Of a DNA stretch of 64,000 bases, positions 1-64,000 are shown in pieces. Below the pieces are notes generated by a model. The model made no database searches and was not told the origin of the DNA. It saw only the letters and a list, made by a program, of their open reading frames with translations. The position numbers and the translations under genes are program-made. Each line of letters starts with the position of its first letter. Positions within the stretch are counted from its first letter, which is position 1. Location: contig NC_134027.1 in assembly GCF_964204645.1 (NCBI RefSeq), forward strand, positions 496,001 through 560,000. Direction: 5' to 3'. This stretch comes from Tubulanus polymorphus. Taxonomy: Eukaryota; Animalia; Nemertea.

Positions 1-112
1 TGCTGCAAAATTAACTTATCATTCGTTAATCAGTTTTTATCGAAAACCCGAATCAGTGATACATGCATTCATGAATATCCATCTAATATTTTGTTTTATT
101 TTATCTTTACAG

Positions 113-139
113 GATTTATCACCGATACAGCACGTGGAC
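113..139 (+). CDS. Gene A micro-exon a (27 nt, phase 0/0): DLSPIQHVD; upstream exons lie outside the window
   Basis: Acceptor ttatctttacag at 101-112 and donor gtaaga at 140; frame is continuous with the downstream exons; paralogous exons at 55391-55417 and 47573-47611 share the same acceptor intron. Confidence 0.65.
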
Positions 140-2054
140 GTAAGACATTAAACATTGATCTTGAATTTTAAGTTCAAACTAATTTATTTTTTATCTCACT
201 CGGGACTATAGTTATTGCGTTCACTTTGCGTCCAGTTGTCTCGGCTAGTTTTTGATTTATCGTGTTGATAATTGGTTTATATACTCAAACTACTCAAACT
301 CAAAATATTGGCACAATTGGAATTAAGATGGCGGACTTGTATGACCATTTTTTTCCCCGGCAAAATCAGCGCTTTAGGATCAATTCTGTTGTTGTTATAT
401 TACATTGAAATCAGAGTTTAATATATATCAGTATAGAGCAGGTTTTTGCTCTAGTTATAAATAAAGTTATAAATAATCTCATGACATGTTCTGTATATGT
501 GTAGTGAGTTTCAATGTCTTTGGTTCCTTTTAAACCAGGGGGAGTTAAATTTGAAAATGTCAGATCGTCGAGCATTTCAGACCACTTCCAAAGTGGGTCC
601 CTGCACCCCTAGTTATACCGTTAATATTTTAATAATACATTAATATTTTTATTTGATAGAATATATTGATATACCATACATTGATATCGGTCTTGTAATT
701 GGATCAACAACCATGAGATCAAAACACAGCAAATATGAACCTGCTGTGAATCAATAGATTTGTGATAAATGTAATGAAATTGTTATTTTTCATATTGACT
801 TTTTGAGTTAAGGGTCTGTTGTATAAGAGTATTTGGTCTCGCGTGTCAATGTATGATATCAATCTGTTGTATTTCCTCGTTCCAATGTTTAAAAGGTGTT
901 CGTCACCTTATATTAATATCCTCCGTGTTTAGAAACCTGTGCGTATTACTTTTACCGTTAGATGGCGCCATAAGTGTGATATTTGATATATGGGATACCC
1001 GCAAAACCAGCTATTCCACCAGATGGCGCAACGAGTAGTAGGTCGTTCGTTGTCAAAATTAGTTCATTTTCGATGAACTTTGAACTGGTTTGAAGAAGAA
1101 ATACTTTCATTCTTCTACTCTGATATCGGTTTAGTTTTCATTAATAATTGATTCATTTAAGAGAACAATTCATTCAGATTTAATTGAAATGTACAAGAAA
1201 ATCGAACGCAGACGACCAACTATTTACTAGCGACACCTGGTGGATCCTCGCCTGCCATAAGTGGAATCCTCGATTGCCACAGTAAGACTGCGGGTATCCC
1301 ATTGTTTGGCGTGTGATAAAGTAAAGTTAGAAAACGAATGTTTAACTTTGTTGTGAAATGAAAGCGTTTTGGAGATTTTTAAACCGATCAAATCAATATT
1401 TTGATATTACGCTTGAAACCCTTCCCACTCATATTCTGCTTACTAAGTATATATTCTAGTTTCCGTGGAAATCATGGTGAGTGGCGCCATCTATACAGTG
1501 GAGTTAGCTTTATAAATCGAGTATGATTCGACAAGTGGCTCCATCTATTCCCTAATACTGAAGCGAGGTAACCAGCAGCGCCCTCATATACAGGAAATGA
1601 ACGCCTATCAAGTTTAACAATGCACGGTGTATTGACCACAGCGACCGGTGATAATTATATCAATGTTGATTAGCTATTGCCATAGACAGGTCCGTAGCGT
1701 TTGACTGGACCAGAACGGGGCCCCCTAACCAAAACAAATTTTGAAAACGTGCCCAGATAAATTGCCTCTGGGAGATTGATTAACGAGGTTTTGATTGAAT
1801 GAACAAATTTTAATATTTGTAAGTTTAACATTTCTGTTTTTAATTTTTCTTTGTAAGGAACTGAATTTTCGAACCCCCCTGAACCGCTTCAAGCTACGTT
1901 CCTGATATAGTGCTAGCTATACCTGAATACTTTTCTCTTATTGAAATTGTCTAAAAAACCAGCACCTTGAACTAATGAACGTCATAATGAAAATGTTTAA
2001 AAATTCAACCGTTAATGAATTTGACTAATGTATCTTTTTTATTTTCATTTCTAG

Positions 2055-2093
2055 CGTCAGTTTGCCTCAGAGGCTGGGTCGCCGTCGCTTAAT
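2055..2093 (+). CDS. Gene A micro-exon b (39 nt, phase 0/0): RQFASEAGSPSLN
   Basis: ttttcatttctag acceptor and gtaagt donor; the paralogous exon at 53438-53476 has the same length and conserves SPSLN through synonymous codons. Confidence 0.75.
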
Positions 2094-2303
2094 GTAAGTA
2101 TCAGTGACGCCCTCAATCTCACATGCCTCACTTCCCTCCTAATGTAACCATTTTTATGAAATTCCTCAAGAAAATATATACTGATAATCTTAGAATACAC
2201 GTTTTTGTACCCAGACCCCTTCATTCTACTGAACTACCGTGTAATCAGTACCTGTTGTGTTCATTTTCTGTTGCATTGATTTATATATTATTTCTATTTA
2301 TAG

Positions 2304-2373
2304 TTGTCAAACAACAGCAGCAGCAGCAGCGCACCCCTCCCGCCGGAGACGCCTCCCGACCTGCAAGCAAGAA
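2304..2373 (+). CDS. Gene A exon c (70 nt, phase 0/1): LSNNSSSSSAPLPPETPPDLQAR
   Basis: tttctatttatag acceptor and gtaagt donor; phase 1 matches exon d; a spliced c/d-type junction is physically present at 42236-42245. Confidence 0.75.
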
Positions 2374-3204
2374 GTAAGTTCAGTCTTCAAATACAATTTC
2401 AACGCATTCAATTTTTTGTATGGCGTTAAAACGGTTAAAGTTGTGACTAGTTTTCATAACTCCGTGACGTCAGGTGTGAGACAAAATACAATATCATATT
2501 TCCATCGAGTACCGGACCCTTTCCTATGTTTTTTGCCAATTTGGATTGAATGATCGCCAGCGGTTTTTCTATACAACCCGGCTCTGCTGTATTGCATTTA
2601 GCCATCCTTTTTCTTGGCGTTTTTTATAAGAAGGTGTTTGATTTTGTCTCTAAGGGATTTAGGAATTTAAGAGACACTTGTACTCTCTATGCAGTGAGTT
2701 TGTTCTGTTTTTGTTCCCTCGTGAATTTTATTTTTGTTTGAATCAAATCAAATCAGTGCATCTTTCTTGAATTGCGTGTATGTTATAATATTATGTAAGT
2801 TATAACGTTAAAATATCTGTTATATTTAAACCGAATATTTAATTGTTGTATTTTGAATGCGATAATGCCGCTCCCTGCTAAAGTCCAGCGTCGTCGTCGT
2901 GAGGGATGCGGTCATCTGTTCGGGCCCTGATTACGTTCTGTGTTCATCCTGTTTGGCTACATCGGGCGTTATATGAGTTAATCCTTCCTGGACTTGCGGA
3001 TTGTGGTCGGAAGATCTATGGGTTCGGGCCGAGAAGTCCCAGAAACAGAAAGTACAGTTTCTGTCGATGTACCGATTGATGTCTCTATTTCAGAAAGTAA
3101 CAGCGGTCGCCAGCTGTACTAGCACGGTTGGTTTCCCAACTCCATTCTCTGAGGAGGATCGCTGGTTCTCTAGTGCCGGTCAGTCACCAGTCAATCAATG
3201 GTTC

Positions 3205-4085
3205 AGCTGGCATCCCAGGGTATTGAACATCCAGTCCGGTCCGGTCCAGGCATCACTGGGAACTGTACATCCAGTCTGGTCCGGTCCAGGCATCACCGGG
3301 TACTGAACATCTGGTCCGGTCCGGCAGCTTTGAGCACCAGTCCATTCCAGACATCACTGGGTACTGAACATCCAGTCCGGTCCGGTCCAGGCATCACCGG
3401 GTACTGAACATCCAGTCCGGTCCGGTCCAGGCATCACTGGGAACTGTACATCCAGTCCGGTCCGGTCCAGGCATCACTGGCAACTGTACATCCAGTCCGG
3501 TCCGGTCCAGGCATCACCGGGTACTGAACATCTGGTCCGGTCCGGCAGCTTCGAGCACCAGTCCATTCCAGGCATCACCGGGTACTGAACATCCAGTCCG
3601 GTCCGGTCCAGGCATCACTGGGAACTGTACATCCAGTCCGGTCCGGTCCAGGCATCACTGGGAACTGTACATCCAGTCCGGTCCGGTCCAGGCATCACTG
3701 GGAACTGTACATCCAGTCTGGTCCGGTCCAGGCATCACCGGGTACTGAACATCCAGTCCCGTCCGGTCCAAGCATCACTGGGTACTGAACATCCAGTCTG
3801 GTCCGGTCCAGGCATCACTGGGTACTGAACATCCAGTCTGGTCTGGTCCAGGCATCACTGGGAACTGTACATCCAGTCCGGTCCGGTCCAGGCATCATCA
3901 GGTACTGAACATCCGGTCTGGTCCGGTCCAGGTATCACCGGGAACTGAACATCTGGTCCGGTCCGGTCCAGGCATCACTGGGAACTGTACATCCAGTCTG
4001 GTCCGGTCCAGGCATCATCAGGTACTGAACATCCGGTCTGGTCCGGCCAAGGCATCATCAGGTACTGAACATCCGGTCTGGTCCG
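3205..4085. repeat. ~40-bp minisatellite (ccagtccggtccggtccaggcatcactgggaactgtacat), ~21 copies; inverted copy at 51470-52260
   Basis: Tandem units read directly from the sequence. Confidence 0.95.
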
Positions 4086-4249
4086 GGCGGCCTGGCATCA
4101 ATGTTTCGAATTTGAAACATAGTTATTATGGCTCTAGGTTTGGTAGAGGGCGCTATTCTACCAGACGCAGGAGTAAGGTCACCTTCACTGATATCGAGGA
4201 TGGATCGAGAGATTATGATTGATTCTGTAGGAACCATCATCATTCATCA

Positions 4250-4733
4250 GTTCACGTCGAGGGACCGTTTAGGAAGTTCATGTCTTTCACGTCGAGGGAC
4301 CGTTTAGGAAGTTCACGTCTTTCACGTCTAGGGACCGTTTAGGAAGTTCACGTCTTTCACGTCGAGGGACCGTTTAGGAAGTTCACGTCTTTCACGTCGT
4401 GGGACCGTTTAGGAAGTTCACGTCTTTCACGTCGAGGGACCGTTTAGGAAGTTCACGTCTTTCACGTCGAGGGACCGTTTAGGAAGTTCATGTCTTTCAC
4501 GTCGAGGGACCGTTTAGGAAGTTCATGTCTTTCACGTTGAGGGACCGTTTAGGAAGTTCACGTCTTTTACGTCGAGGGACCGTTTAGGAAGTTCATCTCT
4601 TTCACGTCGAGGGACCGTTTAGGAAGTTCACGTCTTTCACGTCGAGGGACCGTTTAGGAAGTTCATGTCTTTCACGTCGAGGGACCCTTTAGGAAGTTCA
4701 TGTCTTTCACATCGAGGGACCGTTTAGGAAGTC
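4250..4733. repeat. 35-bp minisatellite (ttcacgtcgagggaccgtttaggaagttcacgtct), ~14 copies; the inverted copy at 50716-51305 has more units
   Basis: Tandem units read directly from the sequence. Confidence 0.95.
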
Positions 4734-4983
4734 GTCACAATAATCGGGATTTCCGTGATTTCGAAAGTAAGATGTTATTGTCATTGTAAGCTACCGCAGT
4801 TACAGGTAAGCCTATTCTTGATTGCCCGGTTAGAAGTTCAGTTATTCGGAATTCTGACTCTGAATTTCTGAGGGGTAGCATCTGATTTCAACGAGGATCT
4901 AGTTCCTGCAGCAATAAGCTTCGGGTTGCCGCTCACAACGGAAGCTCATAACACGGTTAGCCATGCCTGCAGGGGATATGCTA

Positions 4984-5585
4984 TTTTTTACCCCTCAGCC
5001 ATAGGACGCAAGGGGTAAAAAATCACTTATGTCCGGACGGGCGGGCTGTTTGTTTTTGACATATACAGGTCATCCAAGATGGCCGCCACAGCCATTGCAA
5101 TGTGTTAAATAGCCATTTGAAGCTTGTTATCGCTCTACAGACTTAAGTTTTTCATTGATTTTCTTGTGACTTGGTTTGTTTGTTTGAGGTGTGAGATGGA
5201 TGAGCCCTATTATTTTTGACATATATAGGTCATCCAAGATGGCCACCACGGTTGTTTTAATGTGAGAAATAGCTATATTTTGGAGCTTGTTTTCCACTGT
5301 ACAATCTACAGTTTTATACTGATTTTCTTATCACGTGCTATGTGGATTGAAGGCATAAGGATCGATGAACTCTACTGTGTTTGATGTGTGTAGGCCACCA
5401 CAGTTATATCAGTGTCTTGAATAGCCGATTTGGAGCTTGTTACTGCTCTAAGATGTAGAAGCTTAGAGGATTATAATTTTATTCATACTTGTACTGTGGT
5501 TTATTTATGGTGGTCAGAGGATGAGCCCTATTACAATTTTGCATTCTCTACTTGACTCACTGGTCAAGGGTTAATATCTAGTTTG
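4984..5585 (+). mobile_element. Helentron/HINE (DINE-1/pearl-like) non-autonomous element nested in the DIRS-like element; inverted copy at ~49865-50465
   Basis: 5' inverted repeat tttttacccct...aggggtaaaaa, about three ~165-bp internal tandem cores (catccaagatggcc...), 3' hairpin CTTGAC-tcactg-GTCAAG followed by CTAG-TTT. Confidence 0.6.
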
Positions 5586-5899
5586 TTAAATGTGGAGAAA
5601 CTCGTGCTAAGTCCTCGGCAGGTCCCCATGTCGGTGAATCACCACCACCCCCACCCCCCGGACTTTGATCTCAATATTTTGCGTGAATCGTCAGCAGTTT
5701 CAAGAGAATGGGCTCGATTAGGTGTGGAACAATTGGAATCCTCGAATGCCACAGTCGAACCTAGAGTATTAAGAGCTCAATTAGGTTCGTCTTTGCGTCT
5801 CTTCTCCGGTTGGAGTGCTCCAGTTTTGACCAAACGGAGGAATATTCGAGAGGTGCAGATTCAAGTCAACCATGCGGACTCCGTGAAAGAAGCGTTCTG

Positions 5900-6092
5900 G
5901 TCCAGCTCCAGCTCCGACAGCTGAAGGTTCAGCTCCGGCTCCGACAGCTAAAGGTTCAGCTCTGGCTCCGGCAGCTCAAGGTCCGGCTCCGGCAGCTCAA
6001 GGTCCGGCTCCGGCAGCTCAAGGTCCAGCTCTGGCTCCGGCCGCTCAAGGTTCAGCTCCGGCTCCAGCTCCGGCCGCTCAAGGTTCAGCCCG
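5900..6092. repeat. 21-27-bp tandem repeat (cagctcaaggttcagctccggctccgg), a Ser/Gly-rich gag-like tract; longer inverted copy at 49325-49550
   Basis: Tandem units; these explain ORFs 5810-6199, 49298-49588 and 49355-49639. Confidence 0.9.
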
Positions 6093-6399
6093 AACTCACA
6101 CAATGCCATCTCAAGCATCTTACTTTCTCAAGCGGCTACTGGTGGTTGGAGAACAAGTGCACAGCTCCAACATTCTCGTGCCCCTTCTGGTCAGAATAAT
6201 TCTAATTCATATCACTAAAAGGAGCTCTTCCTCTCGGAGAAACTCAAAATGAATGCTCGGGGCCAGTGAGAGGTTGTCTGCAGCAGGCAGCCACTGGTCC
6301 GTCGGTCCCGGGTCGTATCGCGGAGGCTACTGTCTTCAATTCTGAACACCTCTCGACATGCGCCCGAAAGCAGATCAGGAGACACTAATCTCGTCAGCT

Positions 6400-7140
6400 C
6401 TCAAAGATCTGGCCAAAAAGAGAGCAATAGAACCAGTACGCGACGAAGCCACATCCGGCTGGTTTTCATGAAAATTTATGCTCCTGAAAACCACAGGGCG
6501 TCGATGGACTGTCATTCCTCGAGCGGCACCTGGATATCCCGAGGCTTCCGATGACTAAAACAGGGAGGTAATTCAAGGTCTCCGTCGAGGTTAATGGGCG
6601 GCTGCATTGGACCTGAAAGATGCATATTTTCAGGTTCCTGTTCACCCGAAATCCTGTCAATTTTACAGAATAAAAGTTGAAAGGCTGCCAGTTCCAGTTC
6701 AGGTCTCTTCCAATCGGCCTCAGTACAGCCCACGCCCTGGGTATTTACCAGCTTGGGTCAAGTCCAGAAGGTACATTACAGTCCAGGGCTGGGTTTCATA
6801 GATTTGGAAGAAAAATAATTCCAGGGAACATTTTGAAATTTGTCAGTTATAACCATGGTTTCTCATTGTTAGTATGGTGGTTGTTACCAAGATTGAGGAT
6901 TTACCCCTAGGGATAACTTTGATACTCAGTCTATGAAACCGGGTCCTGGAGTATTTGTCTGTTGGTTTACCTCGACGACTGGTTACTAGTACCAAACTCG
7001 ACTATAGAATGTCAGGAGGCGAGGACCGCTGTCGTAGACTTAGTTCACCAGTTCCGCGTAAACTAAGTAAAATCTCACTTGATGCCGTCCCAACAGTTCA
7101 CATCTCCGGATCAGCACGGTCTTTCCGTCCATGGCTCGAG
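6400..7140 (+). pseudogene. Reverse transcriptase remnant (DIRS-type), frameshifted and interrupted by a MITE
   Basis: DLKDAYFQVPVHP, LPIGLSTA and YLDDWL motifs fall in different frames and are separated by stops. Confidence 0.8.
6783..6949. mobile_element. MITE inserted in the RT remnant
   Basis: Imperfect TIRs ccagggctgggtttcataga / tctatgaaaccgggtcctgg. Confidence 0.65.
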
Positions 7141-7585
7141 TAGCCAAACTTCAAGAAGCGTAGTTACCACAAACGAGAGGACAGCTAGTTATCGGTGACG
7201 CCTGTGGCTAAATGCAATACCGCAGTGCCAGGGATCGTATCTCTGGCTATCTACACATTCAGAGAATATTAACTAAAACCATAGGAAAGGGTCAAGCACT
7301 ACTCCGAAAAAAAACTAATTTTATTTCCAAAAAATTATGATATTATATGGATTGCATGCTGTGTGGAAGAAGTTTTCAAAATTATTTAGGAGCTTATTAT
7401 AATTTGAATGCATGAATTGAGAGCAATTTGAAATGTATTGATATCCGAAAGTGTCTCCATTGACTTCACTCATTCACCTGATGAAGCTTCTATACATTAG
7501 TACCCAAAGCTTGTGTGTCAAATAAACTAGTTACACGTCCTATAAAGTACTACTTGTCTCGTTATATATTCTAAACCCCAGTTAA

Positions 7586-8398
7586 CAATTCCAGTAAGTC
7601 AGGTTTAGGGAATAGATATTTAAACCTTGAGATGATACCGATGTGATACAATTCCAGTAAGTCAGGTTTAGGGAATAGATATTTAAACCTTCAGATGAAA
7701 CCGATGTGATACAATTCCAGTAAGTCAAGTTTAGGGAATAGATATTTAAACCTTCAGATGAAACCGATGTAATACAATTCCAGTAAGTCAGGTTTAGGGA
7801 ATAGATATTTAAACCTTGAGATTAAACCGATGTGATACAATTCCAGTAAGTCAGGTTTAGGGAATAGATATTTAAACCTTGAGATGATACCGATGTGATA
7901 CAATTCCAGTAAGTCAGGTTTAGGGAATAAATATTTAAACCTTGAGATGATACCGATGTAATACAATTCCAGTAAGTCAGGTTTAGGGAATAGATATTTA
8001 AACCTTGAGATTAAACCGATGTGATACAATTCCAGTAAGTCAGGTTTAGGGAATAGATATTTAAACCTTGAGATGAAACCGATGTGATACAATTCCAGTA
8101 AGTCAGGTTTAGGGAATAGATATTTAAACCTTGAGATGAAACCGATGTGATACAATCCCAGTAAGTCAGGTTTAGGGAATAGATATTTAAACCTTGAGAT
8201 TAAACCGATGTGATACAATTCCAGTAAGTCAGGTTTAGGGAATAGATATTTAAACCTTGAGATTAAACCGATGTAATACAATTCCAGTAAGTCAGGTTTA
8301 GGGAATAGATATTTAAACCTTGAGATGATACCGATGTGATACAATTCCAGTAAGTCAGGTTTAGGGAATAGATATTTAAACCTTGAGATGATACCGAT
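7586..8398. repeat. 63-bp minisatellite, ~13 copies (minus strand reads a 21-aa repeat YHIGIISRFKYLFPKPDLLEL)
   Basis: Unit acaattccagtaagtcaggtttagggaatagatatttaaaccttgagatgataccgatgtgat. Confidence 0.95.
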
Positions 8399-8856
8399 GA
8401 ATTTAGCAATTTTGAATGAATTAAACCAATATGAGATTTCGATCCTAAGAATATTGGAAGCTTGTGTTTAACGTTACTAAATAGTAATATTATATAAAGC
8501 TAGAAGGACACGAGGGTATCCATTTTTTTGCCCGATCGCAACGATTAAATTTGCCGGTGAATTTATACGCCCGATACGAGTGGGTACCGATCTATCTATA
8601 AATCGGCCGTCACGGTGATTTCGTCGCCCGCCAACATTAAACATGTTCTATATTTACGCCGGTGTTCGGGTCACTTGTTAATTCGCTCGTCTTGTCGGCA
8701 AGCTTAAAAAGATTTAGAAAAAACTACATATTCTTCTTCCTGAATAAACTGGATTCACCTGGGTTCAGTTTCATGAGACACAGTTCAAACTGCTCTTGAA
8801 TTTGAGTTTGTAATTAATGTATGTGATTATAATGAATTGTATTTTTTGTTTTACAG

Positions 8857-8922
8857 CACTGATATTTAGATTGAGTCGTGCGTTCCGGCGGGAGGAGTTC
8901 GTACGCTTATTTTTACCGGAGT
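8857..8922 (+). CDS. Gene A exon d (66 nt, phase 1/1): (T)LIFRLSRAFRREEFVRLFLPE
   Basis: ttttttgttttacag acceptor and gtaagt donor; copies at 40036-40100, 40901-40966 and 42170-42235 differ mostly at synonymous sites. Confidence 0.8.
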
Positions 8923-9517
8923 GTAAGTAGTTTAACTATTTTCATACAATATCATTTAGTGTGACGTGTGTTACTGATCCAGGAATTTTTCCAAGAGGGG
9001 GTTCATAAAAATCCTGACTTAAATCTCTAATGATAGCCGGGGCCTATACGGCATATTGTTTGGCCAAACATAAGATCATATGGTACCGGTTTTTTGGCTT
9101 GTCTCGAGTAAGCATTTACATTCCTTCAAGAAAACGAATTTTTAAAATTTTTGGTAGCTGATCAGCGGAGTCACGACCCCTGAAACCCTCCCTGGATCCG
9201 GGCCTGTGATATCTCCTCAAAATCTAATAAAAACATTCAACAAATTAATGCTATAATGACGATATGTAGCCTGTTATATCTGTCTATTTGAATGCATTTG
9301 CATAAAGAAATAGTTGCAGAATTATCAACTGCAAATAACAGTGTAACCCTAGTGGGTCTTAAGAGACGGCCAGAGCCTTTTTATAGGTTGTTATGGCTCA
9401 CAACCTGACTGAGTTAGCTGTACGGACCTGTCAGATTAGTTACTTCTAGAAGTTATGTTAGTCACATTTTCTGACTATATTCTGGAAAACAGTGGAAGCT
9501 TGTATCCACCCTAGATT

Positions 9518-9728
9518 AGAACCAATCAGAATAGAACCAATCAGAATAGAACCAATCAGAATAAAACCAATCAGAATAGAACCAATTAGAATAAAACCAA
9601 TCAGAATAGAACCAATCAGAATAAAACCAATCAGAATAAAACTAATCAGAATAGAACCAATCAGAATAGAACCAATCAGAATAGAACCAATCAGAATAGA
9701 ACCAATCAGAATAGAACCAATCAGAATA
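9518..9728. repeat. 15-bp tandem repeat AGAACCAATCAGAAT, ~14 copies (CCAAT-box-like)
   Basis: Read directly; only 2 units at the paralogous site 41545-41576. Confidence 0.95.
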
Positions 9729-10214
9729 CACTATTTTACAGAAAATGTATTTATGACAATTGCGTAAGGTTTTAGTAAAATAGTGTTTTTTCTCGAGTAG
9801 TTGCCGAAGAAGCATAAAAATTTGATTCAATTTCATTCAGATTTAAACAAACAAATCGAATTTCATTTCATTCAGCGCAAACTTCAAATCTAATTAAAAT
9901 TTTGTTCAGTATGAATAAGTTGCAAATCATTGAGAGGAAAAAATAATTAATTGTGTTACTTAAAAAAATCACAATTGTACTGTGTTTATCAAAACAGGAG
10001 ACCACAGGACCTTTGGTCCTCTAGTATTCTTTTCCTAGTTATTCCAAAAACACTAAAACAGTCCAATCAGCGATCGCTGCCAGACCAACACGATTACATT
10101 GAAATCAAACTTAAGTAACATCAGGCGCCCCCTGTTGGAATAATATTCATAGCCGTAGCATCGAAACCATTCGACTTGTTGTTTAATGTATTTCTCTCTA
10201 TTTTTATTTTACAG

Positions 10215-10447
10215 TTCTGCAAGTTTTAGAAGACTGCCCCTTTGAGGATTTGGTGGGGGAATTCAAAAGAAACTTGGTTCCCGATAGGATATTACCACCA
10301 CCGGTTAATCCTATGTCGCCCGCTGCTGCCCCTCCCCCACGTCCATTAAATTCGCCTCAGCAGCGGCCTGTCAGACAGCCGCCCCCGGCCGCCACTCGTT
10401 CGTCAGACAGAGTCCGGGGACGGCTGTTTGAAGGAGATCTGACGGAG
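10215..10447 (+). CDS. Gene A exon e (233 nt, phase 1/0): (F)LQVLEDCPFEDLVGEFKRNLVPDRILPPPVNPMSP...RVRGRLFEGDLTE
   Basis: tttttattttacag acceptor and gag|gtaaga donor; open frame overlapping ORF 10250-10570; diverged paralog at 39594-39754. Confidence 0.8.
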
Positions 10448-11559
10448 GTAAGAATCTTTATTTGTTTTCATATTTTATTCAGGATATCAGTTGAAGTTCA
10501 GCAAATAAATTACCAGACCTGTAAACAGAAGAGTAGTTATAAATTTCCATTTGCGGGTAAAACCCCATAGTCGAAAACCTTCAGTTATTGATCTATATCT
10601 GCTTAAGACCAATGGTTGTACACACGAGTGCGAAAACTTATCGCTCAAACTTTGATTGTATCCATGGTAACGCATACAGTATACTATGCGTGACTTACCG
10701 TTTCCTATCACTGGAATACAATACTGTTTTTGACCATGAGCGCCATCTGCGGCGGTCATAACGGACTGACTGGTGATTGGCTGAAATGCTCGTCTACCGT
10801 GGTGACGATTATTCGGTGTTACACGTGCAGCAGACACGTCTCTGAATATCTAACATTTGATTGTTGTAACTCATCGGGAAAAATGTGTTTATGAGTCGAT
10901 TGAGAAAATTGGCTGCGTACGTCAAGAAGGCGGCTGATATTTGTATCGTGTGACCCCTCGTCCCGGTAATATGCCGACCCATGTACACCTGAGACCAGTT
11001 GCATAGTCAGAGCTTAGAATTAAGACCGTTCTAAGACCAACTTAGTTCTATAGCCAATCTAATAACTTAAGACCAGTCTTTAGATTTAAGACCACTTTTG
11101 GACTTAAGTCTTGACCATGGAATCGGCCCCAGATGCTTATTCCGCTGTATTGGATGCTGACGTGCTCGTGTCTTCCAGCAATGTTGTTATTCACCAAAAA
11201 TATCATGTTTTGTTCGAATAACACGATTCATCTGAGTCTGGGTTTAACGGATGACACGTTCAAACAGAACTACGAAATCAATATCAGAAGTCCTTTTATA
11301 TTGAAACGGTCCCAGAAGTCCCTGTTATAATGGGTACTTTTTCAAAAAAAGTAACGAGAACTCCGATGGCTTTCCGTATCGGTAAAAACTAACTATTTCT
11401 ATGAGCGTCACTCGTAGATTTACCAAAACGCCACCTTGTGGCACGATATCCTAACTACGTATAGGTGTTTTATTTGCTGAATCGCTGGTTTCTCATTCTG
11501 ATTTTTTATGTAGTGTTTAATTTTATACTAAACAAATTTTTCACTTTTTCTCTTTACAG

Positions 11560-11952
11560 ACACGACCACCGCCTAAAAAAACTAGAACAAAAAGGAAAAG
11601 AAAAGTTGCGGTCGTCGTGGCTCCGCAGGGAGGAGGAGCAAGAGTGGTCCCGGCGGATGGTGCGGCTGACGAAGGTAATCGGGAGGAAGGGGAGGGGATA
11701 AATAGGAAGCGGCCGAGGAGGGATGGTGGTGGGGCTGGGGATGGTGCGGGTCCTGCTCCTCCTGCTCCTCCATCCGTATCTCGGGCGGTCACTCGTTCAC
11801 TCGCCAAAAAGCTGGCGAGTGAACGAGTGGCCCGAGAGGTAGAGGTGGTGGCCCGACATACGGATGGAATGTGGGAGGAGCGGCTTCGTTCGGGGACAAT
11901 TCCGGATTTGTTAACTGATTTAAAAAATATTCTTTCAGTGAAGGGATATTAG
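11560..11952 (+). CDS. Gene A terminal exon f: TRPPPKKTRTKRKRK...AVTRSLAKKLASER...RLRSGTIPDLLTDLKNILSVKGY*; spliced a-f gives 275 aa of an unrecognised basic, Pro/Ser-rich protein
   Basis: tttttctctttacag acceptor, phase 0, in frame with ORF 11617-11952; NLS-like basic cluster; several paralogous copies on the minus strand. Confidence 0.75.
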   Translation, partial: TRPPPKKTRTKRKRKVAVVVAPQGGGARVVPADGAADEGNREEGEGINRKRPRRDGGGAGDGAGPAPPAPPSVSRAVTRSLAKKLASERVAREVEVVARHTDGMWEERLRSGTIPDLLTDLKNILSVKGY

Positions 11953-12006
11953 GTGCCTTGAACGCATGAGTCGTTCATGCGCGCCTAATATGCCTTCACT
12001 GAAAGA
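11931..12006. other. 26-bp-stem inverted repeat spanning the gene A stop codon
   Basis: TCTTTCAGTGAAGGGATATTAGGTGC ... GCGCCTAATATGCCTTCACTGAAAGA (24/26 complementary, one mismatch being G-U). Confidence 0.85.
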
Positions 12007-12384
12007 AAATCAACTATAACATGTACCACATATTTTTTGATTTAATTTTAGTCCAATTCCACAATTATTTCGGCTTTCAATAGTGTCTTCAATTCTTTAA
12101 AGCCCAAAGCACCTTTTTGACTCAACATCCAGTATGAAGGTGGTCGGGAATTGGGCCTGTTTTCTTCGATTTTTGTATCCCGCCCAGCATACTGGTTGTT
12201 GACTCGAAAAGGTGCTCGCTCTGGGAGCTTATCAAAGGCAGGTGATGGGAAAGGTGCCATCACACACTCTCCTTTGATAAGTTTCCTAGAGTGTCACGGG
12301 CTTTAACGGATTGAATTCACTATAATACCAATTTTCCAAAATCAATTTAATTTCTTTCAGGCCATTCTTTTTCCATGTTTTTCT

Positions 12385-12550
12385 GGTACATGTTATGGTT
12401 GATTTCCATTTTCGAAAATCCGGAATTGAAGCCGTTCGAAGTCGGGGGGATGGTGGTGGGGTTGGGTTAGTTTAGGGTTCCTCTCTGATTACCTTCTTTA
12501 GCTCATCATCCGTGCAGGTGGCGCTTGCTCTTCTAGCCGGTGTTCCCTGG
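12385..12550 (-). pseudogene. Degenerate convergent (tail-to-tail) copy of gene A terminal exon and 3' flank
   Basis: Minus strand reads ...gaaggtaatcagagagg...cttcg...caattccggattt...aaatcaaccataacatgtacc, similar to 11670-11910 and 12007-12028. Confidence 0.55.
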
Positions 12551-12559
12551 GGTAAACAT

Positions 12560-13190
12560 TTTAAATTAAAAAAATAAAAAATTTAAAAAAAATTATAAAA
12601 TCTTTAAAAATCTCATCTCATTTCATCCAATTTATTTATTTGCGGGTGCGATCCCTATCGCACCCATTCATGTCATTCATCCAAAAAAAATTAAAAACTA
12701 GAAAAGAAAAAAAAATATAAAAATTTAAAAAATCTCATCTCATTTCATCCAATTTATTTATTTGCGGGTGCGATTCCTATCGCACCCATTCATGTCATTC
12801 ATCCAAAAAAAATTAAAAAATTAAAAACAAAATAGAAAATTATAAAATCTTAAAAAATCTCATCTCATTTCATCCAATTTATTTGCGGGTGCGATTCCTA
12901 TCGCACCCATTCATGTCATTCATCCAAAAAAAATTATAAAAATTAAAAACAAAATAGAAAATTATAAAATCTTTAAAAATCTCATCTCATTTCATCCAAT
13001 TTATTTGCGGGTGCGATTCCTATCGCACCCATTCATGTCATTCATCCAAAAAAAATTAAAAACTAAAAAGGAAAAAAAATTATAAAAATTTAAAAAATGT
13101 CATCTCATTTCATCCAATTTATTTGCGGGTGCGATTCCTATCGCACCCATTCATGTCATTCATCCAAAAAAAATTTAAAAACTAGAAATT
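12560..13190. repeat. ~120-bp tandem repeat, 5 copies, each with a perfect GC-rich hairpin GGGTGCGAT-N4-ATCGCACCC in an A-rich context
   Basis: Hairpins at 12644, 12766, 12887, 13009 and 13127. Confidence 0.9.
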
Positions 13191-13380
13191 AAAGTTCTAA
13201 GTTTGTTGTTAGATTCTATTCAAAGAACGTTGTAAAGTTCTTAATTTGTCGTAAAAAACGTTTGAAAAAAAGAACTTCTTAAAGTTCTAAGTTTGTTGTT
13301 AGATTCTATTCAAAGAACGTTGTAAAGTTCTTAATTTGTCGTAAAAAACGTTTGAAAAAAAGAACTTCTTAAAGTTCTCA
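13190..13380. repeat. 90-bp tandem duplication
   Basis: taaagttctaagtttgttgttagattctattcaaagaacg... occurs twice. Confidence 0.9.
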
Positions 13381-13529
13381 ATCTGCCGTAAAATGCAATT
13401 GAAAAGATTATAACTCACATGAAAATTAAAATGATAAAATAATTGATAAATAATCATTAATAAAAATTGAACTTTGGTCTCGCAATGTTTCCCCGTTATG
13501 CATTTTTTACTCGTCGTCAAACATCCGCA

Positions 13530-14115
13530 GCTCATCGTCGATACTCGCAGCTCGATACACAACAGCAGTTCGTCGTCGATACACACCAGCAGTTCGATAC
13601 ACGCCAGCAGCTCGATACTCACCAGCAGCTCGTCGTCGATACACACCAGCAGTTCGTCGTCGATACACACCAGCAGTTCGTCGTCGATACAGACCAGCAG
13701 TTCGTCGTCGATACACACCAGCAGTTCGTTGTCGATACAAACCAGCAGTTCGATACTCACCAACAGCTCGATACACGCCAGCAGTTCGTCGTCGATACAC
13801 ACCAGCAGTTCGTCGTCGATACACACCAGCAGTTCGTCGTCGATACACACCAGCAGTTAGTCATCGATACACACCAGCAGTTCGTCGTCGATACACACCA
13901 GCAGCTCGATACACACCAGCAGTTCGTCGACACTCACCAGCAGCTCGTCGTCGATACACACCAGCAGTTCGTTGTCGATACACACCAGCAGTTCGATACT
14001 CACCAGCAGCTCGATACACACCAGCAGCTCGTCGATACTCACCAGCAGCTCGATACTCACCAGCAGCTCGTCGTCGATACACACCAGCAGCTCGATACAC
14101 ACCAGCAGCTTGATA
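13530..14115 (+). repeat. 18/21/24-bp tandem repeat (cagcagttc[gtc]0-2gatacacac); one + frame stays open as (DTHQQFVV)n
   Basis: All unit lengths are multiples of 3; ORF 13467-14138 spans the array; coding status is uncertain. Confidence 0.85.
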
Positions 14116-15089
14116 CCAAAACAGCTTTTAGCTGGTGAAAACCTACCCCCCCATCGGGGTTAAACATGATCAAGCTATTATTCTAGGAATATAACTGTTG
14201 CAAGGGAAGTTAAGATTCATTAACCTAAACTTGATACAAAGAGATTATTGCTAATTATGAATTTCAAGGGTTTAAAAACTGATTTAAAAATCTTGAAAGA
14301 CGCTCGGTCTCACTAGAGATTTTCATTTTAAAGATTTATTGTCCTCTTACTATTGTTTAGGTGATCTATAATTTGGTAAATGCTGCTGTTGGAAAGATGC
14401 CAGAAGAAAGTTGATTCATGCACATCTTCACTTCACGTATTTATTGCACAAGGCGCCGACTTGCACCTGCACTACACCATTCACACTTCATCACTTCTGC
14501 ATCTTTATCAATTAATTCTGGCATCTATTTGAAAATTACTTTAAACATCAGATCTCAAACTGAAACATTGAGGTATTGAATTTCAAACTGAAATATCGAG
14601 CTATCGAATCTCGATCTCAAATGTTTACTGGAAGCCATATTTGATGTTGTATTATTCATCATAGATTGTTTAGTGTTTTCTGGCATATGCGGGCCATTTA
14701 AGATGGTCAGATAAATTCCCCGGTGGAAAATATATCTCGTGGAAGAGTCATGGAAATGAAAAATATCTTATGTAGATGTGAAGTTAGGAACCTTGCAACA
14801 GTTATTCCACCTGAGGATAATTTGATATAAGATGAATCAGTTATTGGATCATTTAACTGAAGCCAAATATAGTGAAAAATCTTAGTACAAATTTGTCTCA
14901 AACTACAATTGAAAGGACTTATCACAGTTCTAATTCGACTCTAGGTGCGTTCAGAAGAACTTCTTAACAGTGAAAAAACTTGACTAAAAATCAGGAATCG
15001 ACCCTGTTCATTGATAAGATTTGATCTTTATTTGAAGATTAAGAATCAAACTCGCTAATTCACAATTTTTGGTAGTAAATACTGTTGAT

Positions 15090-15286
15090 CCATCATATTC
15101 GCAGCCCCCGTGGGCTTACCAATCCATCATACGTGCAGCCCCCTTGGGCTTACCAGTCTATCATACTCGCAGCCCCAGTGGGCTTATCAATCCATCATAC
15201 GTGCAGCCCCCTTGGGCTTACCAGTCTATCATACTCGCAGCCCCAGTGGGCTTACCAGTCCATCATACGTGCAGCCCCCTTGGGCT
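15090..15286. repeat. 34-bp minisatellite, ~6 copies, each with an AGCCC-N4-GGGCT mini-hairpin
   Basis: gcagccc recurs at 15101, 15135, 15169 and onward. Confidence 0.9.
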
Positions 15287-18109
15287 GAATTTGAATATTT
15301 GATACGCGACGCGCGTGATTGAAGCTTTGTTTATGTTCGTGCTTGCCGCGATGAATTGTCATAAATATATCCTCCGTACTGGAGGACCATGAAAAGGTTT
15401 GAAGGGATCCCTAGTTAGCGCCTGTCCAGGTTTGGCTCTGGACCCGCTTGTTCGACTAGACATCTTGTTGGAAATTTTGTCGACTGAAACTTTCGTAACT
15501 TTCGTTTTAGACCTCACTTAGAAACCGCCTTGTTCTTCTGCCGTAGATGTTGACTGTGTCGTACCCACAGTAGTATCATTTGAGATCTTCAAAGTCTCAT
15601 TAGCCATCTTAAATTCAAATAGTTTCGGACATTTGAGGTCCTCATCAACTCCGGGTCTTCATTCAACTGCAGTTACTGCCATTTGCCAGTGTCTGATGTA
15701 GAAGTGTCTGACTTGACATTTTGATTTTCAGAATTAAAACCTTTTTCTATTAAAGAAATTAGATATTGGTTAAAAAAAACGAGTGAATAATTGTTTGTAA
15801 GAAAAAAGAAAATCTTGTTAGAAAAAAATATAGATGTAAAAAAATATTGATGTAAGAAAAAAAAGTATATTGTAAATCGACGAGACAACAGAACCAGCAT
15901 CAGCAACAACAACATCAGAGGAAGCAGTAACCAGTTATTTATCAGCTCCATAAATTACTGAAATGAAATCCACAACTTGGAAACCAGACACACTCGACTC
16001 TAGAATTGTTTATACAACTGTCAACATGGAGTTCATCTCACAAGCAAATTAGGTAATTATCTTATGATTTTGTATGAAATGCTAATTTTACATTTTTGCA
16101 TTTTAGTTTTAATGAGTTTAAAATCACGTTTCATTTGTTGTTTATTTTATCGTTTCAGTTTTCAATTTGCCGAGATTAGTCGTCAGAAAACTGTTACAAT
16201 GGAAACTAAGATAACAAAAACTTGATTCGGCAAAGATTGAAGAAATCTTGCGAAGAGATTGTTCATAGAACTGTCAACATGGAGTTCATCTCCCAAGTAA
16301 ATTAGGTAATTATCTTATGAAATTGGATGAATTGCCGATTTTACATTTTTGCATTTCAAGTAGGTGTAATTGAATGTTTGTCAACCTAACTCTTATAAAA
16401 CTGTGTTAACCGTTGAACAGGATTCTAGAACTGTGCAGAAAACCCGTTATCGCTGCTTTGCAGCTATATTTATCTTATGATTTTGTATGAAATGCTAATT
16501 TTTGCATTTACGTTTAAATGAGTTTAAAATCACGTTTCATTTGTTGTTTATTTTGTCTTTTCAGTTTTCAATTTGCCGAGATCAGTGGTCAGAAAACTGT
16601 TACAACGGAAACTAATGTATCAAAGACTTGATTTGGCAAAGATTGAAGAAATCCTGCGAAAAGATTATCCATGAATTGTTCATACAACTGTCAACATGGA
16701 GTTCATCTCACAAGCAAATTAGGTAATTATCTCATGATTTTGTATGAAATGCTAATTTTTACATTTTTGCATTTAAGTTTAAATGAGTTTAAAATCACGT
16801 TTCATTTGTTTTTTATTTTGTCGTTTCAGTTTTCAATTTGCCGAGATTGGTCGTCAGAAAACTGTTACAATGGAAACTAAGATAACAAAAACTTGATTCG
16901 GCAAAGATTGAAGAAATCTTGCGAAGAGATTGTTCATAGAACTGTCAACATGGAGTTCATCTCACAAGCAAATTAGGTAATTATCTTATGAAATTGGATG
17001 AATTGCCGATTTTACATTTTTGCATATCAAGTAGGTGTAATTGAATGTTTGTCAACCTAACTCTTATAAAACTGTGTTAACCGTTGAACAGGATTCTAGA
17101 ACTGTGCAGAAAACCCGTTATCGCTGCTTTGCAGCTATATTTATCTTATGATTTTGTATGAAATGCTAATTTTTGCATTTACGTTTAAATGATTTTAAAA
17201 TCATGTTTCATTTGTTGTTTATTTTGTCTTTTCAGTTTTCAATTTGCCGAGATCAGTCGTCAGAAAACTGTTACAACGGAAACTAAGATATCAAAGACTT
17301 GATTTGGCAAAGATTGAAGAAATCCTGCGAAAAGATTATTCATGAATTGTTCATACAACTGTCAACATGGAGTTCATCTCACAAGCAAATTAGGTAATTA
17401 TCTCATGATTTTGTATGAAATGCTAATTTTTACATTTTTACATTTAAGTTTAAATGAGTTTAAAATCACGTTTCATTTGTTGTTTATTTTGTCTTTTCAG
17501 TTTTCAATTTGCCGAGATTAGTCGTCAGAAAACTGTTACAACAGAAACTAAGATATCAAAGACTTGATTTGGCAAAGATTGAAGAAATCCTGCGAAGAGA
17601 TTATTCATGAATTGTTCATACAACTGTCAACATGGAGTTCATCTCACAAGCAAATTAGGTAATTATCTCATGATTTTGTATGAAATGCTAATTTTTACAT
17701 TTTTACATTTAAGTTTAAATGAGTTTAAAATCACGTTTCATTTGTTGTTTATTTTGTCTTTTCAGTTTTCAATTTGCCGAGATCAGTCGTCAGAAAACTG
17801 TTACAACGGAAACTAATGTATCAAAGACTTGATTTGACAAAGATTGAAGAAATCCTGCGAAGAGATTATTCATGAATTGTTCATACAACTGTCAACATGG
17901 AGTTCATCTCACAAGCAAATTAGGTAATTATCTTATGATTTTGTATGAAATGCTAAATTTTACTCGTTATTTTTTTACTAATAAGTTGACTTTGAAATCT
18001 TTATTTATTTCTTGTTTATTTTGTCTTTTCAGTTTTGAATTTGCCAAGATTCACATGTAGCAGATATAATGGAATTAAGTATTGAGAACCGCAACTTAAC
18101 AATAAACCG

Positions 18110-18980
18110 GATCAACTTAATATAGTGCTGAGGACCAAAAATAAACAATAAACCCGACCAGTGTAATTCAGTGTCGAGAACCGCAGTTAAACGATGAACC
18201 CGACCAGTGTAATTCAGTGTTGAGAACCACAATTAAACGATGAACCGGACCAGTGTAATTCAGTGTCGAGAACCACAATTAAACGATGAACCTGACCAGT
18301 GTAATTCAGTGTCGAGAACTGCAATTAAATGATGAACCGGACCAGTATAATTCAGTGTCGAGAACCACAATTAAACGATGAACCGGACCAGTGTAATTCA
18401 GTGTCGAGAACCGCAATTAAACAATGAACCCGACCAGTGTAATTCAGTGTCGAGAACCGCAATTAAAGGATGAACCCGACCAGTGTAATTCAGTGTCGAG
18501 ACCAACAATTAAACGATAAACCCGACCAGTGTAATTCAGTGTCGAGGACCACAATTAAACGATGAACCGGACCAGTGTAATTCAGTGCTGAGAACCACAA
18601 TTAAACGATGAACCCGACCAGTGTAATTCAGTGTCGAGGACCACAATTAAACGATGAACCGGACCAGTGTAATTCAGTGCTGAGAACCACAATTAAACGA
18701 TGAACCCGACCAGTGTAATTCAGTGTCCAGAGCCGCAGTTAAACAATGAACCGGACCAGTGTAATTCAGTGTCGAGAACCGCAATTAAACGATGAACCGG
18801 ACCAGTGTAATTCAGGGTCGAGAACCGCGATTAAACGATGAACCGGACCAGTGTAATTCAGTGTCCAGAGCCGCAGTTAAACAATGAACCAGACCAGTGT
18901 AATTCAGTGTCGAGAACCGCGATTAAACGATGAACCGGACCAGTGTAATTCAGTTTCGTAATAACCGCAATTAAACGATT
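18110..18980. repeat. 46-bp minisatellite (gaccagtgtaattcagtgtcgagaaccrcaattaaacgatgaaccs), ~18 copies
   Basis: Period 46 (18156, 18202 and onward). Confidence 0.95.
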
Positions 18981-19149
18981 ATCTGGAGTTGTAATAGTGT
19001 TGTGTATTTGCGTAGTGGATCAAGTGGAAGGATTTTAAGTGTATTTGGTGACTTTAATTCGTTCGCATCCAACAGAATCAACAAAGACATTACAAAAAAC
19101 GACAAAAAATGATTGAATGTAAATGCATTGAATTTAGGTTTGTTGATCA

Positions 19150-20380
19150 AGATAATCACTGATCAAGATTGACAGTTATAATCCATAATTGTTGAACTTG
19201 ATCAGAGATTTTCAAGATCGATTTTAAGGTGATTCAGAAGTTTAAATCTGATGTTTTAATCTCTGGGACTCAGATATTAAATCAATAGATTTTTACTGCT
19301 GAATGATCTTCATGTACAGATGAGCTACAATTGTTCCTAGTGTGTTCTGTTAAGACTGATTAAAGGGTGGAAAAACTTGACTCAAATTCAAATTGAGTCG
19401 AGTTTTTCTAAGATAATCTCTGATCAAGATCGGCAGTTACCGGTATAATCCATAATTGTTGAACTTGATTGGTGATATTCAAGATCTGTTTTAAGGTGAT
19501 TCACAAGTTTAAATCTAATGTTTTAATCTCTGGGTTCCAGATATTAAATCAATAGATTTTTACTGCTGAATGACCTTCGTGTTCAGATAAGCTACAATTG
19601 TTCCTAGTGTGTTCTGTTAAGAAAGGGTGGAAAAACTTGACCCAAATTCAAATTGAGTCGAGTTTTTCCAAGATAATCTCTGATCAAGATCGGCAGTTAT
19701 AATCCATAATTGTTGAACTTGATTGGTGATTTTCAAGATCTGTTTTAAGGTGATTCACAAGTTTAAATCTAATGTTTTAATCTCTGGGTTCCAGATATTA
19801 AATCAATAGATTTTTACTGCTGAATGACCTTCGTGTTCAGATAAGCTACAATTGTTCCTAGTGTGTTCTGTTAAGAAAGGGTGGAAAAACTTGACCCAAA
19901 TTCAAATTGAGTCGAGTTTTTCCAAGATAATCTCTGATCAAGATCGGCAGTTATAATCCATAATTGTTGAACTTGATTGGAGATTTTCGAGAACTGTTTT
20001 TAAGGTGATTCAGAAGTGTGAATCTGATGTTTTAATCTCTGGGTTTCAGAGATTAAATAAATAGGTTTTTACTTCTGAATCACTTCGGGTTTAGGTAAGT
20101 TAAAGTGGTTCCTATTGTAATCTGTTAAACTGATTAAAGGGTGGAAAAACTTGATTCAAATTAATAATCTGAATCAAGTTTTCCAATGATAATCCGCGAT
20201 CAAGTTCGGCAGTTATAATTCATAACTGTTGAACTCAATTCACAATTAAATGAACTGTTTTTAAGGTGATTCAGAAGTATAAATCTGATGTTCTAATCTC
20301 TGGGTTTCAGAGATTAAATCAATAGGCTTTACTTCTGGATCACTGTTAGGTTTTGATAAGTTGTAAGTTGTTCCTATTGT
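19150..20380 (+). ncRNA. Tandem array (~255-262-bp unit, ~4.7 copies) with three stem-loops per unit; candidate hairpin-RNA / miRNA-like cluster
   Basis: Stems at 19154-19210, 19226-19310 and 19369-19408 recur in each unit; G-U pairs favour the + strand and there are compensatory changes between copies. Confidence 0.55.
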
Positions 20381-22299
20381 TTAAATGAATTGGTAGAAAT
20401 TCTATTTTTAGGTGACAGGTCAAATAGATTAGAGCAGTAATTTATGCAGAGGTTGAATTAATTTAATGTTTAATATACCAAAGAATGGTTTATTGTGAAG
20501 ATTTAATTAAAATCTTAAATAAAGAGTTGTTCAATTTCATAAATGTTTTGTTTTCGATGAAGTTTTTTCATTTTCTGGATTTGAGGAATTTGACTTTAAA
20601 TTCATCAGTGGATTGAGCACAGTTCTGTGGACACAGTTTTGGGACCGAGACCTGGAGACACAGCTCAAGACCCAGTTACAAGTTCAACTGGACTCCATCC
20701 CAAAAAACCCTGGGCCCTTCAAACCTTTAAGTAAGATGCTCACTTACAGATTCATAAAATTGACCCTTATTATCTTGTCATCTGCAGCACCATCTCAGAG
20801 GCTTAAACCAAGAATTTCTTGTAATGTTCAACAAATGTGAATTACATTAAGTAATTTTTGAGATCGACTTACACCTGAGTTTTTTCTAAATCACAGTCTA
20901 CTTATTTCATAGTCATCCACGATTTCATAGCTCTCTAACTATTCAACCCTTTCCCTGATGGGCCCTGGCCCCAATTGCTGAACCCAGTTCTTCAAGTCTA
21001 ATTTCTGGGTTTAGTGGTTTATCAGGAAATTATTGGATTAATTGGAAATATATCTAACAGTCATAATAAAGTTTAAAATTAATCATTTGACATATCGTAA
21101 TTGATTTTGTTCGCCACAACGCCTTTCTCAGCAGGATTATAGCATTTTACTTTCTATGGGTTTTTTAAAGGTAAGTTTTCAAAGGACAGAATGTCCGAAT
21201 ATACGTCCGGATCCGCCTTTATATGCCTCATTCCGATTCTGCTCATTTGCATATATTTTCAGCAAGTGGAAATCCCCGAATTCCAAGATGGCGGCGACCA
21301 TGATATATCAAATAACAACTATTTTGGGCCAAATCAACGCTTTCTCAAGACAAAATAATCCTGTTGGTTAGTTATATTTTTGATAATCGAATTTATTTGC
21401 AAAGTTAAAGTGAAGTTCCAATGACAGATAGAAACGTTGAAAGACTGGGGTAGATTGAAACATGCCCTAGCCACTGGCCACTATCATATGAACAGTCCTA
21501 AACTTTTTGATCCAACTGCACCAGTTAAGGTCACCGACTGTGTGGCCCTTATTTAACAATAATGTGTACATATAAGCACAAGGACCCCCAAACTGCAGTT
21601 GCTCTGTTGGTTTTAAATCTGTATATAGTCTTAGTCATTTTTGATCTTATCATCTGTTCTCCACCTTTTTGAGTGTGAGAGTTTTATAAACTGTTGTGAA
21701 GATTGAGGAAGTCGATAGAAAGAGATGAAAATTGTTAAAGTTGTTATCATGAAAATGACTGAGCTTACTATGTACAGTATATACGACCCAGAGGGACATG
21801 GCTTATTATGAGAAACATTGAGGTTTTCATGAAAGTTCATGAATTTTGCATGAAAGTACAATGTTGGAAAATATATCCCCTGTCACACTCCCTGATTCTT
21901 TTTCATTGCCCTCATTTCTCTGAAAGGCCCTTCAACTGAATCAGTCTCCAGTCGAAAAGGTTCCTCTTATAAGTTCAATTGTCTATAACTGATGATGTGA
22001 TGTGAAGAGTCTACAATTGAACAAATACCGCATTGAAATCAAATCTTCTCTATTTCAGGCATTACTTCTGGCATAAAACACTATTCAAGCAATGTAGGAG
22101 CATTTATAGGCGCAGCAGGAAGGAGGAGTTCAGGAGCAGCATCATATAGGAGTTGCACAGGAGCAGCATCATAGGAGTAGTGCAGGAGCAGTGAGAGCTT
22201 CATAGGAGCAGCAAGACCAGCATCATAGATAGGAACAGTAGCTGAAGGAATGAAACAAGATAAGTAGCATTTGAAATATAGAAAATAGAAAAGCTGTAG

Positions 22300-25200
22300 A
22301 ATGTTTTCTATTGTAAAAATATTTTCAAATTCAGTCTGATTTGTGCCAGATTGTAACTGTAGAAGTTTCACTCATTGTTTCAGTCTAATTGAGATGTGGC
22401 TGGTGTACATGTAACATTGAGTGTGTAACACTGCAGTCATTTCTTCAATTATTCCTCCTCAGTTGGAAGAATGTTTGTTCTCTCATCTTCATTAGCGATA
22501 AGAATCAATCCCATCCGTCTAACAACAGCATCGTAACATTTCCACTTATCTAATCCTAGAGGGAATGAGTAGTATGAGGTTTGGGTATGGAGTGGGGCAG
22601 GGTAAGGTGTAGTTGACAGTTAGGGTAGGATAGGGTAATGTGGTGAGGTAAGGTCGGTTTGATGATGCAGGGTTATTTGATGTGGTTGGATTCGATGATG
22701 AGTTTGATATGGAACTGGTCGAGGTGGGTGTTTGTGGTAGTGTACGGTGTGTATGTTCGGAGGGTGTATGATAACTGATTGAAAGGTTGCTGTTAGAGGT
22801 CAGTGCAGTAGTGATGCTGGTATAGTTTGTGTAAGGTAGGCGTCGGTGTACCGGCTTAAGTATAGGGTAAGGCATGGTCAGAGTAATGTTACCGTAGAGG
22901 AAAAGTTATGTGGGGAAGGGTGTTTTTGTTTTCAGCCCACTTGAGACTTAAGTCTCAGCGGGCCGTTGCATTTTCTTTTCATCCGTTGTCCGTTTGTGCA
23001 TCCGCAGACGGAATACAGTTATTTTTGGAGGTTTTTAAGTTTTCCAACGCCACTGCACATGTTCTCCAGGGGGTGTTGAGTATAGAATTTTCAGATTGTC
23101 AGGAATTTCACCAAGTGTGCATGGTGTCCCTGGACTCCCCAATTTTGAAATTAGGGTGAATTCTGTAGAATTCTAATGATTGGTTAAATGGGCATCACTC
23201 TTTATTGGAATTCTGTGCTTAAAATATTGAATATGAAAGTAAGAACAGACGTCGTAGCTGTCACTGTGGACAGTGAATCTATTTCTGATTTGTGTGGATG
23301 TGATGGCGCAGGTGGTGGCCATAAATAGAGGTCACCTCTTAATCATTACATGTCCTTAGATGGATAGGACACAAGGGTAAATGAAAACATTCTTTAGGTT
23401 ACTGCCAGGTTTTAGGGTATCGTACCAAGCCTTACCTTCCCGACCTCCTTCCCGCGCTAGCTATTCCAAAATCTCTATATGAGATACATCGATAACGATG
23501 CTACTGAAGATTGAATTCATCGATTCATTTTGGAATTGAAACTTGTTTCATGGAACAAATGGTGCTGCAAATAAACAATATCATCAAACAATGATTCTGA
23601 TTGACTATAGTGAACTGCTGCCCTACTACTGGTTTTAAAAGCACTGATTGAGATAGATTCAAACCCAGTTCGATTACTTATTTCCGAACACTTACTGCCG
23701 GTTGGTACTGGTACATAGCCAGGAGAGACAGCCATAAGAAAAAGAAAGAAAATGAAGAACATGAAGAGTGGGGGGTTTAGTCCACTGTCTGCCTAGCGGG
23801 TAGGCAGTGGTCTATTACTACCTCGACTCAAAAAAAAGGTGAGCTTAAAGCCACCAAGCACAAAAGTGGGGTCCGAAGGGTAGTCCTCTGCTGGCTTAGA
23901 GGGCAGGCATTGGTCTATTCTTACCTCACGTGCTTAAAAATGTTCACAAAAATGGCTATTAAGAGAGAGAGAGTGAGAGAGAGGAGGTGGTAAGTTTCCT
24001 TTACTTGACTGGGTGTAAAGTGATCAATAATGGAAATCATTTACGGTAAACCTTGAGTTTACTAACAATGTATTTTGGGTTCAGAGTCTATTTCCCAACA
24101 GTTTGCTGTTCACAAGCTGGTAGTAGGGTAAAAACTACCGGTATTCAGAGATTTGTGAATCAGAAGTTTTGCCATCATTTGCTTCATGAATCATTCACTT
24201 GTTAAAATGAATGATGTGACACACATGTAAAATACTGTTACTGATTTATCATTTTTGATGGTGTCTTGATATTCGACATCTTGCAGGTATCGTCTCCTAG
24301 TATTTCACATAGAATTGAGGAGTAGTTTGAGTGAATGGGAGGCATGGAGAGATTGGGCTCAAGATATCTCACTCGTTTGTTTAGGTTTAGTTTGGGATCA
24401 TCTTATTCAGCTTCAGTGTATATAATACATCCTCGACTACTTTTCAACTAGTAGTTCATCGTAGGTTTTTGACATCACATCCATAGCTCCTTCCACTACT
24501 CGTGAATTTACAATTCATTCCTATCCGATGATGCTATTTATGATGGAATGTGTTAAAGTAGATGTCTATGTGTTTTCATCTTTTGGTAAATCGTGAAAAA
24601 TTCTGGCTAATTTGAATCGAAAGCCATTGATTATTATCTTGCGCGGTAATGATGGAAAAATTCAAAATGCGAATAGCTGTGTGGAATAAGAGAATGTGTT
24701 AAAAGGATTTGAGACATTGAGATGTGTAAAGAGAGACTGATTACACCTGTACTGTCCTAGCCCCTCCCCAGGCAGTCACCACCTCGCCCCAACCAATTTT
24801 ACCAAATCACCCTCACCTCAACAACATCAAAATCCCTTTCACTTTTCCTCTACCATTATTTTTACCATGCCGGCTACCTTATCCCTAACCCTGCAAACCA
24901 CACTCTACTCTACACAAACCATACCAACATCACAACTGTACCGTCCTCCAGCACCAACCTTTCTTCATTGTCAGACACCTCTCTAACTATACATCGTACA
25001 CTACCACGTACACCCACCTCGACCGGTTCTATAACAAGCTGATCATCTAATCCAGCCATATCAAACAACCCTGCATCATCCAACCTGACCTTACCTTACC
25101 ACAATACCCTATCCTCCCCTAACATGTCAATCACACCATTCCCTTTTCCATTCCATCCCCAAGCGCCATACTACTCGACATTCCCTCTATGATTGAATAA

Positions 25201-25435
25201 GATAGAAATGTTACAATGTTGTAGTTAGACGGATGGGATTGATTTTCTTTGCTAATGAAGATGAGAGATCAAACATTCTTCTAACTGAGGAGGAATAAGT
25301 GAACAAACTACAGCGGTGTTACACACTCAATGTTACATGTACATCAGTTATATCTCAATTAGACTGAAACAATGAGTGAAACTTCTACAGTTACAATCTG
25401 ACACAAATCAGACTGTGTCAGAAAACATTTTTACA
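22300..25435. repeat. Long inverted repeat: ~570-bp diverged arms (22300-22875 vs 24850-25435) around a ~2-kb spacer; foldback/MULE-like relic or local inversion duplication
   Basis: For example cagtctgatttgtgccagattgtaactgtagaagtttcactcattgtttcagtctaattgagat (22332) pairs with 25350-25415. Confidence 0.85.
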
Positions 25436-27025
25436 TTAGCCCCACGTGCTGAGTGGATGATAGACATCATGAGACTCATCAAATTTTGAGAAATTAGTTT
25501 AATTGAAAAATTAATCTAAGCAATGTCTGTTTTTGCATTTCAGAGGTTGATGTTACCTGAACATGCAGTTCTGAGCTGACTCCAGATCAGGTGAGCATGT
25601 ATGCAGTGAAATTGGATAAAATCATGAGATTTTCCAAGAGCTCTTATTAGTGGAATTTTGTCTCTAATAGCCCTTGATCCAAGTGCTGCCCTGTGAGACA
25701 CTGTCTGGTGAACTCAACATCCAAGTGCTGCAGAATCTACCCCCAGTGAGACACTGTCTGGTGAACTCAACCTCCAAGTGCTGCAGAATCTACCCCCAGT
25801 GAGACACTGTCTGGTGAACTCAACATCCAAGTGCTGCAGAATCTAGGTTTGAATTCTCTTAGATTTTTTAAACCTAAAATTCTAAGATATTCTGTGAAGA
25901 CAACAATTTGACCAGTTGTCCTTTTGACTGCATGTTTTGAGTGATTTCCAATTAGCTACATGATTCAATGTGTGGTTGTCAAATGGCTCAATATTTCCCA
26001 AACCATTTTCTAATTTATAACTGTCAAAATTCATTTGTTCAATCATGAGGTCTAGAATTGGTTTTCATTGAATACATGAAATCCAGATATTTTATTTGTT
26101 GATTTCAAAATTATTTATTTCGCCGATTCCTTTCTAATCTCACTTTGGCAACTCATTCTGAATCAGCGACGGAAGGTGACAAACTGGTCACATCGAAATA
26201 CGCTGTGCTCGGTGCCTCGGGATCCGAACCGAAACCTGACCGCACGTATAAATTCAATTGAATCCATTCGGGTTCTTCCTTTTCTTAGTTAAACTTGTTT
26301 CTGTGGTTGCGAGACGGCGGGAAGAAAAATAGCGGTGGCGGTAAGGGGGGTGGTAGCCCTTTAAGTGAATATGCTCGGTGACAGGGATGGCGAAAGGCCA
26401 CCCGGGGAGGACGATAGCATGAGGGCATCGGACGCTCCTTTACTGAACCGCGGATTCTGGGGCCCGAGAGTATCGTGTGTATGATCACTTACTCGATAAG
26501 GTAGTCATGTGCATCAAGAGATACGGGCATTTCTATCCTAGCCTCAGTTGTCTGCGGGGACGCACCTTAAAACAGTTTGAAAAAATCACCTCGAACATGT
26601 TTAAGCATAATTCACGGGCGCAAAAAAGAATAAACAGAAAGAAAGAAAGAGGTGTCGGTCGTTTTTATAAACCACTAGGGGCGAGTTAAGCTTAGACGAG
26701 GAATTTGGCATCTTAGAAATATATTCGAAATTCCTAGGTTTTAATAGAGAATTCAGCAGGGAAAATATTTGAGTATTTTATGTGATTCAATTCTAAATTG
26801 TAACCTCATCGTGCAATGTATTTTATTGGAATGAACTTAAACATGCAGGCTGGACTTTCACGTGATGTTTTGAAATATAGATTCAGGAACATTGACAATT
26901 CCTGATTTGAAGCACATGTTTTTACCACAAAGCAGTTAAACTTTACTCTATCTACTGTATGATTACATTCTAACATGTATTTCTTTCCATTATTTTTCTA
27001 TCATTCACGCCGAGATCATCTACTC

Positions 27026-27484
27026 CCAGTGAGAACTGTCTGGTGAACTCAACATCCAAGTGCTGCAGAATCTACCTCCAGTGATACACTGTCTGGTGAA
27101 CTCAACATCCAAGTGCTGCAGAATCTACCCCCAGTGAGACACTGTCTGGTGAACTCAACATCCAAGTGCTGCAGAATCTACCCCCAGTGAGACACTGTCT
27201 GGTGAACTCAACATCCAAGTGCTGCAGAATCTACCTCCAGTGAGACACTGTCTGGTGAACTCAACATCCAAGTGCTACAGAATCTACCCCCAGTGAGACA
27301 CTGTCTGGTGAACTCAACATCCAAGTGCTGCAGAATCTACCCCCAGTGAGACACTGTCTGGTGAACTCAACATCCAAGTGCTGCAGAATCTACCCCCAGT
27401 GAGACACTGTCTGGTGAACTCAACATCCAAGTGCTGCAGAATCTACCTCCAGTGAGACACTGTCTGGTGAACTCAACATCCAAG
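27026..27484. repeat. 53-bp minisatellite (ccagtgagacactgtctggtgaactcaacatccaagtgctgcagaatctaccc), ~9 copies; 3 more copies at 25690-25846
   Basis: Period 53 read directly. Confidence 0.95.
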
Positions 27485-28120
27485 GAGATGATCTGTTAAT
27501 TAGACTCATGGTTGTGCTGGCTACTGATATGGGAGGTATGTATCCTATCTGGAGCCAATTTCACTTTGATTCCAACAACTAATTTCTTATGATTCTCCAT
27601 TTCATTTTCCATTAGAAGGAACTGTGTTATTATGATTTGTCTGAGTGTCCGTTAATGTTAGTTGAACTGTAACTCAGAGAAGTGAACCGTGGATGTTATA
27701 ACTCCACAGATGTCATGTATGTATCAGGACAACTTTCATTATCAATGAATATATGTTTTATTTTTTCATAATCTATGAAATAGATGTCATTGAATCTGTT
27801 ATTTTCATTTCAGTGTCCTAAGTTTAACTGTAAAGGATAGAACCGATAGCTGAATTGAATTCAACTCCTCCGGCAATGTTTGAGTCAGCTTCAGATATGA
27901 GTGGTATGTGTGTATGGAGACGAATTCAATTTGTGAGAATCTGTGAGATATAAATGTTACAATGTAGAATTTGTTATTCTCATTTCAGTGTCCATCAATA
28001 TTAAGCTGAACTGATGCAGAATGAACTTATAGATAATGAACTGAATTGCTGGAGTCAGCTACTACTGGTCTGTGGTATGTGTTTGGAGCCAGAAATTTAA
28101 CAATGACTGTAATATAATCT

Positions 28121-28267
28121 CAGAGCTGCCAACTGTTACTGATTTTCAGTATTTGTAACGATTTTGTTACGAGAAATACTGATTTAGTTAATTCACATTT
28201 TGATGAAATGTTACTGAAAAAAGCTCAATTTGTTGGTGATAACACTTTTCAGGGGTTGGCAGCCCTG
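28121..28267. mobile_element. MITE with CAGAGCTGCCAAC/GTTGGCAGCCCTG TIRs and 6-bp TSD taatct
   Basis: TIRs and an exact TSD (28115-28120, 28268-28273); it lies in a predicted intron. Confidence 0.85.
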
Positions 28268-31200
28268 TAATCTGATAAATAGATGTAATAAACAGATTGT
28301 TCTCATTTCAGTGTCCGATCAATGTTAGTTACACTATAAGGAATAGACCCAGTAGCTGAATTGAACTGAACTGATCCACAGTGAATATTTGAGTCACCTT
28401 CAGATATTAGTGGTATGTCTGTATGCAGACAAAATTCTATTTTAACAACTGAGTTTGTGTTTTAAATCTTTGAAATAAGTAGGCCTATAATATCATTGAA
28501 CCTGTTATTTTCATTTCAGTGTTTGTCATTATAAGCTGAACTGGTAAATAATTAACGTACAAACTCCACTGGTTGAGTCACCTACAGACACATGGTATGT
28601 GTATAGAGATTAATTCAATGAATCTGAAATACTTTGTTTCTTAGTTTTAAATGATTTTCCATTTTGTTTTAATCTGTTAGGAGATGAACTGAACAAATCA
28701 ACAGTTCGAATTCTGTATCAATAAGTGGTATGTATGAAAACAGAATTTCAACAACTTATTTCATAATTTCCTGCAATAGAATCTGATAAATAATTGCCAT
28801 TGAATCCGTTGTTTTCATTTCAGTGTCAATCATTGTTCGTTGAACTGTAAAGAATGAATGAACCAACATCTTATTTGAACTGAACTCTACAGTCCATGGT
28901 TGAATCTATAGCTATAGACATACAGTACGTGGTGTGTGTGTATGGAGGCAATTTCAATTTAATTGAAACACTTGTTTCATTATAATTATTAATGATTATT
29001 ATGATTATCCATTTTGTTTTAATCTGTTTAGGAGAAACCTGAACCAAGGATGTTATATTGCCACAGATATCATGTATGTATCAACGTCTTTCTGTTTTAT
29101 TCTGTTTCTGTTCTGCAGAAGAATCTGAGATGATTATAATGTTATGGACTGAATGTGTTTTCCATTTTAGTTTCCATCAATGTTAGTTGAACTGTAACTG
29201 ATAGAAGAGAACCATGGACGTTATAACTCCCCACAGATGTCGTGTATGTATCTGTAGAGGAATCTTTGAGAGATAGATTTTATAGAATCTGTTATTTTCA
29301 GTGTTGATCAATGTTAGTTGAACTGTAATGAGTAAAACCAGTTGTTACTTCACAGTCAATGGTTTAGTCAGTAACAATGTATGTGATGTGGTTTGTGTGT
29401 ATGGAGACAATTTCATTATTTTCATTAATTATTTGTTAGGCAATGACCAATTGTCCATGGGATGACCGATTACTAGTAGATGACCAGGGTTGACCAATTG
29501 CCAGATGAACAATTGCCAGAAATGATCAGGGAACAGTCAACATGTATGTATCGAGACAATTTTCTGTTGTTTTGAGGAATCTCATAGAATCTGTTATTTT
29601 TATTTCAGTGTCCGTCATCATGAGTTGAAACGAATATCTGATTTGAAGTGAACTCTGCAGTCATTCAACAGTTGAGGAGCCCTTACACATATATAAGTTA
29701 CGTATTAGTGATATTTACCACTGACAGACAATTAAAACAACTTGTATTATAATGATTTGCTGTTTGTGAATGAACTTGAGAACAGTCGCTACTCCTTAAT
29801 GCTATCAGTTACAGCCACCTTTTGATAGAATCTCTGTCTAAACCTCTTGCATGATCATCTCTATCTCAATTATAATATAATAAATACTAATCCTTCATTT
29901 TAACTCTCTTCTATTCTAATACATTGTATGAGTCAAAAGATGGTTGTCACTGATAGAATTAGGGACGCTATACAGCTGGCTAATTGTCATAATCTAAACC
30001 CTTTTTGTGTTCACTGCATACTCTGTGACCCTCCACTTCAATGCATTTTAATTGATTCAATTGCACCAACTTTTTATTTTTTTTTTCATGTCAGCGTCAA
30101 TCGTTTTTACCTGCTGCAGGTAGAAATGAATCCACTGCTTGAGTGGCTATAAAAGTCGGTGGTGAAGACAAGTACACTCAATTGGAGACAATAATTTCTT
30201 TGAGATCTGACAGTGGTAGGAATTGTAACATTTTAATAAATAAGGGGTACATCTAGAAAATTGGAAGACACGTTTTAATTGATATCTGTTATTTTACGTG
30301 TTTCAGCTTCAAGTTCATCCGAGTTCTACCAAATGAGATTATTCACCCATGAAGACTCGACTGATTCATACCCACATAAGGTAGTTGTACTTTCATTTTT
30401 ATTAAACATTTCAATAATTAAAATTGGCGCTATTAAGAAGAAAAAAGAAATTCATAAATTGCATTATTTAAAGTACTTTGATTTAAAACCTATTCATAAA
30501 TAACAATGCGGTACCGCTGCATAACAGATGGCACCACTATACGGTCGTTGGTACTACTAGACTGGTTACCTGTATAATAAGTACAATACAATGAATTTTA
30601 TTCGCACGGTGACGGATGTATTGGCATTGAAGCGCTCACTTATAATTCTATTGTATTGAATGTAGACCCAGAAAACCACGAAGGCTGCATTACGATTACG
30701 CCTTACACACAGGGCCACCTTCGGTTATCGGAGTCAGTCGACTTATAGTAGTCCCGGAACTCAGGTGCCGAGTAACTCATGTCAAATGTCGGAACTATAT
30801 TCCGGAAATAGTTCGAAAATCAAGCGCATTCGGTTATTAGTTCCAACCACTAGTCGACTAGCTACCGATTACCGAATTTGGCCCAGCCTGTCTAACTCTG
30901 GATTCGCAACTGGCAACCGAGTTAAGTGCTTCTCGCTAGCCAGGTTGCCGCTAAGCGGCCACCAGTCTATAATATTAACCCAATCACACGTTGTTTGTCA
31001 CTCGCTGATTCGCTACGCATCTGATTGGCTAGATATATAGACTGGTGGCCGCTTGACCATTGAGGCAAGCGAGGATGGTTGCGTGACTTATCGAAATGTT
31101 CGCTTGCCACAGCAGGAATACCGTCCAATGTAATAAGTGTTTATGTATTAATTGTAGGAATGCCTGGTGATGTAGATCAAGTTCACAGAAACTGAAAACA

Positions 31201-31636
31201 GAAAGAAACCTGGCGGAATCTATTGTGTATAAATAAATATATTTATTATCGTGTTGTGTTGTTTATTCTGAGTGCGATCTGTGGTGATTCAACCACTTGG
31301 TCCTCTCAAGTTTTTTCCCCATCCAAATGTTTGAATCCGTTTGCGCCGTTTTGACTGAAGTGATCTTTAAATTTGTATTAGTTCTAAGACTTAGACAGGT
31401 CTTAAATTCTTTCAGTTGCGGCCACCTCTCGACAAAAATCTATTGTACTAATCCTTAATAACTTTTAATCGCATGCGTCGAAAGGTGGCTGTCATAGATG
31501 GAATTAGAGATATGATCAGTGTCTAAGATGAATACAATTGCGTTTAATTTGAAACTGCTAAACAGTTGCAGTAAGAGTTAAATAACGATCATCGCTGTAT
31601 CTATGCTTGTGATGCTTGTTTCACCCTCAGTAATTA

Positions 31637-31824
31637 CAGAGCTGCCAACTGTTACTAATTTTCAGTATTAGTTAGTATTTTATAACGAGAAATACTGATC
31701 TGATTTGTGAAGGTCTTGCCGTTGATTACTGATTAATTGAACATTCCTTTCATATTTCAATGAAACGTTACTGAAAAAAATTCAATTTGCTACTGATAGG
31801 ACTTTTCAAAGGTTGGCAGCCCTG
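31637..31824. mobile_element. Second copy of the same MITE family (TSD taatta/tagtta)
   Basis: Same TIRs and similar internal sequence. Confidence 0.8.
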
Positions 31825-32199
31825 TAGTTATCTTGGTCTCGCAACTTTACCACCTCAGTACCGGCGACGCTTCACTCGTAATCCTCGCCTTCCATTCCGC
31901 GCATTTAGCTATCCTCGCTTGCCGGGGTTTAATTGGTTCTGCCCAATCAGATGCGTTGTTTTTCTACCAATAAGGGGCGCCAATTTAAACCCCGGCAAGC
32001 GAGGATTAATTTGTCAGCGTTGCCACCGTTAGCTCCAGTACTGTGCCATTGTCAGTTAGACTGGGTCTGAAATGGTGGTGGCAAGCTGCAGGTCTGGACT
32101 GCGCGACCAACATTTTCCATTCCTACATCCGAAATCTACACGTTTTCTTGGCAGTTTGGTTGGTTTTTGTTCGAACGCGCCTCTGGTAGTAGACTGGTT

Positions 32200-33800
32200 G
32201 CTAGTTTACATTAGACTGGTTGCCGGTCTCTTCCTGTAGACCGTTTACCGGTCTCTATCTTTCATTAGAGACCGGTTGTGCCCATCCTCCATTTTACATT
32301 TTCGATGCATGTCAAATAAGGTCAAACATGTTAAGTAGCAAGTTACTTCCTGGTTAAGATGGCGTCTCTTCGAATCTGCTTGGCTTCGAGTGATATTAAA
32401 ATTGTCCTTTATAATGATCGGAAAGACATTAATTGCTGTAAGTATCAGATAAATCCGCTGATAATTTACCTGGTACTCGAAATACCGACTAACAAGGATC
32501 GAAATCTAATGCGAGGTGAGCTCTGCCGCGACCGTCACTGAATACAGAACATTCTGAAGGAACAGAGGACATCCTTCCTATAACTACCGTTCGTGGGATG
32601 TATTTAGTGAATTGATGTTTTAATACAGTGTTGTAAAATGACTATATTTAGTATCTGAATAAAGTTTACAATTGCTGAATTCCTTAGTGCTTTGTTAGAT
32701 CAGATATTTGGATCCACCTCAGCCTACTGATTTCCTGATACAGACAGCAAGTTGGGACAGTCAAATTAAGAGATTTGGTCAAGACAAGTTACTCAGATCA
32801 CACTGGAAATTCGCAATATCCTCTCTCCTCATGGACCACACATTGTCAATGTTGACTTTGCTAGAAATCGATTATAAAATTCACCACGACCAATTCTTTT
32901 TCACTGAATTCAATATTTATTGTTCACTTCTGGTACAAAATCTTGTTCAGCCCCTGACAAGAGAATAAACAATGACACTACGTATTTCATGACATAGAAC
33001 AGTAGTTTTTTTTTCATCGACAAATTGGGACGATCCTGATATCCCTGATTTGAATGATAGTGTCTTTAGAATCATAAAGACCATGTCTCGACCAGACAGA
33101 TAATCCAATCACAATTCAAATTGAAGGCTCGCTAGTGCAGTTATTCACAGAATCCAGCTCTTTAAACCTCATCAGTTTATCAGAATCGAGGAGTTTCACC
33201 GCCTGTTATTTGGAATTTCATTTCATGACAGCTAGTGCTGATTCTTTATTCTCTTTGATTACTGCATGATGTTATCATTCTGAAATTAAAATACATATCA
33301 CACTTATTATTAAACCTGGATTGACTTTACAAATTAATGGTTCAGAATCCATTTTTCAAACTTACCTTGATGCATTGCAATCTATTCTTTTATGTTGAGC
33401 TAATTTGATACGCATTACTTCAATTTCTTAAAACATCCTACGAGTTGCGACTCACAAAATCATCACTAAAACGCCACAATAATCTACAATAGATAATCAA
33501 TATAGTTTTTGTGAAATAGCACTCATATTCATTATTTTCACTGGATCAACTGCTGATGTCCAATGTCGCATAAAGAACAATCAATCAATCAATCGCCTCG
33601 AGTGAACAAATAAGTTGCCTCTGCTGCATGGTTCAGTATGTTAGTAGTGGTAGTAGTATTGTATGTATTGTTACCGATATTTTCGGTACCACACGCTAAA
33701 CAAGTGCCTGCAGAAGCGTTACCCGGCAGTTTTAATGAAATTTCGTTCTTCATTGATATAAACAAGAAAATTAATTTTGATAAACTATTTGACGCCTGCG
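32200..33800. repeat. Old direct duplication, diverged partner at 62260-63940
   Basis: Shared blocks such as cccatcctccattttacatttt, cagatatttggatccac, ccagctctttaaacctcatca and aaacctggattgacttt in the same order. Confidence 0.85.
32344..32366 (+). promoter_or_regulatory. ETS-like (ACTTCC) plus YY1-like (AAGATGGCG) promoter-type motif pair; also present at ~62357-62380
   Basis: tacttcctggttaagatggcgtc vs tacttccgggttaaaatggcgtc, conserved between the diverged duplicates. Confidence 0.35.
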
Positions 33801-36800
33801 AAAAAATGTAGAATTTCTAGGATAAGCTAATGTGGATTTGCAAACTTGAAATCGAAGTTTTAAGAAATTTGAGGAATTATAACATTTGGCGATTGGGTAG
33901 ATGATACTTCGACTGTAGGTATAGTGGTTTAATTTTTTTTATTGAAGATTGTCAATAATTGATAACTTGCGACCGACTTCATTCACATTTGCCTCTAAGC
34001 TGGTCTGCAACTTCATTGCCTCCATAGTTGAAGAAAGAGCTCTTCTGATGTCTGCTTCATCATGACTTCGTGTGGCCTAGAAGGCTGGCCCGGTCCCCGG
34101 GCCCGGGTTTGGCTGTCACTCGATATACTAAAAATTTAGTCTTGAGTCTGGGTTGAAGTAGACATTGTCATTTAAAATAACTTGTTTATGTTATTCTCTA
34201 TGAATTACCCGTGTGTCTTGTATGTTGTATTTTCTTACTTTAAAATGTGAAACTTTATTGAATTTGGGAATTTTAATCCCGGAATTTCAATGTAATAACG
34301 ATCAATAAAAAATTGAATTGAATTGTCACCTAATACACTTGCCATCAGAGCACGCGGAGCCGTATGTAACAGCTAGGCTATTATAAATTGCTAATCTCAT
34401 GAAACCTGCATACCCCTAATATCGAACATATTTTCTAAAAAATTTGAATATTGAAATTATATGTTTACACATTTGAATATTGACCGCTTGTAGCCGCTGA
34501 TGAAATTCACACCGGCCCTACACAGATCGTAGATAGCTTCGTCATTCCACCAACATCCCCATCAGGGTCTGACTTTTATATCAGACTTCCGCATCGTGTA
34601 TACATCCGCCATTTACTTATCATTTCTATTTATGCCTGCCGCTTCTGATATAATCATACATCCTTAACTATTACAATACGTCTTCTAATTCCGCGGAAAA
34701 TGGCGGACGGGCAAAACCTGTCCCATATTGAATTGGACAGGCAACCAGTCTAGTTTTCTAAACGATGTATTTATTACTCGCGTACCACAGTATTTATTAC
34801 TCGCGTACCACAGTCGGACAATCGACCTATGTACGATCTCTACCGTCGCGTGCTGCCTATACATAAACAATAAGCGGTTAATCTGTGAACAATAACCTCA
34901 CTTGCCACAGTAAGACACCGATCGGCAGCCGACGAAGTTAATCCCAGTCCAGTGGCTAAATCGCAAATTTAGCACCAGAGGCTGAAAGTTGTTGGGAATT
35001 CGTGGCTGTAAATCATAAATAAAATATATATTAAACTAAAAGTATGTGTTTATGTTGATGGTTGAGTTTTTGTCAAGGTGTGGAATGCGCGGTTGTGCCG
35101 ATCATACAGCAACTTATGATTGTTTGTACATCAGCCAGAACCAAGGTCCACACATTAGGATCCAGTTCCACAGATCAGGATCCAGCTCCTAGGATCCAGT
35201 TCCACAGATCAGGATCCAGCTCACAGAATCCAGTTGCATATAGTTTGACTTAGTTAGGTTAGACTTAGTAATATGTTCATTTCCACAGTGTTAGTCTTGA
35301 CTTTAATTCTGAGCATACAAAAACATCTCGATTCAACGGACGGCTAATTACGATTCAAGAGGGCTTCTAGGTATAATGTGAACAAATGTTTTAAATGAAG
35401 TTAAATGATTTAATGTAGATAGTTTAAAGTCGATGAGCCTCTGATTTTAATCTATACATGTTCACGGATTTGTCCCATTATAACCTATTTCTTATAATCA
35501 CAGGTCAGCGGTCGCCATTGTGTCCGGATTCAGGTTGAATTTTGATCGACTTTTTTCACAATGGAATCGGTGCGCATTCCTTTACCGGATATCGATCGTA
35601 TGGTATTGTTATATAGATAATCGCTTGGATGGACCGCAACTCTTCCGAACCATTTTACCTGACCAGCACCTTCCTTTCGACCACTGGACGCCAGACAGCG
35701 AGCACCTCCTGTGAAAATACTCCCGAAACCCGAACATCTGCGTTTGGTAAGTGTTATAACAGTTGAACAGTTTAAGAATGATTTTGACTCTTTAAAAATT
35801 AAATGAATTAAGTTATGTTTTTTGACGATGAAATAAATTACTCTTACTAAACAATTCATTTCAAATGTGGCTGCCTCTTGACTGGTTAAACTCAATTAGA
35901 TTGAGTTTAAGCTCGGGTTAATGTTGATACTGCTCTATTAAACCAGCCCCTGTTCTCAATTTTTTAAGTTTTATTGCCATTGTCAATGAGGACAACAATT
36001 TGTACTTAACCGTTTTTAGCTTAATGTTCTCACAAGCTCGCTAGGCCATGGTGTCAAATTTTAATTTCATTGAAGTTTGTACTGTTTAATACTTGTCATC
36101 TAAATCTGAATTTCAAAATCACAATAATTTTAAAATGTTCAATGTTTTGTCTTCTTTTGTGTCGTGCGGAATTCGAACGCGAGTTGCTTCCCAGATTCGA
36201 ACGCGACAACCACGGCTCGCCCGCTGTTAAATCTTAATCTCGTAATTTTTTAGGAGTCCTAAAACCGTTTTTAGTCCGAAAAAAATTGTATTCAAAACTT
36301 CTGAAAAAACTATTTACTTATTGAGACAATGCGTAAATTCATCTCTGAAATCCCTTTGGAATCGAACCGGGTGATACTGATTTATCTCATCCCTATATCT
36401 GCGGCGAAAAAACCGATATGAACGAGCAGTTCAGAACGGCGGGGAATCCCCGTAACGTTCTCCGCAGCAAAGCCACGTGACACGACTAACTTGTACGTGC
36501 GTGCTCCGTATTAGTGAAGACACTGTTACTGGGGTCATCATTCTAAAACATATATACAGGTAAAATAGAAGATGCTGGTTCAGAGACCAGTACTCTTTGT
36601 CTTAGACTAGTTGAGGTCACACTCTAGAGGAGCGAGATTTATAAAATAGATACCGCGCCCTTTGAATCGATGTCAGTATTCTTTAGATCTCTCAAACCGG
36701 CTTAGTAACATTTGAATTTTATTTTTTCTAGCATTTGCTGGTTAGAGTCATCGATCCACACCGCCCGGGACCGCACCTAGGAGCAGCCACATCTAGGAGC

Positions 36801-38467
36801 AGGAGCATCCACTGGGACCGCACCTAGGAGCGGCAAGTAGGAGCAGCCGCACATAGGAGCAGCCACAGGAGGGACTGACCTGAATTGGGAATCACTGAAT
36901 GGAAAAGATAAGTAGATATATTTATCATTAAACTACAATATTTTTGGAGTACAGGTCTTGAGATGTTTTCAAACTTCCCATCATCTCTTCAGGTGTTTCT
37001 GCTGTAGTATGTGGTTTTTTTTCTGTTCAGGTGTCGCCCCCATATTTTTCTGATTGCTAGCAAAAAACAGGGTTCAACTGCTGTATCAGGCATATTACGA
37101 TGTTAGATTAATTTGTTCTTGTTGTTCAGGCGTTTCTGCAGTTTTTGAATGTTTTAATGTAAAGTCCATCCCCGATATACACACCACATTCAGGTATTCT
37201 CTATCGTGATAAATTGTGAATCAAAAACTTACATATTTAGACTTAATTAGAAATTCATTGGTTCAAAAGGTTTTCATTTATAAAAAAATGTTAAAATTGA
37301 TTGAAAATAATTACATTGTTGTAATGGGAGTGATTTTTCGACCCTAATTAACATCGAAAAAAGTTAAACAGAAAATTTAGAAAAAAATGATTAAATAAAG
37401 AATTAATAAATAATAAAATAGATAAGTAAATCTAGTCCTGCTTTCACAAAAAAGTTTTGTTCAGACTTTTTGGGAAATTGGATATATATATATAACTTAT
37501 ATTTATTTTAATCATCAGGTATAATATAGCAATTGACTTGAAATGAATATCATACTAGTATTTATAAACATACAAATCTTCATTAACAAACTAGGGCAAA
37601 ACATCCCAAAAACGTTAGTTAAAGATATATCATAATTCATTTACTCATTTCAAAATTAGATTTACCATATTTACATATATCATATCATATATCGTTATCT
37701 CAATTTTTATGGTTATTCAACTACCTCAATTCTGGGATTTATTAAATAGCAACAATTGTGCAAAATCTTAGTATTTTCACTGGTGTCACTTTCTTCTTTT
37801 TGCCGCTGCTTTTATTTAAAGAAAACACGTTGGCCTTCGTCAATTTGATAATAATAATTGTCTTATTTGGAAAGAAATTCTTGGGATTCAGAAAATATAG
37901 CGCTTGTATCTGAATTCTTGGAAATATTCATTGAATCATCAATCGAAGTGACAAAAATTTGACAAAAAATACTTTTAGTGGATAAATGGAGGTTGTAAGT
38001 GGGATTGTTAGACGGAGAGAGGAGATAGAGGAACCACTCGTCTTTTCTTCTGATGCTGTCCTGTCTTGCATTCTGTGACACAGATTGTAGTTGGATAAAC
38101 ACAGCTGATATCTCATTATCATCGTAATTGAAATGTATGTTGTACCTCTAAATCTGCATTATTTTTGGCGGCCGAGGTCCACTTGTTCCCTCACTACAAC
38201 TGCTGTCCGATCCTTTTCTCTTTCTCGAGGTTTTGGAATTAAAATTAAAAGTTCCGTCCATCAGCTCTTAGCTGTTGAGAAGTACTGCGTGAAAATGAGC
38301 AAAACTAGTAATCATAGCTTGACCTGGTTTCTCAATAATGATGTCACTGGGAAAGCCCTTCAGCGTCCATGTTCAATGTAAATAAAACAAACATTACGTA
38401 TTGATCAGGCTCCCAAAATTCTGCAAAAAATGATCAAATTAAAAACAATTCAGTTTAATCCTCCTTC

Positions 38468-39040
38468 GTGGTACCACTGCTGGAGCACCTGATGTACCGG
38501 CCTGGGTGGTACCACTGCTGGAGCACCTGATGTACCAGCCTGGGTGGTAACACTGCTGGAGCACCTGATGTACCAGCCTGGGTGGTAACACTGCTGGAGC
38601 CCCTGATGTACCGGTCAGGGTGGTACCACTGCTGGAGCACCTGATGTACCGGTCAGGGTGGTACCACTGATGGAGCACCTGATGTACCGGTCAGGGTGGT
38701 ACCACTGCTGGAGCACCTGATGTACCGGTCTGGGTGGTACCACTGCTGGAGCACCTGATGTACCGGCCTGGGTGGTACCACTGATGGAGCACCTGATGTA
38801 CCAGCCTGGGTGGTAACACTGCTGGAGCACCTGATGTACCGGTCAGGGTGGTACCACTGCTGGAGCACCTGATGTACCGGCCGGGGTGGTACCACTGCTG
38901 GAGCACCTGATGTACCGGCCTGGGTGGTACCACTGATGGAGCATCTGATGTACCGGTCAGGGTGGTACCACTGCGGGAGCACCTGATGTACCGGTCAGGG
39001 TGGTACCACTGATGGAGCACCTGATGTACCGGCCTGGGTG
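38468..39040. repeat. 38-bp minisatellite (ggtggtaccactgctggagcacctgatgtaccggcctg), ~15 copies, starting inside a minus-strand MPKA-type exon
   Basis: Period 38; the minus strand begins ttctag|ATGCCTAAGGCGGTCACCCAGGCC. Confidence 0.95.
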
Positions 39041-39593
39041 ACCGCCTTAGGCATCTAGAAAAAGTAAAAATATTTAAAAATTTCATACAGTTCAGTACTT
39101 TATTACACTTATTCTTTATTATGTAAAACATGATATATGATGACAACTACAGCAGTATACGGGCTGGATGTTGAAGGGCCGGGGACCCGCATTTTTTTGT
39201 TTGCTTTTGGAATAGTTGAAAGGCTTGATGTTAATACTTGATCTGGATGGGTCCGCGCCCCTTCTATAGTGTCAAAAATATATAAATTGTGAAATTTTCC
39301 AATTTGGATGCTGTTCTGGGAAATGAAAGGATAATTTCACTCTGTTTTTATCATTTGGTTTTAACGGATAATTCTTGCTGGAAACTACCGTCTTGTGTCT
39401 GAACACTCGATATATCGATTTCACTGGTGTGTGTGTCAATAGCATGTGTTGCTTGAAATGTGACTTTTGCTCAAACTATTGACAGCATATCACAGTTTGA
39501 TTCCTTATTATCACCAGTAGTCATTGCACGCTTTAATCTAACATTGCTAAGGTAATTTTAGGTAATTGCCCTCCCATTCTATCTGGTGTGCAG

Positions 39594-39754
39594 CTATCTG
39601 ATAGGCCGCTGCTGAGGCGTATTAATCCGATTTTTGGGAGGGGCAGCAGCGGGCGACAAAGGATTAACCGGTGGTGGTATCCTGTCAGGAACCAAGTTTC
39701 TTTTAAATTCCTCCACCAATTCCCCGAACAGACATTCGTCTAAAATGTTGATGA
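39594..39754 (-). pseudogene. Diverged paralog of exon e (INILDECLFGELVEEFKRNLVPDRIPPPVNPLSPAAAPPKNRINTPQQRPIR*)
   Basis: Intact acceptor, clear amino-acid similarity to exon e, early stop. Confidence 0.75.
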
Positions 39755-40029
39755 CTGTAAAATAAAAATAAGGAGAAATATATTAAACAACAAGTCGAAT
39801 GGTTTTGATGCTACGGTTAAGAATTCTGGTACTCGGCGAGGTTAAACATTCATTTCTTAAACTTTACAATCGATTGTCACATTGATGGCGCCATCTATAA
39901 ACCTTTCTAAAAACAACTATAGGATTTCAATTGCACAATGTTAATACTACGGATCAACAGTTATTATTAGATTTTGATTATCAGTGACATACGTCACACT
40001 AAATGATATTGTATGAAAATAGTTAAACT

Positions 40030-42250
40030 ACTTACACTCGGTAGAAATAAGCGTACGAACTCCTTCCGTCGGAACGCACGACTTAACCGAAATATCAGTG
40101 CTGTAAAACAAAAAATACAATTCATTATAATCACATACATTAATTACAAACTCAAATTCAAGAGCAGTTTGAACTGTGTCTCATGAAACTGAACCCAGAT
40201 GAATCCAGTTCATTCAGGAATGAGAATTTGTAGTTTTTTCTAAATCTTTTTAAGCTTGCCGACAAGACGAGCGAACACCGGCATAAATATCGAACATGTT
40301 TAATGTCGGCGGGCGACGAAATCACCGTGACGGCCGATTTATAGATAGATCGGTACCCGCTCGTATCGGGCGTATAAATTCACCGGCGAATTTAATCGTC
40401 GCGATCGGGCAAAAAAATGGATACGCTCGTGTCCTTCTAGCTTTATATCATATTACTATTTAATAACGTTAACTCCTCCCGCCAGAACGCACAACTTAAT
40501 CTAAATATTAGTGCTCGTAAAACAAAAAATACAATTAATAATATCCTATCGGGAACCAAGTTTCTTTTAAATTCCCCCACCAAATCCTCAAACGGGCATT
40601 CTTCTAAAATTTGCAGAACTGTAAAATAAAAATAGAGAGAAATACATTAAACAACAAGTCGAATGGTTTCGATGCTACGGCTATGAATATCATTCCAACA
40701 GGGGGCGCCTGATGTTACTTAAGTTTGATTTCAATGTAATCGTGTTGGTCTGGCAGCGATCGCTGATTGGACCGTATAGGCCCCGGCTATCATTAGAGAT
40801 TTTAGTCAGGATTTTTATGAACCCACTCTTGGAAAAATTCCTGGATCAGTAACAAACGTCACACTAAAGGATATTGTATGAAAATAGTTAAACTACTTAC
40901 ACTCCGGTAGAAATAAACGTACGAACTCCTTCCGCCGGAACGCTCGACTTAATCTAAATATCAGTGCTGTAAAACAAAAAATACAATTAATAATATCCTA
41001 TCGGGAACCAAGTTTCTTTTAAATTCCCCCACCAAATCCTCGAACGGGCATTCTTCTAAAATTTGCAGAACTGTAAAATAAAAATAGAGAGAAATACATT
41101 AAACAACAAGTCAAATGGTTTTGATGCTATGAATGCTTTTACAAAAGGGGGCGCCTGATGTTATTTATTTCAATGTAATCGTGTTGGGCTGGCAGTGATC
41201 ATTGATTGGACTGTTTTAGTGTTTTTGGAATTGCCAGGAAAAGAATACTAGAGGACCAAAGGTCCTGTGGTCTCCTGTTTTGATAAACACAGTACAATTG
41301 TGATTTTTTTAAGTAACACAATTAATTATTTTTTCCTCTCAATGATTTGCAACTTATTCATACTGAACAAAATTTTAATTAGATTTGAAGTTTGCGCTGA
41401 ATGAAATGAAATTCGATTTGTTTGTTTAAATCTGAATGAAATTGAATCAAATTTTTATGCTTCTTCGGCAACTACTCGAGAAAAAACACTATTTTACTAA
41501 AACCTTACGCAATTGTCATAAATACATTTTCTGTAAAATAGTGTATTCTGATTGGTTCTATTCTGATTGGTTCTAATCTAGGGTGGATACAAGCTTCCAC
41601 TGTTTTCCAGAATATAGTCAGAAAATGTGACTAACATAACTTCTAGAAGTAACTAATCTGACAGGTCCGTACAGCTAACTCAGTCAGGTTGTGAGCCATA
41701 ACAACCTATAAAAAGGCTCTGGCCGTCTCTTAAGACCCACTAGGGTTACACTGTTACTTGCAGTTGATAATTCCGCAACTATTTCTTTATGCAAATGCAT
41801 TCAAATAGACAGATATAACAGGCTACATATCGTCATTATAGGATTAATTTGTTGAATGTTTTTATTAGATTTTGAGGAGATATCACAGGCCCGGATCCAG
41901 GGAGGGTTTCAGGGGTCGTGACTCCGCTGATCAGCTACCAAAAATTTTAAAAATTCGTTTTCTTGAAGGAATGTAAATGCTTACTCGAGACAAGCCAAAA
42001 AACCGGTACCATATGATCTTATGTTTGGCCAAACAATATGCCGTATAGGCCCCGGCTATCATTAGAGATTTTAGTCAGGATTTTTATGAACCCACTCTTG
42101 GAAAAATTCCTGGATCAGTTACACACGTCACACTAAATGATATTGTATGAAAATAGTTAAACTACTTACACTCTGGTAGAAATAAACGTACGAACTCCTT
42201 CCGCCGGAACGCTCGACTTAACCTAAATATTAGTGTTCGTGCTTGACAAA
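40030..42250 (-). pseudogene. Mosaic of inverted gene A fragments: exon d copies (40036-40100, ~40471-40515, 40901-40966, 42170-42235), truncated exon e copies (~40539-40618, ~40990-41070) and intron d-e
   Basis: Reverse-complement identity to 8460-10295 in rearranged blocks. Confidence 0.85.
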
Positions 42251-42909
42251 ACTAGTTTGAATAAGAGCTGTTTGTTTTAATGAGATGAACTGAATCAACA
42301 GAATTATGTAACTGAACCTAAGTGTGTCCAGTTCCCAAATAAGGATTTGTGTTTTTCTAACCCATTTACGTAAGATATCAACAGACAGGGTTCATTCAGA
42401 GGTCAATCCTAGATGTCCCTCCCTTGAGAAGAATGACATTTCAGGTCATCAACAGATTAAAATTCATTTAAAATCTGAATCTTTGGCTTTTCTATAAACA
42501 GATTGCAGATTGCATTGGCTTGAAACCTGCTTTTGGCATCTAGAAAAATAAGTAAAAATCATTTGAAAATACATTTTATAATGAGTCCGTCAAACAGTTC
42601 AATACTTTCTTTCACTTATTCTTAACAAAGTATGAATAAATTAGCATGAAAACAGTAAATTTGTAATTGCAGCAGCTTAGCGGCTTGAAGTCGAAGGGTC
42701 TGCCCCCCCCGGGTTTTTCTCTGAGCTTTCGGCATCTAGTAAGATAACTATGATATAATGATATTAATAGAAAAATTTAAAGTAAAAGTATTAAATAAAT
42801 TGAAGATACATCATATAATCGAGGCAGTCAAACAGTTCAGTACTTTCTTACAACTATTCTTAAGCATGGTATGAATGAATAAGCATGGAAGCAGTAAATT
42901 TGTACTTAC

Positions 42910-42975
42910 TTTATTATAGGGGCTCGATGTTGAGGGCCCCGCGCCCCGCGTTTTCTTTATCGCTTTTGGCATTTT
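42910..42975 (-). CDS. Candidate start-codon exon of the gene A family: MPKAIKKTRGAGPSTSSPYNK (phase 0 donor)
   Basis: ttttacttgtttttctag acceptor, ATG at 42972-42970, gtaagt donor; damaged paralogs at ~39050, ~39160-39210, ~42540, ~42670-42736, ~43085-43149 and ~56725-56789. Confidence 0.45.
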
Positions 42976-43221
42976 CTAGAAAAACAAGTAAAAATATTAA
43001 ATCATTTGAAACTGGACCCAGGGGTACAAAATACTAAGTATTGGATGAATAAATAAGCATGGAAGCAGTAAATTTGTACTTTCTATTTCGTATGGGCTCG
43101 AAGTTGAGGGGCCCGCGCCCCGGGTCTTTCTTTGTGCTTTTGGCATAATCTAGAAAAACAAGTAAAAATATTAAATCATTTGAAAAATATATCAGTCAGT
43201 CTTATTCTGGTTCAGTGAAGT

Positions 43222-44760
43222 AATTCTCTATATGGTGCATGTAGGGGTCCAGGGACACCACATCCACTAATTCTTTATATGGTGCATGTAGGGGTCCAGG
43301 GACACCACATCCACTAATTCTCTATATGGTGCATGTAGGGGTCCAGGGACACCACATCCACTAATTCTCTATATGGTGCATGTAGGGGTCCAGGGACACC
43401 ACATCCACTAATTCTCTATATGGTGCATGTAGGGGTCCAGGGACACCACATCCACTAATTCTTTATATGGTGCATGTAGGGGTCCAGGGACACCACATCC
43501 ACTAATTCTTTATATGGTGCATGTAGGGGTCCAGGGACACCACATCCACTAATTCTTTATATGGTGCATGTAGGGGTCCAGGGACACCACATCCACTAAT
43601 TCTCTATATGGTGCATGTAGGGGTGCAGGGACACCACATCCACTAATTCTCTATATGATGCATGTAGGGGTCCAGGGACACCACATCCACTAATTCTCTA
43701 TATGATGCATGTAGGGGTCCAGGGACACCACATCCACTAATTCTCTATATGGTGCATGTAGGGGTGCAGGGACACCACATCCACTAATTCTCTATATGAT
43801 GCATGTAGGGGTCCAGGGACACCACATCCACTAATTCTCTATATGGTGCATGTAGGGGTCCAGGGACACCACATCCATTAATTCTCTATATGGTGCATGT
43901 AGGGGTCCAGGGACACCACATCCACTAATTCTCTATATGATGCATGTAGGGGTCCAGGGACACCACATCCACTAATTCTCTATATGGTGCATGTAGGGGT
44001 GCAGGGACACCACATCCACTAATTCTCTATATGATGCATGTAGGGGTCCAGGGACACCACATCCACTAATTCTCTATATGGTGCATGTAGGGGTCCAGGG
44101 ACACCACATCCATTAATTCTCTATATGATGCATGTAGGGGTCCAGGGACACCACATCCACTAATTCTCTATATGGTGCATGTAGGGGACCAGGAACACCA
44201 CATCCACTAATTCTCTATATGATGCATGTAGGGGTCCAGGGACACCACATCCACTAATTCTCTATATGGTGCATGTAGGGGTCCAGGGACACCACATCCA
44301 CTAATTCTCTATATGGTGCATGTAGGGGTCCAGGGACACCACATCCACTAATTCTCTATATGGTCAGGAACACCACATCCACTAATTCTCTATATGATGC
44401 ATGTAGGGGTCCAGGGACACCACATCCACTAATTCTCTATATGGTGCATGTAGGGGTCCAGGGACACCACATCCACTAATTCTCTATATGGTGCATGTAG
44501 GGGTCCAGGGACACCACATCCACTAATTCTCTATATGGTGCATGTAGGGGTCCATGGACACCACATCCACTAATTCTCTATATGGTGCATGTAGGGGTCC
44601 AGGGACACCACATCCACTAATTCTCTATATGGTGCATGTAGGGGTCCAGGGACACCACATCCACTAATTCTCTATATGGTGCATGTAGGGGTCCATGGAC
44701 ACCACATCCACTAATTCTCTATATGGTGCATGTAGGGGTCCAGGGACACCACATCCTCTA
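43222..44760. repeat. 47-bp satellite (aattctctatatggtgcatgtaggggtccagggacaccacatccact), ~33 copies
   Basis: Period 47 read directly. Confidence 0.97.
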
Positions 44761-45554
44761 TTCTGTTTGGGGCATGGAGATTGCCCAGATTGCCTCTGCT
44801 AACAACAGACACCCATTCAACATTTCTCTTTATGGTACTTTCTTCTTCCTCTTTTCTATCATTTTACAAATTGATTTTCAACTATGACCTGTTTTATTTT
44901 GATATGATGTTTATCTTTACATCATGGTCGCTGGAGATTGTACAAGGAATGATACAAGAAATAATATCCTTAGTTTTAAACTCACAGCTGTTTGCAATTC
45001 TTTCATTTAATCACAGGTTCAATTGAAACGATGCATTCCTATACATATACGCAATCATATCTTTTTTCGAGTCATCATTCTCAGGGAAATTTGATCTCCA
45101 CTCAGGTACAGTCAACCCCTGGCTTGCCAGTTATCCTTTAACTTTTTTACAAAATTATCTTTTCAAAATGAATTACCATGAAAGCAGTAAATTTGAACTT
45201 GCCTTATCATAAGGGGTTTTTCTTTTACTCTTTGTTTTAGCTTTATGTATCTTTGATTTGCTGGTGGTTTTAACATGCATGTCGAGGGAGCTCTCAATCC
45301 AGGAACAGTCAGCTCACAAGCAGCCCCTGCCCCAAAAGGTTTTGACATATTTTCAAAAGCTCTAGTTGTTCCGTAGAACCGAGAGCGGAGCTCTGACTTG
45401 TTCCCCTCACTGTTGAGGTCTACTTTCTCTGATTCGCTGATTGGCTTCTCTTTGGTATATTGGATGATCAAAAACTAGAATCTGTCATGCGTTTATTCAT
45501 TTTGGTATATGTTAAAATTATTTTTCCAGTAAAGGCATATTAAGCACATCAAAA

Positions 45555-47260
45555 CAAATCCGGAATTGTCCCCGAACGAAGTGGCTCCCTCCACTCTCCA
45601 TCAGTATGCCGGGCCACCACCTCTACCTCTCGGGCCACTCGATCGTTTGGTGAGTGAACGAGTGACCGCCCGAAATACCGATGGAGAAGCAGGACCCTCC
45701 CCAGCCCCACCACAATCCCTCCTCGGCCTCTTCCCCCTATCTAACCCTGCCCCGTCGTCCTGATTACCTTGATTAGCTGCACCATCCGCAGGGGCAACTC
45801 TTGCCTCCCCTCCCTGAGGAACCTTGATCTTTCGTATATATTTGAATTCCCCAAGGGCCCATCAGCATAAGAAAAATTGAATGCGGAATAGAATTGATTT
45901 TTTTACGCAATAGCCCGCAGCTACTAAAAGTCCCAAATGGGCTAAAAACTCTAAATTCTTCATACAATGACTAGGCAAACTGGACCGAGGGCAAACTTAT
46001 TAAAATGCTTGCTTTATAACAAATTTGGCCTTTAAAATTCGACCATATATGAATAGATAAAATCACTGTTCATACTTCTATCAATAACATTTTTAGTACT
46101 TTCTAAAGTTGACGACTTTGCTGTTGTTCATTCTTCCTCTGCATTTTTACTTTCTAAAGTTGATTCATTAATATACCGAATTTTTATACAATCTTCGCCG
46201 GCTCATCGGCTGACGACTTTGCTGTGTGATAAAATCACTGTTCATATTTATTTCTATGAATAACAGTGTCCGCCGGGGGGGGGGGGGGGGGGGGCGTCCA
46301 CTTTCACTCGCATCAACGTTTGTTCTATTTGTCGATATCGATGAATCATCTGATTCTTCTTCGGTGGTTTTAATACTTTAATTTATTATGTCTATACAAT
46401 GTGGTATAATTAATTTTAATGCAGCCCGATGATCGAATGCGTCTATTAGTTTAAAACAGACATCTGTTAAACAAAATACAATTCATTATCAGTTAAAAGG
46501 ATATTTTATGGAAATAGTTACTACTACTTACAATGGGGAATTATTAATTTCAGCACCGCTCGGCAGTTGACGGCGTCTATTAGTTTATACAACACGTCTG
46601 TAAAACAAAATACAATTCATTATAATCACGCGTTAATTACAGAACTAGTTTGAATTCTAAAGCAGTTTGTCTGAGGTGAACTCTTGCCTCCCTTCCCTGC
46701 GGAGCCACGACCACCGGAACTTTTCTTTTCCTTTTGTTTTTCTTTTTAGGCGGTGGCCGTGTCTGTAAAGAGAAAAAATTAAAAAATTTGTTGAGTATAA
46801 AATTAAACACGAGTATAAAAATTCAGAATGAGAAAACCAGCGATTCAGCAAATAAAACACCTATACGTAGTTAGGATATCGTGTCACAAGGTGGCGTTTA
46901 GGTATAGCTATGAGCAATCACCTTGACTTGGCCAGCTGTGCGTCCTTCGCTAGTTGCCTAGTGAGGGAATGATTGACTGCCCACAATAGCAGGACCCGCA
47001 CCATCCCCAGCCCCACCACCATCCCTCCTCGGCCGCTTCCTATTTATCCCCTCCCCTTCCTCCCGATTACCTTCGTCAGCCGCACCATCCGCCGGGACCA
47101 CTCTTGCTCCTCCTCCCTGCGGAGCCACGACGACCGCAACTTTTCTTTTCCTTTTTGTTCGAGTTTTTTTTGGCGGTGGTCGTGTCTGTAAAGAAAGAAA
47201 AAGTGAAAAATTTGTTTAGTATAAAATTAAACACTACATAAAAAATCAGAATGAGAAACC
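45555..47260 (-). pseudogene. Cluster of truncated or degenerate copies of terminal exon f (45555-45820, 46676-46762, 46988-47185) and remnants of the exon-d acceptor region
   Basis: Reverse-complement similarity to 11430-11910. Confidence 0.8.
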
Positions 47261-47572
47261 AGCGAATCTATTATCAGTTAGATAATTCACTAAAACTGAC
47301 TCATTGTACTTAAAAACATCAAACTAGAATTATTATAACTTACTGGTAAAACCCGCCTTTCAAATGGCGTTGGCGCTCGAGTCGGGGCAGGAGCATTGGT
47401 ATTCTAGAAAAAATGAAATTATTTCATATAAATGAAAAATATACAAATTCACAGAACACAATTTCATGCTACAGTCAGGCCGTAGAGTGAGATATATTGA
47501 ATTAGTTATAACTCTAAAATGGGTGATGAATGTTTGAGCTCTAATAGCTGAAGTTCCTGGTTTCGCAGATAC

Positions 47573-48026
47573 ATTGGTACTGGTTGACGTTCCTGGTTTC
47601 GGTGATAAATTCTGTAAAGATAAAATAAAACAAAATATTAGATGGATATTCATGAATGCATGTATCACTGATTCGGGTTTTCAATAAAAACTGATTAACG
47701 AATGATAAGTTAATTTTGCAGCAAATTCTCCAAGATTAGAACAAAACCAGTAGTTATATAGTAGAGGCTTTTGGGTCATGAAGCAAATTAAGTAGTAAAT
47801 ATAACACTTAATTTAAATGACAACTGTAGAGATAGCATCATTAATATATGACTTCTACGATGATGAGACTTAATCGAATTTGAATTTATTCCTAATTAGC
47901 ATAATTTATGCAAAACAGCTACTGCCCTCTATTTTCAAATTACAAATTGAAATAAGCGTGATTTATTAGAAAATAGTTATCACTTACCGGCGTAGAAGAA
48001 CCGCTCGGCGGCGTTGACGGCAAAAA
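47573..48026 (-). pseudogene. Gene A family 5' micro-exons FLPSTPPSGSSTP (47988-48026) and NLSPKPGTSTSTN (47573-47611); the segment 47612-48725 is directly duplicated at 55418-56536
   Basis: attttcag/gtaagt-flanked 39-nt exon; the second exon shares the exon-a acceptor intron. Confidence 0.6.
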
Positions 48027-48629
48027 CTGAAAATACAATCAAAGACAATGTTAAAAACCTGATCTGATTTGTATAGTGTAAGTAAATGGTTTTGGGGTTC
48101 GGACCGTCTGCCCACACGAGAACACCCGACCCTCGCGCTACTGCTGCATTTGACTGCTCGGTGCGTCTGAGGAGCCTTGATGGACAGAACACACCATTGA
48201 TGGAATAATGGTTAATTCAGTCTAACCTCGTTAAAACTCTGTAAATGTGAGTTAAACTCATTGAAATTCCCTTATGTTTACCATGAGGTAACATTGAACT
48301 GGTTTTTCAGTTTTTCTCCACTCGTCTATAACGGGCTATCAATCAATATGGTCGAATGTGCAGAATGTTCCAGCTGATAAAAACTGGGTTCCAAAATAAT
48401 CGGCCCTTTGCATGTGATGATGCAAACGATCAGGCTGGGTGCACCCTGGTATAGATTTGACGATGCAGTAATGTATGACGGACATTACCTGTCAGTAGCA
48501 GAAGCAGGGTTTAATATTCTATATATATAAATTTCGGTTTCAAGCTCAAGAATGATGACTTCAAACAGGCGTTTACGATAACTTACGTCAATCCCAGACA
48601 TGGAAATGTTAAAACGTTGTTGCATATTC

Positions 48630-48678
<49 letters not shown>

Positions 48679-48680
48679 GA
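48630..48680. repeat. (TTG)n microsatellite; paralog at 56423-56487
   Basis: Read directly. Confidence 0.95.
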
Positions 48681-48724
48681 GTTCTCTATAAAAGAGAAAA
48701 CATATTCATACAATGACAAGAAAT

Positions 48725-51700
48725 ACTTTTATTCTGTAAAATTGACGGGATTTCGGGTGAACAGGAACCTGAAAATATGCATCTTTCAGGTCCAATGAAG
48801 CCGCCCATTAACCTCGGCGGAGACCTTGAATTACCTCCCTGTTTTAGTCATCGGAAGCCTCGGGATATCCAGGTGCCGCTCGAGGAATGACAGTCCATCG
48901 ACGCCCTGTGGTTTTCAGGAGCATAAATTTTCATGAAAACCAGCCGGATGTGGCTTCGTCGCGTACTGGTTCTATTGCTCTCTTTTTGGCCAGATCTTTG
49001 AGAGCTGACGAGATTAGTGTCTCCTGATCTGCTTTCGGGCGCATGTCGAGAGGTGTTCAGAATTGAAGACAGTAGCCTCCGTGATACGACCCGGGACCGA
49101 CGGACCAGTGGCTGCCTGCTGCAGACAACCTCTCACTGGCCCCGAGCATTCATTTTGAGTTTCTCCGAGAGGAAGAGCTCCTTTTAGGAGCATTCCCTGA
49201 TATGTACTAGAATTATTCTGACCAGAAGGGGCACGAGAATGTTGGAGCTGTGCACTTGTTCACCAACCTGCATTAGTAGCCGCTTGAGAAAGTACGGATG
49301 CTTGAGATGGCATTGTGTGAGTTCGGGCTGAACCTTGAGCGGCCGGAGCTGGAGCTAAACCTTGAGCTGCCGGAGCCGGAGCTGAACCTTGAACGGCCGG
49401 AGCCGGAGCTGAACCTTCAGCTGCCGGAGCTGGAGCTGGACCTTCAGCTGCCGGAGCCGGAGCTGAACCTTGAGCGGCCGGAGCCGGAGCTGAACATTCA
49501 GCTGCCGGAGCCGGAGCTGAACCTTGAGCTGTCGGAGCTGGAGCTGGACCAGAACGCTTCTTTCACGGAGTCCGCATGGTTGACTTGAATCTGCACCTCT
49601 CGAATATTCCTCCGTTTGGTCAAAACTGGAGCACTCCAACCGGAGAAGAGACGCAAAGACGAACCTAGTTGAGCTCTTAATACTCTAGGTTTGACTGTGG
49701 CAATCGAGGATTCCAATTGTTCCACACCTAATCGAGCCCATTCTCTTGAAACTGCTGACGATTCACGCAAAATATTGAGATCAAAGTCCGGGGGGTGGGG
49801 GTGGTGGTGATTCACCGACATGGGGACCTGCCGAGGACTTAGCACGAGTTTCTCCACATTTAACAAACTAGATATTAACCCTTGACCAGTGAGTCAAGTA
49901 GAGAATGCAAAATTGTAATAGGGCTCATCCTCTGACCACCATAAATAAACCACAGTACAAGTATGAATAAAATTATAATCCTCTAAGCATCTACATCTTA
50001 GAGCAGTAACAAGCTCCAAATCGGCTATTCAAGACACTGATATAACTGTGGTGGCCTACACACATCAAACACAGTAGAGTTCATCGATCCTTATGCCTTC
50101 AATCCACATAGCACGTGATAAGAAAATCAGTATAAAACTGTAGATTGTACAGTGGAAAACAAGCTCCAAAATATAGCTATTTCACACATTAAAACAACCG
50201 TGGCGGCCATCTTGGATGACCTATATATGTCAAAAATAATAGGGCTCATCCATCTCACACCTCAAACAAACAAACCAAGTCACAAGAAAATCAATGAAAA
50301 ACTTAAGTCTGTAGAGCGATAACAAGCTTCAAATGGCTATTTCACACATTGCAATGGCTGTGGCGGCCATCTTGGATGACCTATATATGTCAAAAACAAA
50401 CAGCCCGCCCGTCGGGACATAGGTGATTTTTTACCCCTTGCGTCCTATGGCTGAGGGGTAAAAAATAGCATATCCCCTGCAGGCATGGCTAACCGTGTTA
50501 CGAGCTTCTGTTGTGAGCGGCAACCCGAAGCTTATTGCTGCAGGAACTAGATCCTCGTTGAAATCAGATGCTACCCCTCAGAAATTCAGAGTCAGAATTC
50601 CGAATAACTGAACTTCTAACCGGGCAATCAAGAATAGGCTTACCTGTAACTGCGGTAGCTTACAATGACAATAACATCTTACTTTCGAAATCACGGAAAT
50701 CCCGATTATTGTGACGACTTCCTAAACAGTCCCTCGATGTGAAAGACATGAACTTCCTAAAGGGTCCCTCGACGTGAAAGACATGAACTTCCTAAACGGT
50801 CCCTCGACGTGAAAGACGTGAACTTCCTAAACGGTCCCTCGACGTGAAAGAGATGAACTTCCTAAACGGTCCCTCGACGTAAAAGACGTGAACTTCCTAA
50901 ACGGTCCCTCGACGTGAAAGACATGAACTTCCTAAACGGTCCCTCGACGTGAAAGACATGAACTTCCTAAACGGTCCCTCGACATGAAAGACGTGAACTT
51001 CCTAAACGGTCCCTCGACGTGAAAGACATGAACTTTCTAAACGGTCCCACGACGTGAAAGACATGAACTTTCTAAACGGTCCCACGACGTGAAAGACGTG
51101 AACTTCCTAAACGGTCCCTCGACGTGAAAGACGTGAACTTCCTAAACGGTCCCACGACGTGAAAGACGTGAACTTCCTAAACGGTCCCTAGATGTGAAAG
51201 ACGTGAACTTCCTAAACGGTCCCTCGACGTGAAAGACGTGAACTTCCTTAACGGTCCCTCGACGTGAAAGACATGAACTTCCTAAACGGTCCCTCGACGT
51301 GAACTGATGAATGATGATGGTTCCTACAGAATCAATCATAATCTCTCGATCCATCCTCGATATCAGTGAAGGTGACCTTACTCCTGCGTCTGATAGAAGA
51401 GCGCCCTCTACCAAACCTAGAGCCATAATAACTATGTTTCAAATTCGAAACATTGATGCCAGGCCGCCCGGACCAGACCGGATGTTCAGTACCTGATGAT
51501 GCCTGGACCGGACCGGACTGGATGTACAGTTCCCAGTGATGCCTGGACCGGACCAGACTGGATGTTCAGTACCCAGTGATGCCTAGACCGGACCGGACTG
51601 GATGTACAGTTCCCAGTGATGCCTTGGCCGGACCGGACTGGATGTACAGTTCCCAGTGATGCCTGGACCGGACCGGACTGGATGTTCAGCACCCAGTGAT

Positions 51701-54700
51701 GCCTTGGCCGGACCGGACTGGATGTACAGTTCCCAGTGATGCCTGGACCGGACCGGACTGGATGTACAGTTCCCAGTGATGCCTGGACCGGACCGGACTG
51801 GATGTTCAGTACCCGGTGATGCCTGGACCGGACCAGATGTTCAGTACCCGGTGATGCCTGGACCGGACCGGACTGGATGTTCAGTACCCAGTGATGCCTG
51901 GAATGGACTGGTGCTCAAAGCTGCTGGACCGGACCAGATGTTCAGTACCCGGTGATGCCTGGACAGGACCAGACTGGATGTACAGTTCCCAGTGATGCCT
52001 GGACCGGACCGGACTGGATGTACAGTTCCCAGTGATGCCTGGACCGGACCAGACTGGATGTTCAGTACCAGGTGATGCCTGGACGGGACCAGATGTTCAG
52101 TACCCTGTGATGCCTGGACCCAACCGTAGCTTGAGGCCGCCCGGACCGGACAAGATGTTCAGTAACCGGTGATGCCTGGACTGGACCGGTGCTCGGAGGT
52201 GACCGCACCGGACTGGATGTACAGTTCCCGGTGATGCCTGGACCGGACCGGTGCTCGGAGTAGCCCGGACCGAACCCGAGTTCCTGTGCGATATCTGGGA
52301 AATACCATTCGGACAGTGAACCAGCTGAACCATTGATTGACTGGTGACTGACCGGCACTAGAGAACCAGCGATCCTCCTCAGAGAATGGAGTTGGGAAAC
52401 CAACCTTGCTAGTACAGCTGGCGACCGCTGTTACTTTCTGAAATAGAGACATCAATCGGTACATCGACAGAAACTGTACTTTCTGTTTCTGGGACTTCTC
52501 GGCCCGAACCCATAGATCTTCCGACCACAATCCGCAAGTCCAGGAAGGATTAACTCATATAACGCCCGATGTAGCCAAACAGGATGAACACAGAACGTAA
52601 TCAGGGCCCGAACAGATGACCGCATCCCTCACGATGACGACGCTGGACTTTAGCAGGGAGCGGCATTATCGCATTCAAAATACAACAATTAAATATTCGG
52701 TTTAAATATAACAGATATTTTAACGTTATAACTTACATAATATTATAACATACACGCAATTCAAGAAAGATGCACTGATTTGATTTGATTCAAACAAAAA
52801 TAAAATTCACGAGGGAACAAAAACAGAACAAACTCACTGCATAGAGAGTACAAGTGTCTCTTAAATTCCTAAATCCCTTAGAGACAAAATCAAACACCTT
52901 CTTATAAAAAACGCCAAGAAAAAGGATGGCTAAATGCAATACAGCAGAGCCGGGTCGTATAGAAAAACCGCTGGCGATCATTCAATCCAAATTGGCAAAA
53001 AACATAGGAAAGGGTCCGGTACTCGATGGAAATATGATATTGTATTTTGTCTCACACCTGACGTCACGGAGTTATGAAAACTAGTCACAACTTTAACCGT
53101 TTTAACGCCATACAAAAAATTGAATGCGTTGAAATTGTATTTGAAGACTGAACTTACTTCTTGCTTGCAAGTCGGGAGGCGTCTCCGGCGGGAGGGGTGC
53201 GCTGCTGCTGCTGCTGCTGTTTGACAACTATAAATAGAAATAATATATAAATCAATGCAACAGAAAATGAACACAACAGGTACTGATTACACGGTAGTTC
53301 AGTAGAATGAAGGGGTCTGGGTACAAAAACGTGTATTCTAAGATTATCAGTATATATTTTCTTGAGGAATTTCATAAAAATGGTTACATTAGGAGGGAAG
53401 TGAGGCATGTGAGATTGAGGGCGTCACTGATACTTACATTTAGAGATGGAGAATGCGCAAGGCGACCGATATGACCCTAGAAATGAAAATAAAAAAAATA
53501 CATTAGTCAAATTCATTAACGGTTGAATTTTTAAACATTTTCATTATGACGTTCATTAGTTCAAGGTGCTGGTTTTTTAGACAATTTCAATAAGAGAAAA
53601 GTATTCAGGTATAGCTAGCACTATATCAGGAACGTAGCTTGAAGCGGTTCAGGGGGGTTCGAAAATTCAGTTCCTTACAAAGAAAAATTAAAAACAGAAA
53701 TGTTAAACTTACAAATATTAAAATTTGTTCATTCAATCAAAACCTTGTTAATCAATCTCCCAGAGGCAATTTATCTGGGCACGTTTTCAAAATTTGTTTT
53801 GGTTAGGAGACCCCGTTCTGGTCCAGTCAAACGCTACGGACCTGTCTATGGCAATAGCTAATCAACATTGATATAATTATCACCGGTCGCTGTGGTCAAT
53901 ACACCGTGCATTGTTAAACTTGATAGGCGTTCATTTCCTGTATATGAGGGCGCTGCTGGTTACCTCGCTTCAGTATTAGGGAATAGATGGAGCCACTTGT
54001 CGAATCATACTCGATTTATAAAGCTAACTCCACTGTATAGATGGCGCCACTCACCATGATTTCCACGGAAACTAGAATATATACTTAGTAAGCAGAATAT
54101 GAGTGGGAAGGGTTTCAAGCGTAATATCAAAATATTGATTTGATCGGTTTAAAAATCTCCAAAACGCTTTCATTTCACAACAAAGTTAAACATCCGTTTT
54201 CTAACTTTACTTTATCACACGCCAAACAATGGGATACCCGCAGTTTTACTGTGGCAATCGAGGATTCCACTTATGGCATGCGAGGATCCACCAGGTGTCG
54301 CTAGTAAATAGTTGGTCGTCTGCGTTCGATTTTCTTGTACATTTCAATTAAATCTGAATGAATTGTTCTCTTAAATGAATCAATTATTAATGAAAACTAA
54401 ACCGATATCAGAGTAGAAGAATGAAAGTATTTCTTCTTCAAACCAGTTCAAAGTTCATTGAAAATGAACTAATTTTGACAACGAACGACCTACTACTCGT
54501 TGCGCCATCTGGTGGAATAGCTGGTTTTGCGGGTATCCCATATATCAAATATCACACTTATGGCGCCATCTAACGGTAAAAGTAATACGCACAGGTTTTT
54601 AAACACGGAGGATATTAATATAAGGTGACGAACACCTTTTAAACATTGGAACGAGGAAATACAACAGATTGATATCATACATTGACACGCGAGACCAAAT

Positions 54701-55529
54701 ACTCTTATACAACAGACCCTTAACTCAAAAAGTCAATATGAAAAATAACAATTTCATTACATTTATCACAAATCTATTGATTCACAGCAGGTTCATATTT
54801 GCTGTGTTTTGATCTCATGGTTGTTGATCCAATTACAAGACCGATATCAATGTATGGTATATCAATATATTCTATCAAATAAAAATATTAATGTATTATT
54901 AAAATATTAACGGTATAACTAGGGGTGCAGGGACCCACTTTGGAAGTGGTCTGAAATGCTCGACGATCTGACATTTTCAAATTTAACTCCCCCTGGTTTA
55001 AAAGGAACCAAAGACATTGAAACTCACTACACATATACAGAACATGTCATGAGATTATTTATAACTTTATTTATAACTAGAGCAAAAACCTGCTCTATAC
55101 TGATATATATTAAACTCTGATTTCAATGTAATATAACAACAACAGAATTGATCCTAAAGCGCTGATTTTGCCGGGGAAAAAAATGGTCATACAAGTCCGC
55201 CATCTTAATTCCAATTGTGCCAATATTTTGAGTTTGAGTAGTTTGAGTATATAAACCAATTATCAACACGATAAATCAAAAACTAGCCGAGACAACTGGA
55301 CGCAAAGTGAACGCAATAACTATAGTCCCGAGTGAGATAAAAAATAAATTAGTTTGAACTTAAAATTCAAGATCAATGTTTAATGTCTTAGTCCACGTGC
55401 TGTATCGGTGATATGTTCTGTAAAGATAAAATAAAACAAAATATTAGATGGATATTCATGAATGCATGTATCACTGATTCGGGTTTTCAATAAAAACTGA
55501 TTAACGAATGATAAGTTAATTTTGCAGCA
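48725..55529 (-). pseudogene. Inverted ~6.8-kb duplicate of 1-6677 (exons a, b, c plus the DIRS-like element, truncated within RT); exon-a donor lost
   Basis: Near-identical reverse complement; paired ORFs in the track (853/54493, 2123/53154, 2550/52790, 5583/49498). Confidence 0.95.
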
Positions 55530-56434
55530 AATTCTCCAAGATTAGAACAAAACCAGTAGTTATATAGTAGAGGCTTTTGGGTCATGAAGCAAATTAAGTA
55601 GTAAATATAACACTTAATTTAAATGACAACTGTAGAGATAGCATCATTAATATATGACTTCTACGATGATGACACTTAATCGAATTTGAATTTATTCCTA
55701 ATTAGCATAATTTATGCAAAACAGCTACTGCCCTCTATTTTCAAATTACAAATTGAAATAAGCGTGATTTATAAGAAAATAGTTTGGCGTAGTAGGCAGC
55801 GAACCGCTGGGCGGCGTTGACGGCAAAAACTGAAAATACAATCAAAGACAATGTTAAAAACCTGATCTGATTTGTATAGTGTAAGTAAATGGTTTTGGGG
55901 TTCGGACCGTCTGCCCACACGAGAACACCCGACCCTCGTGCTACTGCTGCATTTGACTGCTCGGTGCGTCTGAGGAGCCTTGATGGACAGAACACACCAT
56001 TGATGGAATAATGGTTAATCAGTCTAACCTCGTTAAAACTCTGTAAATGTGAGTTAAACTCATTGAAATTCCCTTATGTTTACCATGAGGTAACATTGAA
56101 CTGGTTTTCCAGTTTTTCTCCACTCGTCTATAACGGGCTATCAATCAATATGGTCGAATGTGCAGAATGTTCCAGCTGATAAAAACTGGGTTCCAAAATA
56201 ATCAGCCCTTTGCATGTGATGATGCGAACGATCAGGCTGGGTGCACCCTGGTATAGATTTGACGATGCAGTAATGTATGACGGACATTACCTGTCAGTAG
56301 CAGAAGCAGGGTTTAATATTCTATATATATAAATTTCAGTTTCAAGCTCAAGAATGATGACTTCAAACAGGCGTTTACGATAACTTACGTCAATCCCAGA
56401 CATGGAAATGTTAAAACGTTTTTGCTGTTGCTGC

Positions 56435-56477
<43 letters not shown>

Positions 56478-56859
56478 GCTGTTGCTGCGCTGTACCCTAT
56501 AAAAGAGAAAACATATTCATACAATGACAAGAAATAGGACGGACGCGAAATCAGAGTTTATCTAACAGTTTATCTCCAGGATGGATGTGGCTGTGAAATC
56601 AGACAGTTTATCTCTAGGACGGACACGCCTGTTAAATGTTGCCACTGGTTACCTCGAACACAAACTTACGTCGATCCCAGACATTGAAATATCAAAGCGT
56701 TGTTGTTGTTGTTTTTCAGTTCTGTTATTATAGGGGCTCGATGTTGAGGGCCCCACGCCCCGAGTTTTTTTCATTGCTTTTGGCATTATCTAGAAAAACA
56801 AGTAAAAATATTAAATCATTTGAAAATATATCAGTCAGTCTTATTCTGGTTCAATGAAC

Positions 56860-58035
56860 TAATTCTCTATATGATGCATTTAGGGGTCCAGGGACACCAC
56901 ATCCACTAATTCTCTATATGATGCATGTAGGGGTCCAGGGACACCACATCCACTAATTCTCTATATGGTGCATGTAGGGGTCCAGGGACACCACATCCAC
57001 TAATTCTCTATATGGTGCATGTAGGGGTCCAGGGACACCACATCCACTAATTCTCTATATGGTGCATGTAGGGGTCCAGGGACACCACATCCACTAATTC
57101 TCTATATGGTGCATGTAGGGGTCCAGGGACACCACATCCACTAATTCTCTATATGGTGCATGTAGGGGTCCAGGGACACCACATCCACTAATTCTCTATA
57201 TGGTGCATGTAGGGGTCCAGGGACACCACATCCACTAATTCTCTATATGATGCATGTAGGTGTCCAGGGACACCACATCCACTAATTCTCTATATGGTGC
57301 ATGTAGGGGTCCAGGAACACCACATCCACTAATTCTCTATATGATGCATGTAGGGGTCCAGGGACACCACATCCACTAATTCTCTATATGGTGCATGTAG
57401 GGGTCCAGGGACACCACATCCACTAATCCTCTATATGGTGCATGTAGGGGTCCAGGGACACCACATCCACTAATTCTCTATATGATGCATGTAGGGGTCC
57501 AGGGACACCACATCCACTAATTCTCTATATGGTGCATGTAGGAGTCCAGGGACACCACATCCATAAATTCTCTATATGGTGCATGTAGGGGTCCAGGGAC
57601 ACCACATCCACTAATTCTCTATATGGTGCATGTAGGGGTCCAGGGACACCACATCCACTAATTCTCTATATGGTGCATGTAGGGGTCCAGGGACACCACA
57701 TCCACTAATTCTCTATATGGTGCATGTAGGGGTCCAGGGACACCACATCCACTAATTCTCTATATGATGCATGTAGGGGTCCAGGGACACCACATCCACT
57801 AATTCTCTATATGGTGCATGTAGGAGTCCAGGGACACCACATCCATAAATTCTCTATATGGTGCATGTAGGGGTCCAGGGACACCACATCCACTAATTCT
57901 CTATATGGTGCATGTAGGGGTCCAGGGACACCACATCCACTAATTCTCTATATGGTGCATGTAGGGGTCCAGGGACACCACATCCACTAATTCTCTATAT
58001 GATGCATGTAGGGGTCCAGGGACACCACATCCTCT
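56860..58035. repeat. Same 47-bp satellite, ~25 copies; part of the direct duplication ~43085-45820 / ~56725-59135
   Basis: Identical unit and shared flanks. Confidence 0.97.
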
Positions 58036-58823
58036 ATTCTGTTTGGGGCATGGAGATTGCCCAGATTGCCTCTGCTAACAACAGACACCCATTCAACATT
58101 TCTCTTTGTGGTACTTTCTTCTTCCTCTTTTCTCTCATTTTACAAATTGATATTCAACTATGACCTTTTTCATTTTGATATGATGTTTATCTTTACATCA
58201 TGGTTGCTGGAGATTGTACAAGGAATGATACAAGAAATAATATCCTTAGTTTTAAACTCACAGCTGTTTGCAATTCTTTCATTTAATCACAGGTTCAATT
58301 GAAACGATGCATTCCTATACATATACGCAATCATATCTTTTTTCGAGTCATCATTCTCAGGGAAATTTGATCTGCACTCAGGTACAGTCTACTGGCTTGC
58401 CAGTTATCCTTTAACTTTTTTACAAAATTATCTTTTCAAAATGAATTACCATGAAAGCAGTAAATTTGAACTTGCCTTATCATAAGGGGTTTTTCTTTTA
58501 CTCTTTGTTTTAGCTTTAGGTATCTTTGATTTGCTGGTGGTTTAAACATGCATGTCGAGGGAGCTCTCAATCCAGGAACAGTCAGCTCACAAGCAGCCCC
58601 TGCCCCAAAAGGTTTTGACATATTTTCAAAAGCTCTAGTTGTTCCGTAGAACCGAGAGCGGAACTCTGACTTGTTCCCCTCACTGTTGAGGTCTACTTTC
58701 TCTGATTCGCTGATTGGCTTCTCTTTGGTACATTTTGGATGATCAAAAACTAGGAACTGTCATGCGTTTATTCATTTTGGTATATGTTAAAATTATTTTT
58801 CCAGTAAAGGCATATTAGGCACA

Positions 58824-59135
58824 TCAAAACAAATCCGGAATTGTCCCCGAACGAAGTGGCTCCCTCCACTCTCCATCAGTATGCCGGGCCACCACCTCTA
58901 CCTCTCGGGCCACTCGATCACTCGCCAGCTTTTTGGCGAGTGAACGAGTGACCGCCCGAGATACGGATGGAGGAGCAGGAGGAGCAGGACCCGCACCTGC
59001 CCCAGCCCCACCACCATCCCTCTTCGGCCTCTTCCTATTTATCCCATCCCCGTCCTCCCGATTACCTTCGTCAGTCGCACCATCCGCCGGGACCACTCTT
59101 GCTCCTCCTCCCGCGGAGCCACGACGACCGCAACT
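58824..59135 (-). pseudogene. 5'-truncated copy of terminal exon f
   Basis: ORF 58824-59168 matches ORF 11617-11952 (GGARVVPADG...LRSGTIPDL). Confidence 0.85.
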
Positions 59136-60055
59136 GGTACTTTTCGGTTTCTCATGGTTTCCCACCATCTTTCAAAAGAGAACTATCGATATATCATTAG
59201 CTACAAGGAAACTTTTCAGAAACTTTTTCAGGTCATTCTTTCTTGTATTATTAGCATTTGATTCTCTATATATCGTCAGAACATGGACTCAGAGTGTTTC
59301 TTTAATGGTTAAGAATGTCTCTTTAACCAACATCCCCCTAGCCTGCTTCCTACATATCCCTTCCCTTTCCTCCTGATTACCTTTGATCCCCACTGCCTAG
59401 CAGCTAACAGCTGCTGCTATTTTATCTGGTTTACATGTTTTGCAAATAGTGTCTGTTATGCTATAGTTGTTCTTTTAATTGTTTAACTTCTTCATCTGAA
59501 ATTTCATTATTCTCATTTCAGTTTCACGCAGGAAATGGTTCATGAAAATCTGCATTGAGACTGGGACGAAATGTGCATTGAGACGGATGAAATCTGCATG
59601 AACAGAGATATACTTTAAGATCCCCATTTTATCCATCGGAGTGAATGTACATCCACTACTCACAGGTAGCAAACCTACAAACGCTAAACACTCATCCCTG
59701 GGCCCTGATTCAAAAATAAAAATAAAAGATTAAATTAAGAATTAACAATTTTATGAATCAGTGATCAGTTTCATAAAATAAGTCCTAAATTAATTTTAGG
59801 GGTTTATTATTTCATATTGAAATGAATTCTTCATGTTTATGCAATTCTCATTATCTTTCATTGCAGCATTTATATATTCATTTTTAATCATACATGTGAA
59901 ATATATAATGTATTTTCAGGGAAACGTAAACAAGAAAGGAAGGGAAGAAAGAGAAGGGAAGAAAGAGTTGGATGATTAATGCGCACTTATTCTCCATTCC
60001 GAATTCCTGTATTCGACTCTAGGTGATCATCATACGAACGAGATATAGAAAAAAA

Positions 60056-60365
60056 ACATTACTGAAGTCATCTCTATTTTTTAGTCTCAATTTATATTTC
60101 TAATTCAATTCACTAAGTGTGTAAGTCATCATTTGGATAAGTCGTCACATTACTGAAGTCATCTCTATTTTTTAGTCTCAATTTATATTTCTAATTCAAT
60201 TCACTAAGTGTGTAAGTCATCATTTGGATAAGTCGTCACATTACTGAAGTCATCTCTATTTTTTAGTTGTAATTAGTATTTCTAATTCAATTTACTTATG
60301 TCAGTTATCATTTCGATAAATTGCCACATTACTGAAGTCATCTTTATTTTGAAGTCTCAATTAGT
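60056..60365. repeat. 91-bp tandem repeat, ~3.3 copies
   Basis: acattactgaagtcatctctattttttagt recurs with period ~91. Confidence 0.9.
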
Positions 60366-63300
60366 ATTCGGTTTACTTCAGATAACGTAATTTGGTTTAA
60401 TCACAAGTCGTCAACATTATAATCAATGTAACTACAGTGACTACATTATTGTCTTTTTATTGAGAAATTTATGTTAATTTTTGATTTCTGGGATAAATCA
60501 AAATTCAAATGTTATCATTTTTTGTATCAAAAATTGTAAAAAATTGAATAACTTGTGTGCTGTTGAAACATTCAGTTATGGAGAGTTTTTAGCTCAGAAA
60601 ACTTTGAGCCTGTTTATACAAGTGTTGTAGCAAGTGTTGAACAATTCAAAGATCATGTTTTTTATACTTTGTCATGTTAGAAAATATTTTTTCTGGTATA
60701 TTGATGTTTCTAAAAAAACATATGATTCAACTTTAAAAGGCCAACAAGCCTTCTAATAAAACTAGTTTGTCATATATATATATATATTACTTGTCAAGTC
60801 ATTGTCAAGTTTTTTAAAAAATATTTTGGTTTTCTCAGCTTTCTCTGGTGGAAATTTCTTCGTGGAATTCCTCTTCTATACAAGTTCCTCCTCAGACTGT
60901 TTTTATGCGAGAGTTTATAACAACCGGATCCTCAGAAAATGGTCGCAGTGCCAAGTCTTCGATTTAAGATCACCAGTCTTATCTGAGACCATAAGTTCAC
61001 TAGCAAGTTTCACTAGCGATTCCAACAGCTATAGGATGGAACAGTATTATTATATAGGTCACCACTGTGCAATTGAGCCCAGATCATCAGAAAAAGATAG
61101 TGAAGATGTGATGGGATTCATTGAAAATTTTGCATATATAATTAATTCATTGAACGACTTAATTTGTATAATCTATTTTTTGGGAATTTTCGAATTTTTC
61201 ATCAATAACTAGTATATATTTCTTTTCAAGTTGTGAGCGATCTAGTTCTCTGTCGACCCATTGAAAATGAATCGACTCTGACCTGTAGAACTGGACCCAG
61301 GGAACTGAATCTCGCGTGCCACAGCAAGATACAGAGCTCTTCAATGTATTAACCGTTAGGTGCTGCCCCTAAACAAATCAATAGCGGTAAATCTGTGAAC
61401 TAACTTATAGCTCGCTTGCCAGAGTAGAATCATAGCGAGCTGTCTAAAATCTTGAACCGTCTAGTGCTGCCCCTTAATCGATATGTATCGGAAAAGTGAA
61501 TTTATTACTCGCATGCCACAGTAGTTGTGTAGTTGGAACATCATGATAGACTCGTTTTTCTGTGCAGCTATAACGGGAGCTATTTCAGATCTGACAATGA
61601 ATATAAACTCAGTCACAGTTCGATAACAAACGCCGCTGGGTGGAATTGATGTAAACAATTAATCGTGTTTAAATTGAATTTAGTTTAAGATATATTTTCG
61701 AGGTAGTTTTTATTTTCAAGCTGTTTACGTTCACTTCAAATGATGAAACGATGAAACCATATTAAATACATCCCTGTTTTAGTGGGGATTTTGAGTTTTG
61801 GTCCTTTCCGTATCTTCTAGAAACATCAAGTAGAAAGGCATTAACTGAACCCTGTGTCTTTAACTTCAGGAGTCTATGGAGTTTTCGGATGCCTCTTTTC
61901 CTCACTTCTTGCATTCGTCACCATTAGAAATCTGGACAAACTGAATTCAGTTCGACGAGGCCGAAGAACAGAAGACCAAAGAGTGATCTGCACTAGCCGC
62001 AGGGTTCGTGTTGGCTTGAATCGGTGGGAGGCAATCAAACCCCGACAGGGATAACTCTTCGGCGGGGCGTGATCGCGTGAATAGCCCAAACTAAACCTTC
62101 AGAGTTCACTGTACTACAGCATACAACATCTGATAACTTGCATAATAAAGCGCGGCGTGCATGAAAAGAATTGTATAAATGCGGGTAAGATTCCGTGCCG
62201 GAGTGGAGGTATTCCATACACTGGTAGGTGAGTCGGAGCATAGACTGTTTGCCTGTCCCATAGACTGGTTGCCGGTCTCTACCTTCAGTTAGAGACCGGT
62301 TGATCCCATCCTCCATTTTACATTTTCCATGCATGTCAAACATGTCAGTATCGAGTTACTTCCGGGTTAAAATGGCGTCTCATCGAATAAGCGAAACTAG
62401 GAGTAATATCAAAATCGCGCTGGAATGATTGATTACAGTAAATCAGCTGATTATCTATGAATCATAAATGTAAACAGCAAACAAAAGGAAATTTAAAGAC
62501 CGAAGAATAGGCATTAATTGCTGTAAGTATCGAAATAATCCGCTGATATTTACTCGGAATTCAAACTGACAACTGAATTGATACTTATTCATTTTGTAGG
62601 TAAGAAAAAGGGCTCAGCTGCGATAGTCATTCTGAAGGAACTTGGCCGAAGGGGGACATGCTTTCTTTATAAACCGTATGTGAAATATATTCAGTGAATT
62701 GTTTTGTTAATGATGTGAAAATCACTAAAGTCTGAATAAAGTTTACAATAGTTGAACTCCTTTGTCAGTGTTTTGCGAGATCAGATATTTGGATCCACTG
62801 CAGCATCTTCACTTATATTCTCGATACAGACAATGAGTTGGGACAGACTTGGGTAAGACCAATAATTCAGATCATCTGGATATTCACAATATTTTCCTCT
62901 CCTCATGGACCAACATGATTTTTGCTAGAAATTGAGTATAAAATCCATCAAGAAAAACTCTTTTTTACTGCCATTCTATATTTATTGTCCACTTCTAGTA
63001 CAAAATCTAATTCAATATAAAGACAGCCTGACAAGACGATACATATTTTGTGACATTGCAAATTGTGTGACAACAGAATGACTCTGATATCTCTAACATA
63101 ACTCGAATCACAAAGACCAAGTCTTGACCAGACAGTAGGTCTAAATCCATGCTCGCTCGTGTAGTTATTCATAAATTCCAGCTCTTTAAACCTCATCATC
63201 TCAGAATCAAGGAGTTTCATCGTTATTTGGAATCTAATTTCATGACGATTAGAGCTGGATTCGTTAATCTCTTTGATTCGTGATTGACGTTACTTTCTGA

Positions 63301-64000
63301 AATTGAATCAATACACATATCACCAACAATTAAACCTGGATTGACTTTTCAATTCATGTCCCATCCATTTTTCAAACTTACCATGATACAACGACAATTC
63401 ATTCTGTGCACGTTGAGCTCATTCAATTTAATATTGAGTTGTATCTCAGAAAATCTTCATCAGAACACACACAATGACCTACAAATAGACAATCAACAGA
63501 ATATTTATAAATAAGTATTCATTTACTGTTCACAAGTTTTAAAAGACATTGTCATTGAAGTGAAGTTACCTGTCGTATAATATTTTCACCACACTGTCAT
63601 TGGGGGTCACTGAAATTGACTGCTAATGTCCAGTGTCACATTCAGAATAATCAATCAATCATCTTAAGTGAACTGACAAATTGCCGGTGTCGTGGCCTCT
63701 GCTGCATGGCTGTTTCAGTTCAGTACGTCAGTCAGTGGAGATTGGTTTTTCCATCTCAAGTTCGTTGTTGTTGTCGATTGACGACAGTTCATTCGAGCAG
63801 GGTAGATTTTGACGGCGCTGTAACGGAGACATCTTGAATTGTATATCGATATTTTCGAAGCCACACGTAGTACAGGTGCCCGCAGAAAGGTTACCTGATA
63901 GTTTTGGTCGAGTTTCTTTCTTCATTGGTGTAAAAATCGACTTTTAAGCGGTCCATGGAACGTAAATCGAGACACTCTGGATGCGGCCATGTTACATTGT

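Follow-up and report, generated by a model that had tools for sequence, protein, structure and literature searches.

Exon-limited divergence within near-identical introns in a gene family of Tubulanus polymorphus

Results

The window, by which we mean the whole 64,000-nucleotide stretch analysed here (Tubulanus polymorphus assembly GCF_964204645.1, contig NC_134027.1, positions 496,001 to 560,000, forward strand), has 39.5% G+C and spliceosomal-type introns, and blastn resolved its content into several duplicated, overlapping blocks that belong to a single multi-exon gene family, mixed with tandem arrays. Block A is an inverted duplication with copy 1 at 1–6677 (+) and copy 2 at 48725–55529 (−), the two lying ~47 kb apart (blastn); copy 3 is represented by part of block B (47596–48725, −), which pairs with 55402–56536 and has its own versions of the polyQ exon, the FLP exon and exon a. 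Copy 2 ends at 48725, where it is joined to the intron preceding a polyQ exon. An earlier note, made from the sequence alone, had described the block A arms as ~99% identical, which holds for their unique parts but not overall, where internal tandem arrays lower the BLAST identities to 94.5% and 96.2%. It had also taken the duplication to consist of two copies; the arms instead belong to a larger family, since raw DNA reads from an independent sample and study (X5; 1,934 Mb read) covered the unique part at a depth of ~120x, which implies tens of copies at any likely genome size (~19–124 copies for an assumed genome of 0.3–2 Gb).

Exons were called from splice sites, length divisible by 3, phase-compatible neighbours and synonymous bias, and are thus sequence-based predictions. 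In copy 1, phases were consistent across predicted exons a (113–139, +; 27 nt), b (2055–2093), c (2304–2373, +; 70 nt, phase 0-1), L (LIFRL..., 8857–8922, +; phase 1-1, following exon c in frame), F (10215–10447, +; phase 1-0) and a last coding exon with a stop (11560–11952, +; basic and Gly/Pro-rich). The predicted product would be a low-complexity, Ser/Thr-Pro-, Gln- and Lys/Arg-rich protein with a short conserved core, and our guess from its basic stretch is that it is nuclear. On the copy 2 side, exon a (55391–55417, −) has three differences in its first 4 nt and lacks the donor G at its border; exon c (53158–53227, −) has two differences, one of which is the family-majority letter (weak evidence); and the polyQ exon (56389–56496, −) is unlike its counterpart at 48685–48587 at its 5′ end and in its middle, with near-identical introns.

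Homology searches placed the family nowhere in particular. No meaningful Pfam family was found for five exon peptides, and 111 stop-to-stop frames gave four matches, all below cutoff, from which only a weak RVT_1 match was retained (E = 0.0078; 16.4 bits against a cutoff of 29.6): a decayed reverse-transcriptase-like fragment at 6595–6798 (+), in the intron after exon c, which we take to be DIRS-like. Homologue searches limited to longer proteins, of low sensitivity because single exons served as queries, gave no match; one match among representative proteins was rejected as an unrelated tandem-repeat protein, the Atlas gave no usable match for single-exon queries, and metagenome scans for two family patterns returned 0 matches.

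The window also holds many repeats and decayed units. A decayed retroelement-like insertion with internal 40-, 35- and 27-nt arrays spans 2860–7200 (+) and 48725–52700 (−), and very high-copy short repeats lie within introns at 964–1290 and 2460–2680 (X5 depth >6,000 at 1178–1284). An exon starting with MPK occurs in six copies (43149, 42975, 42735, 42539, 39054 and 56789; −), several of them decayed, with the 39054 copy continuing into a 38-nt tandem array and the 43149 copy having a mutated donor; two copies of a 47-nt satellite array (43221–44764, 33 units; 56858–58040, 25 units) lie directly upstream of exon 1 copies. At 39590–42235 (−), the inverted counterpart of 8468–10382, the L–F exon pair is re-duplicated in tandem, with truncated F exons. 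At 16003–18051 (+), six exon-like units of 147 or 158 nt, with acceptor and donor, form an array in which every frame is broken and which resembles a decayed helical-domain exon; a run of short diverged exon-like units with alike acceptor and donor flanks (27600–30400, +) is probably another micro-exon gene; and an old related pair in the same orientation (32200–33800, + and 62240–63900, −; 60–69% alike) has broken coding frames and no Pfam family.

The predicted micro-exon b differs strongly between copies 1 and 2. Copy 1 has the common type, RQFASEAGSPSLN (2055–2093, +; phase 0-0; spanned by contigs X1 and X3), and copy 2 a minority type, GHIGRLAHSPSLN (53438–53476, −; a related class is inferred in X5 reads), of the same length and with the same splice sites, an AG acceptor and a GTAAGT donor on each. 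In agreement with the earlier note, the two 39-mers are unlike at 20 of 39 positions without gaps, all four codons of a shared Ser-Pro-Ser-Leu are synonymously different, the 74 nt on the 5′ side have a sole difference (at 2034) and the 210-nt intron on the 3′ side has none. The differences begin at nucleotide 1 of the exon. For the non-exon background (1–3200 against its inverted copy) we counted 13 substitutions and one 1-nt deletion in ~3,063 columns; at that rate, 20 or more differences in 39 positions have a binomial probability of 2 × 10−37, which excludes chance. The two versions are still homologous, with 19 of 39 bases matching and the same last five residues.

Several sources for the variant exon could be set aside. 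Exon b has pS = 0.84 and pN = 0.39 (seven replacements), and 15 of its 20 differences are transversions (5 of 20 are transitions), so neither positive selection nor CpG decay was retained as a source. No third exon b copy or local template was found in the window, where the best other match was 23 of 39 with 10-mers merely scattered, and a local template switch was rejected on these grounds; mutually exclusive exons were rejected because each copy has only one exon b.

The earlier note had dealt with exon b; other exons of the locus turned out to have the same excess. With block pairs chosen by BLAST and exons defined by us, and with three of the 11 paired blocks dropped as redundant, exons other than b differed at 47 of 751 columns (6.3%; two of the exon counts come from block ends and some differences lie in a CAA repeat), compared with 61 of 6,078 intron columns (1.0%; Fisher P = 3 × 10−18); across all 11 blocks the counts were 62/965 and 85/6,818. 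Eight exon pairs had 17.7 synonymous differences in 133 sites (pS = 0.13) and 10.3 nonsynonymous differences in 413 sites (pN = 0.025), a pN/pS of ~0.2. With pS above pN in exon b and in these exons (0.13 and 0.025), and introns at 0.010, the earlier argument that neither drift nor positive selection would suffice was borne out. By distance from the splice site, divergence was 46/504 (9.1%) in the exon, 0/89 at 1–6 nt, 1/222 at 7–20 nt, 5/469 at 21–50 nt, 7/666 at 51–100 nt, 5/854 at 101–200 nt and 15/2,728 beyond 200 nt. This step from 9.1% to 0–1.1% in every intron bin, with no shoulder, agrees with the boundary-to-boundary replacement proposed earlier, as divergence ends at the exon borders. 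The pattern recurs across the locus, with exon b as its extreme, and it reads as old exons under purifying selection within young introns.

The pattern is uneven among exons. Five copy 2 exons differ while their introns do not, and in exons a, 1 and polyQ the differences are present already in the first codon; the exon L pair has four synonymous differences and one replacement. Exon c (2/70) and the last exon (2/198) showed little excess, and the polyQ exon end likewise little or none. Elsewhere in the window, deeply diverged exons L and F (VLYKLIDA..., INILDEC...) at 46597–46530, 46463–46400 and 39754–39600 (−) have introns of which the last 40–70 nt closely match the common versions, the same pattern as at exon b.

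Exon borders were also searched for sequence from spliced junctions, by matching 52 flanks, belonging to 26 exon copies, to the termini of every other exon class (the long ends of truncated F exons and last exons being arbitrary in this comparison). Runs of at least 10 nt occurred only at two places, each with the correct neighbour exon. At 56670–56789 (−), exon 1 (56789–56724) runs without interruption and in frame into a polyQ exon (56723–56670), the intron being precisely absent; an intact exon 1 at 42975–42910 has the same 66 nt as the fused one and a GT donor. At 42236–42245 (−), 10 nt match the end of exon c at 9 of 10 positions and replace the last ~41 nt of an intron, acceptor included, immediately before an exon L (42235–42170). 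As background, such 10-nt matches arose 8 times in 128,000 positions, three of them being these sites, for a chance of 6 × 10−5 per site. At the 39754 exon, a flank match of 4 nt was left uncounted because that exon end had been set arbitrarily.

Lesions at donors were found as well. The copy 2 FLP exon (55785–55829, −) has an in-frame 6-nt insertion, and the first nine bases of its intron, donor included, are absent; the lost stretch begins where the exon ends, and sequence resumes at three bases with which the following exon opens in copy 2 but in no other version (chance 0.011–0.015), and this 3-nt imprint is weak. Blocks A and B contain three intron indels in ~4,000 columns, and two of these begin at a donor (post hoc P = 3 × 10−6 to 1 × 10−4). 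The spliced mRNA or cDNA source suggested earlier gains indirect support from three junction imprints elsewhere in the locus; at exon b no imprint was found and the borders are clean. Copy 2 retains the introns between its variant exons; a single intron is absent.

The two exon b types were then traced in independent sequence data: of ten runs under one species label, four, all of a single study, contain the stretch, and six of the ten were aligned with it. Nothing from X7, a run presumed to be RNA, aligned, an outcome that weighs neither for nor against expression. The X1 contig across exon b has 16 differences from copy 1 in 1,076 bases, none of the 15 listed being in the exon (at most one), the X3 contig has 16 in 1,048 with 0 in the exon, and X2 has three changes within exon b. 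As X1 and X3 are ~1.5% from copy 1 in their introns yet carry its exon b, the copy 1 type is common; and as copy 2 introns are only 0.4% away, copy 2 is the changed copy. The common type itself varies in X5 (66 of 117 reads at 2075 and 59 of 117 at 2076). In a further paralog, contig X4 on 53191–53521, the introns are clearly diverged, exon b is of the common type and exon c has an internal duplication, which also occurs in 11 X5 reads.

When X5 reads were placed on the copy 2 reference, the common letter was carried by 97 of 102 reads at 53441 and 100 of 104 at 53447, but by 68 of 102 at 53444, 68 of 100 at 53450 and 59 of 104 at both 53466 and 53470. Put the other way, the common letter was absent from 34/102 reads at 53444 and 30/100 at 53450, compared with 5/102 at 53441 and 4/104 at 53447. 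From these column counts in unphased reads, among the positions listed, we infer a third exon b class in ~30 of ~100 X5 reads that is copy-2-like, sits in homologous introns and differs from copy 2's exon b at at least 4 of 39 positions. One read has changes at 53441, 53447, 53453 and 53456, lacks the other common-type changes and carries only eight further differences; at least one read has just nine differences in total. At most 4–5 of ~102 X5 reads carry the exact copy 2 exon b, which is absent from the listed contigs. No foreign flanks at exon b were found among the listed loose-end clusters of at least 15 reads, although pieces of 39 nt were aligned at other places.

Discussion

The observation of exon-limited divergence is confirmed, and the interpretation first attached to it is partly supported. 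Our preferred explanation, for which we consider the chances about even, is exon-limited conversion from spliced RNA or cDNA of older paralogs. Following a recent duplication, copy 2's exon b would have been replaced by its counterpart from a far more ancient member of the family, the likely template being that member's spliced RNA or its cDNA. More generally, young DNA-level duplicates (introns 0.4–2% apart) may have been patched exon by exon during break repair from transcripts of diverged, still-selected paralogs. Because such a template equals the genome only within an exon, copying stops at the border, and introns of 0.2–2 kb survive. A clean event would yield an exon swap, a sloppy one would leave a few bases of the neighbouring exon or nick the donor, and an event across two exons would delete the intron between them; an old exon type, once planted, could then spread by ordinary duplication and DNA conversion. 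With belief divided evenly, we would let an exon-only template account for the border step, the age of silent sites, copy 2's set of variant exons, the overshoots and the single intron loss.

This explanation is weakest at exon b, where there is no overshoot, half of the bases are unlike and a DNA donor class is present in the species. An exon-only template that matches at 19 of 39 bases falls short of what ordinary strand invasion requires; the cDNA conversion proposed earlier is weakened in the same way, a 50%-diverged 39-mer offering little homology for annealing. The fusion of exon 1 to the polyQ exon could be an old intron loss instead, and precise intron loss can also be obtained by end joining. 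RNA-guided repair and cDNA recombination are documented elsewhere (PMC12686478, PMC3652778 and PMC4987113), although cDNA recombination is described in PMC3652778 as removing introns, not sparing them.

The strongest competing explanation, one that we regard as rather unlikely, is that short-tract DNA gap repair replaced exon b, the donor being another family member with the minority exon in introns at least 95% identical. A break in the exon would be repaired by intron homology on both sides, the unlike exon being copied with little flank. Gap repair requires no homology inside the exon. The X5 column counts and the near-match read indicate a copy-2-like exon class in homologous introns, so that the species has a DNA donor for exon b, and the lack of any listed loose-end cluster of at least 15 reads with foreign flanks at exon b fits too. 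The earlier note had taken a donor that shares flanking intron sequence as a sign of ordinary DNA conversion, and these reads go part of the way towards that, even though the X5 class, at at least 4 of 39 positions from the copy 2 exon, is not the exact donor. The absence of overshoot, the half-unlike bases and the available DNA donor class together point to gap repair as a conceivable, if not a likely, last step. However, it would cover that last step only and not the entry of saturated exon lineages into young introns, and it leaves five differing copy 2 exons with unchanged introns, and the junction imprints, unexplained.

It is less probable still that copy 2 represents an old paralog, with introns homogenised through repeated DNA conversion from its inverted neighbours and each exon protected by selection on protein differences. 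This pattern is known from red and green opsins (PMC3924837), the inverted layout with copies ~47 kb apart would suit it, and pS above pN fits old functional paralogs. It sits poorly with flanks that have no divergence shoulder, and with four synonymous differences that persist 3–12 nt past the last amino-acid change of exon b while the next 210 intron nucleotides are identical. Exons with almost only silent differences, such as exon L, are also old, present selection cannot protect copy 2 because it has two broken donors, and homogenisation cannot yield spliced-junction sequence.

An artefact of assembly or polishing, in which reads from the transcripts of an expressed paralog were incorporated into a single repeat copy, is very unlikely; we do not set it lower because neither the imprints nor the exact copy 2 exon was observed in raw data. 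The exact copy 2 exon is confined to at most 4–5 of ~102 X5 reads and no listed contig, and misused RNA reads could give border indels and an exon fusion, but a related exon class within homologous introns is present among raw DNA reads from a different sample, as are common-type variants, reads 50% unlike their target would hardly align, and a 10-nt insertion with loss of ~41 intron nucleotides would not be a usual outcome of polishing. A mistaken joining of two haplotypes is conceivable but not needed as an explanation, given a multi-copy family and arm flanks that lead into different exons.

Natural inherited evidence for RNA-templated repair has so far been mostly intron loss; should exon-limited conversion from spliced RNA be correct here, paralog transcripts would be able to rewrite single exons with the introns left in place. 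This would also offer a testable mechanism for other cases of exons older than their introns, for example toxin segment switching. A broader proposal, that a standing heritable process writes transcripts of old paralogs back exon by exon into young copies, a form of RNA-templated exon shuffling between paralogs, is more tentative, and we lean against it; under it, the exons and introns of one gene would have separate histories, and new exon combinations would form without intron loss. No description of exons overwritten by paralog transcripts with introns kept was found in full-text literature searches covering mainly non-subscription journals.

Finally, we compared the locus with known systems. 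Schistosome micro-exon genes (MEGs; PMC4350168) share with it several very small symmetrical exons, multiple copies and neighbouring repeats; six predicted exon classes of 27–108 nt here are phase 0-0, whereas c, L and F have other phases and the last exons are long. MEGs, however, have signal peptides and high dN/dS, in contrast to predicted exons that are polar and basic (Ser/Pro/Gln/Lys-rich) with a pN/pS of ~0.2. No sequence link between the two was found, and the locus is not a schistosome MEG. The segment switching of snake three-finger toxin exons (ASSET; PMC2474615), the mechanism of which is stated there as unknown, likewise changes short exon segments radically within highly similar introns, but those switches lie within exons of secreted Cys-rich proteins, away from the borders, whereas here whole micro-exons of a low-complexity protein differ from nucleotide 1 or the first codon, with pS above pN.

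The divergence peak at exon 5 of the primate red and green opsin genes (PMC3924837) shares old exons, young introns and nearby duplicates, and here too introns are more alike than exons between paralogs. Unlike that peak, the present one is 39 nt long, has no shoulder and is accompanied by junction imprints, and the pattern extends to near-silent-only exons and broken copies. An opsin-type peak rests on amino-acid differences in functional copies; exon b has seven replacements, but exon L has one replacement among its five differences and copy 2 has two broken donors.

Closest are the systems that use RNA as a template. RNA-guided double-strand break repair (PMC12686478) shares breaks near exon–intron junctions, microhomology joins and intron deletions; it relies mainly on the gene's own transcript in reporters and tumours, whereas the change here is inherited and its template would be a paralog's transcript. 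mRNA-mediated conversion, or localized retroprocessing (PMC3652778, PMC4987113), shares junction sequence within the gene, one precise intron loss and short local tracts. Of the marks expected of mRNA or cDNA conversion, junction sequence in DNA (though not at exon b) and exon-limited tracts are present, but the introns between copy 2's variant exons have not been lost. Those cases concern an organelle gene or self-templated loss, whereas here, in a nuclear multi-copy family, most introns are kept and exon letters come from paralogs up to 51% different. The pattern is a real and family-wide one, and is probably a variant of RNA-templated conversion.

Follow-up and report, generated by a model that had tools for sequence, protein, structure and literature searches.

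The region analysed is a 64,000-nt stretch of the nemertean Tubulanus polymorphus genome (RefSeq assembly GCF_964204645.1, contig NC_134027.1, positions 496,001 to 560,000 of the forward strand), called the window below and numbered from its first letter. Its DNA is AT-rich and of animal type, tandem arrays are numerous, and there is one multi-exon gene, which is repeated. The plus-strand copy of the gene has six exons, a to f, starting at 113, 2055, 2304, 8857, 10215 and 11560, all six with AG/GT ends and compatible phases, and it is apparently intact from exon a to exon f. Further copies form a jumbled array, inverted and partial, between about 39000 and 59200; those on the minus strand are mostly truncated or without splice sites, and their breakage may be recent. 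In the exon numbering used for the family (E1 to E9), a is E4, b E5, c E6, d E7, e E8 and f E9. The exons are all predicted, on the basis of their AG/GT ends, reading frame and synonymous bias. The parts of the plus-strand copy and its nearest counterpart needed here are:

2055-2093, plus strand: exon b (E5), with 20 of 39 bases unlike its copy and 1 of 300 in the flanking intron unlike
2304-2373, plus strand: exon c (E6), 70 nt, AG/GT bounded, its end in phase 1
2700-7230, plus strand: decayed, frameshifted reverse-transcriptase remnant inside the c-d intron, with reverse-transcriptase motifs at 6382-7195 (RVT_1 E-value 0.008, below the Pfam cut-off)
8857-8922, plus strand: exon d (E7), acceptor intact
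53158-53227, minus strand: second copy of exon c, its end full-length
53438-53476, minus strand: copy of exon b with other sequence, of equal length, the last five residues kept with four synonymous changes

The 6.5 kb between exons c and d are largely tandem arrays and the reverse-transcriptase remnant, a partial inverted copy of which ends at 48725. The LDLKDAY and YLDDWL motifs of the remnant are reminiscent of DIRS-type retrotransposons, and its presence in this intron shows only that there was retroelement activity nearby. Minisatellite arrays lie at 3209-4732, 7585-8399, 12563-14116, 16003-20380, 25689-27484, 38468-39040, 43221-44779 and 56858-58055, some of them within gene introns, and a 47-bp array precedes two E1 copies. 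E1 and the intron following it are tandemly repeated at 42529-43149 (minus strand) in units of about 175-240 nt; in the raw genomic reads described below, the number of E1 units varies, and there are more in-frame, lysine-rich E1 variants with similar flanks (3-13 reads each).

Several other family members have structures of their own. On the minus strand, the copy at 47611-47400 has a crossover between lineages inside exon a: the intron and first 12 nt are of the recent lineage, after which come a longer exon, in which a KPGTS motif is repeated, and a downstream intron of diverged sequence. Next to it, at 47344-47402 (minus strand), is an exon-like 60-nt piece bounded by AG/GT (N-T-N-A-P-A-P-T...), for which no counterpart was recognised in the plus-strand copy. 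The E2 copies at 48587-48685 and 56388-56496 (minus strand) carry polyglutamine tracts of differing make-up between identical intron ends, and a 59-nt imperfect inverted repeat in the coding sequence of exon f (11779-11837) is retained in a second copy (58903-58961).

The last exon (11560-11952, plus strand) predicts a protein end that is basic and nuclear-localisation-like. It contains AVTRS and RLRSG motifs, which we take to be reminiscent of nucleosome acidic-patch-binding peptides such as those of HCMV IE1 and KSHV LANA/IL-33; the gene family could encode an orphan chromatin-binding protein. Word-index searches found no protein relatives of exons e and f, and an ESM Atlas search with protein pieces found no relatives of these. 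Among four exon pieces compared with Pfam there was no domain above threshold, with two sub-threshold DUF hits for exon f. The sole HMMER hit among 1.84 billion proteins was rejected, being a 52-residue tandem repeat whose score summed weak matches, and pattern scans of metagenome and viral contigs gave 0 matches.

At 42235, a minus-strand copy of exon d begins without its acceptor. The features around it, all on the minus strand, are:

40471-40518: incomplete copy of exon d whose acceptor (40513) has a one-base insertion and reads ACGAG, like the end of the patch; exon-start variant as at 42235
40991-42169: d-e intron, kept with its donor, and the first 80 nt of exon e; 94-98% like 8923-10294 of the plus-strand copy
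42170-42235: exon d (E7) copy, 66 nt, with 8 differences from the plus-strand copy, 7 of them synonymous
42236-42245: 10-nt patch resembling the exon c (E6) end and standing in register with exon d; it replaces the final 41-45 nt of the intron, acceptor included
42246-42374: remnant of the 3' region of the c-d intron, of a diverged lineage, with no good acceptor remaining
46532-46690: exon d paralog of the diverged lineage (P-lineage), its intron end intact; likeness to the plus-strand copy 27/66 in the exon, 59/65 and 30/34 in the flanks

The sequence from 42245 to 42236 on the minus strand is CAAGCACGAA, and the first base of exon d follows at 42235. It is identical at nine of ten positions to the last 10 nt of exon c (2364-2373, and likewise 53167-53158), so the exact register that the first-pass annotation had seen between exon c-like bases and exon d stands, as does its reading of the frame across them, Q-A-R-T-L-I-F. 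The probability of a 9/10 match that it had put at about 3e-5 under uniform base usage becomes 3.6e-5 per fixed site with window composition. Matches of at least 9/10 occur at 8 of the 127,982 10-mers of the window, two of which are exon c itself, and the chance expectation of such a patch over some 30 exon-start copies is about 1e-3. The likeness to exon c ends at 10 nt, with no extension leftwards.

Beyond the patch, as had been claimed, the sequence returns to intron. Compared with three 3' ends of the c-d intron, the upstream DNA scores 54, 58 and 46, each reached by 0 of 500 shuffles; with four other introns as controls, the scores were reached by 185-295 of 500. It is closest to 46690-46646, a diverged lineage, and the missing intron end, acceptor included, amounts to 45 nt measured on the plus-strand copy or 41 nt on the diverged lineage. 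An in-frame stop lies 16 nt upstream of the patched exon d. A family branch that lacked the c-d intron from the start, which would have undone the annotation's reading, is rejected on the evidence of the upstream DNA, which by homology is a remnant of the 3' end of that intron and carries an in-frame stop. The retained downstream intron is likewise borne out, with its donor and 98% likeness to the plus-strand copy over 692 nt. A full retrocopy is rejected as well: the d-e intron and donor are kept, the c-d intron remnant lies upstream, and the patched unit thus has intron sequence on both flanks, where a processed pseudogene would lack all introns as one unit. Judged by these alignments, the patched copy is chimeric: its upstream intron is of the diverged lineage, its exon d, a recent one, and all that follows are of the plus-strand copy's lineage, and the ten bases like exon c lie between them. 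The neighbouring stretch 40471-40995 (minus strand) is also chimeric, a tandem unit present twice, in which a TATTA microhomology links the first 80 nt of exon e back to the acceptor of exon d.

The patch is present in raw genomic reads (X6; 1,934 million letters, about 12 in 100 of the run, under a study code different from that of run X1 described below). Read depth is 21-22 at the patch, about 19 in the upstream intron and 66 in exon d, the patch region having the lowest depth across the 1.6 kb compared with reads. Loose read ends occur at 42235 (19 reads) and 42228 (10 reads), both continuing into a normal acceptor, and none at 42245; among these loose ends there was no longer exon c extension at a 3-read threshold. 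The patch is variable at 42239: its arginine codon, which had been described as a synonymous AGA>CGA change, is CGA in 12 of 21 reads, and in the other 9 it is GGA (Gly), so that the change is not always synonymous. A 568-nt contig of run X1 spanning 42232-42741 carries the GGA patch followed by another exon start, T-L-A-F-R-I, also found in five loose-ended reads; its upstream intron has 9 other letters than the window in about 510 nt, plus gaps. As X1 is a possible source of the window, it is not independent support. Of the further runs compared with the region, X5 contributed a single piece, spanning the exon d donor, and X7 and X8 contributed none, which has no bearing on expression. Upstream intron variants in 10/19, 16/19 and 3/17 reads imply at least three haplotypes. 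Variable places number 19 in exon d and 1 in the patch, 11 of the 20 synonymous as single changes, and 3 in 80 nt of upstream intron, where depth is lower.

An assembly or polishing artefact is therefore rejected for the patch, which raw reads span at 42245 without loose ends and in two variants: it is real, inherited and polymorphic. Among the junctions and lesions described here, this check by reads covered the patch only. The patch may represent either one locus in a pooled sample or several loci; a large multi-copy branch would be a speculative reading, the depth at the patch being the lowest of the stretch.

A survey of family copies for similar junctions, as the first-pass annotation had proposed, found the end of the previous exon (8-9 of 10 bases) before 3 of the 27 catalogued exon starts in the window, a count in which two of the three joins had first been spotted by eye; the other 24 match at only 1-5 of 10 bases. 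The further joins and the splice-site lesions, all on the minus strand, are:

46170-46463: diverged exon d paralog running into exon-e-like codons, with no donor and one stop; candidate second intron-less join
55390-55417: copy of E4 (exon a), first four bases changed and the donor G deleted
55782-55829: copy of E3 in which a 9-nt deletion, starting at the exon end, has taken away the donor; the sequence resumes at AAC, the three bases with which the next exon of the same copy begins
56670-56789: whole E1 (66 nt) joined exactly to E2, intron absent; open frame of 40 codons, then a GT donor

At the E1-E2 join (56724/56723) both exons are whole, and 10 of 12 nt are like the E2 start. The join at 46398/46397, between exon d of the copy starting at 46463 and exon-e-like codons, is a candidate with weaker evidence: 11 of 20 nt are exon-e-like (reached by 0.8% of window 20-mers), and five residues give a BLOSUM score of 12 (0.2%). 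Two of the four intronic indels of two long duplications begin at a donor (p 1.8e-4). The donor change at 43149, a single GT-to-GA substitution, was left out of the tally of possible spill-over events.

A stronger signal across the family, overlooked by the first-pass annotation, is divergence confined to exons: in recent duplicates, exon differences exceed those of the adjoining introns by up to ten- to thirty-fold. In the 3.2-kb duplication of 1-3200 and 55529-52330, differences number 17/132 in exons and 13/3063 in introns (p 8e-17); between 48725-47596 and 56536-55402 they number 15/152 and 8/968 (p 1e-8), and between the patched copy and the plus-strand copy 8/66 and 6/528 (p 3e-5). Among ten pairs, which share copies and are not independent, the exon excess has p<0.05 in four, is borderline (0.056) in one and falls short of significance in five. 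Exon f is without excess (2/198 vs 1/81) and exon c differs little (2/70). For five pairs pooled, picked from twelve as recent and non-overlapping, there are 26.2 synonymous differences per 64.5 sites (pS 0.41), 22.8 non-synonymous per 199.5 (pN 0.11) and 5 per 758 in the flanks (0.007). The change is sharp at the exon edge: in four pairs, gap columns left out, 16 of 79 differ in the last five exon bases and 0 of 59 in the first five intron bases. The diverged exon d paralog is 41% alike in its exon and about 90% in its flanks, and the exon d pair has 7 synonymous codon differences and 1 non-synonymous. Several of the divergent copies are broken, having lost a donor or been truncated.

CpG decay was rejected as the source of this divergence, accounting for only 9 of 65 exon differences. 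On the coding strand the differences are AG 30, CT 29, AT 22, AC 16, CG 13 and GT 10; 52 of the 120, unpolarised and from overlapping pairs, do not involve A. Adenine-specific substitution is a feature of the mutagenic homing of diversity-generating retroelements, and in lacking it the family differs from such systems. Exon variants appear in more than one copy: exon d at 42235 is 3 bases from that at 40966 and 8 from that at 8857, with their introns equally close (3, 3 and 4 differences). Positive selection on point mutations offers no route to a synonymous excess over introns, which points instead either to replacement of exons from long-diverged working paralogs or to homogenisation of introns.

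The reading that we prefer, at a probability of roughly 0.55, is localized conversion, happening again and again, with the spliced transcripts of paralogs or their cDNA as donors; the patch would be a spill-over scar of it. A paralog's mRNA, the cDNA made from it or an intron-less gene copy would serve as template, pairing exon by exon with a genomic copy, and the copying enzyme might be a retroelement reverse transcriptase or a host polymerase. The usual outcome would be rewriting of the exon alone, the introns being left. Copying past the exon edge could yield loss of a whole intron (56724/56723, perhaps 46398/46397) or a short patch beyond which the intron resumes (42245, and perhaps 55784 with its 3-nt rejoin). 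The patched copy would then have persisted, its exon part changing again between haplotypes. Donor exons would be under purifying selection in working paralogs, and the synonymous excess would arise because that selection had shaped them; intron differences would not travel with exon changes because the donor is spliced, and a spliced donor would also account for splice sites being damaged rather than repaired.

The exact register of the patch and the two further joins in the same family are best accounted for by a spliced template. To judge from the diverged paralog, a genomic donor is more alike in its introns than in the exon, yet intron differences do not accompany exon changes. Broken copies also keep exon differences, which selection there should not now guard. 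The annotation's interpretation is supported in part: a spliced template remains the best account of the patch, while the single event originally implied is not borne out, with two patch variants and at least three upstream haplotypes. The c-d splice, which it took the patch to support independently, is a prediction that the patch by itself does not prove. The same scar would equally be produced by an intron-less DNA copy or cDNA, and not by RNA-templated break repair alone.

Some observations weigh against a spliced template. Introns are kept at 24 of the 27 exon starts, and recombination with cDNA usually strips introns; with no more than 19 of 39 bases common to the two copies of exon b, a donor would have little homology on which to pair; the exon excess is significant in only four of ten pairs; loose read ends showed no longer exon c extension at the 3-read threshold; and the patch is just 10 nt long, its one-base difference between haplotypes such as an ordinary point change could make. 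The precedent of the L/M opsins, where exon divergence at synonymous as well as non-synonymous sites exceeds that of introns without involvement of RNA, as the gibbon work reports it (PMC3213168), weighs on the same side.

That precedent favours the main competitor, concerted evolution at the DNA level, which we regard as possible and hold at a little under half the likelihood of the spliced-template reading. The introns of old paralogs would be homogenised by frequent gene conversion, with selection and mismatch-stopped tracts keeping the exons distinct; the joins would be ordinary intron losses, and the patch the remnant of an intron-less copy recombined into a diverged intron. The region is rich in DNA rearrangements, including at least one lineage crossover inside an exon (the 47611 copy), and non-synonymous differences are present (pN 0.11), both as this account would have it. 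The tracts, however, would have to stop within a few bases of both edges of exons only 27-66 nt long. The 7 synonymous codon differences against 1 non-synonymous in the exon d pair also count against it, as do the exon differences kept in broken copies; homogenisation should mend splice sites, yet lesions cluster there; and exact joins would still require an earlier spliced template. Taken by itself, the patch calls for a template that was spliced or intron-less under most of the readings.

Another possibility, which we consider improbable, is that the intron has shifted in a working branch of the family, with Q-A-R the start of a longer exon d behind a new acceptor, either TAG 16 nt upstream (phase 0, fitting after E1) or AAG 6 nt upstream (phase 1). 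Both candidates keep the frame, which is open in the CGA and GGA variants alike; the same contig has copies of E1 at 300-500 nt upstream, and sliding of introns that remain similar, or occur as near pairs, is described in Drosophila (PMC2891723, in the part considered here). The two in-frame candidates, however, score -8.9 and -3.9, far below the 6.0-18.9 of 16 of 17 family acceptors (leave-one-out, on a set that includes near-duplicates and one site mis-set by a base). No exon c with a shortened end occurs in the window, the block 47600-42246 has no exon c of any kind, and the crossing of the intron by exon-c bases would be left unexplained.

Slightly less probable again is error-prone self-templating, in which a gene's own transcript is copied back with errors, or a targeted exon mutator, in either case filtered by selection. 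It would give sharp-edged, exon-only change and the same spill-over scars, and deep lineages too differ more in exons than in flanks. Against it stand exon variants common to several copies, such as that at 42235, which is nearer to 40966 than to 8857, and a substitution spectrum that is not adenine-specific. Least plausible of all is a chance filler at a rearrangement junction, the acceptor having been deleted and a 10-nt insertion resembling exon c by accident: the region has many junctions and the 10 nt are also like local motifs (exon c starts TTGTCAA, and CAC is repeated), but only about 1e-3 such matches are expected over all exon starts, and the exact register, open frame and two further joins also count against it.

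By itself the ten-base patch is a modest curiosity; its value lies in its company, several scars of a spliced template in a family whose exon divergence is base-sharp and rich in synonymous change. Exons that outpace introns even at silent sites are usually ascribed to selection and intron homogenisation, or left unexplained, as for the toxin exons discussed below; here the DNA of the same family also shows spliced junctions and splice-site damage, suggestive of a spliced template. A broader proposition is tentative, and we think it distinctly less likely than the localized conversion proposed above: in the germ line, the spliced transcripts of paralogs would repeatedly serve to rewrite the exons of an orphan multi-copy gene, exon by exon and base-exact, leaving introns untouched and occasionally spliced junctions behind. 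Such an RNA-templated exon-shuffling system would be a candidate mechanism for toxin and other hypervariable families, in which exons change and introns do not. If a spliced template were confirmed across the whole genome and in RNA, information would have passed from RNA to DNA between paralogs in the nucleus of an animal, often enough to be counted, and the family would be a natural and heritable record of it; an RNA-template model of exon hypervariability would become directly testable. If only DNA-level concerted evolution holds, the result is a striking but known phenomenon with a few intron losses. At title and abstract level, with thin coverage of subscription journals, no animal nuclear family combining exon-sharp synonymous divergence with spliced-junction scars was found in the literature.

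Known systems share parts of this pattern. In the Drosophila intron sliding described in the portion of PMC2891723 used here, as at the patch, coding bases come to lie on the other side of a homologous intron, and the introns at both positions here are homologous (0/500 shuffles). Sliding would, however, move the donor equally, and both exon c copies in the window end in full; neither a strong new acceptor nor a shortened upstream exon was found here. ASSET, the segment switching of snake three-finger toxin exons (PMC2474615), whose mechanism the sections considered state to be unknown, likewise changes short exon segments radically while introns stay alike. The present family differs in having no sign of a toxin gene, in the change of whole small exons up to their splice sites, in the dominance of synonymous change, and in its spliced-junction scars, which suggest a candidate mechanism.

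In the L/M opsins of gibbons, exon divergence exceeds intron divergence through DNA conversion, and it resembles the divergence here in including synonymous sites of paralogs (PMC3213168, main findings). Those are two intact genes under known selection, for which the part of that report considered here describes no joins or splice-site lesions, whereas in this family pS is about 0.4 and the flanks differ at only 0.007, the exons are tiny and broken copies occur.

In human cells, repair of double-strand breaks templated by spliced mRNA deletes whole introns precisely (PMC12065846, in outline), and spliced RNA there leaves a precise exon-exon junction in DNA, of the kind found in the window at 42236/42235 and 56724/56723. 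Removal of a whole intron with both exons complete is seen at the E1-E2 join and is likely at 46398/46397; it is not what happened at 42235. The human events, as outlined there, are whole-intron deletions, somatic and rare, whereas the main case here keeps most of its intron, is inherited and goes with exon-wide replacement.

A further similar system is the localized retroprocessing, or cDNA-mediated conversion, of plant mitochondria, with tracts from a few bases to about 1 kb (PMC4987113, as far as its account was used here). There too a processed transcript overwrites part of a gene, some introns being lost and others staying, over several rounds. The present family, unlike the mitochondrial genes described in that account, is nuclear, spliceosomal, animal and multi-copy, and its donors would be other paralogs; the marker is synonymous divergence between paralogs, in place of RNA editing, and at the patch, unlike the cases in that account, part of an intron remains. 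With these differences, the patch works like localized retroprocessing, and not like whole-intron loss or a retrocopy.
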